A stretch of DNA of 64,000 bases from Nitrosopumilus sp. (lineage in GTDB: Archaea; Thermoproteota; Nitrososphaeria; Nitrososphaerales; Nitrosopumilaceae): NCBI GenBank assembly GCA_965224195.1, contig OZ245040.1, positions 1,600,001 through 1,664,000 of the forward strand, written 5' to 3'. Both the position numbers and the translations under genes were made by a program. Shown here one piece after another: positions 1 to 64,000 of the stretch; within the stretch, counting starts at the first letter, position 1; each line of letters begins with the position of its first letter. The notes under the pieces are model-generated. The model did no database searches. It saw only the letters and a list, made by a program, of their open reading frames with translations, and was not told where the DNA came from.

Positions 1-63
1 ACTGTTTGCATAAATCAAAGGCATCATTGATTATTATTATATCTTACATTACATAGGGACATC

Positions 64-1341
64 ATGATAATTCAAAATTTTGATGACTTGGCAACTACAG
101 ACAAGAAAAAAGATTGTTTAGAAATTTTAGAGTCAGGGCTTCAAGCAGCAAATCCAGAAAATATAATTAAAAAAATTGTTACTCCCAATGAAATCAAAAT
201 TAACGGCAAATCATTCAGTTTAGAGAAATATTCAAGCATCTATTCAGTAGCTTTTGGAAAGGCAGGGGACACCATGACCAGAGCACTCAATGCGATTATT
301 CCTATAAAAAGTGGAATTATAGTTATTCCAAAAGGCTCAAAATCAGTTATCAAAGGTAAAAAATTCCAGATTTTCAACTCCAGACATCCAAAGCCAGATT
401 CCACAAGCGTAAAGGCAGCAAAGGAAGTCATGAAATTTGTTCAAAACAAGCGAAATGATGAATTGATAATTTTTCTAGTTTCCGGAGGAGGATCATCATT
501 GTTAGCAATGCCTGATGACATTACTTTGGATGACAAAGTGCATGTTACAAATACATTATTAAAATCAGGAGCCACCATACAAGAATTCAATTGTATTAGA
601 AAACATCTATCCAAAATCAAGGGAGGTAAGCTTGTAGAGAATATGAAATGTCAAGGAATAGGACTTGTGATGTCAGATGTTGAAGGAGATGATCTGTCCT
701 CAATTGCATCAGGTGCAACATACATGGATGACACAACATATGAAGATGCATTAGAAATTATTAAAAAATACAAAATAGGATGGAAAATACCTGATGAAGT
801 TTTGACACTTTTAAAAAACAGAATGAATGAAAAAAAACTAGAGACTCCAAAAAAAGCTAAAATTGAAAATTATGTGATAGCAAATAATGATGATTGTCTA
901 AATGAAATGAAAGTTCAAGCAGAAAAAATGGGCTACACAGTTAGCATAATGCATATTTTTGGAGATATCAAAGAAGGGGTAACCAAAATCCTTGAAAAAA
1001 TTTCAGAGAATGAAAAAACCTGCATTATTTTTGGAGGAGAGCCAACAGTAAAAGTTCTCGGAAAAGGGATGGGAGGAAGAAATCAAGAATTAGTTTTGAG
1101 ATTATTAAAAAATACACAAAAATCAAAAAAACTTGTCATCTCATCTGCAGGAACAGATGGAATAGATGGTAACTCAGTTTTTGCAGGAGCAATTACAGAA
1201 AATGTAAAAGTAGATTTGGATGTTATGAAAGAATTTCTTAAAAATAATGATTCAGGTAGATTCTTTCAAAAACAAAAAGGCAACATAATCACTAAAGCCA
1301 CACACACAAATCTGATGGATATAGGCGTGATTTTGAAATAA
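64..1341 (+). CDS. Glycerate 2-kinase (MOFRL/DUF4147 family)
   Basis: Motifs AFGKA, HPKPD, LVSGGGSSL, RKHLSKIKGGKL, GGRNQE, GTDGIDG, TNLMD. Confidence 0.9.
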   Translation: MIIQNFDDLATTDKKKDCLEILESGLQAANPENIIKKIVTPNEIKINGKSFSLEKYSSIYSVAFGKAGDTMTRALNAIIPIKSGIIVIPKGSKSVIKGKKFQIFNSRHPKPDSTSVKAAKEVMKFVQNKRNDELIIFLVSGGGSSLLAMPDDITLDDKVHVTNTLLKSGATIQEFNCIRKHLSKIKGGKLVENMKCQGIGLVMSDVEGDDLSSIASGATYMDDTTYEDALEIIKKYKIGWKIPDEVLTLLKNRMNEKKLETPKKAKIENYVIANNDDCLNEMKVQAEKMGYTVSIMHIFGDIKEGVTKILEKISENEKTCIIFGGEPTVKVLGKGMGGRNQELVLRLLKNTQKSKKLVISSAGTDGIDGNSVFAGAITENVKVDLDVMKEFLKNNDSGRFFQKQKGNIITKATHTNLMDIGVILK

Positions 1342-1454
1342 ATCAACCTAGAGAAGATAAAATATCAATTTTAATTAAATAAAACAAGTTTCAAAATATC
1401 TGAATGACATTGTACCAAGAACCAATGACAGGGCTATGGTCAGGGGCAGATGAG

Positions 1455-1760
1455 GTTTGGATTAAGCATATATGAAATCAAGCAAGAAAGTCTTTGGAAA
1501 GAAAACTAACCATATCAGACATATTCACATTGCAGGTAAAAGAGACAACAATAACAAGATAGAAAGATTGAATGGTAAAATCAGAGACCGTGAAAAAGTA
1601 TTCAGAGGTCTCAAAAAGATAGACACTCCATCATTGACGGAATGAAAACCTACTACAATTTCACTAAAAAGCATCCATGGTTCTTTGAAAGGCAAGACAC
1701 CAGCAGAACAAGCCATGTAGATGGTAGGAACAAATGGATTACATTAATTCAAAATGCCAG
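1455..1760 (+). pseudogene. IS6-family-like (thaumarchaeal DDE) transposase, frameshifted C-terminal remnant
   Basis: Joined frames read ...HIRHIHIAGKRDNNNKIERLNGKIRDREKVFRGLKK...GMKTYYNFTKKH..SLKGKTPAEQA..GRNKWITLIQNA; marks the left edge of the island. Confidence 0.75.
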
Positions 1761-1851
1761 GCCTCTGCAAGGAAGATTCAGTCTAGCTTGTCCCTCGACA
1801 AGTTGGCAGAAAGGTCATATAATATTAGCAGTATAAAAAAAATACGGGATA

Positions 1852-4800
1852 TCATTTGCGCGACATGTCTGCGCGTACCATATGCTGCAAATAGCTCATT
1901 GCCTTTGCTTCCTCCAGTTTCATTGCATCAAGTATCTCCGGGTTTTGCAGCTTGTTTGTTGGTGAGGGCACAATCCATATGGTTACAGGCTCTGCCAGAT
2001 CAGAGGATGGTTTGTCGTATATACTGCCATACATATTTTTTGCATGCTGCAATGCGCGGTCCCTCTCATGAGATATCATACTGTCATAGTTAGAGTTTGT
2101 TCTGGTCATTACGCTGCTAATGTCATCCTGGTACCGTACAAACTCATCTCGTTCCAGCTGGAGCCATGTACCATGGTCATTTTGTGTCCAGGCAAATCCC
2201 CACTGGTCAGCCCACAGGTTTTTGGCCCTGTCTGTCTGGGTCAGTGTCAGCTGGTGCGTACTTGCATATTCATTAGAGTGATACTTGCCACTGTTTGCAA
2301 CATGGTGCATATCTGCCGGATTTAGTGATTCGCCAAGTACCACAAAGCCGTCATTAAAGTAATTTGTATGGACTCGTCTGTCCATGTCAACTGCCGCTAT
2401 GGCAAATGCCCTGTGTATTGGCGCCTCGTTGAAGTCAAACTGCAATGTTACAGTGTGACAGTTTGGTTGGGCATCTGCACTAAGACATTTGCTTGGCTGT
2501 ATGGTTGCAGCAGTTACAGTGCCATCCAGCAAACCTTCTGTATCTGTTGTATCAATTCGGACTACATCATAGTTATTTGGACTGGTATAGTTTCTAGACA
2601 GACTTACCTTTACGAATACCTCTGCATTAGATGCATCTCCAGGCCTTGGTACTCCAAAGAAAAACTCTACATATCGCAAAGTATTGTCAGTGTACATTTT
2701 GGCCTGCAGATAGTTTGTGGTGTCTATCAATATTTTATCCTCCGGATATTTTGTGTGCCATGATACAACGTCAACGCAGCTGTCATTAAGGCACATGCCA
2801 TCATTTACAATCAGACTTTCTGTCAGGTGGGATAATCCAAAGGTTGGCTTTTTGTAGTGCTCATTTGAGCTGCCAGTACTCCTCTTCTTTTTGTGATCTT
2901 TTAGTGGATCTGCGTTAGGATCTGGTACTGTATATGTCACATCATAAGAGCCAAAAGGCTGTGGAGAACCTTCTACATTGAAAAATACACTCAATGTAAA
3001 GTAGTATGTCTCTCCAGGATTAACATTATTAAATATGTGGGATTCTAATGTACCACCTATTACACCGTCAAGTGATATGTAACCACCAGTATGTGGGTCA
3101 CCATTAGCATTCTCTGATACCCATGATAAATCATAGCCAGTTACCTCTAATGATGGCGGCTGGGTCCATGTCAGTAAGATTGCAGTGCTGTTATACATTG
3201 CAGCATTTACTGTTACAACAACTGGTGCAGGAACTATATCATCTGCCATATCTTGGGCATCTGCTGCGGCTTGGGCTGCTGCATCTGCTGCTGCTTGGGC
3301 ATCTGCTGCTGCTTGGGCATCTGCTGCTGCTTGGGCTGCTGCTGCTTGGGCATCTGCTGCTGCTTGGGCATCTGCTGCTGCTTGGGCTGCTGCTGCTTGG
3401 GCATCTGCTGCTTGGGCATCTGCTGCTGCAGGCATATCAAAGGAGGCAGATACCGCAGATGATTGCACAGTATATGTTGATCCAACGGCGGCATCTGCAA
3501 CTACAAATACGTTGTATGACTTACCCGGTGTCAGGCCTGTTGCCGTATATGAGGTGCCAGTTATAGAACCGCTTGATGCAGCAGCACCAGAACCGTCAGA
3601 ATCAACAACAGTCACTTGATAAGTTACATTATTAATGGTATAGAAGTCATTGACATCCACTGTAGGTGCAGTCCAAGTGATAGTAGCTGTGGTGCCGTTT
3701 ATGACACTGACTAAAAGGTTAGTTGGCGCATCAAGTGATGGTGGTTCAGACACAGCAAAGGATACAGCTGCGGTAGGTTGGGAGGACAAAACGGCTGAAT
3801 CTGACAACAAGGCTTTTGCCTCTATGGTTACCTCATAAGATTTGCCCGGTATCAGGTTTGTTGCCGTATGTGTGGTAGTGCTGCCGTCAGATATGGTATA
3901 CGGTACGGTGGTGCCAGCAGCAGTATCAGTGACATTCACGAGATAGGATACGGAATTAATGTCATAGAATGAATTGGCCGGTATTGCAGGTGCAGTCCAG
4001 GTGATTTCAGCGGCTGTGCCGTTTATGACATTGACTGAAAGGTTAGTTGGCGCAGCAAGTGACGGAGGTGTCGGCATATCAAAGGATACAGCTGTGGCAG
4101 ATGATTCCAAATCATCGCCTGAATCCAGCAAGACTAGTGCCTTTACAGATGCATTATAGGACTTGCCCGGTATCAGGTTTGTTGCCGTATGTGTGGTAGT
4201 GGTGCCGTCAGATATGGTATACGGTACGGTGGTGCCAGCATCAGTATCAGTGACATTCACAAGGTAGGATACGGAATTAATGTCATAGAATGGATTGGCA
4301 GGTATTGCAGGTGCAGTCCAGGTGATTTCAGCAGCTGTGCCGTTTATGACATTGACTAAAAGGTTAGTTGGCGCATCAAGTGATGGCGGCTGTACACTGT
4401 TAGTTACTGCAATGGCATTGTTTAGTGCTGCAACTATTTGATTGCCTGAAACATCAAATACTGCCGCTTCTAGGATGTCCAGTTCTGGGACAGTCAATGC
4501 AATGACTGCCAGTCTTTGGGATTCGGTCAGCTTGATCTCTATTGAAGTGCTGTTGCCGACAGTTTCAATGCTGGCACCAGTCAGTGCCGTGCCGGTACCA
4601 TTAGCACTTCCCGACTCACTGATGAACAGTTTGGATAAATCAAAGGGGGCAGTAGTAGACAAGCCCTCGTTTGCTATTATCTCATCAAAAGTTATTGTCA
4701 GGACTCCTGTTTCCTCATCCAGTGCGGCTGACTCTAATTTTGGCGGGATGCTGTCAACAGGTACTGTATATTTAATAAAAGTAGTAGAATGTACCGAGCC

Positions 4801-7800
4801 CTCATAATTGTATAGAACCAAGTAAATAGTATATGTACGTCCAGGATCAACGTTTTTAATTATTTGTGATGTTGGCCTATCATCTTCATATTTAAAGTCC
4901 TTTAAAGGCACAAGTCCTCTTGAGTCATCACCATCACCCAAAGACAGTTCATAAAAAACTATATCACTGGATATTGAAAGCCATGACACCTTGATTGCAT
5001 CACTGCCATTCATTGCAGCAGTTAATTGTATGTCTTTTGGTGTTTCAGTAAATGGTATGTCTTTTAGAGGAGCTGATAATCCTTTATCAGTAACACCACC
5101 ATCACCACCAGGAAATATTAGACTATTAACACCACCACCAGAAGGATATATTGGAGTTACTTGAAACCTGCATATGCCGTTTATATCCAAATCATCTATA
5201 GACACAGATGTAAAGCCAGTATGAATCTCAGTATATTTTGTACCATGAGTAGCAGGACAATTGTATGAGATACTATAATAATCTAATACTTTATCACCTG
5301 AATTTGCTGGTGCTTTCCATGTTAAAGTGACTCTTTTGTTACCTGTTTTTTCTATCTCTAAATTTTGTACTTTAATCTGATCTGCTGATGGCGGTGTGCC
5401 TGCACCGCTATCTACTACTACTACTGCTGCTGCTGGCATATTAAAGGAGGCAGATACCTCAACTGATTCCACAGTATAGCTTGATCCAACGACAGCATAT
5501 GCAACTACATATACATTGTATGACTCACCCGGTGTCAGGCCTGTTGCCGTATATGAGGTGCCAGTTATAGAACCACTTGATGCAGCACCAGAACCGTCAG
5601 AATCAACGACAGTCACTTGATAACTCACATCATTAATGGTATAATACTCATTGACAACCACTGTAGGTGCAGTCCAAGTGATAGTAGCTGTGGTGCCAGA
5701 TACAGCCACTGAAAGGTTGGTTGGAGCATCAAGTGATGGAGGTTCAGACACAGCAAAGGATACAGCTGCGGTAGGTTGGGAGGACAGAACGGTTGAATCT
5801 GACAACAAGGCTGTTGCCTCTACGGTTACCTCATAAGATTTGCCAGGTGTCAGGTTTGTTGCCGTATGTGTGGTAGTGGTGCCAGCAGGTACGGTATACG
5901 GTACGGTGGTGCCAGCAGCAGTATCAGTGACATTCACAAGATAGGATACGTTACTAATGTCATAGAATGAATTGGCCGGTATTGCAGGTGCAGTCCAAGT
6001 GATGGTAGCTGTGGTGCCAGATACTGCCACTGAAAGGCCAGTTGGAGCAGCAAGTGGCGGTGCTGGTACTGCTGCTACACTGTTAGTTACTGCAATTGCA
6101 TTGTTTAGTGCCGCAGCTATTGCGTTGCCTGAAACATCAGATACTGCTGCTGCCATGATGTCCAGTTCTGGAGTAGTCAATGCAAGGGCTGACTGTAATT
6201 GAGGTGCAGTCAGCTTGATTTCTATGGAGGTACTGTTGCCGACAGTTTCAATGCTGGCACCGCTCAGTGCCGTGCCGGTACCATTAACACTTGCTGACTC
6301 ACTGATGAGCAGTTTGGACAGGTCAACTGGAGTGGTTAATGCATACTCGTAGACACGATTATGTTGAGCACCTACAACAAACATCTTTGTTCCAGCAGGG
6401 TTGAATGTCACACCATTTGGAGAGTTGTCCTGTGTACCTACTGGGAAATGGCGTGTATAGGAGGAGGAAGATAAGTCAAAGGGAGTAGTTAATGCATACT
6501 CGTAGACACGATCATATTGACTACCTACAACAAACATCTTTGTTCCAGCAGGGTTGAATGTTACACCATATGGAGAGTTGTCCTGTGTACCTACTGGGAA
6601 ATCGCGTGTATAGGAGGAGGAAGATACGTCAAATGGAGAAGATAATGTGTACTCGTAGATCTTCTCATTGGCATAACCTGCAACAAACATCTTTGTTCCA
6701 GCAGGGTTGAATGCTACACCATATAGAGATGAGTCCTGTGAATGTATTGAAAAAGAGCGGTCTGCATAGGCGGCAGTGGATAGGTCAAATGGAGAAGATA
6801 ATGTGTACTCGTAGATATTCTCACTGGTATGACCTACAACAAACATCTTTGTTCCAGCAGGGTTGAATGCTACATCATATGGAGATGTGTCCTGTGAATG
6901 TATTGAAAAAGAGCGGTCTGCATAGGCGGCAGTGGATACGTCAAATGGAGCAGTTAATCTATACTCGTAGATACTATCATTTTGGTTACCTACAACAAAC
7001 ATCAGTGTTCCATTTGTGCTAAATGCCACGCCTTGTGGAGAGTTGTCCTGTGAAGCTACTAAGAAAGAGTTGTCTGTATAGTCAGCAGTAGACAGATCAA
7101 AGCCCTCGTTTGCTATTATCTCATCAAAAGTTACTGCCAAGACTCCGGTTTCCTCATCTAGTGCGGCTGACTCGAAGGTTGGCGGGGTATTGTCAGCAGC
7201 AAGTGGTGGCGGTGGTGGTAATACTGCTGCTACACTGTTAGTTACTGCAATTGCATTGTCATATAATGCGAGAATTTGATTGCCTGAAACATCAGATACT
7301 GCCGCTTCTAGGATGTCCAGTTCTGGAATAGTCAATGCAATTACTGACTGTAATTGAGGTGCAGTTATCTTGATCTCTATTGAAGTGCTGTTGCCGACAG
7401 TTTCAATGCTGGCACCAGTCAGTGCCGTGCCGGTACCATTAACACTTCCCGACTCACTGATGAACAGTTTGGATAGGTCAACTGGAGTGGTTAATGCATA
7501 CTCGTGTACACGATCACTGCCAGTACCTACAACAAACATCTTTGTTCCAGCAGGGTTAAATGCCACGCCTCTTGGAGAATTGTCCTGTGAACCTACTGAG
7601 AGAGTGTCTGTATGGGAAACATTGGACAAGTCAAAGGGAGTAGTTAATGTGTACTCGTAGATATTATCATGTTGAAAACCTGCAACAAACATCTTTGTTC
7701 CGTCTGGGTTAAATGCCATGCCTGTTGGACTCGTGTCCTGTGAACCTACTGCGAAAGATCTATTTGCATAGGAGGAGGAGGATAAGTCAAAGGGAGTAGT

Positions 7801-10800
7801 TAATGTGTACTCGTAGATTTTTTCAGTATTATAACCTACAACAAACATCTTTGTTCCGTCTGTGTTAAATGCCATGCCTGTTGGATGCGTGTCCTGTGTG
7901 CCTACTGAGACAGAGCTATTTGCATAGGAGGCAGTGGATAAGTCAAAGGGAGTAGTTAATGTGTACTCGTAGATAGCATTATTGGCAGTACCTGCAACAA
8001 ACATCTTTGTTCCGTCTGTGTTAAATGCCATACCTGTTGGATGCGTGTCCTGTAAAGCTACTGGGTAATGGCGTACAAAGGTGGGATTGGATACGTCAAA
8101 GGGAGCATCTAATGTGTACTCGAAGACCTTCTCACTTTGATAACCTACAACAAACATCTTTGTTCCATTTGTGTTGAATGTTACGCTTTCTGGATCCGAC
8201 TCCCTGCTATTTACTGAGAAAGAGTTGTCTGTATAGGAGGCAGTAGACAAGTCAAAGCCCTCGTTTGCTATTATCTCATCAAAAGTTACTGCCAAAACTC
8301 CGGTTTCCTCATTTAGTGTTGCTGAATCAAATGTTGGCGGGATATTATCAGCAGCAAGTGGTGGCGGTGTGCCTGCCCCACCATCTACTACTACTGCAGG
8401 TATATTAAAGGAGGCAGATACAGGAGATGATTCCACAAAATAGTCTGGTCCAATGATCACTGCATATACATGTACATCGTATGACTCACCCGGTGTCAGG
8501 CCTGTTGCCGTATATGAGGTGTCATCTGCAGTGTCGTCGAGTTCAGAATCGTCAGAACTAATGACAGTCAATTGATAACTCACATCATCAATGGTATAAT
8601 ACTCATTGAAATCCACTGTAGGTGCAGCCCAAGTGATTTCAGCGGCTGTGCCGTTTATGACATTGACTAAAAGGTTGGTTGGCGCATCAAGTGGTGGAGG
8701 TAGCGGTATATCAAAGGATACAGCTGCGGCAGGTTGGGAGGACAGAACGGTTGAATCTGACAACAAGGCTTTTGCCTCAACTGTTACCTCATAAGATTTG
8801 CCCACTATCAGGTACGTCGTATGCTCGGTAGTGCCAGCAGGCACGGTATGCTGTACGCTGGTGCCAGCAGCAACATCAATGACATACACGATATAGGATA
8901 CGGAATTAATATCATAGAATGAATTGGCCGGTATTACAGGTGCAGTCCAGATGATGTCAACGGCTGTGGTAAATACATCCACTGAAAGGCCAGTTGGCGC
9001 AGCAAGTGGTGGTGGTACTGCTGCTACACTGTTAGTTACTGCAATGATATTGTCATATGATGCGAGAATCTCATTACCTGAAACATCAGATACAGCTGCT
9101 GCCAAGATGTCCAGTTCTGGGGTAGTCAATGCAATTACTGACTGTAATTGAGGTGCAGTCATCTTGATCTCTATGGAGGTGCTGTTGCCGACAGTTTCAA
9201 TGCTGGCACTGCTCAGTACCGTGCCGGTACCATTAACACTTCCCGACTCACTGATGAGCAGTTTGGATAGATCAACTGGAGTAGACAATGCATACTCGTA
9301 GACACGATTATGTTGAGCACCTACAACAAACATCTTTGTTCCAGCAGGGTTGAATGCCACGCCTCTTGGAGACGTGTCCTGTGTACCTACTGTGAGAGTG
9401 TCTGTATGGGAGACATTGGATAAGTCAAAGGGAGTAGATAATGTGTACTCGTAGATAGCATTATTGGTACTACCTGCAACAAACATCTTTGTTCCAGCCG
9501 GGTTAAATGCCACGCCTTCTGGACCCGTGTCCTGTGTACCTACTGAGAAAGAGCTATTTGCATAGGAGGCAGTGGATAAGTTAAAGGGAGTAGATAATGT
9601 ATACTCGTAGATTTTTTCAGTATTATAATCTACAACAAACATCTTTGTTCCGTCTGGGTTAAATGCCACATCATGTGGAGACGTGGCCTCTGAAGATACT
9701 GAGAAATTGCGTGTATGGGAGACATGGGATAAGTCAAAGGGAGTAGTTAATGTGTACTCGTAGATAGCATTATTGGTATTACCTGCAACAAACATCTTTG
9801 TTCCATTTGTGTTAAATGCCATACCTGTTGGATGCGTGTCCTGTAAAGCTACTGGGTAATGGCGTACAAAGGTGGGATTGGATACGTCAAAGGGAGCATC
9901 TAATGTGTACTCGAAGACCTTCTCACTTTGATAACCTGCAACAAACATCTTTGTTCCATTTGTGTTGAATGTTACGCTTTCTGGATCCGTGTCCTTGTTA
10001 TCTACTGAGAAAGAATTGTCTGTATAGACGGCAGTAGACAAGTCAAAGCCCTCGTTTGCTATTATCTCATCAAAAGTTATTGCCAAAACTCCGGTTTCCT
10101 CATCTAGTGCGGCTGACTCGAAGGTTGGCGGGGTATTGTCAGCAGCAAGTGGTGGCGGTGGTGATACTACCGCTACACTGTTAGTTACTACAATGGCATT
10201 GTCATATGATGCGAGAATCTCATTACCTGAAACATCAGATACTGCCGCTGCCAAGATGTCCAGTTCTGGAGTAGTTAATGCAAGGGCTGACTGTAATTGA
10301 AGTGCAGTAAGCTTGATCTCTATGGAGGTGCTGTTGCCGACAGTTTCAATGCTGGCACCGCTCAGTGCCGTGCCGGTACCATTAACACTTGCTAACTCAC
10401 TGATGAACAGTTTTGACAGGTCAACTGGAGTGGTTAATGCATACTCGTGGATATTCCCGCCATCATTACCTACAACAAACATCTTTGTTCCAGCAGGGTT
10501 AAATGCTACATCTGCCGGAATCTCGTCCCGTGCAGATACTGAGAAAGTGCCTGTATGGGAGACATTGGATATGTCAAATGGAGTAGTTAATGTGTACTCG
10601 TAGACATTGTCACTACCATAACCTACAACAAACATCTTTGTTCCAGCCGGGTTAAATGCCACACCTGACGGAGTACCCTCCCGTACCCCTATTGAGAAAG
10701 TGCCTGTATGGGAGGCAGTAGATACGTTAAAGGGAGTAGATAATGTGTACTCGTAGACAGCACCATTATTAGAACCTACAACAAACATCTTTGTTCCAGC

Positions 10801-11403
10801 CGGGTTGAATGCCACGTCTTCTGGATACGTGGCCTCTGAAGATACTGAGACATTGCGTGTATAGGAGGCAGTGGATAAGTTAAAGGGAGTAGTTAATGTG
10901 TACTCATTGACCTTTTCACTGTCAGTACCTATAACAAACATCTTTGTTCCAGCTGGGTTAAATGCCACGTCTTCTGGGGTGTCTTCCTTTAAAGATACTG
11001 AGAAATCGCGTTTATAGTCGGAGGAGGATACGTCAAAGGGAGTAGTTAATTCGTACTCGTAGATTTTGCCAGTACTAGAACCTGCAACAAACATCTTTGT
11101 TCCGTCTGGGTTAAATGCTACACCTGTTGGATCCGAGTCCTTGTTAGATACTGAGAAAGAGTTGTCTGTATAGTCAGCAGTAGACAGATCAAAGCCCTCG
11201 TTTGCGATTATCTCATTAAAAGTTATTGCCAAAACTCCGGTTCCCTCATCCAGTGCTGCTGACTCGAAGGTTGGCGGGGTGCTGTCAGGTGTAACTGCAA
11301 CAGGACTGCCCGGTGATGGTGCCTGTGCAGACACAAGAGACATGCCAGACAATGCAAGAACTGAGAAAAGCAAAAACAGCAAAAAGACACTCTTTGGAGC
11401 CAT
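1852..11403 (-). CDS. Giant secreted surface protein (3183 aa): four beta-propeller modules, several FN3 domains, Ala/Gln linker, C-terminal domain
   Basis: Signal peptide MAPKSVFLLFLLFSVLALSG; repeated blades FNPAGTKMFVVG..IYEYTLSTPFDLS; FN3 motifs APTNL..ITWTAP..TGLTPGESY. Confidence 0.85.
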   Translation of the reverse strand: MAPKSVFLLFLLFSVLALSGMSLVSAQAPSPGSPVAVTPDSTPPTFESAALDEGTGVLAITFNEIIANEGFDLSTADYTDNSFSVSNKDSDPTGVAFNPDGTKMFVAGSSTGKIYEYELTTPFDVSSSDYKRDFSVSLKEDTPEDVAFNPAGTKMFVIGTDSEKVNEYTLTTPFNLSTASYTRNVSVSSEATYPEDVAFNPAGTKMFVVGSNNGAVYEYTLSTPFNVSTASHTGTFSIGVREGTPSGVAFNPAGTKMFVVGYGSDNVYEYTLTTPFDISNVSHTGTFSVSARDEIPADVAFNPAGTKMFVVGNDGGNIHEYALTTPVDLSKLFISELASVNGTGTALSGASIETVGNSTSIEIKLTALQLQSALALTTPELDILAAAVSDVSGNEILASYDNAIVVTNSVAVVSPPPPLAADNTPPTFESAALDEETGVLAITFDEIIANEGFDLSTAVYTDNSFSVDNKDTDPESVTFNTNGTKMFVAGYQSEKVFEYTLDAPFDVSNPTFVRHYPVALQDTHPTGMAFNTNGTKMFVAGNTNNAIYEYTLTTPFDLSHVSHTRNFSVSSEATSPHDVAFNPDGTKMFVVDYNTEKIYEYTLSTPFNLSTASYANSSFSVGTQDTGPEGVAFNPAGTKMFVAGSTNNAIYEYTLSTPFDLSNVSHTDTLTVGTQDTSPRGVAFNPAGTKMFVVGAQHNRVYEYALSTPVDLSKLLISESGSVNGTGTVLSSASIETVGNSTSIEIKMTAPQLQSVIALTTPELDILAAAVSDVSGNEILASYDNIIAVTNSVAAVPPPLAAPTGLSVDVFTTAVDIIWTAPVIPANSFYDINSVSYIVYVIDVAAGTSVQHTVPAGTTEHTTYLIVGKSYEVTVEAKALLSDSTVLSSQPAAAVSFDIPLPPPLDAPTNLLVNVINGTAAEITWAAPTVDFNEYYTIDDVSYQLTVISSDDSELDDTADDTSYTATGLTPGESYDVHVYAVIIGPDYFVESSPVSASFNIPAVVVDGGAGTPPPLAADNIPPTFDSATLNEETGVLAVTFDEIIANEGFDLSTASYTDNSFSVNSRESDPESVTFNTNGTKMFVVGYQSEKVFEYTLDAPFDVSNPTFVRHYPVALQDTHPTGMAFNTDGTKMFVAGTANNAIYEYTLTTPFDLSTASYANSSVSVGTQDTHPTGMAFNTDGTKMFVVGYNTEKIYEYTLTTPFDLSSSSYANRSFAVGSQDTSPTGMAFNPDGTKMFVAGFQHDNIYEYTLTTPFDLSNVSHTDTLSVGSQDNSPRGVAFNPAGTKMFVVGTGSDRVHEYALTTPVDLSKLFISESGSVNGTGTALTGASIETVGNSTSIEIKITAPQLQSVIALTIPELDILEAAVSDVSGNQILALYDNAIAVTNSVAAVLPPPPPLAADNTPPTFESAALDEETGVLAVTFDEIIANEGFDLSTADYTDNSFLVASQDNSPQGVAFSTNGTLMFVVGNQNDSIYEYRLTAPFDVSTAAYADRSFSIHSQDTSPYDVAFNPAGTKMFVVGHTSENIYEYTLSSPFDLSTAAYADRSFSIHSQDSSLYGVAFNPAGTKMFVAGYANEKIYEYTLSSPFDVSSSSYTRDFPVGTQDNSPYGVTFNPAGTKMFVVGSQYDRVYEYALTTPFDLSSSSYTRHFPVGTQDNSPNGVTFNPAGTKMFVVGAQHNRVYEYALTTPVDLSKLLISESASVNGTGTALSGASIETVGNSTSIEIKLTAPQLQSALALTTPELDIMAAAVSDVSGNAIAAALNNAIAVTNSVAAVPAPPLAAPTGLSVAVSGTTATITWTAPAIPANSFYDISNVSYLVNVTDTAAGTTVPYTVPAGTTTTHTATNLTPGKSYEVTVEATALLSDSTVLSSQPTAAVSFAVSEPPSLDAPTNLSVAVSGTTATITWTAPTVVVNEYYTINDVSYQVTVVDSDGSGAASSGSITGTSYTATGLTPGESYNVYVVAYAVVGSSYTVESVEVSASFNMPAAAVVVVDSGAGTPPSADQIKVQNLEIEKTGNKRVTLTWKAPANSGDKVLDYYSISYNCPATHGTKYTEIHTGFTSVSIDDLDINGICRFQVTPIYPSGGGVNSLIFPGGDGGVTDKGLSAPLKDIPFTETPKDIQLTAAMNGSDAIKVSWLSISSDIVFYELSLGDGDDSRGLVPLKDFKYEDDRPTSQIIKNVDPGRTYTIYLVLYNYEGSVHSTTFIKYTVPVDSIPPKLESAALDEETGVLTITFDEIIANEGLSTTAPFDLSKLFISESGSANGTGTALTGASIETVGNSTSIEIKLTESQRLAVIALTVPELDILEAAVFDVSGNQIVAALNNAIAVTNSVQPPSLDAPTNLLVNVINGTAAEITWTAPAIPANPFYDINSVSYLVNVTDTDAGTTVPYTISDGTTTTHTATNLIPGKSYNASVKALVLLDSGDDLESSATAVSFDMPTPPSLAAPTNLSVNVINGTAAEITWTAPAIPANSFYDINSVSYLVNVTDTAAGTTVPYTISDGSTTTHTATNLIPGKSYEVTIEAKALLSDSAVLSSQPTAAVSFAVSEPPSLDAPTNLLVSVINGTTATITWTAPTVDVNDFYTINNVTYQVTVVDSDGSGAAASSGSITGTSYTATGLTPGKSYNVFVVADAAVGSTYTVQSSAVSASFDMPAAADAQAADAQAAAAQAAADAQAAADAQAAAAQAAADAQAAADAQAAADAAAQAAADAQDMADDIVPAPVVVTVNAAMYNSTAILLTWTQPPSLEVTGYDLSWVSENANGDPHTGGYISLDGVIGGTLESHIFNNVNPGETYYFTLSVFFNVEGSPQPFGSYDVTYTVPDPNADPLKDHKKKRSTGSSNEHYKKPTFGLSHLTESLIVNDGMCLNDSCVDVVSWHTKYPEDKILIDTTNYLQAKMYTDNTLRYVEFFFGVPRPGDASNAEVFVKVSLSRNYTSPNNYDVVRIDTTDTEGLLDGTVTAATIQPSKCLSADAQPNCHTVTLQFDFNEAPIHRAFAIAAVDMDRRVHTNYFNDGFVVLGESLNPADMHHVANSGKYHSNEYASTHQLTLTQTDRAKNLWADQWGFAWTQNDHGTWLQLERDEFVRYQDDISSVMTRTNSNYDSMISHERDRALQHAKNMYGSIYDKPSSDLAEPVTIWIVPSPTNKLQNPEILDAMKLEEAKAMSYLQHMVRADMSRK
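3250..3430 (-). repeat. Coding 15/18-bp tandem repeat (QAAADA)n
   Basis: Repeated gcttgggcatctgctgct units. Confidence 0.9.
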
Positions 11404-11490
11404 GGCTACAAAGACTCCGTCATCGTCATGCCATCAAGAAAGGCAGGACTTTGGGCTACAAAATATTCAGGCAATGGGAGTCTCGCTTCT

Positions 11491-11523
11491 GCACGCACGC
11501 ACACGCACACACACCCCCCCCCC
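11491..11523. repeat. (GCAC)/(AC) microsatellite plus C10 tract upstream of giant gene 1
   Basis: gcacgcacgcacacgcacacacacccccccccc, about 90-120 bp before the start at 11403. Confidence 0.85.
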
Positions 11524-11735
11524 AAATCAGTGATAGGCAAGATATAAGCAATATGCACATATTAACCAGAAAACACATGTATTTAATCATTTTGTAATCT
11601 GGGTTTTGCCAGCTTGTCTTGTCTTAAATTCTTGAAAAGAGGACTGGAACAACAGTCCAAGCGTTAGTATTTGACACTAGAGTATGCTCATCTAAGGTAA
11701 GGCATAAGCGCATATGAAACAGCAGACTGTCACAA

Positions 11736-12140
11736 TTGAACTGTGACGGGTTTGCAAATAAATGCCGCATTGCATATGATGTTCACAATGAGAAAATAAA
11801 TGACTTGGTAATGCGTTCTGCATGCGGTGCAGAGTTTCAAAATTATACGGCATATATTTACGAGACTGTATCTGTCAGTATAATTGCGTCAGTCAAGGGG
11901 GACTTTGACTTTGCATGTGCTGTTGTGGCCGTTTTGAGCAGACAGTACGCCAGATACCAGTCAATAGCATATCTGGACAACTTTGCAGGAGCAAAAGACT
12001 TGACAGTTCATTATTTCCCAGAGAAGGGCAGGGCTGCAGCTGATGAGTACATTGCAGTGAATCACCCAGACTTTGAAAGAATAGACATGTCAGAAATTGA
12101 ATCCATTGCTGCAAAGTTTCTGAAAAGATGCCAGTCTTGA
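11736..12140 (+). CDS. Hypothetical protein
   Basis: 134-aa ORF filling the gap between the two giant genes; no motif recognised. Confidence 0.5.
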   Translation: MNCDGFANKCRIAYDVHNEKINDLVMRSACGAEFQNYTAYIYETVSVSIIASVKGDFDFACAVVAVLSRQYARYQSIAYLDNFAGAKDLTVHYFPEKGRAAADEYIAVNHPDFERIDMSEIESIAAKFLKRCQS

Positions 12141-12262
12141 GGGCAGCAAATTATAGAGGCTAAAAACACATGCCGTGATAAATCCTGCGACCAGGGGTTT
12201 TTTTACATCTTTATAAATTCAAAAAACTTGCAACGTGTCCTGCTGCAAATCAAACTTTAGAA

Positions 12263-15200
12263 CTATTTTTTCTTTATTATTTCAAAATAATAAACAATGG
12301 CAGCAAACACAACGACAAAAAATATTATTGAAATTATTAGTAATTCACTCATCGATAGTTTAGGTGCAACAGGTTCAGGTGTTGGTTCAGGTGTGTATAC
12401 AGGCTCTGGTGTGTATACAGGCTCTGGTGTGTATACAGGTTCAGGTGTGTATACAGGTTCAGGTGTTGGTTCAGGTGTGTATACAGGTTCTGGTGTTAGC
12501 TCTGGTGTGTATACAGGTTCCGGTGTTGGCTCTGGTGCTCTGACAGATGACGGCCTGTTGTCCCTGCCGACAATGTCTTTTAACAGTTCATCCAAATTCA
12601 TATTATCATAATATACTATGCCAGGCAGTTCCTTCAGTATGATGTGGCCATCACAGTATGCCGCAGCAGATTCTACCTGTGCCTGTTTTTGTGATTTGTC
12701 GTAACTTTTTATCGACATTACATTTTCAGAAAGCATCTCTAAACCCTCAAAGCTAAACGCATATAGAGAGATGGGTACGTGCACGGACTTGAGAAGATCC
12801 TTCATGCTGGCCTGGGATGTCATATCAATGCCAACATTGGATGGATGCCCGTCCAAGACAATGGAGGCGCCAAGGTTGTCCCCATATGTACCTGCAACTA
12901 GTACCACATCATTTTCCAGTCCGCACTGGTTGTACAGTAGTAGTATTGGACTCATTGTAAAACCTACAGAGCCGCTGCTGCTGCTGCCACGGTCAGCAGG
13001 CTGTGGTGTAGTAGGCTGTGGTGCGATGGGTTTTGGTGTGATGGGTTTTGGTGGCAAGGCATCCTCTGGTATTTCTTTAGGAGTGCTGTCAATTACTGCA
13101 GTATCTAGTTCAACACTGACTGCATCTTCAATGACAATAGGATCCCTTACGGCAAGTACTAGGCTGTCATCCTTCTTCACCACATCTGCACCATCTGATG
13201 TTGGGATGTCATCAGCTAGTGACTTGGTGTGCTGCACTGCCGTACCATCAGGTGTAGAGCTGGTATTCTTTGTTACATCCACGCCGTCTGATGTTGGAAT
13301 ATTGTCAGCCAGTGATTTGACATATTGCTTGGTTACAGAGATACCATCAGATGTTGGAATGTCATCAGCTAGTGACTTGGTGTGCTGCACTGCCGTGCCA
13401 TCAGGTGTCAAGCTGGTATTCTTTGTTACATCCACGCCGTCTGATGTTGGAATATTGTCAGCCAGTGATTTGACATATTGTTTGGTTACAGAGATATCAT
13501 CAGATGTTGGGGCTTCATCAGATGTAGATATGGCATATAGTTTCACTACATCTGCATTGTCCCTTGTTGGGATGTCATCAGATATGGATCTAGAGTACCG
13601 CTTTACCACATCTGCACCATCTGATGTTTTGATAACATCAGCTAGAGATTTTACATATTGCTTTGTTACATTCACATCATCAGATGTTGGGATAGTATCA
13701 GATGGAGATATGGCATATTGTTTCACTACATCTGCACCATCAGATGTTGGAATGGTGTCAGCTGGAGATATGGCATATTGTTTCACCACATCTGCACCAT
13801 CTGATGTTGGAATGGTGTCAGCTGGAGATATGGCATATTGTTTCACCACATCTGCACCATCTGATGTTTGGATGTCATCAGCTAGTGATTTGACATATTG
13901 TTTGGTTACAGAGATACCATCAGATGTTGGAATGGTGTCAGCTGGAGATATGGCATATTGTTTCACTACATCTGCACCATCTGATGTTGGAATATTGTCA
14001 GCTAGTGATTTGACATATTGTTTGGTTACAGAGATACCATCAGATGTTGGAATGGTGTCAGCTGGAGATATGGCATATTGTTTCACTACATCTGCACCAT
14101 CTGATGTTTGGATGTCATCAGCTAGTGATTTGACATATTGTTTGGTTACAGAGATACCATCTGATGTTTGGATGTCATCAGATGGAGATATGGCATATTG
14201 TTTCACCACATCAACTGCGTCCTTTGATGGAGCTGCATCAGATGGAGATATGGCATACAGTTTCACTACATCTGCACCATCTGATGTTTTGATAATATCA
14301 GCTAGAGACTTTGCATATTGCTTTGTTACATCTACTACATCTGATGTTAGGATAGTATCAGATATGGATTTGACATATTGTTTGGTTACAGAGATATCAT
14401 CAGATGTTGGAGCTTCATCAGATGTAGATATGGCATATAGTTTCACTACATCTGCATTGTCCCTTGTTGGGATGTCATCAGATATGGATTTGACATATTG
14501 TTTGGTTACAGAGATATCATCAGATGTTGGGATAGTATCAGCTGCTAAGCTGGCATACAGTTTCGCCACAACCGCACCATCAGATGTTGGGATAGTATCA
14601 GCTGCTAAGCTGGCATACAGTTTCGCCACAACCGCACCATCAGATGTTGGGATAGTATCAGATATGGATTTGACATATTGTTTGGTTACAGAGATATCAT
14701 CAGATGTTGGAATTGTATCAGATGTAGATATGGCATATAGTTTCACTACATCTGCATTGTCCCTTGTTGGGATGTCATCAGATGTAGATCTAGAGTACCG
14801 CTTTACCACATCTGCATCATCTGATGTTGGAGCTTCATCAGATGTAGATATTGCATATAGTTTCACTACATCCGCATCATCTGATGTTTGGATGTCATCA
14901 GATATGGATTTGACATATTGTTTGGTTACAGAGATATCATCAGATGTTGGGATAGTATCAGATGTAGATCTAGAGTACCGCTTTACCACATCTGCACCAT
15001 CTGATGTTTGGATGTCATCAGCTAGTGATTTGACATATTGTTTGGTTACAGAGATACCATCAGATGTTGGAATATTGTCAGATGGAGATATTGCATATTG
15101 TTTCACTACATCTGCACCATCTGATGTTGGAATATTGTCAGCCAGTGATTTGACATATTGCTTGGTTACAGAGATATCATCAGATGTTGGAGCTTCATCA

Positions 15201-18200
15201 GATGTAGATATTGCATACAGTTTCACTACATCAACTGCGTCCTTTGATGGAACTGCATCAGATGGAGATATGGCATACAGTTTCACTACATCCGCATTGT
15301 CCCTTGTTGGGATGTCATCAGATATGGATCTAGAGTACCGCTTTACCACATCTGCACCATCTGATGTTTGGATGTCATCAGATATGGATTTGACATATTG
15401 CTTGGTTACATCCACATCATCAGATGTTGGAATTGTATCAGATATGGATCTAGAGTACCGCTTTACCACATCTGCACCATCTGATGTTTGGATGTCATCA
15501 GATATGGATTTGACATATTGTTTGGTTACATCCACATCATCAGATGTTGGAATTGTATCAGATATGGATCTAGAGTACCGCTTTACCACATCTGCACCAT
15601 CTGATGTTTGGATGTCATCAGATATGGATTTGACATATTGTTTGGTTACATCCACATCATCAGATGTTGGAATTGTATCAGATATGGATCTAGAGTACCG
15701 CTTTACCACATCTGCATCATCTGATGTTGGAGCTTCATCAGATGGAGATATGGCATACAGTTTCACTACATCAACTGCGTCCTTTGATGGAATTGTATCA
15801 TATGGAGATATGGCATACAGTTTCACTACATCTGCATCATCTGATGTTGGGATGGTGTCAGCTGCTAAGCGGGCATACAGTTTCGCCACAACCGCACCAT
15901 CAGATGTTAGGATAGTATCAGATGGAGATATGGCATACAGTTTCACTACATCCGCATTGTCCCTTGTTGGGATGTCATCAGATATGGATTTGACATATTG
16001 TTTGGTTACAGAGATATCATCGGATGTTGGGATGGTGTCAGATGGAGATATGGCATACAGTTTCACTACATCAACTGCGTCCTTTGATGGAATTGTATCA
16101 GATGGAGATATGGCATACAGTTTCACTACATCTGCACCATCTGATGTTTTGATAATATCAGCTAGAGACTTTGCATATTGCTTTGTTACATCTACTACAT
16201 CTGATGTTTGGATGTCATCAGATATGGATTTGACATATTGTTTGGTTACAGAGATATCATCGGATGTTGGAGCTTCATCAGATGTAGATATGGCATATAG
16301 TTTCGCCACATCTGCATTGTCCCTTGTTGGGATGTCATCAGCTAGTGATTTGACATATTGTTTGGTTACAGAGATACCATCAGATGTTGGAGCATCATCA
16401 GATGTAGATATGGCATATAGTTTCGCCACATCTGCATTGTCCCTTGTTGGGATGTCATCAGATATGGATTTGACATATTGTTTGGTTACAGAGATACCAT
16501 CAGATGTTTGGATGTCATCAGATATGGATTTGACATATTGTTTGGTTACAGAGATACCATCAGATGTTTGGATGTCATCAGATATGGATTTGACATATTG
16601 TTTGGTTACAGAGATACCATCAGATGTTTGGATGTCATCAGATATGGATTTGACATATTGTTTGGTTACAGAGATACCATCAGATGTTTGGATGTCATCA
16701 GATATGGATTTGACATATTGTTTGGTTACAGAGATACCATCAGATGTTTGGATGTCATCAGATATGGATTTGACATATTGTTTGGTTACAGAGATACCAT
16801 CAGATGTTTGGATGTCATCAGATATGGATTTGACATATTGTTTGGTTACAGAGATACCATCAGATGTTTGGATGTCATCAGATATGGATTTGACATATTG
16901 TTTGGTTACAGAGATACCATCAGATGTTTGGATGTCATCAGATATGGATTTGACATATTGTTTGGTTACAGAGATACCATCAGATGTTTGGATGTCATCA
17001 GATGGAGATATGGCATACAGTTTCATCACATCAACTGCGTCCTTTGATGGAGCTGCATCAGATGGAGATATGGCATACAGTTTCATCACATCTGCATCGT
17101 CCCTTGTTGGGATGTCATCAGCTGGAGATATGGCATACAGTTTCATCACATGGTGCAAAGTAGACGCTATTGAATCCCTGATTACTGCCCTGTCAGACGC
17201 ATATACTGTGTGGTGTTTGACGGCTGATGCCGCATCCCTGATCACTGCCCTGTCAGACGCATATACTGTGTGGTGTTTGACGGCTGATGCCGCATCCCTG
17301 ATCACTGCCCTGTCAGACGCATATACTGTGTGGTGTTTGACGGCTGATGCCGCATCCCTGATCACTGCCCTGTCAGACGCATATACTGTGTGGTGTTTGA
17401 CGGCTGATGCCGCATCCCTGATCACTGCCATGTCAGGCACGGTGTAGTTTTTTCTAACCGATGCAGAATCCGATACGGTTATTTTGTCAGGTTCGGTTTG
17501 TACATCGACATACAATGCCAGGGGTGCATCATCAGAGTCCATCTTGTTCCCATGCATGTCATAGACGCCCCCGACAATGCGGAGTTCGTCCATAGAGTTA
17601 TCCAAAGTTCGTTTCAGTTGATTGTCAGTTAGCCTTATACGCAAGTCAGTACCGTCAGCAGACGTGGCTTTCTGTGCGCCATCAAGGGGCGCCTCCAGGT
17701 CTTTATGTGTCGCCCTTATTGTCATCTTAGAAAGATCAATTCTGGAGACATCTATTGCCTCACTGAATCTTACAAGCAGCTCGCCGGATCTCTTGTCCAG
17801 CATTGCCGGGATCATCGGCATGTGTGTAAGGTCAAATATGATCACGCTGTCTGACCCGCGAAAAGTGGCTGCGGCATATGTTCTGGGGCCGACAGTCATG
17901 ATTGAAACGTCACTTGCAATGGCTGTATCATCACCAATGTGCCGGTATGACATATACAGCCAGTCGCCGTATATCTTGTAATTTTTCGGATCTGTTATGT
18001 CAATTACCTGAATGCCCTGGTCTGTTTTGGCACTTGTAATGGCATAGACTTTGGAGTCAATACTGGCAACGGCGACTGCATTGTTGGCGTTTTCGGGCTT
18101 TGCAATGTGGGGAATAAACGCATGTGTCGTGAATGGCTTTTTGGGATCAGTAATGTCAATCATCTGAATGTTTTTGTCGCTGGCCAGATCCACTACTGCA

Positions 18201-19228
18201 TATGTTCTGGAGTTGATGCTTGTGATGGCCACGCCGATCGGCTTCTCCAGGTTGTAGCTGTGTGCAAGGGATGCAACCGGAGACGGGCGTCTGGGATCCG
18301 TGATATCGATTATCTGAATGCCGTTATCAGAGTATGCTGTTGCTACCATGTATGTTTTGGAGCCCATGGTTGTTGTAGCGATGGCATTTACTCCACCAAG
18401 CGTGTCAAAGCTGCCTGTATCATCACGTATGTATGCAATCTTTTTTAATATAAAATGCATATCCAGTATTGTAATGCGGCTGTCTTCTGTCTCAGTCACT
18501 ATCACATAGTCTTTCAAACCAATGGTAACAGTATCTATGCTTGTGGGGTTGTTAATTATAGGATTGTTAGAATCAGAATTAAGTATGCTGCCATAACCAA
18601 TTTTAGGAAGGTCTGGATGGGTAATATCTATCCCAAGTACTGGGAGAAGAGTGCTATTGTTAGTGACTAGGGCGTAGACGGAATCATCAACAGTAGTAAT
18701 GGTAACATCCATCGGATGTCCATATTGAGTAAAGTTTACAGACGATATCCGGAGGGGGTTTGCAGGATCAGTTATCTCAATTATCTGCATGCCTTTGTCA
18801 TCATGGGCTGCCACTATTGCATAAGTTCTATCTTTGATGCTGGCAATGGCTACAGTGTTGGCCCCGCCAAGCTTGTCAAAGCCTGATTGTCCGTCAGTCA
18901 TATTTGCAATTGGAAATGCTTTCCCAAGCAGAAAGGGTTTTGTTTTGTCATCCTGTGCCGGATGCTGCTGCGCATGTGCATTTTCAGGCATGTCAGGAAT
19001 GCAGAGAACTGCAATCATGATGCATGTTGCCGCAACGACACAGAAGATGCCAGGCTTGGACACAGGATGTCCTGCTGCCATGATTGCCCACCCCCCCCCC
19101 CCCGAATATTGGAGGCGCAGTGGCAGGGGCCTAAAATTCCGAGACGTGTATGGCAGTAAACCAGACAAAATAAAAAATATCATGCTTTGATAAAAAAGAA
19201 AAGGAGGTATTATGTTATGTGACACCAA
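12263..19228 (-). CDS. Giant membrane-anchored repeat protein: LVIVD-type propeller head, about 70 20-aa stalk repeats, PEP linker, C-terminal TM helix; real start probably ATG at 19081
   Basis: IQIIDITDP repeats; KQYVKSISDDIQTSDGISVT-type repeats; C-terminal LLIISIIFFVVVFAAIVYYFEIIKKK; signal peptide after MAAGHPVSK. Confidence 0.85.
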   Translation of the reverse strand: MVSHNIIPPFLFYQSMIFFILSGLLPYTSRNFRPLPLRLQYSGGGGWAIMAAGHPVSKPGIFCVVAATCIMIAVLCIPDMPENAHAQQHPAQDDKTKPFLLGKAFPIANMTDGQSGFDKLGGANTVAIASIKDRTYAIVAAHDDKGMQIIEITDPANPLRISSVNFTQYGHPMDVTITTVDDSVYALVTNNSTLLPVLGIDITHPDLPKIGYGSILNSDSNNPIINNPTSIDTVTIGLKDYVIVTETEDSRITILDMHFILKKIAYIRDDTGSFDTLGGVNAIATTTMGSKTYMVATAYSDNGIQIIDITDPRRPSPVASLAHSYNLEKPIGVAITSINSRTYAVVDLASDKNIQMIDITDPKKPFTTHAFIPHIAKPENANNAVAVASIDSKVYAITSAKTDQGIQVIDITDPKNYKIYGDWLYMSYRHIGDDTAIASDVSIMTVGPRTYAAATFRGSDSVIIFDLTHMPMIPAMLDKRSGELLVRFSEAIDVSRIDLSKMTIRATHKDLEAPLDGAQKATSADGTDLRIRLTDNQLKRTLDNSMDELRIVGGVYDMHGNKMDSDDAPLALYVDVQTEPDKITVSDSASVRKNYTVPDMAVIRDAASAVKHHTVYASDRAVIRDAASAVKHHTVYASDRAVIRDAASAVKHHTVYASDRAVIRDAASAVKHHTVYASDRAVIRDSIASTLHHVMKLYAISPADDIPTRDDADVMKLYAISPSDAAPSKDAVDVMKLYAISPSDDIQTSDGISVTKQYVKSISDDIQTSDGISVTKQYVKSISDDIQTSDGISVTKQYVKSISDDIQTSDGISVTKQYVKSISDDIQTSDGISVTKQYVKSISDDIQTSDGISVTKQYVKSISDDIQTSDGISVTKQYVKSISDDIQTSDGISVTKQYVKSISDDIQTSDGISVTKQYVKSISDDIPTRDNADVAKLYAISTSDDAPTSDGISVTKQYVKSLADDIPTRDNADVAKLYAISTSDEAPTSDDISVTKQYVKSISDDIQTSDVVDVTKQYAKSLADIIKTSDGADVVKLYAISPSDTIPSKDAVDVVKLYAISPSDTIPTSDDISVTKQYVKSISDDIPTRDNADVVKLYAISPSDTILTSDGAVVAKLYARLAADTIPTSDDADVVKLYAISPYDTIPSKDAVDVVKLYAISPSDEAPTSDDADVVKRYSRSISDTIPTSDDVDVTKQYVKSISDDIQTSDGADVVKRYSRSISDTIPTSDDVDVTKQYVKSISDDIQTSDGADVVKRYSRSISDTIPTSDDVDVTKQYVKSISDDIQTSDGADVVKRYSRSISDDIPTRDNADVVKLYAISPSDAVPSKDAVDVVKLYAISTSDEAPTSDDISVTKQYVKSLADNIPTSDGADVVKQYAISPSDNIPTSDGISVTKQYVKSLADDIQTSDGADVVKRYSRSTSDTIPTSDDISVTKQYVKSISDDIQTSDDADVVKLYAISTSDEAPTSDDADVVKRYSRSTSDDIPTRDNADVVKLYAISTSDTIPTSDDISVTKQYVKSISDTIPTSDGAVVAKLYASLAADTIPTSDGAVVAKLYASLAADTIPTSDDISVTKQYVKSISDDIPTRDNADVVKLYAISTSDEAPTSDDISVTKQYVKSISDTILTSDVVDVTKQYAKSLADIIKTSDGADVVKLYAISPSDAAPSKDAVDVVKQYAISPSDDIQTSDGISVTKQYVKSLADDIQTSDGADVVKQYAISPADTIPTSDGISVTKQYVKSLADNIPTSDGADVVKQYAISPADTIPTSDGISVTKQYVKSLADDIQTSDGADVVKQYAISPADTIPTSDGADVVKQYAISPADTIPTSDGADVVKQYAISPSDTIPTSDDVNVTKQYVKSLADVIKTSDGADVVKRYSRSISDDIPTRDNADVVKLYAISTSDEAPTSDDISVTKQYVKSLADNIPTSDGVDVTKNTSLTPDGTAVQHTKSLADDIPTSDGISVTKQYVKSLADNIPTSDGVDVTKNTSSTPDGTAVQHTKSLADDIPTSDGADVVKKDDSLVLAVRDPIVIEDAVSVELDTAVIDSTPKEIPEDALPPKPITPKPIAPQPTTPQPADRGSSSSGSVGFTMSPILLLYNQCGLENDVVLVAGTYGDNLGASIVLDGHPSNVGIDMTSQASMKDLLKSVHVPISLYAFSFEGLEMLSENVMSIKSYDKSQKQAQVESAAAYCDGHIILKELPGIVYYDNMNLDELLKDIVGRDNRPSSVRAPEPTPEPVYTPELTPEPVYTPEPTPEPVYTPEPVYTPEPVYTPEPVYTPEPTPEPVAPKLSMSELLIISIIFFVVVFAAIVYYFEIIKKK
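13180..17440 (-). repeat. 60-bp coding tandem array with mosaic unit types
   Basis: The 60-base lines align in register; eight identical consecutive units at 16501-16980. Confidence 0.95.
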
Positions 19229-19233
19229 TTCTA

Positions 19234-19980
19234 TTACGGGAGCATATCAAACGTGTATGTGATCTGAACTGTCTCGCCTGTGTTTACTATGACATCAGTT
19301 ATGGCCACTGATGCAAGCAGAATTCCGCCGTTTTTGTTACAGTTGTTAAAAGCATTGTTATCTGCTGACTCGTTGCTGCATATGCCTATGCCAGTTATTG
19401 TAGTGGCATCTGCAAAGTTTGTGCCATCAGCTGCAAACGTGAGAGGCCCTATGGTGGCTGTCTGGCCAGAATAGGTAACTGCATTATCCTGCATGCAGTT
19501 GTCTGTTGTCAGGCCGTTGGCCTGATCAAAACTGCTTGCGGTGTTACCTGCAGCTGGTGCAAAAGAACTTTGGTCAGTTACGCATATTGAGCCCACCCTG
19601 ACGTTGTCTGCAATGTCTGTTCCGCCGTCCTCAAATATTGATTGCAGGATATAGTCTGCACCCTCTTCTGTAAGAAGATTGGGGGACGTCTGGGTCAGCA
19701 TGACATTGCCGGAGCTGTCATACTTTGTGAGCGATATCACGCCGCTTGCCTTTATTGCGTCATTGGCTATGTCGTCTGCAAATAGCGTCTTTGACTGTAC
19801 ATCAGGATCAGATGTATTGCCTGTATCAAGTGCTGTTCCTAACCCTGGCATGTCTTTTGCAGGCTTCAACTGTACATCAAGATCAGATGTATTGCCTGTA
19901 TCAAGTGCTGAGGCGGCAACAAAGACTGCCAAGGCTGCAACTGCCATTGACGAATACAAGACTGCATTCTTTTTCTTCAT
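19234..19980 (-). CDS. Secreted beta-rich protein resembling phage tail-fibre/baseplate-proximal domains; partner of the giant repeat protein
   Basis: Signal peptide; pattern GVISLTKYD..NLLTEEGADYIL...TITGIGI...ILLASVAITDVIVNTGETVQITYTF. Confidence 0.6.
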   Translation of the reverse strand: MKKKNAVLYSSMAVAALAVFVAASALDTGNTSDLDVQLKPAKDMPGLGTALDTGNTSDPDVQSKTLFADDIANDAIKASGVISLTKYDSSGNVMLTQTSPNLLTEEGADYILQSIFEDGGTDIADNVRVGSICVTDQSSFAPAAGNTASSFDQANGLTTDNCMQDNAVTYSGQTATIGPLTFAADGTNFADATTITGIGICSNESADNNAFNNCNKNGGILLASVAITDVIVNTGETVQITYTFDMLP

Positions 19981-20297
19981 GACAATAACAAGCTGTATTA
20001 TGTATAAGTATCTTTAACTAATCTTAGAACTGTGTATTATCCCAAAACCGGTTCTGTCAAGCAGTCCGCAGATAAGATCAAAATTTTCTTCGTGTCAAGT
20101 AATCGGAACATGGATTAGGATAATTTGATATCAGATGGTTCTCTTTTAATGGCCGGACACATATCTTGCAAGCCCGGGCTTTGTGTAATTTTTATCTCTT
20201 TGGGATTTGCCTTTCTTCAGCCTGCAATATCCGCGTCTCTTTTCTTTTCAGCTGGTTTTTTAGCCTTTAATTTACTGCACATTCCCTTACAACATTG

Positions 20298-20564
20298 CTA
20301 GTTGACTGCTGCACTGTCACTTGTTGCAATGGCTTCAGTTAGAATAATCTTTTTGGCATCTTTTTTTGGATCCTGCTTTGCCGTCTTTTTGGAATCATCA
20401 GTTATCAATTTCATACCCGTCTGTTTTTGTGATTCCTTCCAGTCCTCCATAATGCCATGAGATGTTTTACCATTCATATTCTTTGCATTTTGCTCTGCAA
20501 TTCTTTCCAGCCTGTCATCTGATATCTTTTTTGCCTCTGCTGTTTTTTTCTCCTTTTCTAGCAA
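20298..20564 (-). CDS. Small charged hypothetical protein or fragment
   Basis: 88 aa; C-terminus LTEAIATSDSAAVN resembles one stalk repeat of 12263..19228. Confidence 0.4.
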   Translation of the reverse strand: MLEKEKKTAEAKKISDDRLERIAEQNAKNMNGKTSHGIMEDWKESQKQTGMKLITDDSKKTAKQDPKKDAKKIILTEAIATSDSAAVN

Positions 20565-20713
20565 TTGTTTTTCTTTAAAATTATATCATCATACCAAATC
20601 AATTAAATATTCTTCAAGTAGGTACCCTCAAAATTAATCCGTCATGATCATAGAGTACTTGTTTGTTTATGGGTCCCATCTACAAATTAACAATCTTTTT
20701 TTGATTAACTGTT

Positions 20714-20883
20714 AACCCTATGGAAATATTTCCACAGTGTTTATCTTCATTTCCAAGGGTCGGTCATTTGACCTAGCCTTCCAACCCTAGGGAAATATTA
20801 CCCAGGGGTTATCTTGTACATCACAAGTGGCCATCAAATGAAGAAACCTTCAATTAACATTAAGGAAACATTTCCTGAATGTT
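20714..20883. repeat. Cluster of four 28-bp imperfect palindromes with 11-6-11 architecture (dif/att-like)
   Basis: Sites at 20714, 20754, 20783 and 20856, e.g. AACCCTATGGA-AATATT-TCCACAGTGTT and AACATTAAGGA-AACATT-TCCTGAATGTT. Confidence 0.7.
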
Positions 20884-21012
20884 GCATATGTGGAGAGGGC
20901 AGGGGCAGGTATACCAGGTTTTGTTAACTCAAAACTAATTGTAGATTGAAATGGTATGTTGCCTGTTTGATTTGCAATTACACTTTTGGTGCCACCCATG
21001 TCCCACTCAAAT

Positions 21013-21477
21013 CTAATTAAATGTAAACATAGGAATTGTGATTTTTTGTTCTTGAGGATAAACATCAAATGCAATTGATGCATCTCCATCTCTATATCCA
21101 ATGTCAGGTCCTACCTCTAGACCATCAATCAAAACTATGGGTCCAAATTCGTTATTTTCTGGCATTTTATTTTTTATAAAATCTTCTTTAATAATAATAG
21201 TGAATTTTTCGTTAATATCTGATTTTACATCAAAGGTCAAAATACCACTGCTTTTTTCAAATGATGGATTTTTTACTATTGATGAATTACCAGATGAAAA
21301 ATACAAAAAAAGATAGGATTCACTTTCTGACTCTATTTCAAAATAATTATTTTTGCTTTCATTCGTTTCGTTGAAAACAATTGATAGGCCTACTATAGTG
21401 GCAATTATAATTCCAATAATCAAAATTTTAGCCATACGTATTGAAAGTATTTCTTCTGTATTCTGCAAAAAAGTCAT
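21013..21477 (-). CDS. Membrane-anchored/secreted thaumarchaeal surface-domain protein
   Basis: N-terminal TM ILIIGIIIATIVGLSIVF; GILTFDV...IVLIDGLEV pattern. Confidence 0.6.
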   Translation of the reverse strand: MTFLQNTEEILSIRMAKILIIGIIIATIVGLSIVFNETNESKNNYFEIESESESYLFLYFSSGNSSIVKNPSFEKSSGILTFDVKSDINEKFTIIIKEDFIKNKMPENNEFGPIVLIDGLEVGPDIGYRDGDASIAFDVYPQEQKITIPMFTFN

Positions 21478-21671
21478 TATTTCTCAATAAAATGACATTC
21501 TATTAAAACTAATTTTATAAGGCATTGTAAAGTTGATGGGGCTTTAGATCCTAATTTTCTCTTGTCAACTTTCGAGACCTACATTGTTACTTTTCGGTTG
21601 CTGTGAAAACAATCTAAATTTGGAAATAAAATAGACTATTAATAATTGAAGTATGTAGAAGAAATAGGAAT

Positions 21672-22094
21672 ATGACAGAATTATACACAATGAATAGAAT
21701 AGAACATGTAATTACCTTAAATGAAATGATTTGTACTGAACTTGAACAGGAATATGAAGCAAATTCAGGGATTATAGTTCAAATATTTGAAGAAATTAAT
21801 AAAATCACTTTCATTAGAGACAAACGGGAAAGAATACTTTCAAAAGCAGCTTTTTTGTTGATAGCTGTAACACGATTAAAACCATTTAAGAGGCAAAATA
21901 GGGCCACTGCTACATCAGAAACAAAACGTTATCTTATTGACAATGGTTTTGCATTACCCCTTAACACAAAACCGGAAGAAGATGAATTTTTCTTACTTTT
22001 AGAAAATGCAAGAACTAAAGACATAGAAGATGAAACAGTTTTAATTGATGTTCTAGAGTATCTGCGAAAAAATGTCATAAAGACAGTTTTCTAA
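21672..22094 (+). CDS. Doc/Fic-family protein with degenerate active-site motif
   Basis: KAAFLLIAVTRLKPFKRQNRATA..YLIDNG aligns by eye to Doc ...HPFxDGNKRTA..FLxxNG. Confidence 0.65.
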   Translation: MTELYTMNRIEHVITLNEMICTELEQEYEANSGIIVQIFEEINKITFIRDKRERILSKAAFLLIAVTRLKPFKRQNRATATSETKRYLIDNGFALPLNTKPEEDEFFLLLENARTKDIEDETVLIDVLEYLRKNVIKTVF

Positions 22095-22237
22095 TCTAAT
22101 TTACCAGTAGCAAAAGCACGAAATAATCGAGGATTTTCTAACATGATTTCTTTGGCTACACGCAAATATTCTTCAGTTTCAGCATCATCGTGTTTTAATT
22201 GAGGCAAGTCGTGTGGGATTCCAGGTTCTTTTTGCAT
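22091..22237 (-). CDS. 48-aa putative Doc antidote, convergent with the Doc-like gene (not in ORF track)
   Basis: MQKEPGIPHDLPQLKHDDAETEEYLRVAKEIMLENPRLFRAFATGKLD; stop codon overlaps the Doc-like stop. Confidence 0.5.
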   Translation of the reverse strand: MQKEPGIPHDLPQLKHDDAETEEYLRVAKEIMLENPRLFRAFATGKLD

Positions 22238-22363
22238 ATTCTAATTTTTAATATCTAGATAATAAATAGTATGTTTAATTTTTTATTTAAACGCATAAAA
22301 TTCTTGAAATTTTTAAATGAATATTAACTCAATTGTGCCTACTAGCATTTTGAAATTACACAT

Positions 22364-22597
22364 GTGAGAAAAGACTACTTGGATAGAATTACCGAGGTGC
22401 AAATTGGAAGCATGTCCTTTTCTGTAGAAACAATAGCAAGATGGATAGACAAAGATCACGAATATGTGTATACCATAAAGTATGGACAAGAAGCAAAGGT
22501 TCATGCTAGAATACGACGAGATACAAATAGAATATTCTTGACTACAGAACCAGATAGTACACTAGAAAACAACTTGGACTTTTTACCAAGTTTTTAA
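22364..22597 (+). CDS. DUF3892-like small protein (5' end possibly damaged)
   Basis: C-terminal FLTTEPDSTLENNLDFLP signature; upstream in-frame FEITHVRKD is preceded by a stop. Confidence 0.7.
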   Translation: MRKDYLDRITEVQIGSMSFSVETIARWIDKDHEYVYTIKYGQEAKVHARIRRDTNRIFLTTEPDSTLENNLDFLPSF

Positions 22598-22661
22598 TTT
22601 TTTCTCAGGTCTCGACACTTTACACTAGAAGATTAGGATCTAAAGCCCCATCAACTTTACA

Positions 22662-23021
22662 ATGCCGAAAATAACAGAGACATCTTTGCAAAATCACAAG
22701 ATCATACACAAGGACATCCAGCTGTTGCAGCCGTTCCACACATACAAGCTGCGGTCAATCAATGTTGGATTGTGGATCTATCAGCGTCTTGAATGCGCAC
22801 ACGCGATGCACACCATGTCTGTACATCAGACACAGGCAGTAGTACCATTTGAAGAATTTTTACAAAGTATCATATTGGAATTTTTAGCAAAAACGACTGC
22901 GCAGATACGCAGCCGGAACATCCCGCAGGACGAGCCGGCAAAAGAAGAAGAACCAGAAAAAGAAAAACAGCCGGCAAAAGGAAAAGAACCGGCAAAAGGA
23001 AAACAGCAAAAACAAAGCTAA
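22662..23021 (+). CDS. Hypothetical protein; ATG lies inside the right TIR, so probably a truncated gene
   Basis: Start at 22662 within aatgcc; C-terminal EPAKGK repeats. Confidence 0.4.
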   Translation: MPKITETSLQNHKIIHKDIQLLQPFHTYKLRSINVGLWIYQRLECAHAMHTMSVHQTQAVVPFEEFLQSIILEFLAKTTAQIRSRNIPQDEPAKEEEPEKEKQPAKGKEPAKGKQQKQS

Positions 23022-23088
23022 ATAGTTCTGCTACGTATTAGGCTGACTTGTCCACAGTACATAAAGGGTAGTTTGGTGTAGATTAGAC

Positions 23089-23280
23089 ATGCAAATTACA
23101 TACAAACTTGAAAAATTACAAACTGGTGGGTTTATGGCTTATTGTCCGGCAATGAAACCAGTAGTAGTAGAAGGTGAAACAGAAGAAGAAGCAACTAAAA
23201 AATTATTAATTGCCGCTAAAATGTATGTTGATCGTCATCCTGAAATCAGCAGTTCGTTAAGAATTTCTAATTTGGAATGA
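23089..23280 (+). CDS. HicB-like antitoxin (UPF0150)
   Basis: GGFMAYCPAMKPVVVEGETEEEATKKL pattern. Confidence 0.8.
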   Translation: MQITYKLEKLQTGGFMAYCPAMKPVVVEGETEEEATKKLLIAAKMYVDRHPEISSSLRISNLE

Positions 23281-23287
23281 TAAAACT

Positions 23288-23518
23288 TGAAAATAAATCA
23301 ATATAATTCACAACAAACATTGAAAGTGTTTCAAACTTTGGGATTTAAAACTATCATAGAAAATAAATTTATGAATTATCTTTATCATGATGGCATAATG
23401 GATGAAATTATTGTAGATAAAAAAACTACTAATATCAAATTCGGTGATTAGTAAATCATTATGTAATATCAAATTAGATGATTGGGTTTTTGATTCATTA
23501 TACGCAAATCTAACTTAA
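23288..23518 (+). pseudogene. Possible HicA-like toxin, frameshifted in an A-tract
   Basis: LKINQYNSQQTLKVFQTLGF... continues in another frame as SVISKSLCNIKLDDWVFDSLY; directly follows hicB. Confidence 0.35.
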
Positions 23519-23522
23519 TTTA

Positions 23523-23957
23523 ATGTTAAGTTTAGATAACTCCGTCAATCTTTTAATTTTATTTTCTACTAAATTCAAAACGGCTTGGACGTACTTGGTT
23601 GAAAGATATGACAAACATATTGAATGGAGTGGTAAAGCAGATGAAGGAGGAATAATAAAGATGGATAAAAGTACAAGTAAGCAACAAGCAGATGCATTTA
23701 AAATTGTAAATGAATTGAGAAAAAAAGGATCAAATTGGCAGGACGTTAATCACATAATTCAAGATCCAACATTTGTAAACTCTGCAGCTGTAGAAGGAGT
23801 ACAAGTTGCAGATGCTATTGCATACTGTACATTTAGACATAAAACAGGTTCTACAAAATTTGAACCGTATTGGGAAAAAATTTATGGTAAATTTAGAAAA
23901 GGGGAATTTGGAACGGTGAAAGGTTACGGAATTAAAGAATTTCCAGAAGAAGTATAA
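23523..23957 (+). CDS. DUF3800-family protein, C-terminal part (5'-truncated)
   Basis: DPTFVNSAAVEGVQVADAIAY and GYGIKEFP motifs; N-terminal DESG segment absent. Confidence 0.75.
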   Translation: MLSLDNSVNLLILFSTKFKTAWTYLVERYDKHIEWSGKADEGGIIKMDKSTSKQQADAFKIVNELRKKGSNWQDVNHIIQDPTFVNSAAVEGVQVADAIAYCTFRHKTGSTKFEPYWEKIYGKFRKGEFGTVKGYGIKEFPEEV

Positions 23958-24045
23958 TCGAGAACATGTAACGAGGAACCCCCCATTGAACACGCTCTCT
24001 CATAGTGCGACCCGCACTACTTGTTACCAGTAACACGTCTGACCC
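23958..24045 (+). ncRNA. Candidate structured RNA 3' of the DUF3800 gene
   Basis: Enclosing helix GTAACGAG/CTTGTTAC; inner hairpin TAGTGCG-ACC-CGCACTA; GC-rich against an AT-rich background. Confidence 0.5.
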
Positions 24046-24055
24046 TATAAGTGTT

Positions 24056-24102
24056 AGGAGCTAATCATAAGGAGCTAATCATAAGGAGCTAATCATAAGG
24101 AG
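24056..24102. repeat. 14-bp tandem repeat AGGAGCTAATCATA x3 plus a partial copy
   Basis: Perfect copies; flanked by inverted GTGTTA/TAACAC. Confidence 0.9.
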
Positions 24103-24721
24103 ATAACACATTGAAAAAAATACATTACGGATTAAATATTAAAAATAGATTTTAATAAAAAACAAATATGGAATAAAGAATTTTAATTTCTAACTTGTAT
24201 TATCTTTGTTCTAGCTATTACAACTCAATCGTTCTTGACACGCATGATTATAGTCATATTGTTTTAAAGTATTACTAGTTTGTAACGCATTTTTATTATT
24301 TTTGAGATCATTATTATATTTCGATTATAAACGGGCCATTGTTATATTATTCTAAATTATTCAAATATCCCAAAAGAGCAAATAGGCCATTCCAAGTTTT
24401 TTTTTTAAAATGCGTTGTCGAATTTGCAGCATTGCTTTTAAAAGATATACAAGTTCTGATGATAGAAGATCTTGCAAGGCATAAAAGTTTAGGATGTGAC
24501 ATGTTTGGATGAGAGTCCAACAAGGAGATATAATGTTTTTTTAGAATAGAATCTAAATGTTGTATCTTCAAAGAAATGTTTTTTGCACGTTGTACATTAG
24601 ATACATCAAAGATGCATTATAATAAAATTAATGATATGTTGTGATGTTTTTTATTTAATTCGTGCCATATCAGTGAGATCAAGACATGTGCGGGATGATA
24701 AGAACAAGCTAGGATCGCCAA

Positions 24722-25069
24722 TCATCCTAGCTTGTCATATATGATTTTTGTAAACTGCCCAACCATTGCAGGGTTTGGGGCCTCGTCATATTTCTTGAGG
24801 GCATGCAGGACCCTCTGATTAATTTTGTACAAGAGCACGGCATTTGCATCAATGACACTGCACGTCTCAGAATCCAAGTCGCCAGGCGGAGTTTTATTCT
24901 CAAGATCAATGCGTCTCTTCTCCATGTGAACCTGGTTGTCAGACTTGCCACAGCTCTGGTCTTTGCACCAGTGATCATTTACTTTGTATATGGCATCACC
25001 GGCTCTGATTTGTGCACTGCAGACCTTGCAGGTGCTGTCAAACCTTGAGGCCATAGATATGACAGACAT
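24722..25069 (-). CDS. Small Zn-ribbon protein, coupled to the upstream nuclease
   Basis: SRFDSTCKVC..IRAGDAIY..HWCKDQSC; start overlaps the nuclease stop at 25069. Confidence 0.7.
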   Translation of the reverse strand: MSVISMASRFDSTCKVCSAQIRAGDAIYKVNDHWCKDQSCGKSDNQVHMEKRRIDLENKTPPGDLDSETCSVIDANAVLLYKINQRVLHALKKYDEAPNPAMVGQFTKIIYDKLG

Positions 25070-25863
25070 TAGTTTATCCTCCTCAAAAACTCTAGATATT
25101 TTGTTGGCGAGTTGTCAGTTGATTCAGGTTCCCAAAACATTTGGATTGTCTCAAGCATCTCATCTGCATAGTCTGCAAACTTTACCTTGTGTATTCTGCA
25201 CTTTCCGTCCTCACATGACTCTATGATTACCAGATTTTCTATGATTTTTTTGGTGGAATCATAATGCATAAAGGCATACATTGCAGCTTGCAAATACCAC
25301 ACATCTCGTCGTTTGCCGTAACGAGGTTTTCGTGTCGTCTTGAAATCAATGACGGATGAGACGCCATCATATGCTGCAATAACATCTGCAGTTCCGGCCA
25401 CTTTGAGGGTGTCAGATTTCATAATTTCTTCCAGTCCCCGAACATCGGATATTTTATTGAGATGTTCTGAAATCTGTGATACATGTGCTGATGCAATCAG
25501 ATCCAGCTTTGTCACATTTAGTCCTGAAAGTTTTTCATAGAGAGCTTGATGTACTGCTGTTCCAATTTTTGCCGCATTGTTTCGTCTGTCCAACAAAGCT
25601 TCTGGTGAGAGATTTACATATCTCATCCAGGATTTGTCTTGCATCTCATTGAGCAGTGTTGTAGCTGATGCATATTTTGTGTCGCCACAAGTATAGTATC
25701 GGAACCGGTCCTCATTGTGTTGCAGTATTTTGCCAGCTGGCTGCACCTGGGCTGTCTTGCATGATGCATTGCAGGGAGAGTTTGATTTCTGTTCTCCTTG
25801 CAAGCTGACAGGATTGTACTCCAAAAGAAGATCGGTTCTCTTGTAACTTTGTGTTTGGTTCAT
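25069..25863 (-). CDS. PD-(D/E)XK exonuclease (phage/RecB/Cas4-like fold, without the Cas4 C-terminal Cys cluster)
   Basis: ASATTLL, GTAVH, AGTADVI..VIDFKT, LQAAMYA. Confidence 0.85.
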   Translation of the reverse strand: MNQTQSYKRTDLLLEYNPVSLQGEQKSNSPCNASCKTAQVQPAGKILQHNEDRFRYYTCGDTKYASATTLLNEMQDKSWMRYVNLSPEALLDRRNNAAKIGTAVHQALYEKLSGLNVTKLDLIASAHVSQISEHLNKISDVRGLEEIMKSDTLKVAGTADVIAAYDGVSSVIDFKTTRKPRYGKRRDVWYLQAAMYAFMHYDSTKKIIENLVIIESCEDGKCRIHKVKFADYADEMLETIQMFWEPESTDNSPTKYLEFLRRIN

Positions 25864-26153
25864 GTTATGGCATAGTTATAGTATAATATATATCTTATAT
25901 CATAACATATGGCATAGCAAATCATATATTACAATATATCTTATAGTGTAAATATGCCAATACGCATAATAAAATGTGAATGCGGACATGAATTTGCAAC
26001 CAAAAAAAATCCAAAGCAGGTCTTGCAATGCAGCAAGTGTGGGATTCATTTTTGCAGGTGTGAGAAAACCTGAATTTTTGAGATCAGTTGCTTATCCTTG
26101 TGAAAGTTCGATTCAAATTAGCTTTCTTTTTTCAAAGCTCCGTTTCCTACTTT

Positions 26154-26333
26154 GTTTTAATGGGGCCTCACCAGGAGGTGAGGAAATTATGAGCCTGTTT
26201 GCTTGCTCTAGCTTCAATATTTTGCTTCAATGGGACCGTAACTTTTTCGTTACGGAAAAGCGTTCTCTCTGAATATCACAACGTGGACAACGCAACACCT
26301 TCAATGGGACCGTAACTTTTAATTATGAATAAT
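26154..26333 (-). CRISPR. Orphan mini CRISPR array: 3 repeats of two types, 2 spacers; type I-G (I-U)-like repeat
   Basis: 26224 GCTTCAATGGGACCGTAACTTTTTCGTTACGGAAA; 26298 CCTTCAATGGGACCGTAACTTTT (then degenerate); 26154 GTTTTAATGGGGCCTCACCAGGAGGTGAGGAAAT; periods 70 and 74 bp; 7-bp stems. Confidence 0.75.
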
Positions 26334-26762
26334 ATGTAATTGAATCAGTTGACAGCTAGGTGTTAGTTCGTCTTTGAGCTAGCCTTTTTTTATTTTCTGA
26401 CAAACATTTTAATTCATATCCTATTCTGTATTTTACTAATTTTGCCAGGGGTTTAACACTTGTACACATCAGCTAAATCCCAAAAATATGATACGAACAT
26501 CAGGCATTGCTCTATTTTCTCAGAAACCATTCTAAAAGTATGGGGGTACAACAATTGTGCCTAACAGAATGATGCAATGCTACAACCACCAAGATATCTC
26601 ATCTAAACATGTATGATCTTTTTGTGTTATGAGTAAAAGTTAAATCCGTATCTAACCAAAATGATTTCGTGCCTATAATTTGGCTTTAGTTGTACGGGTT
26701 TAGCTTTTGTGCGTAAATTATATTTTTGACAAAAAATCATTAAATAATATGTCTATCTATAG

Positions 26763-27005
26763 ATGTACATGGAACAAACAAGCATTGCGGTTTCAAAAAA
26801 ATCAAAAGAGCAATGGGAGAAATTCAAGAACTACCCTGGCGAATCAATGGAGAACATGATTAATCGAATTCTAAAACACCAGAAAGAAGAGGATGAAGAA
26901 CTACTTACAGAAAAGGACATTGCTGAGATAAAAGCATCAGTTGCAGACATTGAACAAGGTAACTACATCACACAAGAACAGATGAAAAAAAAGTACGGAT
27001 TGTAA
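26763..27005 (+). CDS. RelB-like antitoxin
   Basis: N-terminal TSIAVSKK..PGESMENMINRIL; C-terminal ADIEQGNYITQEQMKKKYGL; directly upstream of RelE. Confidence 0.8.
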   Translation: MYMEQTSIAVSKKSKEQWEKFKNYPGESMENMINRILKHQKEEDEELLTEKDIAEIKASVADIEQGNYITQEQMKKKYGL

Positions 27006-27006
27006 T

Positions 27007-27267
27007 TTGACGGTTGTTTGGAAGGTCATTTATTCTGACAAAGCCCAAAAAGATCTGGATCACATTGGCTCAAACATTGCAAAAAAAGTAATCTTATTGA
27101 TGGATGAAATTGCATTGGATCCATATGGGTTGCTTGAAAAGATGACAAACTCACCATTTTACAAATTTCGTATTGGGCAATATCGGGGGATTGTGCATGT
27201 CATAAACGACAAACTCATTGTGCACGTATTCAAAATAAAACACCGCTCCCAAGTCTACAAAAAATAA
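27007..27267 (+). CDS. RelE/ParE-family toxin
   Basis: WKVIYSDKAQKDL...YKFRIGQYR..IKHRSQVY. Confidence 0.85.
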   Translation: MTVVWKVIYSDKAQKDLDHIGSNIAKKVILLMDEIALDPYGLLEKMTNSPFYKFRIGQYRGIVHVINDKLIVHVFKIKHRSQVYKK

Positions 27268-27549
27268 TTTTTACAATTCTACATACTATCATTATCTACT
27301 ATTTCTAGAAAGATTGTAACAAATATCTACTGCAGTTAACCACAGGTATCTCACAAATAACCTTGATAAGGGTTGTACTGTTGATATCTATGCCGTAAAT
27401 AATGATGATCTGCAGTGAGACTGCCACGTTTATTCATCCAGCAGCATAAATTCTAAAAATTTCCAAAAATAATTATTTAAAAATTACATATTATTCAAAC
27501 AGAACTGTTGTCAAGTTAACTATGAATTATTGTGTTGTTATAATGAAAT

Positions 27550-28761
27550 TTAGTTATGTTTTGCCGTCTCAATGTATAAAACAACAGCAATAAACACAAC
27601 TAGAAAAGATACTATTGAAATTATTAGTAATTCACTCATCGATAGTTTAGGTTCAACAGGTTCTGGTGTTGGTTCAGGTGTGTATACAGGTTCTGGTGTT
27701 GGTTCAGGTGTGTATACAGGTTCTGGTGTTGGTTCAGGTGTGTATACAGGTTCTGGTGTTGGTTCAGGTGTGTATACAGGTTCTGGTGTTGGTTCAGGTG
27801 TGTATACAGGTTCTGGTGTTGGTTCAGGTGTGTATACAGGTTCTGGTGTTGGTTCAGGTGTGTATACAGGTTCTGGTGTTGGTTCAGGTGTGTATACAGG
27901 TTCAGGTGTTGGTTCAGGTGTGTATACAGGTTCAGGTGTTGGTTCTGGTGTTGGTTCTGGTGTTGGTTCTGGTGTTGGTTCTGGTGTTGGTTCTGGTGTT
28001 GGTTCTGGTGTTGGTTCTGGTGTTGGTTCTGGTGTTGGTTCTGGTGTTGGTTCTGGTGTTGGTTCTGGTGTTGGTTCTGGTGTTGGTTCTGGTGTTGGTT
28101 CTGGTGTTGGTTCTGGTGTTGGTTCAGGTGTTGGTTCTGGTGTTGGTTCTGGTGTTGGTTCTGGTGTTGGTTCTGGTGTTGGTTCTGGTGTTGGTTCTGG
28201 TGTTGGTTCTGGTGTGTATACAGATTCTGGTGTTGGTTCAGGTGTGTATACAGATTCGGGTGTTGGTTCAGGTGTTGGTTCAGGTGCTCTGACAGATGAT
28301 GGTCTGTTGTCCCTGCCGACAATGGCCTTTAACAGTTCATCCAAATTCATATTATCATAATATACTATGCCAAGCAGTTCCTTCAGTATGATGTGGCCAT
28401 CACAGTATGCCGCAGCAGATTCTACCTGTGCCTGTTTTTGTGATTTGTCGTAACTTTTTATCGACATTACATTTTCAGAAAGCATCTCTAAACCCTCAAA
28501 GCTAAACGCATATAGAGAGATGGGTACGTGTACGGACTTGAAAAGATCTTTCATGCTGGCCTGGGATGTCACGTCAATGCCGGCATTGGATGGATGCCCG
28601 TCTAAGACAATGGAGGCGCCAAGGTTGTCCCCATATGTACCTGCAACTAATACCACATCATTTTCCAGTCCGCACTGGTTGTACAGTAGTAGTATTGGAC
28701 TCACAAGAAAAGAACCATCGTTTTGAACTAGGATATCAGCAATAGAAGTAAAAGAATACAA
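27550..28761 (-). pseudogene. Orphan duplicate of the C-terminal anchor region of 12263..19228 with an expanded PEPT linker
   Basis: 28703-28280 is nearly identical to 12954-12530; no signal peptide; IS end lies just upstream. Confidence 0.8.
27655..28285. repeat. 30-bp ([10 protein letters not shown]) and 12-bp (PEPT) coding tandem repeats
   Basis: ggttctggtgtt units and ggttcaggtgtgtatacaggttctggtgtt units. Confidence 0.95.
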
Positions 28762-28790
28762 ACCAAACTGGTCTACTGTATTTTTACAAT

Positions 28791-29010
28791 CAACTCATCC
28801 CAATACTCCCCAATACATCAGAATTGATGCCAAGTAAACAAATGATAAATAATTATCACGGTTCTTTTCGTATCTGATACTTGTCCTATGAGATCCATTT
28901 TTCAACCAAGCAAAGAATCTCTCCACTACAAATCTTGTTTTTTTGTAGTTTTTGCAACTGTATTTTTCACTGTTGTTTTTCTTGAAATTTCTTTTTGGAA
29001 TACTGCATGG
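28791..29010 (-). mobile_element. Right-end remnant of the IS5-family element also present at 39037-39992
   Basis: caactcatccccaatac end plus reverse-strand KTRFVVERFFAWLKNGSH. Confidence 0.8.
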
Positions 29011-29148
29011 AACAATATTTTTGTTTTAACCAAACCTGGTAAAATTTGCTCATTTTTTAACATATTTAAATTCAAACTGTCGTTTTTCACGATCTTCCTC
29101 AAGTACTACAAAAATGAAATGCAGAATCATAATAAGAAAAAAGGGTGT

Positions 29149-29386
29149 TTATGTTTGGCCTTCAATATCCATCAGGGTTAGAGGTGAACGAATCTTTTCA
29201 ATTTTTCTTATTTTCCAGGTAATTGTTTCTCTAAGTTTTTCAACAGTATCAGATTCGATTGGCCAAAATATCGTATGCACCAAAAGTTCCATGAACTTCC
29301 TTGACACCTTACAAGCTCTTTAGTTGCTGAATAATAGCTTCTTCAGAACCCAGTTCACAGTTTATTAAAACATAATCTGTTGCCGG
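29149..29386 (-). pseudogene. Lrp/AsnC ligand-binding-domain regulator pseudogene
   Basis: ATDYVLINCELGSEEAIIQQLKSL*GVKEVHGTFGAYDILA/ESDTVEKLRETITWKIRKIEKIRS; internal stop, frameshift and lost start. Confidence 0.75.
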
Positions 29387-29470
29387 CTTCCTGGAAATCA
29401 TCAATATTTCACCTGATTATTCATTAAACTAACCACTCAGATCCATGAATCATCAAATATTTCTCATTCC

Positions 29471-29810
29471 ATGAAAAACAAACACCAGCGCATGATAAAT
29501 ATCATGCGCCAGATTCCAAAGAAAATGAATGCTCCGTTGTTTGTATATCCAAAATCAAAGCATATATTTTCAGTACACCAGCACATCATTTTACCAGTCC
29601 TCCGACAGTACGAGTCAGAAAGTTATGAGAGTTTTGTTGAATGGCTGGATGCTGCAACTGAGATTGTTCTGCAATTACAGCTCAAAACCATTCCACATTT
29701 TACAACACTTCAAAAGGCAGCAGCTCGAATCAGTGAAGGAGCATTACACGCAGCAACTGGCAAATTCATCGGAATTGTATCTCCTAATTCCATTTTGCAG
29801 AAGCAGATGC
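29471..29810 (+). pseudogene. Archaeal IS5-like transposase, N-terminal fragment
   Basis: HIFSVHQHII..SYESFVEWL..IPHFTTLQKAAARI; DDE domain missing. Confidence 0.7.
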
Positions 29811-29811
29811 A

Positions 29812-30068
29812 GCAGTATTTGAAAACATCACTATCGCCTGACTCTATTTCATAAGTAATGATGCCTGATTTGTTTGCCAATTCAATAATGGCATTTTTAT
29901 CTTTAAAATCTGCAACAATTTGAGTTGCCACAACTTGTGAAGCAGGACAATTTTCGGGGGATCTAATACGATAATTTCAGTTATTTCATCAGGCATTTTT
30001 TTTGCAGCCTCTGCAATCATCATTCCTAATTGACCCCCGCCAATAATTCCAAGAATCTTTCCCATCAC
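29812..30068 (-). pseudogene. purK: PurK (N5-CAIR synthase) N-terminal fragment, frameshifted and truncated
   Basis: KILGIIGGGQLGMMIAEAA..IIVLDP / QIVADFKDKNAIIELA..IITYEIE. Confidence 0.8.
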
Positions 30069-30242
30069 AAAATAGATGTTTTTGGATTAAAAATATCCAA
30101 CGCTGATTAGAATATTTTTCATCTGTTTTGTAATAGAATTGTTGGTTATCCATAGGTCAAAAACAATGGCAACATGTTTTTTGAGGCATTGGGGAAAAAT
30201 TCCATACGCTAATCTGCTAACGGTCAAATTAATTAAGGAAAG

Positions 30243-30413
30243 TTATGCTGTAATTCTTTTGAATTGTGGTTTTGATTTTGCTTGCATCATGGCATTAGTG
30301 TATACTTCAGCTAAATCCATGCCTTCAGCAATAATTTGCTCGTCTTCAAGTGCAATCCATTTACCTCCAAGGGCATGATTTTTTATGGAATTGGTTGCTT
30401 TGCTCATATTCAT
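30243..30413 (-). CDS. DUF5678-like small protein (not in ORF track)
   Basis: MNMSKATNSIKNHALGGKWIALEDEQIIAEGMDLAEVYTNA... Confidence 0.6.
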   Translation of the reverse strand: MNMSKATNSIKNHALGGKWIALEDEQIIAEGMDLAEVYTNAMMQAKSKPQFKRITA

Positions 30414-30473
30414 ATCTATTTTAGACAGTATAATTAGTTTTTTTCAAAATAGTATAAAAATAGATGTGTTTAC

Positions 30474-30917
30474 TCAACGAACAAAATCCTTCAACTCACA
30501 TCCACATGTTCCAAGCATTATCCCATATGTTTTTCCACCAATTTTGAATTTAGATCTACGTAATCTATCATGTGCAAAATAATTACTGTAGTTTTTTGCC
30601 AACAATATGAAAAATAATTCAAACTTATCTGTTCGATCAAAAGAAAGGGCAATTGATCTTGATTTTGTACCACTATTAACAAATTTTTCAATAATTTTAC
30701 CGACATCTAGCGAACTACTTTTCAGTTCAATTATGGCAATTTTTTTATTGTCTTGAAAAACTATACAATCGCACATTTTTTCAGGATTAGTTTTTACTAA
30801 TAATTCACCTTTTAACATTACAAAATTATGTGTATTTCCAATACGAATACTACATTTTTCATTACAGCAAGAAATTTTTGCTGCCAAATACTTGCGTCCA
30901 ATTTTTTGGAGGATCAT
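30474..30917 (-). CDS. Small putative PD-(D/E)XK-type partner of the ABC ATPase
   Basis: CDCIVF..IAIIELK motif; ATGA overlap with the ATPase stop. Confidence 0.55.
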   Translation of the reverse strand: MILQKIGRKYLAAKISCCNEKCSIRIGNTHNFVMLKGELLVKTNPEKMCDCIVFQDNKKIAIIELKSSSLDVGKIIEKFVNSGTKSRSIALSFDRTDKFELFFILLAKNYSNYFAHDRLRRSKFKIGGKTYGIMLGTCGCELKDFVR

Positions 30918-32395
30918 TTTGAATTTTCAAGTAAATTTTGTCGTAGTTTAATAGATTCTGAATGAAGTAGTTCATTGACTTTTACAAATTCCTCTTGAGA
31001 TATTCCTTCTTCATCATTTATTTCAATTGGATGAATGATGTGTTCATTCTCCTTGTCTTGAACAAAGACATAGGGAGACACTTCTTCTGGTAACAAATAA
31101 TCATCTTCTCCAAATCCTAGTTTTTTCCTTGCTTTTGGTTCAATTTTACTAGCAAGCATGAATTTCCCTAATTGTTCCAATAAAAATACACTATGAGTAG
31201 TAATCAACACGTTTAGTCCTGCTCGAATCATTTTTACAAGATATTTTGCAAAAATTAATTGGTTTGTAGGATGCAAGTGTGCTTCCGGTTCTTCAATAAT
31301 CAATAGACTGCTAGAATAAACAATATGTTTTAGATATAATGAAAATGGTGCAATCTCTGAAATTGTTGAGGATGTTCTATGCAATGGAATCTCATTATTT
31401 GAAGAGCGATAAGTGATTTCAGGAAAAGCGCCCTTTGTACGAGCAGGTAATCTGATATGGCCATGAAGAAGTTCAGATTCTAACTGCTCAGCCAATTTAA
31501 AGAAGGGTCCAAAGCGATGAGGAATTAAAATAATATTTGAAATGAAGTCAGACACCACCCCAGTCAGCTTAGGCACTTCAAAAGATTCAATCCCGCCAAA
31601 GGGCGCACTTTTAATTATGCTTGCAGAAAGTGCTTTATGCCCCTGCAATATGCCTGATCTTGCTGCTGGAAAGTAATATGATTCGGCAGGAAGGGTGTCA
31701 TGTTTTAGTCGTTGAGATACTGACCGTATTAAAGTACTAGCAAGCTCATATTTCAAAAAGTCTTTTGCATTTTCTTTACTAATAGTTATTGTGATTACTC
31801 CGTTTTCCTCGCTTTCCATCATATAGTCCACTTCTTTTGGAGAGATCTTTACTTTGTATTTGAAATTAAAACTGGAGGCAGTTTTGACACTTAATTTTTT
31901 ATTTATCAAAATATTAAATTTAGTAGAATTTGAAACTGAAATTTGCGCTGATTTATGTTTCGCACTAATAAGTTCGGTGATTGGAGATGCAAAATTTCTA
32001 CTTATCGCAGATTCTAAATTCTTGCTAAATACATCTTGAGTTAATGAAACAAAAATTTTTTTTGTGATATTTGCAGGGATAGAAAAGGTGTCTTTTCCTT
32101 TATTTATTTTAACTATATTTAGGATCTCTTTATCTAATAATCGATTTATTCCTACTAAAGAACCTGAAAAATGATAAGGTCTGTCATAAGGATTGATTTG
32201 ATTTTCAGAAGATAAAATGGAATGAATAAGCATTGCAGCATATGATTTTCCAGAATTATTAGGACCTACAAAAACGGTCAAGGGTTTTAATTGTATACTT
32301 CCTTTTTTTATTGGACCAAAATTTTCTAAATCAACTTTCAAATCAATTTTTACAGAACTTTGAGTTCGTTTTCTACGACTCTCTCTAAAACTCAT
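30914..32395 (-). CDS. AAA_15/AAA_21 ABC-type ATPase
   Basis: LENFGPI, Walker A GPNNSGKS, Walker B LLIIEEPEAHLHP, H-loop ITTHS. Confidence 0.9.
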   Translation of the reverse strand: MSFRESRRKRTQSSVKIDLKVDLENFGPIKKGSIQLKPLTVFVGPNNSGKSYAAMLIHSILSSENQINPYDRPYHFSGSLVGINRLLDKEILNIVKINKGKDTFSIPANITKKIFVSLTQDVFSKNLESAISRNFASPITELISAKHKSAQISVSNSTKFNILINKKLSVKTASSFNFKYKVKISPKEVDYMMESEENGVITITISKENAKDFLKYELASTLIRSVSQRLKHDTLPAESYYFPAARSGILQGHKALSASIIKSAPFGGIESFEVPKLTGVVSDFISNIILIPHRFGPFFKLAEQLESELLHGHIRLPARTKGAFPEITYRSSNNEIPLHRTSSTISEIAPFSLYLKHIVYSSSLLIIEEPEAHLHPTNQLIFAKYLVKMIRAGLNVLITTHSVFLLEQLGKFMLASKIEPKARKKLGFGEDDYLLPEEVSPYVFVQDKENEHIIHPIEINDEEGISQEEFVKVNELLHSESIKLRQNLLENSK

Positions 32396-32536
32396 ACTGG
32401 CAAATGAATTCTTTCTTTGAAAAACATTTCCATTCTATACTTTGGTCAAAACTAGGCGAATTTCCAACTGATGGTACACTGTTCCAAACTCGGGTCATTT
32501 GCCCCTAGTGTTCAATTAGGGACATAGAATATTAAA

Positions 32537-32758
32537 TTAGGTGTTAGAAGGATTACAATACTTGCAATCTTCAAAGTCAAGATTACGATTAGAAGATAAT
32601 AAACTTGCTATCAGTCTGGCATTTTGATATGTAGGAGCATAAAACCACTCATAATCATTTCTTTCGTGTTGTTTATCATAATTACATTCTTCTTTGTGTA
32701 TTTTTATCTCTGTAGCGTCTACCACATCCGAACATATTGCAAATTTACATTCTACCAT
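32537..32758 (-). CDS. Small Cys/His-containing hypothetical protein
   Basis: IKIHKEEC...DCKYCNP. Confidence 0.55.
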   Translation of the reverse strand: MVECKFAICSDVVDATEIKIHKEECNYDKQHERNDYEWFYAPTYQNARLIASLLSSNRNLDFEDCKYCNPSNT

Positions 32759-32787
32759 GAAATATGATTATCTAACTTGGTAAAAAA

Positions 32788-33069
32788 TTAAGAGTTCATC
32801 CTCAACCAACAACTATCCTTGCCATTAGATAGCCATGCAAACTTGTGTAGTCTCAAAATATCATTAATTTCTCTCCAAATCTGTGTGTCAATCCATCCTC
32901 TAGGGGAAACTTTGATTGAATCACCTTCATTGATTATTGTAACCTTCTTAATTCTCTTTCCAAGATTGTTTACAAAGTTTACTTTGATTCCAGACAGTTT
33001 TATCAAATTACGATACTTGTTATCTAAGATCAAGATTAATTCCTGCTGACTGAGCTGGTGTCTTGCCAT
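32788..33069 (-). CDS. Small hypothetical protein
   Basis: 93-aa ATG ORF, co-oriented with its neighbours. Confidence 0.55.
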   Translation of the reverse strand: MARHQLSQQELILILDNKYRNLIKLSGIKVNFVNNLGKRIKKVTIINEGDSIKVSPRGWIDTQIWREINDILRLHKFAWLSNGKDSCWLRMNS

Positions 33070-33296
33070 CTAACCCCTTATGTGGTTTTACAAAGTTATG
33101 ATTGATTTTAAACAACTCTTCAAATTTTTGATCAGAGGTGTATGGAGAAAATTAAATACACTGTCAATTCTTAGGGACATTTCATTTTCTTGATTTTGAG
33201 ATACAACAACAAAAATGTAATGCTTTTTCATCATTACTTGATTATGTGCCAGTGGTGAATAATTGGTAACCGCCAAAAACTATTACAAAAATTAAT

Positions 33297-34949
33297 TTAT
33301 TTTAACAAGTTTAATGTATCATCATATGCTCTTGGCAAAATTTTTTGGGTTTTGGATATCAAAAAATTGATTGCAGAATCAAGCACGTATGTTTCTGCAT
33401 GATCAGTTTCACTTCTTATTGAGCGGCCAAAACCTTGGAGTAATTTCATGAGAGTTTGTGAGTCATACCATAATGGGAATCTTTTCATTTTCTGTACTGT
33501 TCGTTTTTCTGTCAGTGGCAAGTAAGGAATTTTGGCAATTATCTGGAATCTGGATAATTCATCTTTCAAATCCACTCCCTCCCATAATGAAGAAGAAAGT
33601 AATACGCTGGCTTGATCATTTTCATGCTCTTTTAGTATCTGATTTTGGGTTTTTTGTCCAGGATTTTGAGCATGGCAAATTTTGACACGGTTACGATTTT
33701 TAGGGGGCAGGTGTTTCTTGATAAAAGTGCAGCTGGCTACAGACGATGTGAGTATCAGGCCTCTCTCTGTAGAATGCTTGGTTAGCAATTCGTCAATTTT
33801 TGTAACAATGCACATTTTGTCTTCAAAAGTAGAACGGCTGTTCATTTGTTTGATGTTTAAAAAATTCACTCTTCTGTTTTTTAATGGAAACGGCGATTTT
33901 GGGGTATCAATAAATGCAACCTTTGATTCATCAAAGCCCATTATTTCACAAAAACTTTTTCTGTCGATAGTTGCAGACATGAAGATCTGATGCTCAGTAT
34001 CAAAAAAATATTCAATGAAATTTGATATGTCTAGGGGTTTAATTTCAACATGATCAAAATTGCCATCAATGTCTTTTTGCGGTTCATTTATTACAAAATT
34101 CTCTTTATCTTTAGAGATATTTCCATGGGTTCTTGCTGCTTTTTCTAACTGATCTGTATATCTTGAGTATTTTTTATGGTCTTTATCATTTTCATCCTCC
34201 ATCCTACGTAATAATTCAGCATATGTTTTTCTCATACTGTCCAATAAATCCAAAATGGCCTCTATTTTTTGAATATCATACCTTGTTACATCAATTTTAC
34301 ATTCGTCTAATTGCTTTTTTGTGATTTTTGTCCCAATAAAATTAATAATTTGCTCTTCAATTTTATGAGATTCGTCAAAAATTGAAACACTTTTTCCAAT
34401 ATATTTTGCAAATGCTTTTTTGTTAAGCATTAGTTGAAAGAAAGAAGAATAATTCCACAAAGAGTGATCAGATGTTAATGCAACATATTTTTGTACGTAA
34501 TAATCACACATATTGGCAGGTTTTCCTTCAACCTCAATTTCTTCAATATTTGGCTTGTGTTCGCAGTGCTTTACGCCCGTTCCTGTTTTTCCCTCTTCAC
34601 ATTTTCCTTTTTCACAGGTAAGCTGCATAGTAGATGCCAAAATCGGATCTTCAATCTTTTTTTCATTCATTAGTTTAAGGCATGGAAAATTTGATTTTCC
34701 CTTTACTGGACATAGTATTGGATAGTCATCACTGTATTGATCCTGGAGATGTTTTGATGCAGTAACTATGAATGAATTTTTAAAATACTGTGCCAGTGTA
34801 ATCCCTATAGCCGATTTACCCGCTCCTGTAGGCGCTGAAACAATAATTTTTTTGTATCCGGAATTGATCTTTTCTTCTATTTCACTAATGATCTCTTCTT
34901 GAATTTTTCTTGGGACTAGTATTTGGGGGAAATATTTTAACATGGACAA
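33297..34949 (-). CDS. DinG/XPD (Rad3)-family SF2 helicase
   Basis: APTGAGKS, KGKSNFPC and further Cys, DESH, MSAT, WEGVD, QGFGRSIRSETD. Confidence 0.9.
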   Translation of the reverse strand: MSMLKYFPQILVPRKIQEEIISEIEEKINSGYKKIIVSAPTGAGKSAIGITLAQYFKNSFIVTASKHLQDQYSDDYPILCPVKGKSNFPCLKLMNEKKIEDPILASTMQLTCEKGKCEEGKTGTGVKHCEHKPNIEEIEVEGKPANMCDYYVQKYVALTSDHSLWNYSSFFQLMLNKKAFAKYIGKSVSIFDESHKIEEQIINFIGTKITKKQLDECKIDVTRYDIQKIEAILDLLDSMRKTYAELLRRMEDENDKDHKKYSRYTDQLEKAARTHGNISKDKENFVINEPQKDIDGNFDHVEIKPLDISNFIEYFFDTEHQIFMSATIDRKSFCEIMGFDESKVAFIDTPKSPFPLKNRRVNFLNIKQMNSRSTFEDKMCIVTKIDELLTKHSTERGLILTSSVASCTFIKKHLPPKNRNRVKICHAQNPGQKTQNQILKEHENDQASVLLSSSLWEGVDLKDELSRFQIIAKIPYLPLTEKRTVQKMKRFPLWYDSQTLMKLLQGFGRSIRSETDHAETYVLDSAINFLISKTQKILPRAYDDTLNLLK

Positions 34950-35196
34950 GTATTGTTTTTGAGATTTGTAAATATTTTAGAGTTACTACAACGTTCTCAA
35001 TTGATTTAAGATCCACTGACTTTACTAAGATCATAGATTCTGATGTATTCTAGTGGACTGATTACTGTTTTGCACCAGAACTCAAGGAAAATTCAATTTG
35101 AAGAAGATCCGTATTTCAGGTCTTGATTACTTGACAGAGCCTAAAATTGTGGATCTTTTTTATCAATTCTACTGCTTTTTGAATATTTGCAATTTA

Positions 35197-36978
35197 TTAT
35201 TCATCTTCAAAATAGGAATCATTCATTTCTTCATTTGGTCTTAAATCGTTCCAAAGAACAAATATTCTATATAAATCACTTTTCTCTTTATCATTACATA
35301 GTATTTTGATTTTGTTTATTTCATCACATTGTGTTTGTGAGAGATAAAACTTATGTCTATCAAACCAATACATTATGTCATGATATTCTTCACTGTCAAG
35401 AATTTTTTCTTCAGATTGAATTCTTAATTTATTCAAATATTTCTCAATTTCATTTTTTTTAATTTTAGGTAATAATTCCGGATATAAATCGACCATGCCA
35501 TCTTCTGATATGATTACTGCTACACATTTTTTGTTATTCTTTTCAACATATTTGACTGCTGAATTATATCTTGCACCTCTTGCAGAATTCCCTTTATTTG
35601 TAGCAATACCATCTAATATTACCCCTATTGAATGACAAATACTATGTGTATCAAGTATCACTGCACCGTCAATTGAAGTCACATTTCTTACCAATGATTC
35701 ATTTAACATAGTTGATTCAATGTTTATTGATTGATTTGCTAATCTAACGGCTTCTTTTTCTGCTTCATTTGAAATAATCAATAACGCACCATGCTTTTGT
35801 ATCATCGCAGTATCTACTATTTTTCTTAAATTTTCAATATCTTTTATTGAAATATTTACAAATACACGTTTTAACAAATCTTCAAAAACTTCCTGTTTGA
35901 TTTTTACTTTCGGTATTCTGGGATTTGTGTGTTCTACTATTAACATAGTGTGATTTCCATGCTCCAGTTCCCATTTATGAGAACCGCTGAAATTGACTTT
36001 TGCAAGATCTTGATTCTTTTTATCATATTCTCCTTTCATCTTGCCTAGTCCCAAAATTTCTAATCCGTTACTACACAATGACAAATCTCTTGCTGCAATT
36101 TCTAACAATTTTCGAATTTTTCTGTATTCCGATAATTTGACAGGAATTGCTAATTTTATAGATAATTCTAGATTTGGATGTGTTTCTTTACAAACAATCA
36201 TCTTTCCTATACTTGAATCTCCTTCGTATTTTAACGAAGAAACATAATTGCATGTATTCAAAAATTGCCAAGGTTCCCTTGATTCACATACTGTAGATAT
36301 TACTGAACTGACAAAATTTGATGCTGCAATTCTCATTACTTCTTTTTTATCTGTCCTGATGAATTGTGGATCTGTAGCTGCTCTTGGCCTATACATTGTA
36401 TCTAATGACTCTTCTAAAAATGCCCGTATTAGAGAATCAAGCAATGATACATTCGAAAACCTATCTGTTTTCTTTAATCCGTAAAATGAATCGTAGATAT
36501 TTTCTTCAAATTGTAATATTATAAAAATTTCATAACCTTCAAGATGCACAGATTGAGATACAAATGATATTATTTTTTCTCTTTCAAAATTTTCATCTAT
36601 TAATTGCTGTACTGCACTTCGTACAGAGTCTCTTTTTATTTTGTTATGGTGATTTTCATGAATGTATGGCATTCCATGAAATATGTTTCGCCTTCCATCT
36701 TTCTCCCAAATTGAATTGGTCACATTATCTACATTATTAAATAATTCAATATTAACTCCACAATCTTCTGGTTGTATGCAAACAGGATATTGAATATGTT
36801 TTATCTCTTCTTTTTTATCTCGCAAAATCCCTAACAAAAATACTTTGGGTTTTAATTTTGATGAAATTTCTTGAAATAATTCATTGGCATATAATTGGAG
36901 TGAGCCTTGTGTTGAATGTTGATGTGCCCACATAAAATATTGTAAGGGAGTACCGTAATCTCTAATACCGTCAAACAT
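35197..36978 (-). CDS. DisA_N/DAC (diadenylate-cyclase-like) domain protein with a long N-terminal region
   Basis: KHGALLII, SIDGAVILD, GVILDG, SARGARYNSA, VIISEDG. Confidence 0.85.
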   Translation of the reverse strand: MFDGIRDYGTPLQYFMWAHQHSTQGSLQLYANELFQEISSKLKPKVFLLGILRDKKEEIKHIQYPVCIQPEDCGVNIELFNNVDNVTNSIWEKDGRRNIFHGMPYIHENHHNKIKRDSVRSAVQQLIDENFEREKIISFVSQSVHLEGYEIFIILQFEENIYDSFYGLKKTDRFSNVSLLDSLIRAFLEESLDTMYRPRAATDPQFIRTDKKEVMRIAASNFVSSVISTVCESREPWQFLNTCNYVSSLKYEGDSSIGKMIVCKETHPNLELSIKLAIPVKLSEYRKIRKLLEIAARDLSLCSNGLEILGLGKMKGEYDKKNQDLAKVNFSGSHKWELEHGNHTMLIVEHTNPRIPKVKIKQEVFEDLLKRVFVNISIKDIENLRKIVDTAMIQKHGALLIISNEAEKEAVRLANQSINIESTMLNESLVRNVTSIDGAVILDTHSICHSIGVILDGIATNKGNSARGARYNSAVKYVEKNNKKCVAVIISEDGMVDLYPELLPKIKKNEIEKYLNKLRIQSEEKILDSEEYHDIMYWFDRHKFYLSQTQCDEINKIKILCNDKEKSDLYRIFVLWNDLRPNEEMNDSYFEDE

Positions 36979-37087
36979 TCTCTTCTGATTTCTAAATTGA
37001 TCTTAATAATAATTTAATTTTCAGATTCCGTAATTAACGAATCTTAAAACTAACCATTTAGACAGCTTTTGAAGATCATCGGGATTC

Positions 37088-37904
37088 ATGAATAATACAA
37101 TTTACAATAATTTCATGCAATTTACAGAACTGACTGACAAGCAATGGAAAATGACAGACCGGCACATCTCAAAACCTGCTACTACAGGACATCCACAAAG
37201 CAATGACAGAATGGTTTTAAACGGAATCATCCATGTTTTGATTTCTGGATACAGGTGGAGTGAGATGCCAAAAAAATACGGCGATGATTCAACTGCCAAT
37301 CTGAGATTACACAAATGGTAGCAAAAGGGAATTTGGAAAAGGATTCTCAAATGTGTAATAAAATCTGCACATAAACAAAACAAGGTTAATCTGAAAAAAA
37401 TATCAGCTGGTTCATCATCAATTCCAAACAAAAAAGGGGCAGCATGATTAGGTATGACGGGTTCAAAAGAACGGCAGGCACAAAGATACATGTTGCAGCA
37501 GATGGTGGCGGTTTGCCAATTTCAATTAGAACCAGTTTTGCAAATATTCATGACAGTACGAAATTCATTGATGTGATGGAAAACATTTCAGAATGTTTGG
37601 ATGGATTCATGATGGAAGAAATTGTGGCAGCCTGTGCTGAGAAGGTATATGACAGTATGACAATCAAAAATTATCTGAGAGACAGAAGCATCATTCCATG
37701 TATTCCAAAAAGAAACTTCAAGAAAACCAATAAAAAAAAATACAGTTACAAAAACTACAAGATTTGTAGTTGAGGGATTCTTTGCTTGGCTCAAAAATGG
37801 ATTCCATAGAACAACAATCAGATATGAAAGAGTAGCAGAAAATTATCTGGCATTTGTTAACATTACATCATTTTTGATGTATTGCAGGGTTTTGAGATGA
37901 GTTG
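37088..37904 (+). mobile_element. IS5-family (IS427/IS1031-like) element, inactivated
   Basis: ELTDKQW..GYRWSEMPKKYG; internal TAG at 37319; A6G4 slippery site; GTKIHVAAD; right TIR GTTTTGAGATGAGTTG at 37889-37904. Confidence 0.85.
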
Positions 37905-38101
37905 ATCTTACAGAAGAACTTGGGAGTGGCATTGACGATATCATCACAACTACTGATTGTTTTATTGCAACATTGGATTATTTGGAACGTGGGTAGAGGA
38001 ATACTCATGCCAATTAATGTGAATTTCAGATTAGTTGGATCTTTAGGCATAAACATCATTTTTCGAAAATTTATAAGGCATATGATGTATACTATACACA
38101 A

Positions 38102-38245
38102 ATGGCATTAAGAGAAATTCTACCATTGGAAGAAAAAGATTGGAATGCACTAATAAATGATTTAGAGCAAGGTCAAACCGAAGAACAATCTGATTTCTTA
38201 CAGGAGTCTCTTAAACATGCAAATAGCCTCAAGATTTCTAGATAA
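38102..38245 (+). CDS. 47-aa putative antitoxin of the GNAT toxin (not in ORF track)
   Basis: MALREILPLEEKDWNALINDLEQGQTEEQSDFLQESLKHANSLKISR; ends 3 bp before the GNAT start. Confidence 0.6.
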   Translation: MALREILPLEEKDWNALINDLEQGQTEEQSDFLQESLKHANSLKISR

Positions 38246-38248
38246 TAA

Positions 38249-38776
38249 TTGTCTAAACCTGAAATTGATTTTGATAAAATAGTAGTCACACGTCTTAGTG
38301 AAACCACTGTTGGTATTGATAGCTTTAAGAATTCAAAACAAGAAATGGTAGATCATATTCAAAAGGAAGCACTTAGAGATCAACATCTAAAAATTGGAAC
38401 TACTTGGGTTTGGGTTTATGATAATAAAATTGCGCTGGGATATATTTCACTTGCAATGTATTCAATAGATAAAAAAGACATTCTACATAATCAAGATGAA
38501 TCAGCACAAAAATATCCATATGGGACTATTCCTTCTTTATTAATTGGTCAAATTGCAACTCATCATGATTATGAGTGTAATAAAATTGGACAATCTATGG
38601 TTTCTTGGGCAATTAAACAGGCATTTGAATATTCAAAAGAAGTTGGTTGTAGAACTGTTGCGCTTCATCCACATGAAGATGTAATTGAATGGTATAGTAA
38701 GAAATTAAAATTCAAACATATCAAAAGAGACAACAAACAAGATGTAATGTATTTCAACCTTCTAAAAAAATCTTAA
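38249..38776 (+). CDS. GNAT acetyltransferase, AtaT/TacT-like toxin
   Basis: GYISLA, KYPYGTIPSLLIGQIATHHDY..KIGQSMV, EVGCRTVAL, WYSKKLKF. Confidence 0.8.
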   Translation: MSKPEIDFDKIVVTRLSETTVGIDSFKNSKQEMVDHIQKEALRDQHLKIGTTWVWVYDNKIALGYISLAMYSIDKKDILHNQDESAQKYPYGTIPSLLIGQIATHHDYECNKIGQSMVSWAIKQAFEYSKEVGCRTVALHPHEDVIEWYSKKLKFKHIKRDNKQDVMYFNLLKKS

Positions 38777-39036
38777 TTTTTTTGTTACTCTTGTATATTT
38801 ACGTCACATTGCTAATTCACAATATTTTTTTTCCAAGTTTCGAAACTCAAATAAAATCCAGAGCCTTTTTTGAGCGTTTTTGGCCAACCCCATCTTCCAT
38901 TAGAGCAAGGATTTGAAACAGACCCAAGCTGGTCTTTGACACTTGGGCATACTCATCTAAAACAAAGCATAAACACATGAAGCAACAAATTACCATAGTT
39001 GAATCTTGCAGAGTTTGCAGGCAGGTGCCACATTAC

Positions 39037-39992
39037 CAACTCATCTCAAAACAGATCATTTAGTGAATAATTGATGATCTATGAACAACAATATCTCAAA
39101 TCAATTCATGAAATTCAAAGAATTGACAGGCAAACAGTGGGAAATGATGGAATCATGTGTTCCTCCACCTGCAAAAACTGGCAGGCCAAGAGATGCAGAC
39201 AGAAAAATCATCAACGGAATCATTTATGTTCTGACAACTGGATGCAGATGTGATGACATGCCAAAAAAATACGGCGATGACTCCACTGCAAACAGGAGAT
39301 TAAACTCTTGGCAGCAGAAAGGAATCTGGAAAAAGATTCTCAAATGTATAACTGCATCTGCAAACAAATCAGGCAAGCTAAACCTACAAAAGATATCAGT
39401 TGACTCATCATCAATTCCTGCCAAAAAAGGGAGAGATGTCATAGGATTTGACGGATTCAAGAAAATAACAGGCACAAAAATACATGTTGCAGCAAGTAAA
39501 AGAAAGAGCTAAAGAAAGACAAAAAATACAAGAAAATAACAGGCACAAAAATACATGTTGCAGCAGGGCAAAACGGCTTGCCAGTATCAATTGTGTGCAG
39601 TCCTGCAAATATTCATGACAGTACAAAATTCATTGACGTTATGGAACCTGTTTCAGATTTTGTAGATTGTAATTCCATCAGACAGATTGTATCTTGCTTT
39701 GCAGACAAGGGCTATGATGCAAAGTACATCAGAAATTACCTGAGAGACAGCGGCATTGATTATTGCATTCCATACAAAAAGAATTCAAGGATTATTTTAC
39801 AAGACAACATACAAAATAACGGTTGCAGCAATTACAACAAGACAAGATTTGTTGTAGTGAAGAGATTCCTTGCTTGGCTGAAGAATGGATCTCATAGGAC
39901 AGGAATCAGATACGAAAAGAGCTGTGAGAATTATTTATCATTTGTTTGCTTGGCATCAATTCTGATGTATTGGGGGGTATTGGGATGAGTTG
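39037..39992 (+). mobile_element. IS5-family element with 16-bp TIRs; transposase disrupted
   Basis: CAACTCATCTCAAAAC / GTATTGGGATGAGTTG (14/16); VDSS, ADKGYD, IRYEK motifs; 71-bp insertion at 39495-39565. Confidence 0.9.
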
Positions 39993-40780
39993 AATATCTG
40001 TCCAAATATGTTCCAGATGGCTCATACATCAAAATACAATATTGGATACTTTCTTCAAAATTATCATTTGCAGAAATAAAGAAATTGTCATTTGAGTCAG
40101 TATCAAAGTTACGATAATTAGTAAATGTGTTACCTAGGATTGATTCTAAAGTTACAACATTTTGAATTATTCCATTTTTGTCATATGTGGTAATTACGGG
40201 TTCAAAAACAGATAATGCTTGTATATGTCCAGAATCAATTACATTAATCCAAGATCGTACTCCAAACGAAGCAATAGGAGCATAATTTTCATCAAAAAAA
40301 AATACGGCATTAGTATCAGTAACATAAACAGTTCCATCAGAAGCAACCTCAACATCAAATGGATTTTGGATTTGAGGTGTAGTTATAGTTGTTACAAAAT
40401 CACCGTCAGAATTAAAAACTAAAGTTCTAACCCCAGAGATTCTGCAAGATAGATATTTCCCAAAGAATCAGCAGCAATTCCATTCAATCCAGAATGAAGG
40501 TTATCTCAGAATTTTGTCCATCGATAAATAATATAAGATTTTTGTCTAAATCAAAAACTTGAATTCCAGTAAAATGTTGAACAGTATACAATAATCCAGA
40601 ATCATCAAGATGCATATCTGTTGCTCGAACTATTTGATCATTTTGATTAATCAAATCAAAGGTATTCAATAGATTGAATTCCAACTCTTCAGCAAATGCT
40701 TCTGAAAAACCAATAATTCCTATAGATAAAATTCCAAATAAGACAGAAAGAATGGCCTTGTTTAACATGGATATATTCAT
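39993..40780 (-). pseudogene. NHL/beta-propeller surface protein, frameshifted and cut by the IS5
   Basis: Signal peptide; DMHLDDSGLLY, GIAADSLGNIYL and FDVEVASDGTVYVTD repeats in shifting frames. Confidence 0.7.
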
Positions 40781-41020
40781 GAAAGTATGAACTTCATTTA
40801 AGGATGTTCAATCACATTAGTCATAAAATAATCAAAAAAATATCAAGTTTTAAAATCTAAATTAAACAAATGATTACTCAAGAAAGAGAGTCCTTCAAAT
40901 ATCATAATCCCCTAGTTAGAATATGATAAAAAATAACCATGGATTTTGTAATGATGTTTCTTGCAAATGTGACTGCCATGAGGGATCAAGTTTTAGAAGA
41001 GGGAATAGGAAAAGACAGTA

Positions 41021-41257
41021 TTGTTAGAAAAACAATTCAATCCAGAGATGCTGTATAATAGAATAGTTCATTTCTATATAGATAAAAAAGGATTTTCAAA
41101 AGACAAGGCAAATGAAATTGCCCAAACAGTGGTACAAAAAGAAGCTATACGAAGAATTTGTAAAAATGAAAAATGTAAACACTTTTCCCATGATCATATT
41201 AGAAATGCAGAGACATGTCTAGTAGATAATTGTGAATGTAATGAATTTACTAAGTAA
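41021..41257 (+). CDS. Small Cys/His-rich hypothetical protein
   Basis: CKNEKCKHFSHDH...CLVDNCECNEF. Confidence 0.7.
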   Translation: MLEKQFNPEMLYNRIVHFYIDKKGFSKDKANEIAQTVVQKEAIRRICKNEKCKHFSHDHIRNAETCLVDNCECNEFTK

Positions 41258-42278
41258 AATCATCTAACGAATTTTCAAGTAATGGCTGTGCACTAATTCC
41301 TCTTTTCCGCAAGTCTTCTGCAAACTCATCTACAAATCCATGTATTGTGTATACTTGTTCAGCCCCAGATTGTACAACCATATCAATTAACTCTGTGTAA
41401 TCACAATGATCACTCATTGGAAATGAATAATCAGTTCGCCTCCCAAAAGAATACTTCATTGATTGTGCCCATCCACTAAATCCAATTGTTACTGCACCAT
41501 ATTTTAATTTCATATCTTGAACAAATTTATTTTTACTGGACATCATTGGTGCAACCATAACCCAAGGCTTTTTTTCAAGTAAACCATTTTTTTCAGCCTC
41601 AGTATGTCCAATTCCATCATTTAGAGATACCCCAAATTTTTGATGTAATGTATTCATGTCTTTAACAGAATCATGAAGATATAATGGACCCCAGTGGCCA
41701 AAAAACTGTGTGATGGTTTGGGCTTTGCCTAATTGATAGCCCATTAAAATTACAGGGACACCCTTTCCATAAAGTTCAGAAATTAGTTCATTTACTTGTT
41801 TTAGAATATTCTCAAGTTTTGGAAAAACAAATTCAGGTAGACCAAATGTGCATTCAGTGATTAGAGTTTTACACTTTGGGATTTTAGCACCCTTTAGAAA
41901 TCCACGATCTCTAGTACAAACATCTCCAGTGTAAAAAATATCATCAAAAAGCAATCCTTTGGCACCTAAAATATGGCCACTATCAATTAGAGAGAAATCA
42001 TCAAGAGAATCAACGTGATTTTCCATCTTAAATCCTCGAATATTAGCTATTTCATTAGTCTCAATAGAGGATAGAATAGTTCCTCCATTTTTTGAAGGGA
42101 GATGATCAGAATGTGCATGAGATACAAAATTTATTCCATTTATATCACTATTTTTTGGATCTAAGAAAACTCGTTTATCATCAACCTCACACAGGATTCC
42201 ATTTTTTGTCATCCTGACTTTACTAGGCAATGAAAACAAAATTGGATAGATTTGATATAAATTGCAGGTTTGATCCAC
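41250..42278 (-). CDS. MBL-fold (beta-CASP-like) nuclease
   Basis: SHAHSDH, SGHILG, YTGD, ITECTFG, SDHCD, TIHG. Confidence 0.9.
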   Translation of the reverse strand: MDQTCNLYQIYPILFSLPSKVRMTKNGILCEVDDKRVFLDPKNSDINGINFVSHAHSDHLPSKNGGTILSSIETNEIANIRGFKMENHVDSLDDFSLIDSGHILGAKGLLFDDIFYTGDVCTRDRGFLKGAKIPKCKTLITECTFGLPEFVFPKLENILKQVNELISELYGKGVPVILMGYQLGKAQTITQFFGHWGPLYLHDSVKDMNTLHQKFGVSLNDGIGHTEAEKNGLLEKKPWVMVAPMMSSKNKFVQDMKLKYGAVTIGFSGWAQSMKYSFGRRTDYSFPMSDHCDYTELIDMVVQSGAEQVYTIHGFVDEFAEDLRKRGISAQPLLENSLDDFT

Positions 42279-42288
42279 TATTGACTAG

Positions 42289-42906
42289 TTGCTAAATCTA
42301 GGAATTCTAATCTCAGGTCGTGGGAGTAACATGGAATCCATCCTAAAGGCAATTAAGGAAAAAAAGATTCCAATCAATCCAGCAATAGTAATTTCTAACA
42401 AACATGATGCTAAAGGTCTAAAAACTGCAGAAAAATTGGGAGTAAAAATTGAAATTGTTGAAAGCAAAGGATTCAAAGGAACTAGAGCAAAATATGATAA
42501 AGAGATTATCGCCATCCTTACAAAATATGGAGTCACACAAAAAAATGGACTTGTATGTCTTGCAGGATTTATGAGAATTATCAGTCCAGAATTTGTAAAA
42601 AAATACAAAAATAGAATTATCAACATTCATCCAGCCTTACTTCCAGCATTTCCAGGATTAGATTCACAAAAACAAGCACTAGAATATGGAGCCAAAGTAT
42701 CCGGATGCTCAGTTCATTTTGTAGATTCAGGAATGGATACAGGCCCAGTAATTATTCAAGCAGTAGTTAAAATTAATGAAAAAGATACTGAAGAAACATT
42801 ATCAAAAAGAATTCTAAAAGAAGAACATAGAATCTATCCCGAAGCAGTTAATCTTTTTGCTAGAAAAAAGATCAAAATTTCAGGCAGAAGAACTATAATT
42901 AGTTAA
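42289..42906 (+). CDS. purN: Phosphoribosylglycinamide formyltransferase
   Basis: ISGRGSNM, LAGFMRII, INIHPALLPAFPG, DTGPVI. Confidence 0.97.
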   Translation: MLNLGILISGRGSNMESILKAIKEKKIPINPAIVISNKHDAKGLKTAEKLGVKIEIVESKGFKGTRAKYDKEIIAILTKYGVTQKNGLVCLAGFMRIISPEFVKKYKNRIINIHPALLPAFPGLDSQKQALEYGAKVSGCSVHFVDSGMDTGPVIIQAVVKINEKDTEETLSKRILKEEHRIYPEAVNLFARKKIKISGRRTIIS

Positions 42907-43223
42907 GAATCAGGACCGCCAAAAAAATACAAAACCTTGAGTTCCTTTGTATTTCCATGAAAGCAATGCTCAACATCTTTGGCCACAAAAAATAATTTGT
43001 CCTTAGAGACCTTGTAATCCTTGTCTTTAATTTTTAGAAAGCCATTTCCTGAAATAACATAGTATACCTCATCACTATCATGTGGTGTTTGAGTGTCTTC
43101 TTCACCAGGTTTCAATACTAGAACTCCTGCGGCTAAACTATCTTTATTGATAAAAGTCTGAAAGTATGAAGTATTATTTTTTATTTTTTCTAGATACGTG
43201 TCTAAATCATACTCTAGTTTCAA
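42903..43223 (-). CDS. Cupin-domain protein
   Basis: QTPHDSDEVYYVISGNG..VEHCFH. Confidence 0.9.
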   Translation of the reverse strand: MKLEYDLDTYLEKIKNNTSYFQTFINKDSLAAGVLVLKPGEEDTQTPHDSDEVYYVISGNGFLKIKDKDYKVSKDKLFFVAKDVEHCFHGNTKELKVLYFFGGPDS

Positions 43224-43225
43224 TT

Positions 43226-43558
43226 TTATTCAGCAGCTACTTCGTATGTTTTTCTCTGAGGATCAGCACTCATGAATGAATGCCCAGCAGGGTGAACTTT
43301 TTCATGTTCAGGGCTTTGATGCATTTTGATAAAAGTCTCTTTACTTTCATGCTCTACAAGAATCCTATAGGTGCCATCAGACGATTTTAAGAATTTTCTT
43401 GAGATAAATCCAGGAAAATTACATAATGCCTTGTTTGATTCGGCAAACCAACTTTTGAAATCATCTTCAGCGCCATCCTTGAGTTGAATATCTGCAATCA
43501 TTACAAACATGGTATGACTAGGAAAATGACCATTTAATTTCTTTTCTAAGACTTTCAT
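43226..43558 (-). CDS. Antibiotic-biosynthesis-monooxygenase (ABM) family protein; likely start at MFVMI
   Basis: FPGFISRKFL..ESKETFIKMHQSPEH. Confidence 0.8.
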   Translation of the reverse strand: MKVLEKKLNGHFPSHTMFVMIADIQLKDGAEDDFKSWFAESNKALCNFPGFISRKFLKSSDGTYRILVEHESKETFIKMHQSPEHEKVHPAGHSFMSADPQRKTYEVAAE

Positions 43559-43603
43559 CTTGGAATTCTAAGGATTAAATATCTACAAATCAAAAAACTG
43601 TTC

Positions 43604-44464
43604 ATGGTAGGCATTAGAATAGACGGTAAAATCATTGCCCAATCAGTCAAGGATAGAGTCAAAAAAGCAGCTGAAGAGTTGAAAAATCAAGGTATTTCAC
43701 CTTGTTTAGCCACAGTCTTGATTGGAGATAGTCCAGCTTCTGCCACATACGTTAAAAACAAGCACATAGCATGTGAAGAAGTAGGAATTACTACAAAAGA
43801 TCATAAACTTGATGCCAACATTACTCAATCAGAATTAACCAAAATTATCGATGAATTAAATGCAGACAAATCAGTTCACGGCATTTTAGTTCAACTTCCA
43901 TTACCAAAACAACTAGATGAATTTGCAACAATGTCAAGAATTTCACCAATAAAAGATGTGGATGGATTAACACCACATAATTCAGGTTTGCTTGCTATGA
44001 AAAAAGCTGTACTAGTTGCATGCACACCATCAGGAGTAATGGAAATGTTTGATTATCACGGAATTGATTTAGAAGGAAAAAATGCTGTCTTGATCAATAG
44101 AAGTAATTTGGTAGGAAAGCCATTGTATCATTTGCTATTAGAAAAAAATGCCACAGTTTTGACATGTCACTCTAAAACTAAAAATTTAACAGAGTTGTGT
44201 CAAGCAGCAGATATCATCATTACGGCGGTGGGAGACAGAAACAAATTCACATTAACTTCAGATATGATTAAAGAAGGAGCAATAGTAATTGATGTTGCAA
44301 TATCAAGATTTCAAGAAAAATTAGTAGGAGATTCAGATTATGACGAAATAATTCAAAAAGCATCATTTGCAACGCCAGTTCCAGGAGGGGTTGGACCCAT
44401 GACAGTTGCAATGCTATTGAAAAACACAATCACATCAGCATCATTGAGTAGTCAAATTGGATAA
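43604..44464 (+). CDS. folD: Methylenetetrahydrofolate dehydrogenase/cyclohydrolase
   Basis: YVKNK, GILVQLPLP, KDVDGL, CTP, TPVPGGVGPMT. Confidence 0.97.
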   Translation: MVGIRIDGKIIAQSVKDRVKKAAEELKNQGISPCLATVLIGDSPASATYVKNKHIACEEVGITTKDHKLDANITQSELTKIIDELNADKSVHGILVQLPLPKQLDEFATMSRISPIKDVDGLTPHNSGLLAMKKAVLVACTPSGVMEMFDYHGIDLEGKNAVLINRSNLVGKPLYHLLLEKNATVLTCHSKTKNLTELCQAADIIITAVGDRNKFTLTSDMIKEGAIVIDVAISRFQEKLVGDSDYDEIIQKASFATPVPGGVGPMTVAMLLKNTITSASLSSQIG

Positions 44465-45019
44465 AAACTCAGAAAAAGAATCATTACGAAATCGTCTTTT
44501 GGAAACAAGAGACAATACATCTTTTGATTTATTAAAAATTGCAAGTGGAAATATTCAGAAAAAATTAAAAAAAATCTATGCCTTCAAAAATGCTCAGAAA
44601 ATTGGAGCATATTACCCAATAGGGAGCGAAATTTTTACTCAAAACATAATCCAAGAGTTGATCAGTCAAGGAAAAGAGGTGTTTTTGCCCAAAGTTATTG
44701 GAGAAACCATGGAATTTAGAAAAATAATTGATTTTTCAAGCCTAGAACAGGGCAGTTTTGACATTATGGAACCAAAGAAAATTGTCCAGTAGAGAACAAT
44801 CTAGATGTCATTTTAGTGCCAACAGTAGGAATAGATCTTAGTGGGGTTAGATTAGGCTATGGTTATGGATTTTATGACAAATATTTGGCAGAAAATAAAA
44901 CTATAACAATTTCTCTCACATTAGAAAAACAGATCATCAAAAAAATTCCAAAATCAGATCACGATATCTTAATTGATTGGATTCTTACTGAAGATCAAAT
45001 GATACAAACTCAAAGATAA
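44457..45019 (+). pseudogene. 5-formyltetrahydrofolate cyclo-ligase split by a 1-bp deletion near 44775 (real or sequencing error)
   Basis: YYPIGSE..LPKV..FDIMEP / DVILVPTVGID..RLGYGYGFYDKYL..HD. Confidence 0.85.
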
Positions 45020-46276
45020 GAAAAACCTTTTTGACCAATATCCTTGCGGTTAAATTTCTGAGACCACGTAATCTTTTCAGTTGCAGCATATGCATTTTTA
45101 ATTGCAGATTCTAATGTATCACCTAATGCAGTTATTCCCAATACACGTCCACCATTTGAAAGAATCTTTTCTCCAGATTGTTTTGTTCCAGCATGAAAAA
45201 CAATTGCCCCTTTAGGGACAGAATCAAACCCAGTTATTTCATCATCTTTTGAACAATCCTCCGGATATCCCTTTGATACCAAAACAACACATACTGCAAA
45301 TTGTGATTTCCAAGTAGGAGAAGGTAAAGAGGACAGCATACCATCAACACTTGCTACAAAATAATCATACAAATCAAAATCCATCCTCATAGTAATTGGC
45401 TGGCATTCAGGATCACCCATTCGAACATTGTATTCTAAAACAAAAGGTTTACCATCTCGAATCATAATTCCCGCATACAAAAAGCCCTTGAACAAAATTC
45501 CTTCCTTTTTCATTGCATGGATGGTTTTTTCAATAACTTGTTCTTGAATTATTTTTGCCAAACTATCATCAACTATAGGAGTAGGAGAATACGCGCCCAT
45601 TCCGCCAGTATTTGGGCCCTCATCATTATCAAAAATTCTCTTATGATCTTGGCTTGAAGCCATAGGAATAGCAACATCCCCCATCAGAAAGGGCAATGTA
45701 TGAGGCTTCAATTCCATCAATTCTCTCCTCAATGATAATTCTATTTCCAGCATCACCAAATGTCTTATTTACCAAAATGGTCTGAATTGCAGAAATTGCC
45801 TCATCATTACTGTTACAGACAATTACACCTTTTCCTGCTGCCAAACCATCTGCCTTGACAACTACATTGTAATCAAGTGATTTCACATATTCTTGAGCCT
45901 GCTGAGCATCATCAAATATTTCAAATCTAGCAGTAGGTATTTCATTTCGTTTCATAAAGTCTTTGGCCCAAATCTTACTTGATTCAAGTTGAGCAGCTTG
46001 TTGGGATGGTCCAAATACTTTGAGACCTAGTTTGTTAAATTTATCAACAATTCCAGCAGCTAGAGGGTCTTCAGGACCAACTACGGTAAAACAATTATTT
46101 TTTTGAGCAAAATCTGCCAACCCATCTAAATCATCTACACTAATTGGAACATTATTTTCTGTTCCCCCATTTCCAGGAGCGATGAAAACAGTTTCAACTT
46201 TACTGCTTTGAGATAACCTCCAGGATAAGGAATGTTCTCGTCCACCAGAACCAATTACTAAGATATTTACCAACAA
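45010..46276 (-). pseudogene. purD: Phosphoribosylamine-glycine ligase split by an extra G at 45678-45682 (real or sequencing error)
   Basis: GSGGREH, KADGLAAGKGV / QDHKR, GPNTGGMGAYSP, EYNVRMGDPE, GGRVL. Confidence 0.9.
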
Positions 46277-46359
46277 AAATTATCTGCTTCCCAATTATAT
46301 AATCCAATTCTCAACAAATCAATTTAGCTTTATAATGCCACAAACATTCCAAAATTTAG

Positions 46360-49300
46360 ATGGAACTTTCCCCAAAATTTGATGCCAAAGCAATAGAATC
46401 TGAAATTAGAAAGTACATCAAATCCATTGATTTAGAGAAACAGATTTTTGCATCAGACAAGCCTGAAAAAATCCGATTTATCGAGGGTCCACCCACTATG
46501 AATGGAATCCCACATGCAGGACATCTCAGAGGTAGAGTAATCAAGGATTTGTGGTATCGATTCAATACACTACAAGGGAAAAAGATTGAATTCAATGGCG
46601 GATGGGACACGCAAGGGCTTCCAGTTGAATTACAAGTTGAAAAAGAATTAGGAGTTACGGGAGGAAAAAGTGAGGCCATCAAAGAATTTGGAGTTGAAAG
46701 AATTGTTTCTGAATGTAAAAAAGTTGTAGAAAAATTCAACAAAACATGGGTTGATGTTGATGAGCAACTTGGAATGTCATTTAATCATGAAAAAGCATAT
46801 TGGACATTTAGAGATGAGTTTATCGAAAGAGAATGGCAGGTTCTCAAAAAAGCATATGAAAATAAAATTTTAGAAGAAGACTTTACTGTAATTGCGTATT
46901 GTCCAAGTTGTCAAACATCACTTAGCCATGCAGAAGTAAATCAAGGATATGAAGAAGTCAAAGACCCATCATTATACTACAAAGTCAAACTAGTAGATGA
47001 GGATGCATTTTTGATAGTATGGACTACAATGCCATTCACCCTTGTAACTGATGCCATGGTAGGATTACAACCTAAAGAAGACTATGCATATGTCAAAGTA
47101 GAAAATGAAACTTGGGTAGTTGGAAAAACAAGATTAAAAGAATTCATGGCAGAGGTAAAAATTGAAGAATATATAATTGAGAAAACTGCAAAAGGATCAG
47201 AATTTGAAGGAAAAAAATACATCCATCCACTATTAGATTTGATTCCAGAATTAAAAAAAATTTCAAAACTAGGTAACTATCATGTGGCAGTATCAGAATC
47301 ATTTGTAGATGCAAGTACTGGAAGCGGTCTGGTCCATTTGTCACCTGCAAATGGTGAGGAAGACATCAAGATTGCAAACAAACGCAAAGTCAAAATTTTC
47401 AGCCCCATTAATGATGAGGTAAAATTTACTGAAAAAGCAGGAAAATACCAAGGAATGTTTGTCAGAGATGCAGACAGACCAATTGTTGAGGATCTAAAAG
47501 AGTGCAATGCACTTGTAAAAATTGGTAAAATTAAACACAAGTATCCACTTTGCTGGAGATCACACCATCCAATTGTTTGGCTTGCCAGAAGAGGATGGTT
47601 TTACAAATTAGATAGATTAGATAACAAAGCAATTGATGCTGCAGAAAGTGTAGAGTATTTTTATGAGCAACCAAAAAACAGATTTCTTGGAATTATCAAA
47701 GAAAGACACCCTTGGTGTATCTCTCGAGAAAGGATTTGGGGTTGTCCTCTACCAGTTTGGAATTGTGAAGATTGTGGTGAGAAAAATTGGTTCTTCGCTA
47801 GAAAAGATATTGTAGATTCTGCAGACAAACTGCCAGACGGTCCTAACTTTGAATTGCACAGACCGTGGATTGACAACATTACAATAAAATGTAAAAAATG
47901 TAATGGTGTTAATACAAAAAGAGAAGAATATGTTTTAGACACTTGGCACAACAGTGGCTCTGCACCATATGCGTCACTAACTGATGAAGAATATGCTAAT
48001 GATATTCCTGCACCATTTTTCACAGAAGGTATTGACCAAACTAGGGGTTGGGCATACACACTACTAATTGAAAATGTAATTTTAAACAGTACGGCAACTC
48101 CACCTTACAAAGCATTCTTGTTTCAAGGACATGTGTTAGACGAGAAAGGAGGGAAGATGAGTAAAAGTAAAAGCAATGTTCTAGAAGGAGCAGAACTGCT
48201 TGAAAAATATCCAGTGGACTTGATTAGATTCTATTTCATGTGGAAAGCAAGTCCAATTGAGCCACTAAGTTTTAGCACAGATGAATTAATGTCAAGACCA
48301 TATCAGGTAATTAGCACATTATTCAATTTACACCTGTACTTTCAGCAAAATAGTCAATACGACAATTTTGACAAATCAAACTCTGTAGAATGGGCAAAGC
48401 AAAATGACTTGCTTACATCTCCAGATATCTGGCTATTATCTAAGCTCCAAAAGCTAATTCAGACTCTTACTGAGAAAAATGAATCATGTAAATTTCACGA
48501 AGGGGCAAAGGCAATTGATGATTTTATAATTAACAATCTTAGTCAAATTTACATCCCAATTACCAGAGGAGAGTTATGGGATGAGGCCGATGAAAAGAAA
48601 AATAGAAGATTGTCAATCTATGCAGTTCTAAGTGAAGTTCTTAAGACATTGGACATTCTGATTCATCCATTTTGTCCATTTACAAGTGAACATCTCTATC
48701 AATCAATATTTCCAGAAAAACAAAGCATTCTACTTGACAAATGGCCAACATATCAAGAAGGTTTAGTCAGTGAAGAAATTGAAGAATCATTTGATATTAT
48801 GAAAGATGTTGTATCAATTTCTTCAGCTGCCAGAATGAAAGGAAAGCTGAAAAGAAGATGGCCATTAAATGAGGCTCAGATTTGTGTAAAGAAAGGCCAG
48901 AAAAATAAACTTGAATCATTGTCTGAGCTGTTACAGTCTCAACTAAATGTTGAGAAATTTACAATTACTGAAACGGAAAAAGAATCAGGGCTGGAACAAA
49001 TTTTAGAGTTAAAACAATTGGGATTGCCAGTCAAAGGAGTAGTTGAATTAGAAAGAAAACGAATCGGACCTAAAGCAAAGCAACACATGGGAAAACTTGT
49101 CTCTACATTTAATGAAACAAATCCGGATGAAATAATTTCATCATTAGAGAAAAATTCAAAATATGACTTCAATATTGATGGGCAAACCGTCTCACTAGAC
49201 AATGAAGACTTTGTGATAGACTTTGATGCAAGTGAAAATTTTGCAGCTGCAAAAAGAAAAAACTATACTGTAATAATTTCTACATCCAGAAACAAAGAGT

Positions 49301-49557
49301 TGATGGCAAAGGGGTTGGCAAAAGACATTGCAAGAAGACTTCAAACACTTAGAAAAGAGAGGGGATACACGCCAACTGATGTTTTAGATGTCGCATCAAT
49401 TTTAGAGTTAGATGAGGAATCCCTTGAAATGATGAAAGAGAAAGCCGAAGAGCTAGCATTTTTAGTCAGAGTAAAAAAAGTCAACTTTACAGAATCTTGT
49501 AAGGAATACAAAGAAGATGACATTGATGGTCAAAAAATCAAAATTTCAGTAGAATAG
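46360..49557 (+). CDS. ileS: Isoleucine-tRNA ligase
   Basis: EGPPTMNGIPHAGH, GWDTQGLPVE, WTTMPFTL, EGIDQTRGW, KMSKS. Confidence 0.97.
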   Translation: MELSPKFDAKAIESEIRKYIKSIDLEKQIFASDKPEKIRFIEGPPTMNGIPHAGHLRGRVIKDLWYRFNTLQGKKIEFNGGWDTQGLPVELQVEKELGVTGGKSEAIKEFGVERIVSECKKVVEKFNKTWVDVDEQLGMSFNHEKAYWTFRDEFIEREWQVLKKAYENKILEEDFTVIAYCPSCQTSLSHAEVNQGYEEVKDPSLYYKVKLVDEDAFLIVWTTMPFTLVTDAMVGLQPKEDYAYVKVENETWVVGKTRLKEFMAEVKIEEYIIEKTAKGSEFEGKKYIHPLLDLIPELKKISKLGNYHVAVSESFVDASTGSGLVHLSPANGEEDIKIANKRKVKIFSPINDEVKFTEKAGKYQGMFVRDADRPIVEDLKECNALVKIGKIKHKYPLCWRSHHPIVWLARRGWFYKLDRLDNKAIDAAESVEYFYEQPKNRFLGIIKERHPWCISRERIWGCPLPVWNCEDCGEKNWFFARKDIVDSADKLPDGPNFELHRPWIDNITIKCKKCNGVNTKREEYVLDTWHNSGSAPYASLTDEEYANDIPAPFFTEGIDQTRGWAYTLLIENVILNSTATPPYKAFLFQGHVLDEKGGKMSKSKSNVLEGAELLEKYPVDLIRFYFMWKASPIEPLSFSTDELMSRPYQVISTLFNLHLYFQQNSQYDNFDKSNSVEWAKQNDLLTSPDIWLLSKLQKLIQTLTEKNESCKFHEGAKAIDDFIINNLSQIYIPITRGELWDEADEKKNRRLSIYAVLSEVLKTLDILIHPFCPFTSEHLYQSIFPEKQSILLDKWPTYQEGLVSEEIEESFDIMKDVVSISSAARMKGKLKRRWPLNEAQICVKKGQKNKLESLSELLQSQLNVEKFTITETEKESGLEQILELKQLGLPVKGVVELERKRIGPKAKQHMGKLVSTFNETNPDEIISSLEKNSKYDFNIDGQTVSLDNEDFVIDFDASENFAAAKRKNYTVIISTSRNKELMAKGLAKDIARRLQTLRKERGYTPTDVLDVASILELDEESLEMMKEKAEELAFLVRVKKVNFTESCKEYKEDDIDGQKIKISVE

Positions 49558-49609
49558 ATTTTGAAAATAAATGTAATATTTTTATTACATTCAGAAATTT
49601 TATAAGCAA

Positions 49610-50194
49610 ATGTCAGAATCAGCCCCAAACGTTGTTGGAATTAACGTTCTAAAACAAAACGGCCTAGATGTTGATGAATTGTTAAAGGAATTAATCAAAA
49701 ATGCAGCAGTAGAATTTACTGCATACTATTACTTTACCAATCTTAGAGCACATTGTACAGGCATGGAGGGAGAAGGATTGAAAGGAGTTATCGAAGATGC
49801 AAGATTAGAAGATCTTAGTCACTTTGAATCATGTCTTGAGAGAATCTATCAATTAGGTGGAACTCTTCCAAATGATGCAACAGAATTTATCAAAATTTCT
49901 GGCTGTGAATTCTTACAACTTCCAACAAATCCAACAGATCATAAAGCGATTCTAGAAAAATGTCTCAAAGCAGAACAGGGTGCAATAGTCAACTGGAATA
50001 AAATTTGCCAAATGACATTCGGGAAAGATCCTGTTACACACGATATTGCAAAAGATATCCTAGCTGAGGAGATCGAACATGAGTCTTGGTTCCTTGAGTT
50101 AATCTATGGACGACCATCAGGACACATGCGAAGAAAGTATGCAGGTGAGAGGCCACATACAAGAAAACATTCTAGAGCATTAGACATGGCCTAA
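49610..50194 (+). CDS. dps: Dps-like (DpsL) ferritin-superfamily protein
   Basis: EFTAYYY, EDARLEDLSHFE, ERIYQLGG, EEIEHESWF, PSGH. Confidence 0.85.
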   Translation: MSESAPNVVGINVLKQNGLDVDELLKELIKNAAVEFTAYYYFTNLRAHCTGMEGEGLKGVIEDARLEDLSHFESCLERIYQLGGTLPNDATEFIKISGCEFLQLPTNPTDHKAILEKCLKAEQGAIVNWNKICQMTFGKDPVTHDIAKDILAEEIEHESWFLELIYGRPSGHMRRKYAGERPHTRKHSRALDMA

Positions 50195-50308
50195 GTGCCA
50201 AATCATTTTCTTTATTTTAAATTTAAAATTAAAGTGATTTTATACACGACAAGTTGTGAAGATGCGTTGTTTTATCACGGTTAAATAGAAAAATCACGCA
50301 TTATTAGC

Positions 50309-50647
50309 ATGGTAAAACAGATTAGCCTTGATGCCTGGCAAATTCAGCACTTGTCAGATCTGTTAGAAAAAGGCTCAAACATTGTTACAAAAACAAACAG
50401 ACCAATTGTTTTGTACAGACAAACTCTTGAAGAAGAAGAAGAATCTTATGAAGAAATTGTATGTACACTTACCAAAGGATATGTAGTTGAGCAGATGGTA
50501 ACATCTGGAGGAATTTTGGTTCCAAGTTTTCACCAACAATTTGTATTTACCATTGAAGAATATCCTCAAGAACTATTACGAAAAAGTAAAGATCGCTTTT
50601 TAGAAATGATTGATTTTCTAGACGAACAATTGAAAATAGTATCATAG
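50309..50647 (+). CDS. Hypothetical protein
   Basis: 112-aa ORF in the core block with normal composition. Confidence 0.7.
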   Translation: MVKQISLDAWQIQHLSDLLEKGSNIVTKTNRPIVLYRQTLEEEEESYEEIVCTLTKGYVVEQMVTSGGILVPSFHQQFVFTIEEYPQELLRKSKDRFLEMIDFLDEQLKIVS

Positions 50648-50679
50648 TTAATAAATACCGTAAATTTCATGAGCTTTGC

Positions 50680-51786
50680 ATGCAATTACTTGAATTTCAG
50701 GCCAAGGAATTATTTCGAGAATATGGAATTAACTTACTTGATGGCATCTCATCTACCAATATCGAAGATGGACGCAAACATGCAAAAGAAATAGGATATC
50801 CATTTGTGATTAAAATTCAAGTGCCTGTTGGAGGCAGAGGAAAAGCAGGAGGCATTCAAAAATGTCAAAACGATGATGAATTTGAGCTAAAATATCCACA
50901 AGTAATGGACTTGACAATAAAAGGTGAAAAGGCAAGAGCAATTTTGCTTGAAAAAATGGCAGATATCAAGAAAGAATTGTACCTTTCAATATTCTTGAAT
51001 CGTTCAAAGAGATGCTATACAATTATTGCATCGGCTGAAGGTGGAGTTGAAATTGAATCAGTCAAAAGTCAAATTATTAAAGAAGTTGGATTAGGAGATG
51101 TTTCAGACGAACTAGCAAGAGAAGTTGCAAAAGAAATGGAACTAAAAGGAAGTACAGCAGAACAATTTATTGACACTTTAAAAAAATTATCAAAATTAAC
51201 AATTGAAAAAGAAGCAGAACTTGTAGAAATTAATCCGTTAGCAATTATGCAAGATGATTCAATCATGGCACTAGATGGGAAATTTGTTACAGATGACAAT
51301 AGTAATTTCAGACATCCAGAGTTACAACAATATCAGGAAAAAACAGCCATTGAAGAACAGGCTGAAAAAAATGGATTCTCTTTAGTTGAACTTGATGGAG
51401 ATATCGCAGTTGTTGGTAATGGTGCAGGATTAGTAATGTCAACATTAGACATGCTATCAGATAACGGTGGAAAACCGGCATGTTTCCTGGATGTTGGTGG
51501 CGGTGCAACAACTGAATCCGTATACGAAGCATTAACCCTAATCAGCCAATTACCAAGAGTGAAAGGAATTCTTGTAAATCTTTACGGAGGAATTGTAAAG
51601 ACTACTGTAGTTGCTGAAGCATTTCTCAAGGCATATGAAAATAATCTAATTGATTTACCAGTATTCTCAAGACTAAGGGGAACAGAATCAGAAAAAGCAA
51701 AAGAGATGCTTCAAGGCTCTAGAACCAACATATTTGATTCTGTAGAAGATGCAATAAATGCAGCAGTAATGGGGATTAAAAAATGA
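50680..51786 (+). CDS. sucC: Succinate-CoA ligase beta subunit
   Basis: LLEFQAKELF, GGRGKAGG, EINPL, NGAGLVMSTLD, FLDVGGG. Confidence 0.95.
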   Translation: MQLLEFQAKELFREYGINLLDGISSTNIEDGRKHAKEIGYPFVIKIQVPVGGRGKAGGIQKCQNDDEFELKYPQVMDLTIKGEKARAILLEKMADIKKELYLSIFLNRSKRCYTIIASAEGGVEIESVKSQIIKEVGLGDVSDELAREVAKEMELKGSTAEQFIDTLKKLSKLTIEKEAELVEINPLAIMQDDSIMALDGKFVTDDNSNFRHPELQQYQEKTAIEEQAEKNGFSLVELDGDIAVVGNGAGLVMSTLDMLSDNGGKPACFLDVGGGATTESVYEALTLISQLPRVKGILVNLYGGIVKTTVVAEAFLKAYENNLIDLPVFSRLRGTESEKAKEMLQGSRTNIFDSVEDAINAAVMGIKK

Positions 51787-52700
51787 CAGACGTCTTTGAA
51801 CTGCTAAAGGGAAAAACAGAAGATTCAGATTATGAGAACAAAGGAGTCATTGTTCAGGGAATCACTGGGGCATATGGCTCACTACATGCAAAACAAATGA
51901 TAGCATACGGAACCAACGTAGTTGCAGGTGTTACCCCAGGCAAAGGAGGTCAAAAATTTGAGGATAAAATTCCAATTTACAACACAATGCAGGAAGCAGC
52001 AGATGCAACTGGTGCAAAAATCTCAATTATCTTTGTTCCAGCAAAGTTCTTCCTAGGTGCTGCCAAAGATGCATTAAATGCAGGAATCAAATTGCTAGTT
52101 GCAATTCCAGAACACGTTCCAATTAGAGATACTATGGAAACACTGGATTTAGCAAAACAAAAAGGAGCAATAGTCATCGGACCAAACACGCCAGGAATAA
52201 TGATTCCAGAACTAATCAAAATAGGAATCATGCCGCCAATGCCATTCAAAGCAGGAAAAATTGCAGTACTGTCAAAAAGTGGAACATTGCTTTATGAAAT
52301 TTCTGATGCCCTTACAAATTCAGGATTTGGTCAATCAATCACCATTGGAATTGGAGGGGACCCAGTTAACGGAACAAGATTAATTGACGCATTTGAAATG
52401 GTAAAAGATATTCCAGATATGGAAGGCTTGGTGATAGTTGGAGAAATAGGAGGAGACTCTGAAGAAATTTTAGCTCAAAGAATTATTGACAGTGGATTTA
52501 GCAAACCAGCTGTTGCATACATTGCAGGAAGAGCGGCACCTAAAGAAAAGAGAATGGGTCATGCAGGTGCAATAGTTATGGGAAATTATGGATCAGCTGA
52601 ATCCAAAGTATCTATGTTTAACAAAGCAAACATTCCAGTAGCAAAAAGACCTGCAGAAGTACCAGTATTATTAGCAGGAAAGATGGAAAAATCCGATTAG
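51783..52700 (+). CDS. sucD: Succinate-CoA ligase alpha subunit
   Basis: VQGITG, GVTPGKGG, GPNTPG, SKSGTL, GIGGD, KRMGHAGA. Confidence 0.95.
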   Translation: MTDVFELLKGKTEDSDYENKGVIVQGITGAYGSLHAKQMIAYGTNVVAGVTPGKGGQKFEDKIPIYNTMQEAADATGAKISIIFVPAKFFLGAAKDALNAGIKLLVAIPEHVPIRDTMETLDLAKQKGAIVIGPNTPGIMIPELIKIGIMPPMPFKAGKIAVLSKSGTLLYEISDALTNSGFGQSITIGIGGDPVNGTRLIDAFEMVKDIPDMEGLVIVGEIGGDSEEILAQRIIDSGFSKPAVAYIAGRAAPKEKRMGHAGAIVMGNYGSAESKVSMFNKANIPVAKRPAEVPVLLAGKMEKSD

Positions 52701-52731
52701 AATAAAAGAGAGAGATAGAGGAGAAAATTAA

Positions 52732-52899
52732 ATGCCCATCACAGACCCAGAAAAGAAACGAATTGCACAACAGGCACGCCTTGTAATGAGAATTTGCTTC
52801 AAATGTGGTGCTAGAAACGACATTGCCGCTACACGATGTAGAAAATGTAGAAATCCATACTTGAGATTAAAGAACAGAAATCTCGGTGTAAAGAAATAG
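52732..52899 (+). CDS. rpl40e: 50S ribosomal protein L40e (not in ORF track)
   Basis: MPITDPEKKRIAQQARLVMRICFKCGARNDIAATRCRKCRNPYLRLKNRNLGVKK. Confidence 0.93.
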   Translation: MPITDPEKKRIAQQARLVMRICFKCGARNDIAATRCRKCRNPYLRLKNRNLGVKK

Positions 52900-52901
52900 A
52901 A

Positions 52902-53150
52902 TTAAGAAATCATTAATCTTTGCCTATAATCTACAATTGCAGATTTTAATTCAACATTGTATTGTTTGACAAAGGATTTTGCCTCATCAGGATTGTCCAA
53001 TTCTTCAAAAGTCAGCTGTAAATCTTCAGGGAGTTGTTCATTCATTTGAAACAAAACTTTAGCAGCCTCTACATACTGCCCTAAATTATCAGCATATTCA
53101 AACGCTAATTTCATCCGGTCAATTAACACGTCAAATTCTTGTAAAGACAT
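52902..53150 (-). CDS. Hypothetical protein
   Basis: 82-aa ATG ORF, convergent with rpl40e. Confidence 0.7.
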   Translation of the reverse strand: MSLQEFDVLIDRMKLAFEYADNLGQYVEAAKVLFQMNEQLPEDLQLTFEELDNPDEAKSFVKQYNVELKSAIVDYRQRLMIS

Positions 53151-53244
53151 GAAAATTATTTTCAGAATTAGTAGAAAAGGTCAAGGTAATTGTGACATAA
53201 TCACATAGCAAAGACAAAAAAATAGCTTTTGAATTAATTTAGTT

Positions 53245-53340
53245 GGACCGGTCGTCTAGTTTGGTTTGGATGACGCACTCACACTGCGTAAGGAAATTAC
53301 TTTCCCGCAAAGGTCGTGGGTTCGAATCCCATCCGGTCTA
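53245..53340 (+). tRNA. tRNA-Val(CAC) with a 21-nt intron at non-canonical position 44/45
   Basis: Acceptor GGACCGG/CCGGTCT; anticodon arm ACGCA-CTCACAC-TGCGT; T-arm GTGGG-TTCGAAT-CCCAT; bulge-helix-bulge around 53291-53311. Confidence 0.92.
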
Positions 53341-53379
53341 TGTCGGTCATGGGTTTATTTACTAGAATCTACTAGGGAG

Positions 53380-53706
53380 TGTAGAATACCAAATAAGCTA
53401 AAGACGGTACTAAAAAGACTGGACAAACTTCCAGAGAGCCAGACAGGTATTATCTACGAGTTTAAAGGATATAAAGAAGACGAGGAGTGCTCAGAGCGTA
53501 ATGTTGTAAACTTGTTGGTGGTGTTAGAATTATTTGCACGGCATCGTGATGGGAAGAGCTTGTGTGATGTTACAAAAGAGGACATTTTGGGATTTTTGGA
53601 TCCAAGAAAAAAGTCACACGAGATAGACCCTGATGAGAAATGGAAGACTATATGGAACTATTGCCGCAACCACCTGGCAATCCTTTTACCGATGGTATAC
53701 CAATAA
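53380..53706 (+). pseudogene. Tyrosine integrase N-terminal (SAM-like) fragment next to the tRNA, truncated by an IS
   Basis: CSERNVVNLL..VTKEDILGFLD..DPDEKWKTIWN, resembling thaumarchaeal integrase N-termini. Confidence 0.7.
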
Positions 53707-53707
53707 G

Positions 53708-54700
53708 TACTTTGTCGAACAAATAACAATCTGATCAACTTTATTTCATAACAATAGCTTTGGATCTCACATTCTGACCATTCTCATGGTTAACTGGAAT
53801 CAATACAATGAAAAACTAGTCAGAAGAGGCGAGATCATAATGTCATTTGATGCTATTGATAACTGGCATAAGGAATTAGAGGTCATGAATCATAATAAAA
53901 GAGGCAGAAAGTCCAGGCTGTCCTGATTCATTCATGAAATTATTGGGTTATGCGAGAATCTATTTTGGACTGCCATTCAGACAAACAGAAGGAATGATAC
54001 GTGCATATTGTAATAGAATTCCAGCAGTTCCTGATTTCACATCAATCCACAAGAGAATAAACAAGCTTGACATCAAAACTGATGATTCCATTGGAGATAA
54101 TAATGAAATCATTTTGGCAATTGACAGCACAGGAATCAAGGTTGCAAACAGGGGCAAATGGATGAGACAGAAATGGCACATGAGGAGAGGATTTCTAAAA
54201 ATCCATGCTGGTGCCGATGTCAAATCAAAGAAAATAGTTTCACTCAAAATAACAGATGATTCATCCCATGATGCTGCACATCTGCCAGAACTGGTACAGC
54301 AGGCATCACAGAAAGGAAATGTAATCAAGGTTCTAGCTGATGGCGCATATGATTCAGAAAATAATTTCTCATATCTATACCACAACACAGATGCACTCCC
54401 TGCAATCAAAGTTAGAAAGACATCATCTCTCAAAACAAAATGTTATCCGAGAAAGAAATCAGTCTTGGCTCAAATGTATAATTTGGATTTGTGGAAGCGC
54501 AGCGTTAGCTATGGGGACAGGTGGATTGCAGAGTGTGTGTTTTCAACATTCAAAAGGATGTTTGGTGAGTATGTCATGGCTCACAAAAGAAAATACATGG
54601 CAAAGGAATTAAAATTAAAAGTCGGGCCGTACAATCTGTTTGCAGGTGCTTGAGGGAATGAAATCAAAAACTAGTTGGAAATGATTTGTTCGACAGAGTA
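53708..54700 (+). mobile_element. IS5-family (IS903-like) element with 17-bp TIRs; transposase frameshifted near 53920
   Basis: TACTTTGTCGAACAAAT / ATTTGTTCGACAGAGTA (16/17); NWNQYNEKLVRRG, IDSTGIK, ADGAYD; no target duplication. Confidence 0.92.
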
Positions 54701-55152
54701 GGGGGCAACAAAAACAAAGCTTGTTGAGTTGTATTATCATCATATATGTTAACAGTAACCGTAAATGAACCGCTTCTATCAAACTGTATAGGAAATGATA
54801 CTTTGCCGTTTGTTATGTGTGTTTTTGGATGTGATAAATAGATTAACCCATCATGGTCTATCGTCATATCAAAGTCAATATTGAGATGCATTATGTAAGT
54901 ATTGGAATTGTAAAAAACTAAACTAACATCGTTGTGATTTTTGTTTGGATTTTTATATACATTTAATAAAATATCCACATTGTTGAGTTGCTTGAGTTGT
55001 TCGGTTTGAGGTACCATAAAATATGTTTTAGATACAATAGGATCATTTGTCTTAAATTCTTCTGCTGTAAGATAAACACTATACCCAAGCCCAACAACAA
55101 CAATGCCAGCAGGTATGATAAATATGAACAGTTTATTCAAGATTATGGCCAA
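54664..55152 (-). CDS. Membrane-anchored protein, 3' end truncated by the IS
   Basis: N-terminal TM; the last codons are read from the IS right end. Confidence 0.6.
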   Translation of the reverse strand: MAIILNKLFIFIIPAGIVVVGLGYSVYLTAEEFKTNDPIVSKTYFMVPQTEQLKQLNNVDILLNVYKNPNKNHNDVSLVFYNSNTYIMHLNIDFDMTIDHDGLIYLSHPKTHITNGKVSFPIQFDRSGSFTVTVNIYDDNTTQQALFLLPPTLSNKSFPTSF

Positions 55153-56015
55153 TTAAAATGATAGCTAGATCTGAGTTGTGCCATATAATTTGTATAGCGA
55201 CAAACTTCGTCAGTGTCTATGTAAAGTGCACATTCATTTTCATCAGTCATCGCAGTGCCGTTTGAATAAACCATAAGATACGGAAATCCATGATTGTCAG
55301 GAAAATCAGATTGCATGTAATCATTCATGGTAGTAAAACATTTACGTAAATTACTACCATCATTATAAAATATACAGTATGGTTTGCCTTCAATATCTAT
55401 TGTTATTGGTTTTAGCATTGTTATACGTTGACAGTCTTTTTCCACACCTTTAAAAAGTGCACATCCATTTTCATCAGTCATTGCAGTACCGTTTGAATAA
55501 ACCATAAGATACGGTCCATGGTCTATAAATGAAGATCCTTTGTATTGTTTTAATTCCTGAATATTCCTAAAACATGCATAAAGATCAGACCCATCAGGAT
55601 AAAAAATGCAATATGGCTCATATCTACGATCAAGTTTGTCAAGCGGTTCTGCTACTTTTATCAAGGACTTCATTGAAGTACCACTATCCAAATTTACATT
55701 TACACATGCATTAAGATTGGCAGGGCAGTAATTCATGTATGATTGATTTTCATTGTGTGGTGAAAATTGCATAACACCTTCTTTGTCTGTAAATTTAGGC
55801 TTTTCTTGCAGTTTCTCAGATACTATACCCCATCCACGCTCAATTAGTTTTATGGCAGTATTTTCCTTTACACATGCAAGCTTACCATCATTTGTTTTCT
55901 CAAGAATTGTAAAGTAGCATTTATTTTCTAATCCCATAGTTTCAGGAACTGTTGAAAATATCACAACAACTAAAGATATGGTTAGTAATAGTAAGATATG
56001 CAAGATCAATACCAA
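55143..56015 (-). CDS. Secreted Cys-containing protein with an internal duplication
   Basis: Signal/TM; thaumarchaeal-type ACVKENTAIKLIERGW motif; PYCIFY..PYLMVYSNGTAMTDENxCAL occurs twice. Confidence 0.7.
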   Translation of the reverse strand: MVLILHILLLLTISLVVVIFSTVPETMGLENKCYFTILEKTNDGKLACVKENTAIKLIERGWGIVSEKLQEKPKFTDKEGVMQFSPHNENQSYMNYCPANLNACVNVNLDSGTSMKSLIKVAEPLDKLDRRYEPYCIFYPDGSDLYACFRNIQELKQYKGSSFIDHGPYLMVYSNGTAMTDENGCALFKGVEKDCQRITMLKPITIDIEGKPYCIFYNDGSNLRKCFTTMNDYMQSDFPDNHGFPYLMVYSNGTAMTDENECALYIDTDEVCRYTNYMAQLRSSYHFNWP

Positions 56016-56040
56016 AAATAGTAGTTATTAAACATTTGAT

Positions 56041-56418
56041 TTAATCCAGATCATAAAACTCCACAATATTTTCCCAAGGGCTAAAAATACTATAGTTCAT
56101 ACTTGAAGGACATTTGTCAAAGTTTTCTATTCCATTAATACCAACAGCAGCAAGTTCTTTATTATATGGCCTATGTGTATCAGTGCATAGTGTACCTTGA
56201 TGCATTCCAACAATATTTGCAGTTCCATCATCCATATGGATTATTGATCCTCCGCTATCCCCTAACATACTTGTATAATTTCCAATCATCATATCTTTAA
56301 AAACTATATTATGTTTTATAAATGTCAAATCAGTAAAATATAATATGCCATTTTTTATATTGTTTTCTTTTCCATACAAGTGTAATGAATCGCCATATTG
56401 TAATTTCGTGGAACCCAT
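56041..56418 (-). pseudogene. Trypsin-like serine protease, C-terminal fragment
   Basis: GDSGGSII..IVGMHQG..FSPWENI; His/Asp half missing. Confidence 0.65.
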
Positions 56419-56587
56419 ACCTTGTAGGGAGACACTCCTCCATCACAGAAAAGATAGACATTTTACTTGACCACCAGCTAACATCATTTGCAGGCTGGAC
56501 AGTAAACACTAAAAGAAGGGCAATATTAATCCGAAGCTTTTCCCAATCATATTAAAACATCATAGGTAATTTATCACTCGCAAGATA

Positions 56588-56809
56588 TCATTGCGGTGGT
56601 AGTTTATTGCCCATACACAACAACACCTCTCTATCCCATCTTTCTGGAATACACACATCTACAAGTTGATCCGTTCTACAAGTATTCCAATCATGTATTT
56701 TAGTATACTCTATATGACATTGAAAAAGATATACAATGTAAGGCGAAAAAAACAAAAAAATTGCAACTAGGACAATCATATAAATAATCTTAGTTGATAT
56801 CCAACGCAT
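56588..56809 (-). CDS. Small membrane protein
   Basis: Hydrophobic N-terminus; overlaps the stop of the upstream ORF. Confidence 0.4.
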   Translation of the reverse strand: MRWISTKIIYMIVLVAIFLFFSPYIVYLFQCHIEYTKIHDWNTCRTDQLVDVCIPERWDREVLLCMGNKLPPQ

Positions 56810-57653
56810 CTACAACATTTTCCCAAGGACTAAATATTTTGAATCGCCTATCAGCGTTTTCACAATCACGCTCATTCAATAAATCATGTGTAGACATTTT
56901 TATGCCATTATCCAATGTAATAGTACATGTTGAACCAACATGCAAACCCAATAACTGTGCGGTATTATTAACGTATTTTACAAATATAGGAGAATCACTA
57001 TCACCTCCTTGCGAATCATAATTGGCAGCTCCTTGTTTTATCAAAGTGTAATAATTATTAAAAGAACTACCAGGTATTGTATATCCCATTGTGGCAGTTA
57101 CATTGTATTGTTCCATAGTTCCACCATCATCATTATTTCTTCCTGCTATGTAAACAGGAATGGTTTTATCAACGTATGTATAACCGCCAAAGCTTGTTAT
57201 GTTAAAAATACTGTCATTGTATCGTAATTCATTTACATTAACATCAATATCAGAATTTGTAACATTAACATAAGCAACATCAGCCAGAACATTTGTACCA
57301 GAAAGAAGTGTTTTGTTGCCAAGTATATCACCTATCATGGCCTCTTGAAAACGATCTTTAAATTGACTATAACCTCCATTTTGATCCATATCACTTCGGT
57401 ATAATCCAAAGGTTATTGGATTTCTAGAAGCTTGCGGTTGCTCATAACAGACAAATTCATATTCATTATTTTTAACTTCGATAAATGTAATGTTGATAAA
57501 ATTTTCATTCCAATCTTTAATTTTTTCAGATACAAAAATAGCCTTTCCACGTTCAAAGAAATAAGGACATAATAACAAACCTTCATCATCTTCTGCATAG
57601 GCCATCCCTTCAAAATCAGGATACCATAAACTTGCAAATTCATTATTGTCCAC
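56790..57653 (-). CDS. Trypsin-like protease homologue, probably degenerate or partial
   Basis: ADVAYV, SQGGDSDSPIF (GDSG changed to GDSD), LLGLHVG, FSPWENV. Confidence 0.6.
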   Translation of the reverse strand: MDNNEFASLWYPDFEGMAYAEDDEGLLLCPYFFERGKAIFVSEKIKDWNENFINITFIEVKNNEYEFVCYEQPQASRNPITFGLYRSDMDQNGGYSQFKDRFQEAMIGDILGNKTLLSGTNVLADVAYVNVTNSDIDVNVNELRYNDSIFNITSFGGYTYVDKTIPVYIAGRNNDDGGTMEQYNVTATMGYTIPGSSFNNYYTLIKQGAANYDSQGGDSDSPIFVKYVNNTAQLLGLHVGSTCTITLDNGIKMSTHDLLNERDCENADRRFKIFSPWENVVDALDIN

Positions 57654-57721
57654 AATTTAACAAACATTACATTCTATTTTAGTATGGAACTAATGTACTA
57701 AATCCATAGTTATAGTTACAA

Positions 57722-58306
57722 TCAAATTCTACTGAAAATATCATAATACAGTTTTGAGAACTTTATTGCTTTTTTAGCCCCTTTTTCGGCGCCACTTTCA
57801 AGAATCATCCCTTCTTCTACTTGATATATTTGGGAAATTTTACGCATTATAGAGTATTCAGAAGTTTTTGTAAAATCTCCATCATGTTTCTTATCTCGTT
57901 TTACATGAACCAAAGGATTACGCATTTTTCGTAATTTATGCAACTGAGTACTTTCCTTTATTGTGATGTATTTTTCATTTTTTGCCAAATCAATAATTTG
58001 ACTAAATCCACAAGAATTTACAAAATCTAGATTTTTCTTGTCTTCTCTTAAATCATAATATCCCCTAAACGAATGTTTCAAACCTTCTTCAAAGGTCATT
58101 TGCATCATGACGATAGTTGCAAAAAACAATCCTTCAAGCCAACAACGATGTGCTTCAAAAAAGTATTCTTGTGCAATCATTCCACCTCCTAAACGTCCCT
58201 CAAATTCAATATTCAGTGATTTCAAGAAATCATTTCTTTGTACTCTTCCTGCAAAAAGCATTTCATCGGCTTGCCTAACAATGTTTTCTGAATCAGTTTT
58301 CAACAA
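57722..58306 (-). CDS. HEPN-domain protein (DUF4145-like)
   Basis: EAHRCWLEGLFFATIVM..FEEGL; Rx4H motif RNPLVH. Confidence 0.7.
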   Translation of the reverse strand: MLKTDSENIVRQADEMLFAGRVQRNDFLKSLNIEFEGRLGGGMIAQEYFFEAHRCWLEGLFFATIVMMQMTFEEGLKHSFRGYYDLREDKKNLDFVNSCGFSQIIDLAKNEKYITIKESTQLHKLRKMRNPLVHVKRDKKHDGDFTKTSEYSIMRKISQIYQVEEGMILESGAEKGAKKAIKFSKLYYDIFSRI

Positions 58307-58563
58307 AATATTTGCTATCTTGTTCTTTAAATCAGATATGTTTCAATTTTTAAAAAAGATTGCAATATTTTCATAATACAAAATCCTTATTACTAAATTT
58401 AACGTACTGTATGTATAATGGTAATTGAAGATTATGTAGAGTTTGGGATACCATTAGCTGATCTTGTTTTACAATATAGCGAACAACTTGTTGTGGGTTT
58501 GTCTGGAGCAGGAATTTTTGCACTTTTAAAAAATTAACTTAACTCGGCATGGTCATTGCTTTT

Positions 58564-58854
58564 TTAGGCACGGTCATTACGAGTTAAAAATTCAAGGCCC
58601 TTTTTTGTGAGTTGAATTTCATATACCATAAAAACAACAATGCCACCGATAGGTCTGTTTTTACGTCTCATGATAATTAATTGAGAATTGGACATAGCTC
58701 TTGTGACATCATACCATGAACTCATCGGTATGTCTAATTTAGCAGCGAATTCAGTAATCCAAGGATAACCATCACCAATTTTTATCAAAAAATTATTGTC
58801 AATCAAATACTCTATTAGAAATAATTTGTAATGATGATATTTCCCCTTTCGCAA
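58564..58854 (-). CDS. Winged-helix DNA-binding protein
   Basis: ITEFAAKLDIPMSSWYDVTRAM...IQLTKKGLEFL. Confidence 0.6.
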   Translation of the reverse strand: MRKGKYHHYKLFLIEYLIDNNFLIKIGDGYPWITEFAAKLDIPMSSWYDVTRAMSNSQLIIMRRKNRPIGGIVVFMVYEIQLTKKGLEFLTRNDRA

Positions 58855-58969
58855 GATAAATTTTATCTGAAATTTGAGCGTATTTAAGGAAAATTTGATA
58901 TTGTATATATAAAAATTATTTTATTATCAATATTTTCTAAATTTCGGGATTTATAGAATTTATGAATTT

Positions 58970-60118
58970 CTATATTTTTTCTATTTGTACTAATTGATCA
59001 TACAGATAAGCTTGTTCGGGTAACAAGTTTTTTATTAATTTCTCTTCGTCACTGTCTTTCCCATATTTAATTTTCAGTTCACTCATTATGCCTTTTTTTT
59101 CTTTCATTTCCAAGCCGAAAATTCTTTTTAATTCTATCAAGATAATAGTAATTTTTTTGGAAAGATCATCTAATTCAATTTTTTTTGCAAATTTTTTCAA
59201 AACTAACTTTACAAATACATTAATCAACAAAATGTCTATTATGTGAATATATGTTGGATAACGTGCTTTACCTAACATTTCAGTTGTAAATTTACCAAGA
59301 CGCCCTTCATAGGATTTGTTTAATTTTATATGAGTATCAATTTCTAATAATCCGCTTGAAAATATACCCAAATCTGCAAGTATGACATCAAATGATGGCG
59401 GATCATTTTTAAAAAAAGATATTTCATCATTGGATATTTTTTCAAAAGCATCTATGATTTCTGGAATTAATAGTTTCTCCGAACTAGATTTTATCAATGC
59501 GGCAATATCGTAAATTTGCTTTGGCACATCAAGTCCTCCTTCAGGATCAATTCCTATTGTGTTAAATGGAAGTGTTGTTAATTTATCACCAATTAAAGAG
59601 CCATGATCATAAACAGATAAAGGGAAATTTATCGGAAGTCCTATAATTTCAATGCCATTTTTTATTTTCTTTGATTGAATATTCATGTTATTTCCATAAA
59701 AAATCTCGATTTTTAGATCTGCTTCTTCATTGATTACTGATTTATACCCACAAAAATAGGTCAACAAAGGTAATTCCTTATTACTTACTTTTTTTGGAAC
59801 GTGTGGGTCGCCAATGTCTACTATTCCTTTGAGTTTTTCTGAAACTTTTTTCATTGCCTCAATTACTTCTTCTCTAGAATTTCCAGTTACAATGTCAATA
59901 TCAACACTAAGTCGTCGTAAAGTTTTATCATGTAGATGGAAAGGAACTGCCATTCCTCCTTTAACAACACAATCTGGAATTACCTCTTGAATGTGAGTTA
60001 ATACTTCAAAATCCATGATGAATTGTTCTAATGGTAATGAATCTCTAAACCCATGAGATTCCCTAATAGTGTCAATGCCTTCTTTATTCAAAATATCTTT
60101 GAAGTGTAGTTCTACCAC
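58970..60118 (-). CDS. AbiEii-family nucleotidyltransferase (type IV TA toxin)
   Basis: VVKGGMAV..RRLSVDIDI, KIEI, LIGDKLTTL, KQIYDI. Confidence 0.88.
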   Translation of the reverse strand: MVELHFKDILNKEGIDTIRESHGFRDSLPLEQFIMDFEVLTHIQEVIPDCVVKGGMAVPFHLHDKTLRRLSVDIDIVTGNSREEVIEAMKKVSEKLKGIVDIGDPHVPKKVSNKELPLLTYFCGYKSVINEEADLKIEIFYGNNMNIQSKKIKNGIEIIGLPINFPLSVYDHGSLIGDKLTTLPFNTIGIDPEGGLDVPKQIYDIAALIKSSSEKLLIPEIIDAFEKISNDEISFFKNDPPSFDVILADLGIFSSGLLEIDTHIKLNKSYEGRLGKFTTEMLGKARYPTYIHIIDILLINVFVKLVLKKFAKKIELDDLSKKITIILIELKRIFGLEMKEKKGIMSELKIKYGKDSDEEKLIKNLLPEQAYLYDQLVQIEKI

Positions 60119-62034
60119 TAAAATTCAGATCCCAAAATTTTTTTAACTAATTCTGATTTTTTGATAAAATTTGCATAAGTTTGCAAATTTTCATAATTAA
60201 TCAAAGTAGATCTTTTCATTGTTGCAAATATTCGTCTCAACTCTGAATTATCGAGTGGACCATTATGACTATGCGTTTCATTTACTAAATCAAGAAATGC
60301 TTTTTCAGGAGCAGCAATAGTAGACCCTCTAATTACGGCGTATTCTCTTATTGAAATAATTCTTTCAGTGGCAGGCATTTTTAGAAACACGTCTAACGCT
60401 TTTTTATCTGGCGCATATATAATAGTAAATTTTTCGTGGAATTTTTCTGCTAATAGCTCTGAAAGATATTCTCCTTTCTCAGGTTCGGTGTAAAGTGTAT
60501 AGATTATTTTCCCACGTGAGTTATGCAAATAGGGTGTAAGAGTAGATAACGCGGTAAATTGAAATTTGAATCCAAAGTTTTCTTTAAGATAGTCATGGAC
60601 TTCAACTAATTCATCGGTTAATTTGTAATTCGGAATATTTGGGATTTTTACTTCCCTCTCCCTAAAAATTTCTTTTTTATTGCTTTTTTCTGACCATGTG
60701 TTTAAAAATTCTTTGATATCATAATTTCTCTTTTCTATTAATTTTTCAAAGTTTGGATTTTCTCCAATCAATTTTATTTCTGAAGCAATTATTCCAATTA
60801 GGAATAAAGGATTTTTTACAAATCCAAATGCTTCATCGTCTTTATTTATTGTTACTTTGATCTTCGAATTTTGTTTTTCTATAATGTATAATGGCTCATT
60901 TTTGAGGGATTTTATGCCTATTTTCATCAAACTATTTCCTACTTTTGTCTCAAAAGGTTCAGTATTATCCAATAATTCTTGTGAAGTTTTTGAACGTACA
61001 CTACGCTCAAGATATTGTGCAGAAGATTTCTTAGTAAAATAATCAAATACAGATTCAACAGATACAGTGTTTTCACTTTTAGATTTTGATGATTGTATTA
61101 TTTGTTTGAATTCAAGAGAGGATCTGAAAACATTAACTGCTTTTTCATATTCTTGACTTTCTTCAATGAATGCACTTTTGTTAAAGTTTACAGGGACATG
61201 ATCTAAATTTAATTCTCCAATTATCTTTGCATTTTCAGGATGTGGAGGAAATCCAAATTTTTCATATGCTTTTATCAGTCTTCCATTTCTAAATAAATGA
61301 AGTCCATAGTGTCCCTTTATAGAACGTTTTTTTAGTAATGCAACATAACCGTTAATTTTTTTTCCAAAATCTAATTCAATCTGTATATTTTTTTTAGTTC
61401 CGTCTACAATGTTAGGTTTTGAAGGTTTGCAAAAAACCGTATTAATTTGAATTGAAATTTGTTCTGTATTCAAATAAGGAAAATATCGTATACCAAAACT
61501 TTCTTTGAATTTTGAAACTTGGTTGGGATATAATGGTACATTTAATTCAGAAATTATAATTCTCGTCCCATGCCAATTTTCTTCATCCGTTAAAGTTTTT
61601 TCAGTGACAACAAAATTTTTCCAGTTTTGTGTGTCATCAGATAACCAATTTTTTTCATCATACTCTGCAGAATATTCTTTATTAGAATTAATTTTAGATG
61701 TAATAATAATAAATTTTTTTCCCAATGCAGAACATGCACTTTTCATTCCAATCCCAAATTGTCCTAATTCACCATCAATTTTTGTTCCCTTTGCAATAGT
61801 CATTGCATTTGTAAGGTCTTGTTTATCCATACCAGAACCATCATCTCTTATTCCGATCCATTTTTTTTGAAAATCTAAATGAATATCGATTATTTCTTTT
61901 TCATCAGAAATTCTTGCATCAATAGAATTATCTAGCAATTCAGCAACTGCTTGTTCTGTCCGATACCCAACAAGACCTAGTTTTTGGATAAGGGACTTGT
62001 CTGGAGTGATATCTACATGAAAATTATTATCCAT
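60118..62034 (-). CDS. GHKL/MORC-type ATPase fused to a C-terminal AbiEi-like domain
   Basis: ELLDNSIDA, IRDDGSGM, GQFGIGMKSA, HGTRI, FRNGRLI, VNFNKS; C-terminal TIAAPEKAFLDL; TAGTG overlap with the AbiEii start. Confidence 0.8.
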   Translation of the reverse strand: MDNNFHVDITPDKSLIQKLGLVGYRTEQAVAELLDNSIDARISDEKEIIDIHLDFQKKWIGIRDDGSGMDKQDLTNAMTIAKGTKIDGELGQFGIGMKSACSALGKKFIIITSKINSNKEYSAEYDEKNWLSDDTQNWKNFVVTEKTLTDEENWHGTRIIISELNVPLYPNQVSKFKESFGIRYFPYLNTEQISIQINTVFCKPSKPNIVDGTKKNIQIELDFGKKINGYVALLKKRSIKGHYGLHLFRNGRLIKAYEKFGFPPHPENAKIIGELNLDHVPVNFNKSAFIEESQEYEKAVNVFRSSLEFKQIIQSSKSKSENTVSVESVFDYFTKKSSAQYLERSVRSKTSQELLDNTEPFETKVGNSLMKIGIKSLKNEPLYIIEKQNSKIKVTINKDDEAFGFVKNPLFLIGIIASEIKLIGENPNFEKLIEKRNYDIKEFLNTWSEKSNKKEIFREREVKIPNIPNYKLTDELVEVHDYLKENFGFKFQFTALSTLTPYLHNSRGKIIYTLYTEPEKGEYLSELLAEKFHEKFTIIYAPDKKALDVFLKMPATERIISIREYAVIRGSTIAAPEKAFLDLVNETHSHNGPLDNSELRRIFATMKRSTLINYENLQTYANFIKKSELVKKILGSEF

Positions 62035-62096
62035 ATGAAAAGAACTTAAATCTAGAATTTAAGACTTTTTCTCGTTTTATGCTCATTTGAGCCTGC

Positions 62097-62161
62097 ATAT
62101 ACAGTATATACAATTTGTATATACTGTATATATCTAGAAAATATTGGTTTTTCTAGATATA
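62097..62161. promoter_or_regulatory. Two adjacent palindromes upstream of the ATPase-AbiE operon (candidate operators)
   Basis: ATATACAGTATATACAA-T-TTGTATATACTGTATAT (17-bp arms) and TATATCTAGAAAA-7nt-TTTTCTAGATATA (13-bp arms). Confidence 0.6.
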
Positions 62162-62259
62162 AGTTCATTATTTAAATACTATTTTTTTCAAAGTTGTATT
62201 TAAACAAAGCGTAAGATCATTGACAGAAATTTATTCAATACATTATGAAATTATCAAAT

Positions 62260-62415
62260 TTATTCATCATAATCTTCTTCATCTAATTCACTTTCGGAAA
62301 TCATACGTCCATAATCATCACAATCAAAATTAGCACATTCATAAAAGTCAAAAGGACTTTTATTCATTGGCTTTCCACATGATTCACAAATTGCCAATAT
62401 AACCCAAGGAGACAT
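62260..62415 (-). CDS. 51-aa Zn-ribbon protein (not in ORF track)
   Basis: MSPWVILAICESCGKPM..FYECANFDC..acidic tail. Confidence 0.5.
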   Translation of the reverse strand: MSPWVILAICESCGKPMNKSPFDFYECANFDCDDYGRMISESELDEEDYDE

Positions 62416-62579
62416 TTTTAGTCCATCTCAAATATCACTTTACGTGGTTTGATTCCTTTATTTGAAATTTCTATAAATTTTTTTTGGTATTGAACATGTT
62501 ACATGACCACGATTATCCATTTTGCAATTTGATAATTTTATATCATCTGTCATTGACAAAATAAAAACAAACAGGTACT

Positions 62580-62891
62580 TTAACTTTCCAGAGAATATGA
62601 AACATTAGTTTTTTTATTTACATCATTTCCAAAGGATAAAGAAACTTGTTTTAGTGGAACAGCAACAAGCAATTTTTGTTCAACATTACTTTCAATTCGT
62701 TTAGTTTTTTTATATTCATTAATCAAATGTAAAACTACATCACCGTAACTAATATTGATTGTTGATTTTGTTCCTAAATTAATTATAATTTTTAATTCAT
62801 CAAGTTGTCGTTTGATTTTTTTATTAATCATTGCTTGTGAAAATCTTTTACGTGAAAATCTTTTCATATGTATCGATACACATAGTTTCAT
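62580..62891 (-). CDS. Small putative DNA-binding protein
   Basis: KIKRQLDELK..ISYGDVVLHLI, a ribbon-helix-helix/antitoxin-like pattern. Confidence 0.45.
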   Translation of the reverse strand: MKLCVSIHMKRFSRKRFSQAMINKKIKRQLDELKIIINLGTKSTINISYGDVVLHLINEYKKTKRIESNVEQKLLVAVPLKQVSLSFGNDVNKKTNVSYSLES

Positions 62892-62981
62892 TTAAGATTA
62901 AATTATCTTAGAAAAAAATGTCAACAGGTTTATAATGACTTTTTTTTCTTTATATAATTTTATTTAAGTAAAAAATATCGT

Positions 62982-63714
62982 TTATAATCCTTGTAATGAT
63001 TTTTTGAGTTTAACAATTTCTTCTTTTAACATTTCTTTATTTTCTGTAAAATGATTTGGTGTAACTTTTGCGATATCATCAAGATGTTGTTGATATCCCA
63101 TAATTTTGAGTACTGAAGTTGCGCGTTCCAAAGTATCATTTGCTTTTGCAAGTTTTTCTTCATAATTTTCCATCATTTTTTTAGTGTCCTCTATTTTTTC
63201 ATCAAATTCTGTTGCGGATTGAATTCCTAACGGCTTTCCACATTTAGAACAAATTTTAGCATCTGGAGCATTTGGTACCTCACAGATATGACAGATTTGA
63301 GGCGTTTCAACCAAATTTCCTGTTTCTTTACGCTTGATTCCATAGTGATTCAATATGACATTTTCAACATCAGCATTAATCATGTGAACATATCTGGCAG
63401 GCATTTTTGACGAGTTAGACCAACCATGTCGTTTACGAAGTTGAGCTTCAGTCATAAAATTAGCAGATTCAGTAGCTTCTGAATGTCTAAATAATTTCAT
63501 GTTGATTTTCTTTGGCAATCCTGCAATGGTACATCTACGTGCAAGCATTTGTCGCGATGCACTGCAGGATAATGGTTCTCTAAACTTTTTCGGACTAGTA
63601 TTAATCCACAAAGGGGAATCAGGATTATCCCTCATAGGATGAGTGTTAATCCAAGAAGACAGATTAGATACTGAACGAATTAATCGAATAGGTCTAGGAC
63701 CTGTTTTTCCATCA
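62982..63714 (-). pseudogene. Tyrosine recombinase/integrase C-terminal half, interrupted near 63715
   Basis: DGKTGPRPIRL, LFRHSEAT, RHGW, MPARYVH (catalytic Tyr), CHIC..CSKC; homology stops abruptly upstream. Confidence 0.85.
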
Positions 63715-64000
63715 GGTTCAGTTAATTAACAAGTTGGGGTGATGATGTTAGATAATAATCCACATTGTTAAAACAAGGATTGAAACTATTAGATGAATTA
63801 TGTGTATCCAACAAAATAAGGATCTTACATCAATAAATTCTCAGGTATATCTTTCATTTTTTTACCCATATGCTTTTTTAGCCTTATATGCTTGTAGCAA
63901 AGCTTGCTTCCAGCACATTTAAGACACGCAGATTTGCGATCCTTAAACTTTGTAGCAGTAAGTATTAGTCCTCTCGTATGCTGGCTCATTTTGATCATTA

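Follow-up and report, generated by a model that had tools for sequence, protein, structure and literature searches.

Gene organization around the repeat locus

The locus lies in a 64,000-nucleotide stretch of a Nitrosopumilus contig, called the window here. The minus strand encodes a PD-(D/E)XK exonuclease (25069..25863) of the MGME1/Cas4-like, phage-exonuclease type, which matches phrog_298 (3.3e-32), MGME1 in the PDB (4e-8), and PF12705 (1.4e-4). The gene for a Zn-finger protein of 115 aa (24722..25069, minus strand) overlaps the stop codon of the nuclease gene. Both genes are multi-copy in the genome, the Zn-finger gene being present in six copies of at least 90% identity and one of 63%, and the module that they form is mosaic, with TA genes, an AAA_15 ATPase, and IS fragments as its neighbors. 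Homologues of the nuclease at 82–94% identity fall into seven clusters. A unit of CRISPR-like repeats is located ~290 nt upstream of the nuclease on the minus strand and is co-oriented with it, as an earlier note on this DNA, made from the sequence alone, had proposed. Between the repeats and the nuclease, a Zn-ribbon ORF of 39 aa (25954..26073), for which a family search gave no match, is read on the plus strand. This ORF converges on the repeat unit, and an AT-rich palindromic region (25868-25959) separates it from the nuclease, from which it diverges. Beyond the repeats, a ParE/RelE-family toxin (27007-27267, plus strand) follows its upstream partner (26763-27005, plus strand).

The nuclease, the Zn-finger gene, and the divergent toxin pair are as described in the earlier note. 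The Zn-ribbon ORF had been missed there, together with the I-B-like repeat, the three further sites carrying the R1 and psiS elements, and the cognate cas loci described below. The element-borne nature of the unit, as suggested there, is putative: no integrase was found, and searches of viral collections gave no relatives, IMG/VR having none of the nuclease either.

Structure of the repeat elements

The elements are described here along the minus strand, which is the crRNA sense, as the earlier note had deduced and in agreement with the host I-G array. The 5′-most element of the window copy is R3 (26298..26320), which corresponds to the 3′ half of a type I-G repeat. R3 has two mismatches to the first 19 nt of the host repeat, carries the same G-to-A change as R2, and is an exact repeat of R2 over 22 nt. 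Next to R3 is spacer 2 (26260..26297), which is exclusive to the window copy and has a canonical length of 38 nt (host spacers are 34–42 nt). R2 (26224..26259) is a complete type I-G repeat whose stem, CCGTAAC/GTTACGG, is 7 bp long; it is identical to the host array repeat at 32/36 positions and to the repeat of congeneric genomes (loop TTTTTC) at 34/36. The R2 hairpin is present in the MFE fold. The only Rfam match is that of R2, on the minus strand, to CRISPR-DR16 at 17.2 bits, below the gathering score of 35.

R2 is followed by a segment of 36 nt in the window copy (26188..26223), designated psiS, and then by R1 (26154..26187; also designated psiR2), an I-G-like repeat with an altered 3′ end, ATTAAAAC, and an alternative perfect stem. 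On the plus strand, the stem reads CCTCACC (26166-26172) and GGTGAGG (26177-26183). The flanks ATTTCC and CCCCATT and four of the seven stem pairs are the same as in the standard I-G repeat, whereas the other three pairs differ from it, each being changed on both sides. The loop is shorter than that of R2. This alternative stem folds in the MFE structures of both copies tested. The folding stability of the whole transcript is unremarkable (z = −1.5 and −0.04).

The 35-nt interval beyond R1 (26119..26153, minus strand) contains a small conserved hairpin, GCTTT...AAAGC. Since a T-rich run follows this hairpin on the plus strand, the interval may serve as a terminator for the Zn-ribbon ORF. The last element is psiR3 (26089..26118, minus strand), a type I-B-like repeat that shares the orientation of the I-G-like repeats. 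It is identical to the host I-B repeat at 19/30 positions in the window copy (copy A) and at 24/30 in another copy (copy C, see below), with empirical p values of 0.00075 and 0.00025, respectively, against 4000 random genome windows.

The three repeats and two 36–38 bp intervening segments are found where the earlier note had placed them, with shared repeat ends, two different 7-bp stems that both read directly as perfect, and a third repeat reduced to one half. Their occurrence is above chance, since the first 19 nt of the host repeat (up to three mismatches) match exactly two sites across the window and none in 100 shuffles. A canonical array has at least three near-identical, regularly spaced direct repeats, but here the likeness is limited to R2 and the half repeat R3, and the sequence upstream of the unit does not resemble the leaders found in host and related arrays. 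The repeats of the proposed mini-array are confirmed, but the unit is a cassette that also contains the I-B-like repeat.

Two further candidates were rejected. The 5′ edge of the cassette (...GATTGAAAC) was compared with the repeat of the third host array (C1:1457181 onwards), and the local alignment gave p = 0.34. An ORF for a small peptide that follows the GGAGGTGA motif on the plus strand varies in frame and length among all copies, as judged by eye.

CRISPR-Cas systems of the host

The genome contains four cas loci (714-723, 934-948, 1228-1236, and 1450-1456 kb); two are divergent I-G effector loci, and the other two are also of type I. Its three large arrays range in size from 69 to at least 121 repeats. 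The Csb2 proteins of the two I-G loci are encoded at C1:720317-721780 and C1:1229060-1230484. With 14 Cas proteins of the genome as tblastn queries, 25 rows were obtained, none of them in 1,600,001-1,664,000. The locus is therefore an orphan within the window, as had been claimed, but not in the genome, where cognate cas loci and arrays lie elsewhere. The cassettes (790, 793, 1513, and 1626 kb) are 77 kb to about 900 kb away from any cas locus.

The 90-repeat type I-G array of the host has the stem of R2 and the ATTGAAGC end, and adjoins Cas4g/Cas1g, Cas3g, Csb1, and Csb2, which bears out the type I-G assignment made in the earlier note. A type I-G repeat forms a hairpin ending CCCC-ATTGAAGC and adjoins I-G genes; R2 and R3 belong to this type through their identity to the host array. 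The second I-G locus has neither an adjoining array nor adaptation genes. The two Cas6 specificities suggested in the earlier note would be a possibility in view of the two divergent I-G loci, but in four related genomes (two at 76–77% identity and two at 40%), the CCGTAAC-stem repeat accompanies the second kind of I-G locus.

The CCTCACC stem occurs with CCCCATTGAAGC in real metagenome arrays of 19, 18, and 5 repeats, one of which adjoins I-G cas genes. The alternative stem of R1 is a genuine, natural I-G repeat type. Its link to a cas locus is found in one metagenome contig only, and the exact pattern has no match in 185,579 species genomes. In the present genome, the stem is found only as four solo copies, with no array elsewhere.

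Conservation among the four copies of the cassette

The genome search for cas loci and arrays, which the earlier note had recommended, revealed three other R1/psiS sites in addition to the cognate loci and the 90-repeat array. The cassette (roughly 175–260 nt) is thus present in four copies, one in the window (copy A, C1:1626xxx) and three at 1512xxx, 790xxx, and 793xxx, among which copies B, C, and D are distinguished. The core is made up of R1, the 20 nt with which psiS starts, and the 3′ half of the repeat on the other side of psiS. Cassettes are located upstream of three of the four full-length nuclease copies in the same sense, so that the association with the nuclease holds within this genome; it was not seen for nuclease homologues elsewhere. 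The fourth cassette, copy C, precedes an ORF of 844 aa by ~30 nt and is likewise co-oriented with it. In B and D, the cassette and the nuclease are separated by ~100 nt and an opposite-strand ORF, and an ORF analogous to the Zn-ribbon ORF is read in copy D. A TTTAAAG box is situated at the conserved 5′ edge of B, C, and D.

The conservation of psiR2 and psiS should be noted. The alternative-stem repeat is exact in three of the four copies, and the fourth, copy C, has a 3-nt insertion between the stem and the handle; the handle of copy D ends in T. In the crRNA sense, psiS starts with 20 nt (26204-26223) that do not differ among A, C, and D and agree with B at 19/20, while the remainder varies through GCAA-type indels, giving a total psiS length of 36–52 nt. 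Consequently, what had been taken as spacer 1 is not an acquired spacer but a pseudo-spacer conserved in four copies. Between copies A and D, psiR2 is identical at 34/34 positions and the psiS start at 20/20, but the adjacent 35 nt at only 28/35. The core of the window copy is 93–98% identical to those of B and D, with the peak over psiR2 and the psiS start, whereas the ~400 nt between cassette and nuclease are unalignable (~40% identity). Copies B, C, and D are alike at 87–100% throughout, and their upstream repeat has lost part of the stem and is not folded in the MFE structure. Repeats, IS fragments, and gene fragments are abundant around all four copies.

When contigs of four runs were compared with 25600-26700, most were real array contigs matching R2. 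One contig of run X3 matches 25600-26046 and then diverges, a hint at, though no proof of, structural variation at the cassette edge.

Searches for targets and relatives

Targets of the psiS start, two other intervals, and spacer 2 were searched for in both checked cas loci, within 4 kb around each copy, and in the whole genome, with just one protospacer example bearing on the PAM. Only chance-level AT-rich matches were obtained; the best of them (11–12 nt) lie within coding regions, and none recurs at the same place across the four copies. A 12-nt match to the psiS start in copy B, 626 nt upstream of psiR2 (~580 nt from psiS), was rejected, being in a coding region and missing at the other copies.

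Spacer 2 has no other match in the genome. The comparison of the spacers with viruses and mobile elements advised in the earlier note yielded no protospacer: neither spacer 2 nor psiS has one in the genome or among INPHARED phages, PLSDB plasmids gave a single 30-nt match at chance level (E 0.08), and the 39-nt stretch containing spacer 2 has no exact match in IMG/VR. Among 465 array spacers of relatives, one matches this genome strongly (C1:858342-858381) and one weakly over 25 nt, neither on the nuclease loci. Spacers of the host I-G, I-B, and third arrays have no near-complete match (at least 30 nt, few mismatches) outside the arrays. The only host-spacer matches of 30 nt or more (33–34 nt) are just beyond the searched part of the third array and probably represent its continuation.

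As for the cassette itself, short weak matches to the tail were the only ones among 60 relatives (in two of them), only the repeat part was matched in five I-G-bearing congeners, and IMG/VR gave no match. Since the cassette was not found in any other genome searched, its conservation rests on four paralogues of one repeat-rich genome. Solo I-G repeats with a TTTAA-type box 40–50 nt upstream are present in two other Nitrosopumilaceae genomes.

Possible function of the cassette and alternative explanations

The anatomy, copy number, and conservation pattern of the cassette, and the presence of matching host systems, are established. Judging from these sequence features, the cassette may be a crRNA-like gene that gives a fixed guide or decoy rather than an adaptive array, with a probability of roughly 45%. 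A fixed guide or decoy RNA borrowing host Cas proteins, which the earlier note had already suggested, is still the best reading. On the minus strand, the 3′ half of an I-G repeat comes first, followed by the invariant 20-nt psiS start, the second I-G-shaped repeat, and, 35 nt on, the I-B-like repeat. We infer that the unit is transcribed in this direction. The 3′ half of the I-G repeat would provide the ATTGAAGC 5′ handle, and the three compensated stem-pair changes in the second repeat would block recombination between the two repeats. The Cas5/Cas6 fusion of the host I-G system (Csb2) would cut the transcript at both hairpins, and the released crRNA-like RNA with its fixed guide would be loaded into the host I-G effector complex. 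The cassette would travel with the multi-copy exonuclease/Zn-finger module and act on behalf of that module.

By analogy with described RNAs, two modes of action can be considered. The RNA might bring the complex to a site of partial match that is then not cleaved, as a regulator of the CreA/CreR/Cracr type, which we regard as rather unlikely, or it might tie up Cas proteins as a repeat mimic of the Racr type, which is distinctly less likely. A broader proposal, that one transcript joins I-G, I-B, and alternative-stem I-G repeats, yields a fixed guide via the resident Cas6-type enzymes, and programs effectors non-immunely for a selfish exonuclease module, is doubtful. On that view, the complexes could include the second I-G locus, and the task could be the silencing of host defense or of a competitor.

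The presence of four copies, with psiR2 exact in three of them and a place upstream of the nuclease in three of four, argues for a fixed guide or decoy. So does the conserved psiS seed with a free 3′ part, as in regulatory crRNA-like RNAs, and the preservation of the repeat shape by an alternative stem that is a natural I-G repeat type. The availability of the host machinery, the same-sense and significant I-B-like tail repeat, the degenerate and mutually different repeats, the reported multiplexed array-like units, and the solo I-G repeats in relatives also point in this direction. The reading is weakened by the failure to find a target or the cassette in the other genomes searched, by decay in some copies, by the 87–100% likeness of B, C, and D, and by the distance from cas loci, which is unlike nearly all described regulatory mini-arrays.

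It is quite possible that the cassette is instead a non-functional relic, namely, an array fragment (I-G, or I-G plus I-B) captured once and passively copied with the exonuclease/Zn-finger module by segmental duplication. The capture could have occurred through spacer–protospacer recombination on a mobile element or through the break-up of an array in the IS-rich genome, and R3, spacer 2, and R2 of the window would then be the least decayed remnant. The abundance of repeats, IS, and gene fragments around all four copies and the visible decay of several repeat elements are consistent with such a course, and the identity of B, C, and D says little because they are recent duplicates. No target was found, nor any homologue in the other genomes searched. 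The loop of R2 and R3 is the variant of other Nitrosopumilus genomes (34/36) and not that of the resident array (32/36), in line with imported or old array material. However, decay would not be expected to create an alternative stem of seven perfect pairs, three of them changed on both sides, or to leave psiR2 intact (34/34) next to 35 nt with seven differences. The place and orientation of the cassette by the nuclease are kept across the unrelated 400-nt replacement, and the discrete unit is also found in a third context, that of copy C. Moreover, the trailer ends of the host and five related arrays are ordinary point-mutated terminal repeats, none of which is like psiR2 or psiS; this argues against the decayed tail of a normal array, the outcome that the earlier note had itself set against its reading.

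A regulatory or promoter/terminator cassette whose CRISPR likeness is merely historical seems improbable. On the plus strand, the hairpin and T-rich run that immediately follow the Zn-ribbon ORF could terminate its transcript, and the minus-strand TTTAAAG box could drive the downstream gene, considering its position at the 5′ edge of B, C, and D and the start of an ORF ~30 nt after copy C. This explanation does not account for the peak of conservation at a repeat-shaped hairpin with CRISPR flanks and at the handle-plus-seed segment, nor does it suit B and D, where ~100 nt and an opposite-strand ORF intervene before the nuclease. Still less probable is a functional mini-array with which a mobile element would turn host Cas proteins against its competitors, and in which spacer 2 would be recent and psiS older. 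Duplication of a repeat upon acquisition would account for the private G-to-A change common to R3 and R2, on either side of a unique spacer of canonical length, and the host has Cas4/Cas1 adaptation genes. Against this, spacer 2 and psiS have no protospacer in the genome, INPHARED, PLSDB, or IMG/VR (exact match), R3 is without its 5′ half, no leader like those of real arrays is present, psiS is fixed in four copies, and the mobile status of the locus is only putative. A crRNA-like gene for a fixed guide or decoy is the reading that we prefer over these alternatives.

Repeat-like RNAs that reprogram or jam Cas proteins have been described at cas loci and on the phages and plasmids of bacteria. 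The cassette, if it works, would extend them to an archaeon of global ecological weight, far from cas genes, as a unit copied around the chromosome and uniting repeats of two co-resident subtypes. Should the multi-subtype guide proposal be true, the cassette would be without precedent among ammonia-oxidizing archaea as a crRNA-like regulator or anti-CRISPR RNA, and the first to be built from more than one subtype. As a relic, it would document that, in a genome with four type I loci, exchange has taken place between arrays and a gene module that proliferates. Because the unit is short (about 230 nt) and both Csb2 proteins are defined, processing and binding are amenable to direct in vitro or surrogate-host work.

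Comparison with known systems

CreA/CreR and CreTA are described as one spacer-like segment between two degenerate, differing repeats (PMC9458426; PMC10120712; 10.1101/2023.03.10.532045), and the cassette is similar to them in this respect. It also resembles CreA/CreR in that conservation is confined to the 5′ part of the pseudo-spacer, the remainder being free, and in that the content is fixed and not acquired. Degenerate and mutually different flanking repeats are presented in one of these sources as a hallmark of crRNA-like genes and a guard against repeat recombination (PMC9458426), and psiS is flanked by degenerate repeats of the resident system. The known CreA/CreR lie within or beside the cas locus that they serve, and nearly all described regulatory mini-arrays are near cas loci (PMC10120712), whereas the cassettes are present in four copies, 77 kb to about 900 kb away. 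The known ones have a match in the promoter of a cas or toxin gene; none was found for the cassette, which lies beside an exonuclease module, and no CreT-like toxin was identified.

Racr and Cracr are reported to mimic the host's own CRISPR repeat types away from cas loci, sometimes several per array-like transcription unit and beside small genes (PMC10651486; bioRxiv 10.1101/2024.10.29.618823). Multiplexed array-like units of such repeat-mimic RNAs are described on phages and plasmids in the latter. The cassette shows the same mimicry, with an I-G-like repeat at 32/36 and an I-B-like repeat at p = 0.00025–0.00075. The difference is in the carrier, since Racr and Cracr are on bacterial phages and plasmids, whereas the present unit is on a chromosomal multi-copy archaeal module of putative mobility; furthermore, the cas-promoter match needed for Cracr was not found for the cassette. 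I-G-like and I-B-like repeats joined in one unit are not described in the texts consulted on such RNAs.

The Portogloboviridae SPV1 and SPV2 likewise carry a short cas-less array with host-matching repeats, but these are viral genomes with spacers against related viruses (PMC6858448), whereas the cassette has no protospacer found and one of its "spacers" is fixed in four copies. The trailer end of a normal array is also similar in that the last repeat is off consensus and is followed by non-repeat sequence. However, the host and five related trailers show simple point changes, whereas in the cassette the pairing of the stem is fully restored and the unit is followed by a repeat belonging to a different subtype.

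Repeats of the window locus and CRISPR-Cas systems of the host

The three repeats and two intervals reported in the earlier note are read directly from the sequence, all on the minus strand: R1 (26154-26187; perfect 7-bp stem CCTCACC/GGTGAGG, 4-nt loop), a 36-nt interval there called spacer 1 (26188-26223), R2 (26224-26259; stem CCGTAAC/GTTACGG), the 38-nt spacer 2 (26260-26297), and the half repeat R3 (26298-26320), with an exact copy of 22 nt of R2. Window matches to the first 19 nt of the host repeat (≤3 mismatches) are R2 and R3 only, with none in 100 shuffles. The sole Rfam match, CRISPR-DR16 to R2 on the minus strand, is sub-threshold. The window is without cas genes, as had been stated: none of 14 Cas proteins of the same genome finds a homologue there.

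The host genome (2.07 Mb, 33.6% G+C), in which the window spans C1:1600001-1664000, contains an I-G array of 90 repeats (C1:707140-713741), whose repeat has the stem of R2, ends ATTGAAGC on the minus strand, and differs from R2 at 4/36 positions. The adjoining genes encode Cas4g/Cas1g, a short Csb2-like protein, a Cas3-extension protein, Cas3g, Csb2, and Csb1. The assignment of the window repeats to type I-G, in minus-strand sense, is thus correct. The loop variant of R2 and R3 is the type of five other Nitrosopumilus genomes (34/36), not that of the resident array.

Checking the whole genome for cas loci and arrays by k-mer scan and further annotation brought up three further loci: one of type I-B with a 69-repeat array (C1:941990-946540), a type I locus (C1:1450600-1466000; stretch L093 and beyond) in which the third array, whose 37-nt repeats end GATTGAAAC and number at least 121, starts at C1:1457181 and neighbors Cas7, Cas5, Cas3, and Cas1 genes, and a second, canonical I-G effector locus (L092; C1:1228100-1236400) with Cas3g, Cas8g1/Csx17, Csb1, Csb2, and a Csb2 N-terminal fragment. 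No array lies beside the last locus in the k-mer scan, and tblastn finds no Cas1 or Cas4 nearby. One third-array spacer has 22 nt in common with an I-G-array spacer, and two have 19-20 nt in common with I-B-array spacers, so the three arrays seem to remember the same invaders.

Origin of the two stems

A pattern of the CCTCACC stem with CCCCATT has no match in 185,579 species genomes and is found in five metagenome stretches. In three of these, from G+C-rich contigs, the repeat forms arrays of 19, 18, and 5 units. A fourth (L042) has one full match, which lies at the end of the contig, with the start of a further repeat visible, next to Cas4/Cas1g, Csb2, and Csb1 genes; its Cas proteins are nearer to the second I-G locus of the host than to the first. 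These arrays, and the I-G cas genes beside that of L042, show the CCTCACC stem to be a naturally occurring type of I-G repeat rather than a product of decay.

The earlier note suggested two Cas6 specificities. Csb2, the I-G Cas5/Cas6 fusion, is the proposed cutter of the repeat hairpins. The Csb2 of the second locus is just 19% identical to that beside the host's own I-G array and 76-77% identical to those of two related genomes (G009 and G014), encoded about 11-12 kb from their arrays. In five related genomes with CCGTAAC-stem arrays, Csb2 of the second-locus kind is found at 76-77% identity (two genomes), at 40% (two), or not at all (one), and the first-locus kind in 0/5. Two stems and two I-G loci do exist; however, since CCGTAAC-stem genomes also carry second-kind Csb2, the stems cannot be assigned to the two loci.

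A four-copy cassette

R1 occurs in the genome at C1:1626159 (window, copy A), 1512928 (copy B), 793643 (copy D), and, with a 3-nt insertion, 790507 (copy C). At all four sites it recurs with the adjacent interval, aligned as one conserved unit; spacer 1 is therefore not a spacer but part of a cassette, and is called the pseudo-spacer here. In crRNA sense, the cassette consists of an I-G repeat 3' half ending ATTGAAGC (ATTGAAGT in copy D), the pseudo-spacer (36-52 nt), R1, a 35-nt interval holding a small hairpin, and a segment resembling the host I-B repeat in the same sense as the I-G-like repeats. Three copies agree in all of the first 20 nt of the pseudo-spacer and the fourth in 19/20, whereas beyond them the copies differ by GCAA-type indels. 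Copy C is most like the I-B repeat (24/30), followed by D (22/30), B (20/30), and the window copy (19/30); local alignment against 4000 random genome windows gives p = 0.00025 (C) and 0.00075 (window). We infer the sense of the host I-B array from degenerate repeats at its left end and its ATTGAAAT ending. Copies B, C, and D have about 65 nt more in common upstream, from a TTTAAAG box onward, and their upstream repeat has a shortened stem; the window copy instead shows a complete R2 together with R3 and its own unique spacer 2.

An 81-aa ORF fragment directly upstream of copy D (C1:793191-793436; 7192-7437 of stretch L011) resembles, by eye, the N terminus of a TruD-like tRNA pseudouridine synthase; the rest of that gene may have been displaced by the cassette and the genes that follow.

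The nuclease module and its surroundings

On the minus strand, the cassette is followed by a PD-(D/E)XK exonuclease gene (phrog_298, 3.3e-32; PDB MGME1, 4e-8; weak matches to Cas4 and PF12705) and a Zn-finger gene. This module is present in four full-length copies and fragments. The cassette lies upstream in the same sense in 3/4 full nuclease copies; the remaining cassette precedes an 844-aa ORF by about 30 nt. In copy D, a solo I-B-like repeat (25/30, sense orientation; C1:795315-795344) follows the Zn-finger gene at a distance of about 240 nt and leaves that module bracketed by I-B-like repeats.

The stretch separating cassette from nuclease holds an AT-rich palindromic region and a small Zn-ribbon ORF on the opposite strand. 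When the window copy is compared with copies B and D, these 400 nt cannot be aligned, whereas identity is 93-98% in the cassette core and mostly 86-100% in the nuclease and Zn-finger genes (lower in two alignment windows), indicating that both blocks stayed together across a replacement.

Among congeners, 112/150 have a nuclease homologue at ≤39% identity only, mostly one match each, and the host too has one of this kind. Database proteins like the nuclease number 209 (E ≤1e-10), seven at ≥76% identity; other relatives among the 120 matches listed are at ≤40%. None was found in IMG/VR. A second small contig (C2; 7434 bases, 31% G+C) is without nuclease, Zn-finger, cassette copy, or strong spacer match.

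Window positions 30474-32395 (minus strand) encode a 493-aa AAA_15/AAA_21 ATPase (PF13175, 2e-23) and then a 147-aa ORF, which may be a defence gene pair. Taken with a ParE-family pair, IS fragments, and DUF3800 and DUF3892 ORFs, it makes the region resemble an island of defence genes or mobile DNA. A 403-aa ORF (27550-28761, minus strand) consists mostly of ten-residue repeats with a C-terminal hydrophobic segment; DNA like its repeats occurs at several further genome sites. Two giant ORFs (3183 aa, 1852-11403; 2321 aa, 12263-19228; both minus strand) show strong internal DNA repetition in self-matches.

Targets and relatives

The pseudo-spacer start, the other intervals, and spacer 2 have no match above chance in the two cas loci checked, the four copy neighborhoods, the whole genome, phages, or plasmids, and none by exact match in IMG/VR; no viral, mobile-element, or host target was recovered. 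Neither the host spacers nor 465 spacers of related arrays target the module. A 40-nt spacer of the I-G array of G014 matches C1:858342-858381 with 2 mismatches. This site may be an integrated element or a sequence from a shared invader, and it gives the sole protospacer example for that repeat family (5' flank ...CTAC). A search for RNA runs covering window positions 24700-26700 gave none.

Neither 60 relatives nor five I-G-bearing congeners were found to carry the cassette: the former gave only two weak 31-46-nt matches, over its I-B-like tail, and in the latter the repeat part alone matched. The association with the nuclease stands within this genome and is not seen in the others searched. 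Solo I-G repeats far from arrays occur in two other Nitrosopumilaceae genomes (L075, G105 C1:~1629300; L078, OZ242274.1), each preceded at 40-50 nt by a TTTAA-type box and one followed by a hairpin; no nuclease or Zn-finger homologue is near.

Discussion

The anatomy of the cassette is that of crRNA-like RNA genes: a single fixed pseudo-spacer between two different degenerate repeats, a conserved seed with a free 3' part, a re-paired second hairpin, a same-sense repeat of a second resident subtype, and a discrete multi-copy unit. We put at 0.45 the probability that it is a working gene of this kind, a guide or decoy. A captured array fragment copied along with the module is a substantial possibility, some way short of even odds. 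Function is favored by the contrast in conservation and by the re-paired stem; the distribution in a single genome, decay in some copies, and the lack of a target in our searches count against it.

Word searches of an open-access library found no paper that links crRNA-like RNAs, ectopic repeats, or type I-G to Nitrosopumilus or Thaumarchaeota, which does not prove absence. If it functions, the cassette would be a crRNA-like gene that lies far from cas genes, exists in several copies, joins repeats of different subtypes, and belongs to an ammonia-oxidising archaeon. In crRNA-like RNA genes, flanking-repeat degeneration is described in PMC9458426 as protecting against recombination and setting specificity, and an account in bioRxiv 10.1101/2024.10.29.618823 includes multiplexed array-like forms on mobile elements. 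Nearly all regulatory mini-arrays described (PMC10120712) sit in or by cas loci, unlike the present cassette.

Follow-up and report, generated by a model that had tools for sequence, protein, structure and literature searches.

The DNA analysed here, referred to as the window, is a stretch of 64,000 nucleotides from a Nitrosopumilus chromosome (C1:1600001-1664000 of a 2.07-Mb genome with 33.6% G+C in two contigs). Within it lies an IS5-family insertion sequence whose transposase gene is interrupted by 71 added bases, made up of a 34-bp insert and one extra copy of a 37-bp segment. The features of the element are given below in window positions.

39037..39992, + strand: IS5-family element of about 885 bp when the added 71 bp are left out, with 16-nt imperfect terminal inverted repeats
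39081..39512, + strand: N-terminal transposase fragment of 143 aa from the list of open reading frames (Pfam DUF4096, E 7.7e-22), with its stop codon inside the insert
39458..39494, + strand: first copy (copy 1) of the target duplication, 37 bp as observed, which may really comprise 36 bp with one further base matching by chance
39495..39528, + strand: 34-bp spacer-like insert that occurs once in the genome and whose length is inside the ranges of the array spacers
39529..39565, + strand: second copy (copy 2) of the target, without differences from the first
39578..39988, + strand: C-terminal transposase fragment (DDE domain) from the list of open reading frames (Pfam DDE_Tnp_1, E 9.9e-12)

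A split transposase and its empty paralogues

The element belongs to the IS5 family by its DUF4096 and DDE transposase domains, its terminal inverted repeats and its occurrence in multiple copies. The arms of the inverted repeat (39037-39052 and 39977-39992) are 88% complementary, and many paralogues are found in the Nitrosopumilus genome studied as well as in its relatives.

Direct comparison of 39458-39494 with 39529-39565 gives the same 37-mer with no mismatch, and the 34 bases between the two copies are unrelated to it. Neither neighbouring base is shared by the copies: on the left there is T at 39457 against A at 39528, on the right A at 39495 against G at 39566, and hence the duplication as observed is exactly 37 bp. 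These sharp borders bear out the first-pass annotation, which had described a perfect 37-bp direct duplication around an unrelated 34-bp insert. The insert has an A-rich, low-complexity sequence. It occurs only once in the 2.07-Mb genome, where the next best match, 18/19 bases, is at chance level; it is not derived from adjacent sequence, as template switching would require.

The 71 bases (37 + 34) are not divisible by three, so that the C-terminal fragment is out of frame with the N-terminal one. The transposase is thus split in two by a frameshift together with a stop codon. When the 71 bp are removed in silico, a single open frame of 279 codons replaces those of 144 and 162, which confirms the earlier proposal that the insertion had frameshifted the element. 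In the paralogous copies, the 37-mer or its homologue is single, and the alignment is colinear except for a gap of 71 bp. Three of these empty copies are:

window 37.4 kb: empty paralogous copy with a single 37-mer homologue and a 71-bp gap
C1:1227 kb: empty paralogous copy with one copy of the identical 37-mer
relative G007: empty paralogous copy with one copy and a 71-bp gap

The first of them had been noticed in the first-pass annotation as carrying one 37-mer and no insert, and the colinear alignment agrees. In a search of 30 relatives, the insert is crossed by no relative's match among the matches listed, only by that of the genome itself. An orthologue of the flanks of the window's copy was not found in the relatives, and consequently the empty sites for this footprint are paralogous only.

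Public sequencing data contain the same structure. In three runs from two studies, assembled pieces agree at every base with 39465-39558 (or up to 39565), each holding 30 bases of copy 1, the entire insert and at least 30 bases of copy 2. The check in reads that had been proposed thus places the insert between both copies. Further pieces connect the 37-mer copies with the unique flanks; none spans from flank to flank, since those assemblies were built on 31-letter words, shorter than the 37-bp repeat. The breakage of these pieces at the 37-mer copies leaves some room for an assembly or sequencing artefact. Nevertheless, an artefact would have to join the unique 34-mer to the copies on both sides in each of the three runs, and to produce the same structure at 35-43 places of this genome and again in that of another species; its probability is almost negligible. 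The depth over the insert is below that of the flanks in two runs (447 against 633/669, and 99 against 175/165, or 58-71%) and not in the third, which could reflect a mixed population or a composition bias. The best-matching runs may represent the sample that yielded the genome. In one raw-read run, the insert is covered by about two reads. An allele lacking the insert would yield no 31-letter word of its own.

CRISPR modules and the dimensions of the footprint

Three working CRISPR arrays are present in the genome, at distances of 133 kb to 930 kb and none inside the window:

C1:707205-713740: array 1, 90 repeats of 36 nt with the end ATTGAAGC; spacers of 34-42 nt, mostly 36-37
C1:942056-946529: array 2, 68 repeats of 30 nt; spacers of 32-39 nt
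C1:1457181-1466783: array 3, 132 repeats of 37 nt with the end ATTGAAAC; spacers of 32-48 nt, mostly 35-36

Three cas1 and three cas2 genes score above the Pfam cut-offs and are free of internal stops, and each pair adjoins one array. A lack of cas1 in the lineage, which the first-pass annotation had counted as fatal to its reading, is therefore not the case. According to NCBIfam typing, module 1 is of type I-G, with a 556-aa Cas4g/Cas1g fusion, Csb2, Cas3g, Cas7g and the 36-nt repeat. Module 2 consists of the type I-B adaptation genes Cas4, Cas1b and Cas2, and module 3 is I-B-like, with Cas7/Csh2, Cas5b, Cas3, Cas1, Cas2, Cas4 and the 37-nt repeat. One further feature of this kind lies in the window, separate from the footprint:

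26152..26333, - strand: orphan mini-array, degenerate, with repeats of the type I-G kind

Two of its segments resemble the 36-nt repeat, 26224-26259 at 32/36 positions and 26298-26333 at 24/36. The "nearby CRISPR repeat" of the first-pass annotation does have this resemblance (32/36), yet it belongs to a degenerate orphan and not to a working array.

The dimensions of the footprint agree with those of the arrays, in the comparison that the first-pass annotation had suggested. The 37-bp duplication has the length of the 37-nt repeat, or of the 36-nt repeat if one base matches by chance, and an insert of 34 or 35 bp falls within the spacer ranges; duplication and insert are thus of the sizes that these integrases produce. 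Spacers of 34 nt make up 12/131 in the 37-nt array and 1/89 in the 36-nt array, and those of 35 nt make up 38/131 and 3/89, respectively. Copy 1 ends with TTGCAGC followed by A, and TTGCAGC matches the TTGAAGC end of the type I-G repeat at 6/7 positions, one base from the border. The register of this heptamer fits a 36-bp duplication with one chance base, and the footprint of 37+34+37 may possibly be split instead as 36+35+36. Compared in register with the 37-nt repeat, the 37-mer shares at most 16/37 positions at offsets of 1, no better than random 37-mers.

A chromosome-wide class of footprints

The footprint in the transposase gene is one of many. Direct repeats were sought along the chromosome at all periods between 40 and 130, with the three arrays and tandem and internally repetitive sequence excluded and isolated pairs kept. 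Only 53 isolated pairs pass this filter chromosome-wide, and an exact isolated 37-bp repeat is accordingly not a chance event. The period is 70-76 in 37/53 and the duplicate is 36-38 long in 26/53. Footprints in which an insert separates two copies number 43 by loose criteria (period 62-90, duplicate of at least 28) and 35 by strict ones (period 66-81, duplicate 30-40), so that the scan for further patterns of this size, suggested in the first-pass annotation, found a whole class. The copies are identical in 24 of the 35 strict footprints; two of these 24 have a 30-bp duplication with inserts of 36 and 39 bp, which fits the 30-nt repeat. The inserts of the footprints are all different, 29-44 bp long, and have neither terminal repeats nor coding capacity. 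A second member lies in the window:

19794..19910, no strand assigned: footprint with a 42-bp duplicate (1 mismatch), a 33-bp insert and a period of 75 (C1:1619794)

The footprints are unevenly distributed. A quarter of the chromosome (C1:173.6-682.1 kb) is free of them, and a slight enrichment is found within 60 kb of an array (14/43 against 18.5% expected, p 0.02). Removal in silico regains a clearly longer frame at seven sites, 39458-39565 included. The period is divisible by three in 16/43, and several such sites lie in frames that remain open. None of the footprints in the genome has gained a third copy and with it a second spacer. Multi-spacer neo-arrays were considered as candidates, and the sole chains detected lie in tandem protein repeats.

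An orthologous empty site was informative for one of the five sibling footprints tested. At C1:1892823, the alignment with the orthologues of four related species (G017, G012, G005 and G031) is colinear except for a 74-bp gap of exactly 37 + 37 bp, that is, one copy and the 37-bp insert. At the other four (L017, L018, L019 and L022), the orthologue in the relatives does not cover the site, or the homology stops at the footprint border.

Three congeners were compared with the same filter, using a sample of 400 kb per genome:

G009: two Cas1 hits; 36- and 30-nt arrays in the sample; 12 strict footprints per 400 kb
G002: no Cas1 hit, and no array seen in the sample; no strict footprint per 400 kb
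G007: no Cas1 hit, and no array seen in the sample; one strict footprint per 400 kb, with a mismatch between its copies

G002, with 52% G+C, is a badly matched control, and G007, with 34.5%, is the better one. The duplications in G009 are of 36 (six), 37 (three), 38, 39 and 30 bp (one each). In this genome, two paralogous copies of one element carry insertions at the same site with different spacers, indicating a sequence-directed choice of target.

A preference for certain targets is also seen at the borders. An orientation-aware model of 42 border positions contains 7.64 bits, against 4.51 +/- 0.26 (maximum 5.18) in 25 random sets. The weight matrix derived from this genome gives the 11 footprints of G009 a mean score of 3.06, against -4.26 at random sites of G009 (Mann-Whitney p 1.3e-5). 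The border motif is real at the level of the class and holds in a second genome. Just outside one border there is a tendency to AG(C/T), which is the leader-side sequence of the 36-nt array on that strand. A heptamer with at most one mismatch to the repeat ends, located 0-2 bases from the border, occurs in 9/35 footprints against 5.4% of random sites (p 7.6e-5), and in G009 in 3/12 footprints against 5.0% of random sites. The footprint at 39458-39565 is among the nine, with TTGCAGC one base from its border. An earlier motif test with the repeat-end octamer over a wide range of offsets had given a weak enrichment (21/43 against 33% of random sites, p 0.02); the octamer and heptamer tests were both framed post hoc, after the sites had been inspected. 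The likeness of GTTGCAGC to ATTGAAGC, which the first-pass annotation had put forward, carries little weight at the single site, as a 6/8 match is found in 33% of random sites under the first scoring; it stands only for the class, by the post hoc figure of 9/35 against 5.4%. In the E. coli experiments of Nivala and colleagues, a repeat-length target is reportedly duplicated and sites resembling array features are preferred.

The origin of the inserts could be traced in part. Eight of the 43 match other chromosomal loci, at distances reaching hundreds of kb, and the identity of the self-matches ends at the borders of the insert, for example at 35/35, 38/38, 36/37 and 38/39. By contrast, none of the 287 array spacers (0/287) matches the genome outside the arrays, and it follows from the two figures that self DNA is often captured. 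This difference fits a selection against self-targeting that operates inside arrays only: a self spacer in an array would lead to cell death, while one at a stray site would be harmless. Between the inserts and the array spacers, only chance matches of 12-13 nt were seen. Counting against the reading as CRISPR integration, no flanking motif is common to the eight self-protospacers, although all three modules carry Cas4, which is usually tied to PAM selection; thus no PAM can be stated. As to the 34-bp insert itself, the proposed search for a protospacer and PAM came back empty: no source was found elsewhere in its own genome, no exact 34-mer match in the viral_contigs and metagenome_contigs collections, no match with up to 3 mismatches in 300 Nitrosopumilaceae genomes, and only chance-level hits to unrelated phages by blastn against phage records (E 0.03 or worse).

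These results also bear on an accident of repair or replication unrelated to CRISPR, in which a staggered break or a template switch would have duplicated 37 bp and left a 34-bp filler. The empty outcome of the protospacer and PAM searches would fit such an accident, the A-rich insert could be untemplated or patchwork filler, and the 37-mer is not significantly repeat-like in register. Nevertheless, an accident leaves unexplained why the pairs gather at periods of 70-76 with duplicates of CRISPR repeat lengths, including the two of 30 bp, and why exact inserts of 35-39 nt were copied from loci hundreds of kb distant. Nor does it account for 12 footprints per 400 kb in the cas1-bearing congener against 0 and 1 in the two without cas1, or for a border motif common to footprints across genomes. 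We consider such an origin very unlikely.

Probable spacer integration outside the arrays and its precedents

The footprint at 39458-39565 was very probably made by off-target spacer integration through the cell's own CRISPR adaptation complex (Cas1-Cas2 with Cas4). The enzymes, the sizes, the class of footprints, the empty sites and the association with cas1 all speak for this reading, which is that of the first-pass annotation. In the proposed mechanism, the complex would insert a captured fragment of spacer size at a non-CRISPR site in the IS5-family transposase gene. The integrase would treat the site like a genuine repeat, attacking the two strands at points about 36-37 bp from each other and joining the 3' ends of the fragment; gap repair would then copy the intervening target and yield target-spacer-target. 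From the structure, the enzymes, the lengths and the class, all directly observed in the genome sequence, we infer that Cas1-Cas2 was the probable catalyst and which module is likely to have acted.

The term "neo-array event" of the first-pass annotation is retained in part. A natural off-target integration fits, but not a neo-array, as there is one spacer, no repeat-like hairpin and no growth. If the locus worked as a neo-CRISPR array, the 37-mers would serve as repeats, be transcribed and processed, and the 34-nt spacer would guide interference. The layout of repeat, spacer and repeat has the right sizes for it, and off-target integration is reported to spawn new arrays in E. coli (Nivala et al. 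2018, as cited in bioRxiv 10.1101/148544). Against it, the 37-mer folds at only -2.2 kcal/mol (z 0.32), compared with -8.2 kcal/mol (z -2.77) for the 36-nt repeat, and it has at most the 16/37 positions mentioned above in common with the 37-nt repeat. A second spacer was acquired at none of the footprints in the genome, several sibling spacers match the host chromosome perfectly and would be lethal if the guides worked, and the stretch appears in no RNA run. The repeat-like hairpin and the second spacer expected of a functional CRISPR array, new or otherwise, are absent at 39458-39565, and a working array here is highly improbable.

Another integrase, either a casposase (a Cas1 homologue) or a transposase with an unusually long target duplication, might also be envisaged. 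Casposons duplicate about 14-15 bp of target, as opposed to the 36-37 seen here. Moreover, the only three Cas1 matches in the genome are all array-adjacent, and the inserts are each different, 29-44 bp long and devoid of terminal repeats and coding capacity; the 34-bp insert without repeats and the purely array-linked Cas1 place the footprint outside the casposons. On the other side, many congeners have Cas1 matches in frames of about 410-450 aa, putative casposases by their size, and family 1 casposons occur in Nitrosopumilus (PMC8464041). The resemblance extends to a Cas1-family integrase, a staggered attack, a target-site duplication and the same archaeal genus, but casposons are multi-kb elements with genes of their own (PMC8464041), and no casposase gene was found in this genome. 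An integrase other than the CRISPR one is extremely unlikely.

Spacer integration away from its proper site has been described in other systems. Off-target integration and "neo-CRISPR" loci were obtained in E. coli type I-E over-producing Cas1-Cas2 (Nivala, Shipman and Church 2018, Nat Microbiol; here after the citing papers bioRxiv 10.1101/148544, PMC7054753, PMC11788318, PMC9456107 and PMC6698737). For two other species, the citing papers mention no more than "circumstantial evidence". The present footprint likewise consists of a spacer-sized fragment at a non-CRISPR chromosomal site. Unlike the laboratory over-production in E. coli, however, the events here are natural and occur in an archaeon with type I-G and/or I-B modules that include Cas4. 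There are 35-43 of them per genome, a second species shows them too, and none has grown into an array.

Similarly, Cas1-Cas2 of Pyrococcus furiosus integrates at non-CRISPR DNA in vitro, at targets with sequence features of the repeat and of the leader-repeat junction, as seen here at the level of the class (PMC6698737). The assay described there employed a plasmid in vitro and a 30-nt repeat, whereas the footprints of Nitrosopumilus are fixed full-site integrations in the chromosome with gap repair complete. Ectopic spacer acquisition is also known from Streptococcus type II-A (PMC7999890 and PMC5338259), again with Cas1-Cas2 integrating away from the leader-proximal repeat. The Streptococcus events take place inside the array and at genuine repeats, in contrast to a transposase gene without a repeat. 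A report of natural genome-wide off-target footprints in Nitrosopumilus or elsewhere was not found in our search, which lay mostly outside subscription journals and supplements.

Taken alone, the footprint at 39458-39565 adds a new natural case to a mechanism known from the laboratory, and off-target integration can here be read straight from sequence, first at one site and then at dozens. The scale of 35-43 scars in one genome, the second species, the self-derived spacers and the common target motif make it worth following up. Through such footprints a hidden cost of CRISPR adaptation, that of gene-breaking insertions, here in a transposase, is given a number. They also provide a naturally formed collection of target sites that can reveal the sequence preferences of the integrase. 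The scan for isolated pairs of copies around an insert, with copies of the genome's own repeat length, is applicable to all prokaryote genomes; such scans could show the frequency of the scars, the CRISPR types responsible and whether an array is ever born in this way.

It is fairly probable that the adaptation machinery of Nitrosopumilus with CRISPR systems, probably the type I-G Cas4-Cas1 fusion together with Cas2, habitually lacks precision and leaves tens of fixed off-target integrations per 2-Mb genome. If true, CRISPR adaptation would act as an insertional mutagen of measurable effect, disrupting genes and mobile elements. The footprints would then be an archive of naive acquisition, with self DNA included and unselected by interference, of a kind that arrays cannot keep.

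As to the module responsible, the type I-G module (Cas4-Cas1 fusion, 36-nt repeat) is somewhat favoured over the I-B-like one (37-nt repeat). The length of the duplication is not rigid: where the protospacer borders fix it, it is 34, 35, 36 and 36 bp, with three further cases of 36 or 37, and length alone cannot name the module. Under a mixture model, the share of events with a 37-bp duplication is 42% (support interval 2-74%). The period of 71 is shared by 12/131 units of the 37-nt array and 3/89 of the 36-nt array, and size thus slightly favours the 37-nt module. Against that module, G009 is without the third cas1 and shows no 37-nt array in the 400 kb sampled, yet it carries duplications of 36-39 bp.

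Footprints across the chromosome and in congeners

The footprints considered here are those in which a repeat-length duplication surrounds a spacer-sized insert, read as off-target Cas1-Cas2 spacer integration. Scanning the whole chromosome contig (C1) of this Nitrosopumilus sp. genome gave 35 isolated footprints under strict settings (period 66–81, duplicate 30–40) and 43 under loose ones (period 62–90, duplicate 28 or more), with inserts of 32–41 bp and duplications of 30 or 34–40 bp. Examples lie at C1 positions 173581, 682088, 739057, 882675, 886994, 898236, 912527, 1326527, 1363425, 1692970, 1745573, 1892823 and 2053230. Nine fall within 882–923 kb, and in two cases (912.5/912.7 kb and 1326.4/1326.5 kb) a pair of neighbouring footprints is separated by less than 200 bp. 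Between 173581 and 682088, a stretch of 508 kb or a quarter of the chromosome, there is none; this gap may reflect a target bias, or a core region kept free of insertions by purifying selection.

In G009, a congener with two Cas1 hits, footprints occur at the same target in two paralogous element copies (L057, C1:1744491; L060, C1:1800775). The common target ends in TTTTGCAGC and the spacers differ between the two, which suggests a recurrent hot spot. In G007, a congener with no Cas1 hit at all, one or two pairs with a period of 72 look like footprints (L108, C1:660163; L100, C1:517108), each with mismatches between the copies. A CRISPR-Cas system since lost may have left them behind.

Second footprint and orphan mini-array in the window

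19794–19910: second footprint, a 33-bp insert flanked by the two copies of a 42-bp segment, one mismatch between copies
26152–26333: degenerate orphan mini-array, type I-G repeat kind

The 42-bp duplication is longer than every CRISPR repeat of this genome, and the excess is not easily explained by chance extension. The mini-array comprises one unit identical at 32 of 36 positions and one partial unit; in its upstream unit the stem seems to have been swapped for a different complementary arm pair. No cas genes adjoin it.

The disrupted IS5-family copy and its surroundings

35197–36978, minus strand: 593-aa protein in which a DAC (diadenylate cyclase) domain is combined with two sensor domains, DACNG and DACNH
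37088–37905: second IS5-family copy, about 70–77% identical, more diverged and degraded
38249–38776: GNAT acetyltransferase gene

The assembled piece bearing the insert of the main footprint (39465–39558) reaches 58–71% of the depth of the unique-flank pieces in two public sequencing runs (X1, X2), where a mixed population or composition bias could be responsible; a third run (X3) has no such deficit. The DAC-domain gene is a neighbour of two IS5-family copies and the acetyltransferase gene, and no counterpart of the region that holds it was found in the relatives searched. In the second IS5-family copy the target of the main footprint is present once, and other defects split the ORF into 77 aa and 109 aa.

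Tandem coding repeats

Very long tandem coding repeats occupy 3250–17440 and 27650–28290 of the window, and probably encode giant repetitive surface proteins. A 60-bp unit is repeated about 61 times at 13467–17137; the others are several blocks built from 153–156-bp units, and a Gly/Ser-rich unit of 12/30 bp.

Follow-up and report, generated by a model that had tools for sequence, protein, structure and literature searches.

A MORC-like GHKL ATPase fused to an AbiEi-type antitoxin domain and paired with AbiEii in a marine ammonia-oxidizing archaeon

Here we describe a two-gene toxin-antitoxin cassette in a marine ammonia-oxidizing archaeon, delineated by open reading frame (ORF) listing and profile searches in a 64-kb stretch of its genome (the window). 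The first gene encodes a 638-residue fusion protein in which a GHKL ATPase core, an S5-like region and a middle domain precede an AbiEi-type antitoxin domain, and the second encodes an AbiEii nucleotidyltransferase. We consider it probable, at roughly 60%, that this is an AbiE/MenAT-type (abortive-infection-type) cassette with an ATPase-headed antitoxin, the head gating release of the toxin. The identities of the recognized domains, the replacement of a winged helix-turn-helix (wHTH) head, the translationally coupled and conserved pairing, and the patchy, multi-copy spread are established by the results below. The genes agree with the first-pass annotation of this DNA, which had described a 638-aa gene and an intact AbiEii overlapping at TAGTG: the TAG stop of the fusion and the GTG start of AbiEii share a single base, 60118.

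Table 1. Features of the window (positions in the 64-kb stretch)
Feature	Position	Strand	Basis or remark
tRNA-Val	53244-53341		supports a tRNA-integrated element
194-aa HEPN-like ORF, downstream of the pair	57722-58306		RNPLVH (Rx4H) present
wHTH gene, downstream of the pair	58564-58854		Pfam YjcQ just above cut-off
AbiEii (DUF1814) nucleotidyltransferase, 382 aa, predicted toxin	58970..60118	-	PF08843, PADLOC AbiEii
Fusion gene, 638 aa, GHKL-S5-middle-AbiEi (C-terminal domain), predicted antitoxin and switch	60118..62034	-	ORF, Pfam, homologues, alignment
AbiEi-type C-terminal antitoxin domain (DUF6577), residues 462-638, 177 aa	60121..60651	-	Pfam, PADLOC, hhalign
Middle alpha/beta domain, about residues 348-448, no known family	60691..60993	-	AlphaFold model
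S5-like transducer region, residues 227-301, invariant K286	61132..61356	-	Morc6_S5, sub-threshold
GHKL (Bergerat) ATP-binding core, residues 24-126	61657..61965	-	HATPase_c_3, E 4.7e-21
Two inverted repeats (17-nt and 13-nt perfect arms), candidate operator/promoter elements	62097..62161	.	60-130 nt upstream of the fusion start

Domain architecture of the two proteins

The fusion protein carries the Bergerat-fold ATP-binding motifs I-IV of MORC and paraMORC ATPases, all of which had been noted in the first reading of the sequence. In an alignment of 28 full-length homologues (43-99% identical), the motif residues are invariant (E32, N36, D64, G66, G68, G91, G94, G96, G156 and T157), as are K286 and an N-terminal segment, D8-G23, that directly precedes the GHKL core. 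A regular expression for motifs I-III matched 112 of the 120 homologues listed, 118 of which are 600-720 aa long. By profile, the top solved relatives of the GHKL module are MORC4, MORC3 and MORC2 (PDB matches 7k7t, E 4.2e-17; 5ix1, E 2e-13; 9cdi, E 2.6e-9). The Morc6_S5 profile falls below its cut-off in the window protein (E 7.5e-5, 23.3 bits against 26.2) and exceeds it in non-fused relatives of the GHKL module, and PF17942 is annotated in some fusion-family members in precomputed Pfam assignments. The best PADLOC (E 5.1e-9) and NCBIfam (E 3.6e-12) match to the N-terminal ~100 residues is MzaB of the Mza anti-phage system. The similarity is limited to residues 15-119; since NF041932 scores only 45.4 bits, far below its cut-off of 850, and does so over residues 16-119, an assignment as MzaB was rejected, and no other Mza genes were seen. 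The middle domain, contained in an AlphaFold model of residues 330-638 with a mean pLDDT of 86.3, has no significant structural match in the PDB. Its profile retrieves fusion fragments and no other proteins of standalone length, and by this sequence measure the domain is confined to the fusion family.

Several profile comparisons identify the C-terminal domain, which includes an APEKAFLDL motif (residues 575-583), as an AbiEi antitoxin domain. DUF6577 matches the full-length window protein below the Pfam cut-off (residues 471-634, E 1.5e-3) and is found in 22 of 35 C-terminal domains of the fusion family (best E 5.5e-12). The PADLOC AbiEi model PDLC02235 matches the window domain at E 1.6e-5 over model positions 70-235 of 240, and the PADLOC AbiEi match recurs in 23 of the 35; it emerges only from a scan restricted to the C-terminal domain, the full-length fusion giving no AbiEi match at E <= 0.01 and only the MzaB-like match at its N-terminus. 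When aligned with 48 standalone proteins by hhalign, the domain matches with 99.9% probability (E 7.9e-36), residues 9-176 pairing with template positions 73-238 of 268, that is, past the wHTH. Structural comparison was less decisive: the model of the domain (pLDDT 91.3) has solved AbiEi 6y8q_A as the highest-probability entry in the Foldseek list (0.80; TM 0.46/0.43; E 0.087), with no match at E <= 1e-3, and the domain profile retrieved no AbiEi or MenA chain among PDB sequences. The relationship to AbiEi that the first-pass annotation had suspected is carried by hhalign, DUF6577 and PADLOC, while the Foldseek part of the AbiEi/MenA comparison it had proposed stays short of significance.

The standalone proteins, found in Thermoproteota and bacteria, combine an AbiEi_4 wHTH head with DUF6577 in 230-310 aa, and they share with the fusion both the C-terminal domain family and an AbiEii directly downstream (in 5 of 7 loci in Thermoproteota genomes). 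Within a 55-row set, in which five rows are fusion fragments and two are ambiguous, PADLOC AbiEi was matched in 48 (best E 3.4e-26), DUF6577 in 48 and the AbiEi_4 wHTH in 14. Pfam and other profile searches found no HTH family in the 638-aa protein, and the comparison supports the earlier suggestion that the GHKL-S5 module stands where these relatives carry their wHTH. In a phylogenetic tree with 74 standalone domains, a single branch separates the C-terminal domains of the fusions from the standalone ones (SH-aLRT 84.7), and the fusion thus appears to have a single origin, with moderate branch support.

The partner protein is matched by PF08843 (E 1.1e-11; 45.6 bits, cut-off 22.5) and by PADLOC AbiEii (E 5.6e-22). 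Ten residues are invariant in 26 AbiEii sequences (G54, G55, R69, S71, D73, D75, D178, K179, K200 and D204), among them the active-site motif S71-x-D73-x-D75; S71, D73, K179 and D204 correspond to S78 (the phosphoserine), D80, K189 and D211 of MenT3 (PMC7450476). Judged from these alignments, the catalytic residues are intact in both the fusion ATPase and AbiEii. A predicted complex of the C-terminal domain with AbiEii lends weak support to their interaction, with a median score of 0.33 against 0.00 for the best of three controls, at least 92% of contacts agreeing between runs and a partner pLDDT of at least 83. Of 80 solved complexes, 58 attained the mark used for such predictions, as did 2 of 110 mismatched pairs, but scores of 0.60 or less include only 7 of the 80 solved complexes and both of the mismatches that passed.

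Pairing, distribution and genomic setting

The predicted pairing, which is conserved, was surveyed in 35 fusion loci other than that of the window. A complete AbiEii lies directly downstream of the fusion in 22, with a gap of -11 to +7 nt in 15 of these; the remaining loci comprise two cut by a contig end, one with a 193-aa AbiEii ORF, six with truncated remnants and four with none. In a survey of 401 genomes of the class, a fusion match was present within 400 nt of 39 of the 45 AbiEii match rows. Of the other six, one is half of an interrupted gene that has been displaced, another stands at a contig start, and the remaining four are the weakest of the set. Conversely, 13 of 51 near-full-length fusions away from contig edges have no AbiEii neighbor at E <= 1e-15. 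Antitoxins without toxins, and hardly ever toxins without antitoxins, are the typical asymmetry of toxin-antitoxin pairs. Because of these 13 copies, the fusion protein may have a role independent of the toxin, or the copies may be orphan antitoxins.

The fusion is no isolated case: it has 415 database relatives, and it is present in 36 of the 401 genomes of the class and 17 of 83 of the genus, often with several copies and at most three per genome. The distribution is patchy and multi-copy, with neighboring genes that vary between loci. Searches of viral contigs with two patterns did not retrieve the cassette. A literature search returned no description of a GHKL-S5-AbiEi fusion with AbiEii, in agreement with the earlier statement that no named system has this architecture, and the cassette is a widespread and apparently undescribed variant of the AbiE/MenAT family. 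To call it a new defense system, as had been proposed, is too strong for a variant of a known family, and the PADLOC AbiEi model recognizes the isolated C-terminal domain.

The downstream wHTH and HEPN-like genes, which the first reading had noted as co-oriented and following the pair, are not conserved with it, and their membership in the system is not supported: they accompany the pair in none of the other fetched fusion loci. The HEPN-like gene occurs in 2 of 100 genomes of relatives (G699 and G174); G699 has no entry in the table of the 401-genome survey, and G174 is not listed there with a fusion match. Its RNPLVH motif is present as described, but the HEPN label is unconfirmed, since no Pfam, NCBIfam or PADLOC family matched the ORF.

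A decayed tRNA-integrated element had also been suggested as the setting of the cassette. The tRNA-Val gene, a DDE transposase ORF identified by Pfam in the window and the low G+C content favor such an element, but a search out to 80 kb showed no att-like repeat of the tRNA. The G+C content is 0.29-0.30 at 57-62 kb and 0.245 at 62-63 kb, compared with 0.34-0.38 in the 50-55 kb region on one side and, on the other, 0.33-0.34 in the 63-65 kb region with higher values beyond.

A gated antitoxin and its alternatives

The closest known systems are AbiE of Streptococcus agalactiae and Lactococcus and MenA3/MenT3 (COG5340-DUF1814, type IV/VII). Like the cassette, these are bicistronic with the antitoxin first, have an AbiEi-type C-terminal domain in the antitoxin, and use as toxin a DUF1814 nucleotidyltransferase that carries GG, S/T-x-D-x-D, K and D residues. 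Unlike them, the fusion lacks the autoregulating N-terminal wHTH, in place of which ~460 residues make up a GHKL ATPase, an S5-like region and a novel middle domain, and its predicted toxin is ~380 aa long with a long helical tail. Prokaryotic MORC and paraMORC proteins (Iyer, Abhiman and Aravind 2008, PMC2292703) share with the fusion the GHKL module, the ATP-binding motifs, a sporadic, laterally mobile distribution and C-terminal extensions that vary by family, and they have an S5 domain where the fusion has its S5-like region. The partners described there are helicases, methylases and nucleases of the restriction-modification type, and the fusions involve RecB-like, TIR or unknown domains; in the main text of that paper, 'nucleotidyltransferase' and 'toxin' occur zero times and no nucleotidyltransferase or antitoxin partner is named. 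Restriction-modification partners are not conserved beside our fusion, an SNF2/PLD helicase-nuclease adjoining only a non-fused GHKL relative in one locus (L017).

By analogy with MenT and AbiEii, the toxin would add nucleotides to the 3' ends of tRNAs and so block translation, and the AbiEi domain of the fusion would bind it and keep it inert. AbiEi and MenA act by antitoxin-induced auto-phosphorylation (PMC11375011; bioRxiv 10.64898/2026.01.19.700257), and neutralization here would most likely follow this route, with auto-phosphorylation induced at the invariant Ser71 of the S-x-D-x-D motif. Where ordinary AbiEi has its winged helix, a MORC-like head would undergo ATP-driven dimerization or clamping, which a protein or a foreign DNA state would either set off or prevent, and this would alter the hold of the C-terminal domain on the toxin, so that release is tied to a signal of infection or stress. 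We infer the toxicity, the neutralization by phosphorylation and the anti-viral function of the cassette; a sensing role of the ATPase is a purely conjectural addition.

The strongest alternative, although an unlikely one, is a plain addiction or selfish module with neither sensing nor defense, in which the GHKL-S5 head substitutes for the wHTH and serves, for example, in DNA binding for autoregulation or in antitoxin dimerization. The rarity of toxins without antitoxins, the patchy multi-copy spread and the varied flanks suit any toxin-antitoxin module. In 9 of the 11 homologous loci listed, moreover, TCTAGA-containing inverted repeats and a AATTCTAGAT motif lie just 5' of the fusion start, an arrangement that autoregulation of the operon would lead one to expect; inverted repeats mediate the autoregulation of canonical AbiEi (bioRxiv 10.64898/2026.01.19.700257), and DNA binding is known for eukaryotic MORCs. 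However, an ATPase with every catalytic residue invariant would be a costly substitute for a 60-residue wHTH, and GHKL/MORC-type ATPases recur in known defense systems, as the Mza match and PMC2292703 illustrate.

In an improbable second alternative, the GHKL domain would work as a SpoIIAB/CapK-type protein kinase that phosphorylates Ser71 of AbiEii directly while the AbiEi domain docks the substrate; the fusion would then be a genuine kinase antitoxin, not one that induces auto-phosphorylation. MenT and AbiEii are silenced by phosphorylation of a Ser or Thr two residues before the catalytic Asp, the corresponding Ser71 is invariant in the 26 AbiEii sequences, and in CapK-CapS/VapKSC (PMC13373217) a GHKL-fold Ser kinase is the signal-responsive regulator of a toxin-antitoxin pair. 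CapK, however, is an HTH-STAS-GHKL protein without S5 that acts on a STAS partner as well as on a VapC PIN toxin, and it has no sequence relation to the fusion beyond the fold class. The fusion has an S5-like region with an invariant Lys, its closest relatives are MORC ATPases and not anti-sigma or histidine kinases, and no STAS or kinase-type family is found among its Pfam matches at E <= 0.01; it was accordingly rejected as a member of the CapK/VapK kinase family. Canonical AbiEi and MenA, moreover, achieve phosphorylation without a kinase domain.

That the fusion is itself the main effector, a MORC-like protein acting on foreign DNA with AbiEii secondary and dispensable, is very improbable: the 13 near-full-length fusions without AbiEii, six further loci with toxin remnants only and the helicase-nuclease neighborhood at L017, a classical MORC context (PMC2292703), speak for it, but Pfam and NCBIfam give the fusion no nuclease or other effector domain, its only other recognizable domain is an antitoxin domain, AbiEii of this clade almost never occurs without the fusion, and antitoxins outliving decayed toxins are the usual pattern.

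Returning to the ATPase-headed antitoxin, we tentatively suggest a more specific possibility, which we regard as rather doubtful: a MORC-type ATP-driven clamp may sense infection on behalf of a nucleotidyltransferase toxin that targets tRNA, with ATP binding or hydrolysis, or the capture of foreign DNA or protein by the GHKL head, switching the AbiEi domain between holding and releasing AbiEii. If true, the cassette would be the first toxin-antitoxin or abortive-infection system gated by a GHKL domain, and marine ammonia-oxidizing archaea would have in it a major immune module that had gone unrecognized.

The gene pair and its surroundings

The pair comprises a gene for a 638-aa fusion protein, in which a GHKL ATPase and an S5-like region precede a middle domain and a 177-aa C-terminal domain (residues 462-638), and a gene for a predicted toxin, AbiEii, directly downstream. 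Base 60118 is common to the TAG stop of the fusion gene and the GTG start of AbiEii, whose identity as a nucleotidyltransferase is supported by PF08843 (E 1.1e-11) and by the PADLOC AbiEii model (E 5.6e-22). The gene layout and domains proposed in the first-pass annotation were confirmed by the ORF calls, the Pfam and PADLOC matches and this one-base overlap.

Features of the gene pair and its co-oriented neighbours (nucleotide positions in the window unless residues are indicated)
Feature	Position	Strand	Basis
Fusion gene, 638-aa ORF	60118-62034	(-)	ORF call
HATPase_c_3	fusion residues 24-126		Pfam E 4.7e-21
Morc6_S5	fusion residues 227-301		Pfam E 7.5e-5, 23.3 bits, under the 26.2 cut-off
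DUF6577	fusion residues 471-634		Pfam E 1.5e-3, under cut-off
AbiEii gene, 382-aa ORF, downstream of fusion	58970-60118	(-)	ORF call
YjcQ-like wHTH, 96 aa	58564-58854	(-)	co-oriented, downstream of pair
RNPLVH (Rx4H) protein, 194 aa	57722-58306	(-)	co-oriented; family searches without match

The leader of the fusion gene (62035-62161) contains two perfect inverted repeats, one with 17-nt arms (62097-62131) and one with 13-nt arms (62129-62161). A AATTCTAGAT motif lies 10-30 nt 5' of the fusion start codon in 9 of the 11 homologous loci printed (besides the window, the upstream regions of L001, L003, L087-L089 and L093-L096), and is kept even where the proteins share 54-62% identity. This candidate TATA or operator element could allow autoregulation without a wHTH.

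The co-oriented wHTH and HEPN-like genes were rejected as members of the system: all the other loci fetched lack them, and the HEPN-like gene turned up in just two of the 100 genomes of relatives, of which one (G699) is absent from our 401-genome table of fusion matches and the other (G174) is not among the genomes there with a match. We therefore regard both genes as neighbours only, which may form a separate small module. Nor could the HEPN label be substantiated, as the 194-aa protein has no family match; among its 30 Atlas matches, 27 belong to clusters in which no Pfam family is common and three to a set whose listed cluster has DUF4145 in 15% of its members. The protein belongs to a conserved, unnamed family.

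A decayed, tRNA-integrated element had been proposed as the setting of the pair, and a decayed integrated element is plausible given the nearby tRNA-Val, a DDE transposase ORF and a G+C content that is lower at 57-62 kb (0.29-0.30) and 62-63 kb (0.245) than at 50-55 kb (0.34-0.38) and 63-65 kb (0.33-0.34). A search as far as 80 kb detected no att repeat of the tRNA-Val, however, so the element is not delimited. In the region 53244-53706 the tRNA-Val measures 98 nt by ARAGORN, leaving room for an intron, and is overlapped by a 146-aa ORF. A 217-aa ORF (62982-63635) has a zinc ribbon and, read by eye, the RHS..ATE / HGW / Y.H pattern of a tyrosine-recombinase C-terminus, with no Pfam integrase match at E <= 0.01. 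Several ORFs without family match at 55143-57653 (-) resemble decayed or duplicated secreted proteins; here a 61-nt direct repeat (55223/55454) codes for a repeated PYLMVYSNGTAMTDEN motif, and the ORFs at 56041-56418 and 56790-57653 contain GDSGG and GGDSDSP, strings that by eye resemble trypsin-like active sites. Just past the window end (L128, G000:C1:1664001-1680000) lies a 2,839-aa ORF at 1530-10049 (-), within a stretch of higher G+C content (about 0.43).

An AbiEi-type domain behind a MORC-like head

The C-terminal domain had been suggested to be of AbiEi type, and profile comparisons bear this out. When the 177-aa domain is scanned alone, 22 of the 35 family members match DUF6577 (best E 5.5e-12) and 23 match the PADLOC AbiEi model PDLC02235, the copy encoded in the window covering model positions 70-235 of 240 at E 1.6e-5; the full-length fusion gives no PADLOC AbiEi match at E <= 0.01. 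A profile of the domain retrieved 263 matches at E <= 1e-3 from 1.84 billion representative proteins. Among the best 150 of these, 26 are at least 600 aa long and carry the domain at the extreme C-terminus, 96 measure 200-311 aa, and the remainder are 5 intermediates and 23 shorter pieces. Within a set of 55 short proteins, which includes 5 fragments of fusions and 2 ambiguous rows, DUF6577 and PADLOC AbiEi were each detected in 48 (best PADLOC E 3.4e-26) and the AbiEi_4 wHTH in 14. A word-indexed search for short proteins with this domain returned only four, all fragment-like. In Thermoproteota, standalone DUF6577 proteins are about 275 aa long with an AbiEi_4 wHTH (E about 1e-6) ahead of the domain, and AbiEii is the next gene in 5 of 7 loci. 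Aligned by hhalign with the 48 standalone proteins left after cleaning of the set, the fusion domain (positions 9-176) matched template positions 73-238 of 268 with a probability of 99.9% (E 7.9e-36), so that the match begins immediately past the standalone wHTH.

The C-terminal domain was modelled with a pLDDT of 91.3 and a pTM of 0.89, and Streptococcus agalactiae AbiEi (6y8q_A) had the highest probability listed by Foldseek (0.80, TM 0.46/0.43), but its E value was 0.087 and no PDB entry reached E <= 1e-3. The same threshold was passed by no PDB entry with a two-domain model (residues 330-638), for which 6y8q ranked 25th with a probability of 0.66, and the domain profile gave only chance-level matches to PDB sequences (E >= 0.3). 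Because the structural support is weak, our assignment of the C-terminal domain as an AbiEi antitoxin domain relies on sequence profiles and gene context.

The fusion is not a one-off. A database search (8000 candidates scored) found 415 relatives at E <= 1e-3; of the best 120, 118 measure 600-720 aa, at identities of 43-99% and coverage of 96-100%, and the remaining two 451 and 549 aa. Those that a source names are labelled 'ATP-binding protein' or 'hypothetical protein' and come from Thaumarchaeota/Nitrosopumilus and from a Candidatus Acidoferrales bacterium. Across an alignment of 28 full-length members, conservation extends over the entire protein, with invariant GHKL motif residues (E32, N36, D64, G66, G68, G91, G94, G96, G156 and T157), an invariant K286 in the S5-like region, an invariant N-terminal segment (D8-G23) and invariant positions in the C-terminal domain (F491-T494, E564, Y565, P576, D582 and L583). 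We call the head MORC-like because the closest solved relatives of the family profile are the eukaryotic proteins MORC4 (E 4.2e-17), MORC3 (2e-13) and MORC2 (2.6e-9); membership of MORC proper is not established, since the S5 match is sub-threshold and the partners differ. In these comparisons, then, a MORC-like ATPase with intact catalytic residues takes the place of the wHTH in front of the AbiEi domain.

A single fusion event is consistent with the tree of this domain (124 rows), in which 39 fusion rows (27 full-length and 12 fragments) were compared with 74 standalone rows and 11 ambiguous short rows were set aside. Contig-end fragments were recognised as fusion pieces by a profile of the fusion-specific middle domain (about residues 348-448). 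A single branch (SH-aLRT 84.7) separates all 39 fusion rows from the standalone ones, and the number of label changes on the tree was 10 without fragment flagging and 1 after flagging with the 11 rows set aside.

Distribution of the pair and its association with AbiEii

The pair has a patchy, multi-copy, cassette-like distribution. In an even sample of the class Nitrososphaeria the fusion occurs in 36 of 401 genomes, mostly Nitrosopumilaceae, at up to three copies per genome (34 of 223 genomes in its own family, 17 of 83 in its own genus). A metagenome scan with N-terminal patterns yielded 80 loci, of which only L006-L009 are fusions; the other 76 encode GHKL relatives that lack the AbiEi domain. 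None of 58 pattern matches in viral contigs was a confirmed relative, and five plasmid matches all involved the N-terminal GHKL part only, none covering at least 80% of the query. A sister group from the metagenomes (L010-L036) comprises GHKL+Morc6_S5 proteins of 505-550 aa with different C-termini, which are 31-43% identical to the fusion over the first ~300 residues and have the DITPDKSL N-terminus in common with it; one of their genes (L017) is followed by an SNF2/PLD helicase-nuclease and the others by small ORFs of no known family.

Besides the window we compared 35 loci, of which the class search supplied 28, metagenomes 4 and genome contigs 3. We left out L004, which is the window itself, L086, which coincides with L001, and L005, a weak GHKL match that is unrelated. 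A complete AbiEii (at least 340 aa) lies directly downstream of the fusion in 22, and in 15 of these its automatically called start is -11 to +7 nt from the fusion stop. The other 13 include two cut by a contig end, one with a 193-aa AbiEii ORF, six with truncated remnants and four with none. Across the 401 genomes, AbiEii relatives occur in 33, and for 39 of 45 AbiEii match rows a fusion match lies no more than 400 nt away. Of the six rows beyond this distance, one is the displaced second half of a split gene, one is a contig-start match and four are the weakest matches of all (E 1e-16 to 1e-22). Conversely, AbiEii is missing for 19 of 58 fusion match rows, 13 of them near-full-length and away from contig edges. 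A toxin that is almost never without its partner, and a partner that often persists without the toxin, are what one would expect of a toxin-antitoxin pair. The flanks vary by locus (RNA ligase and DUF488; multicopper oxidase and ribosomal protein S13; dihydroxy-acid dehydratase), and the pair therefore moves as a cassette.

Two loci have unusual arrangements. In the L096 region (G250:C2:506416-508931) AbiEii is split, with about 1.4 kb between the part for residues 1-174 and the part for residues 173-379, which suggests an insertion into the toxin gene with the fusion gene left intact. A second genome (L129, G292:C2:800000-818000) has fusion genes at 4665-6560 and 11296-13212, 6.6 kb apart, with AbiEii directly downstream of the first only.

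Proposed function and relation to known systems

Both proteins look active. An alignment of 26 AbiEii sequences has invariant G54 G55, R69, S71-x-D73-x-D75, D178 K179, K200 and D204, for which PMC7450476 gives equivalents in MenT3 (phosphoserine S78, D80, K189 and D211) and MenT4 (S67, D69, K171 and D186). The locus thus has the form of an AbiE-type operon in which the toxin active site is intact and retains the phospho-acceptor serine. According to PMC11375011 and bioRxiv 10.64898/2026.01.19.700257, MenT/AbiEii-type toxins add nucleotides to tRNA 3' ends, and MenA1, MenA3 and AbiEi neutralise them by inducing auto-phosphorylation at this Ser/Thr position. The predicted complex of the C-terminal domain with AbiEii had a median score of 0.33 (best of three controls 0.00), with contact agreement of at least 92% and partner pLDDT of at least 83. 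Of 80 solved complexes 58 reach this mark, as do 2 of 110 mismatched pairs; these counts hold approximately, since own alignments were used. Scores of 0.60 or less, however, include just 7 of the 80 solved complexes together with both passing mismatches. The prediction lends weak support to binding of AbiEii by the C-terminal domain.

We propose that the C-terminal domain would keep AbiEii inactive, probably by auto-phosphorylation of Ser71, and that the GHKL head, by ATP-dependent dimerisation like that of MutL, Hsp90 and MORC proteins, would serve as a switch linking a signal to release of the toxin, which would then stop translation by tRNA modification. A plain addiction module is the main rival, in which the head merely takes over the autoregulatory or dimerising role of the wHTH; conserved upstream inverted repeats would fit such a role. 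The head might instead be a SpoIIAB/CapK-type kinase that phosphorylates Ser71 directly, for which PMC13373217 provides a precedent, but the S5-like region and the MORC affinity argue against it. A further alternative would make the fusion itself a DNA-level effector.

The locus has three of the sequence-level defining features of AbiE/MenAT and lacks the fourth, the wHTH head of the antitoxin. With prokaryotic MORC/paraMORC proteins the fusion has the GHKL domain and a putative S5 region in common, but not their restriction-modification partners, and the accessible part of PMC2292703 names neither a nucleotidyltransferase nor a toxin as a partner. Outside subscription journals, we found no paper pairing 'AbiEii' with 'GHKL' and none on 'DUF6577'. 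The architecture is absent from titles and abstracts on AbiEi, AbiEii, MORC, HATPase, DUF1814, paraMORC, antitoxin and GHKL, and from the available text of PMC3632139, PMC12988326 and bioRxiv 10.64898/2026.10.19.760177. Within the literature searched, the candidate new defence system of the first-pass annotation is therefore new in its architecture, but is an undescribed variant within AbiE/MenAT and not a new category.

The pair is of interest for research on both toxin-antitoxin activation and archaeal immunity. Nitrosopumilaceae are globally important, and to our knowledge few defence systems have been recognised in them. Surveys of AbiE in archaea may undercount the fusion, because its annotation says only 'ATP-binding protein' and the full-length protein escapes the PADLOC AbiEi model. 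The AbiE/MenAT antitoxins known to us are small and bind DNA, and no sensor is evident in them. In the fusion, an antitoxin domain is joined to an enzyme that brings its own nucleotide-driven conformational switch, which would offer a directly testable handle on how the toxin is activated.
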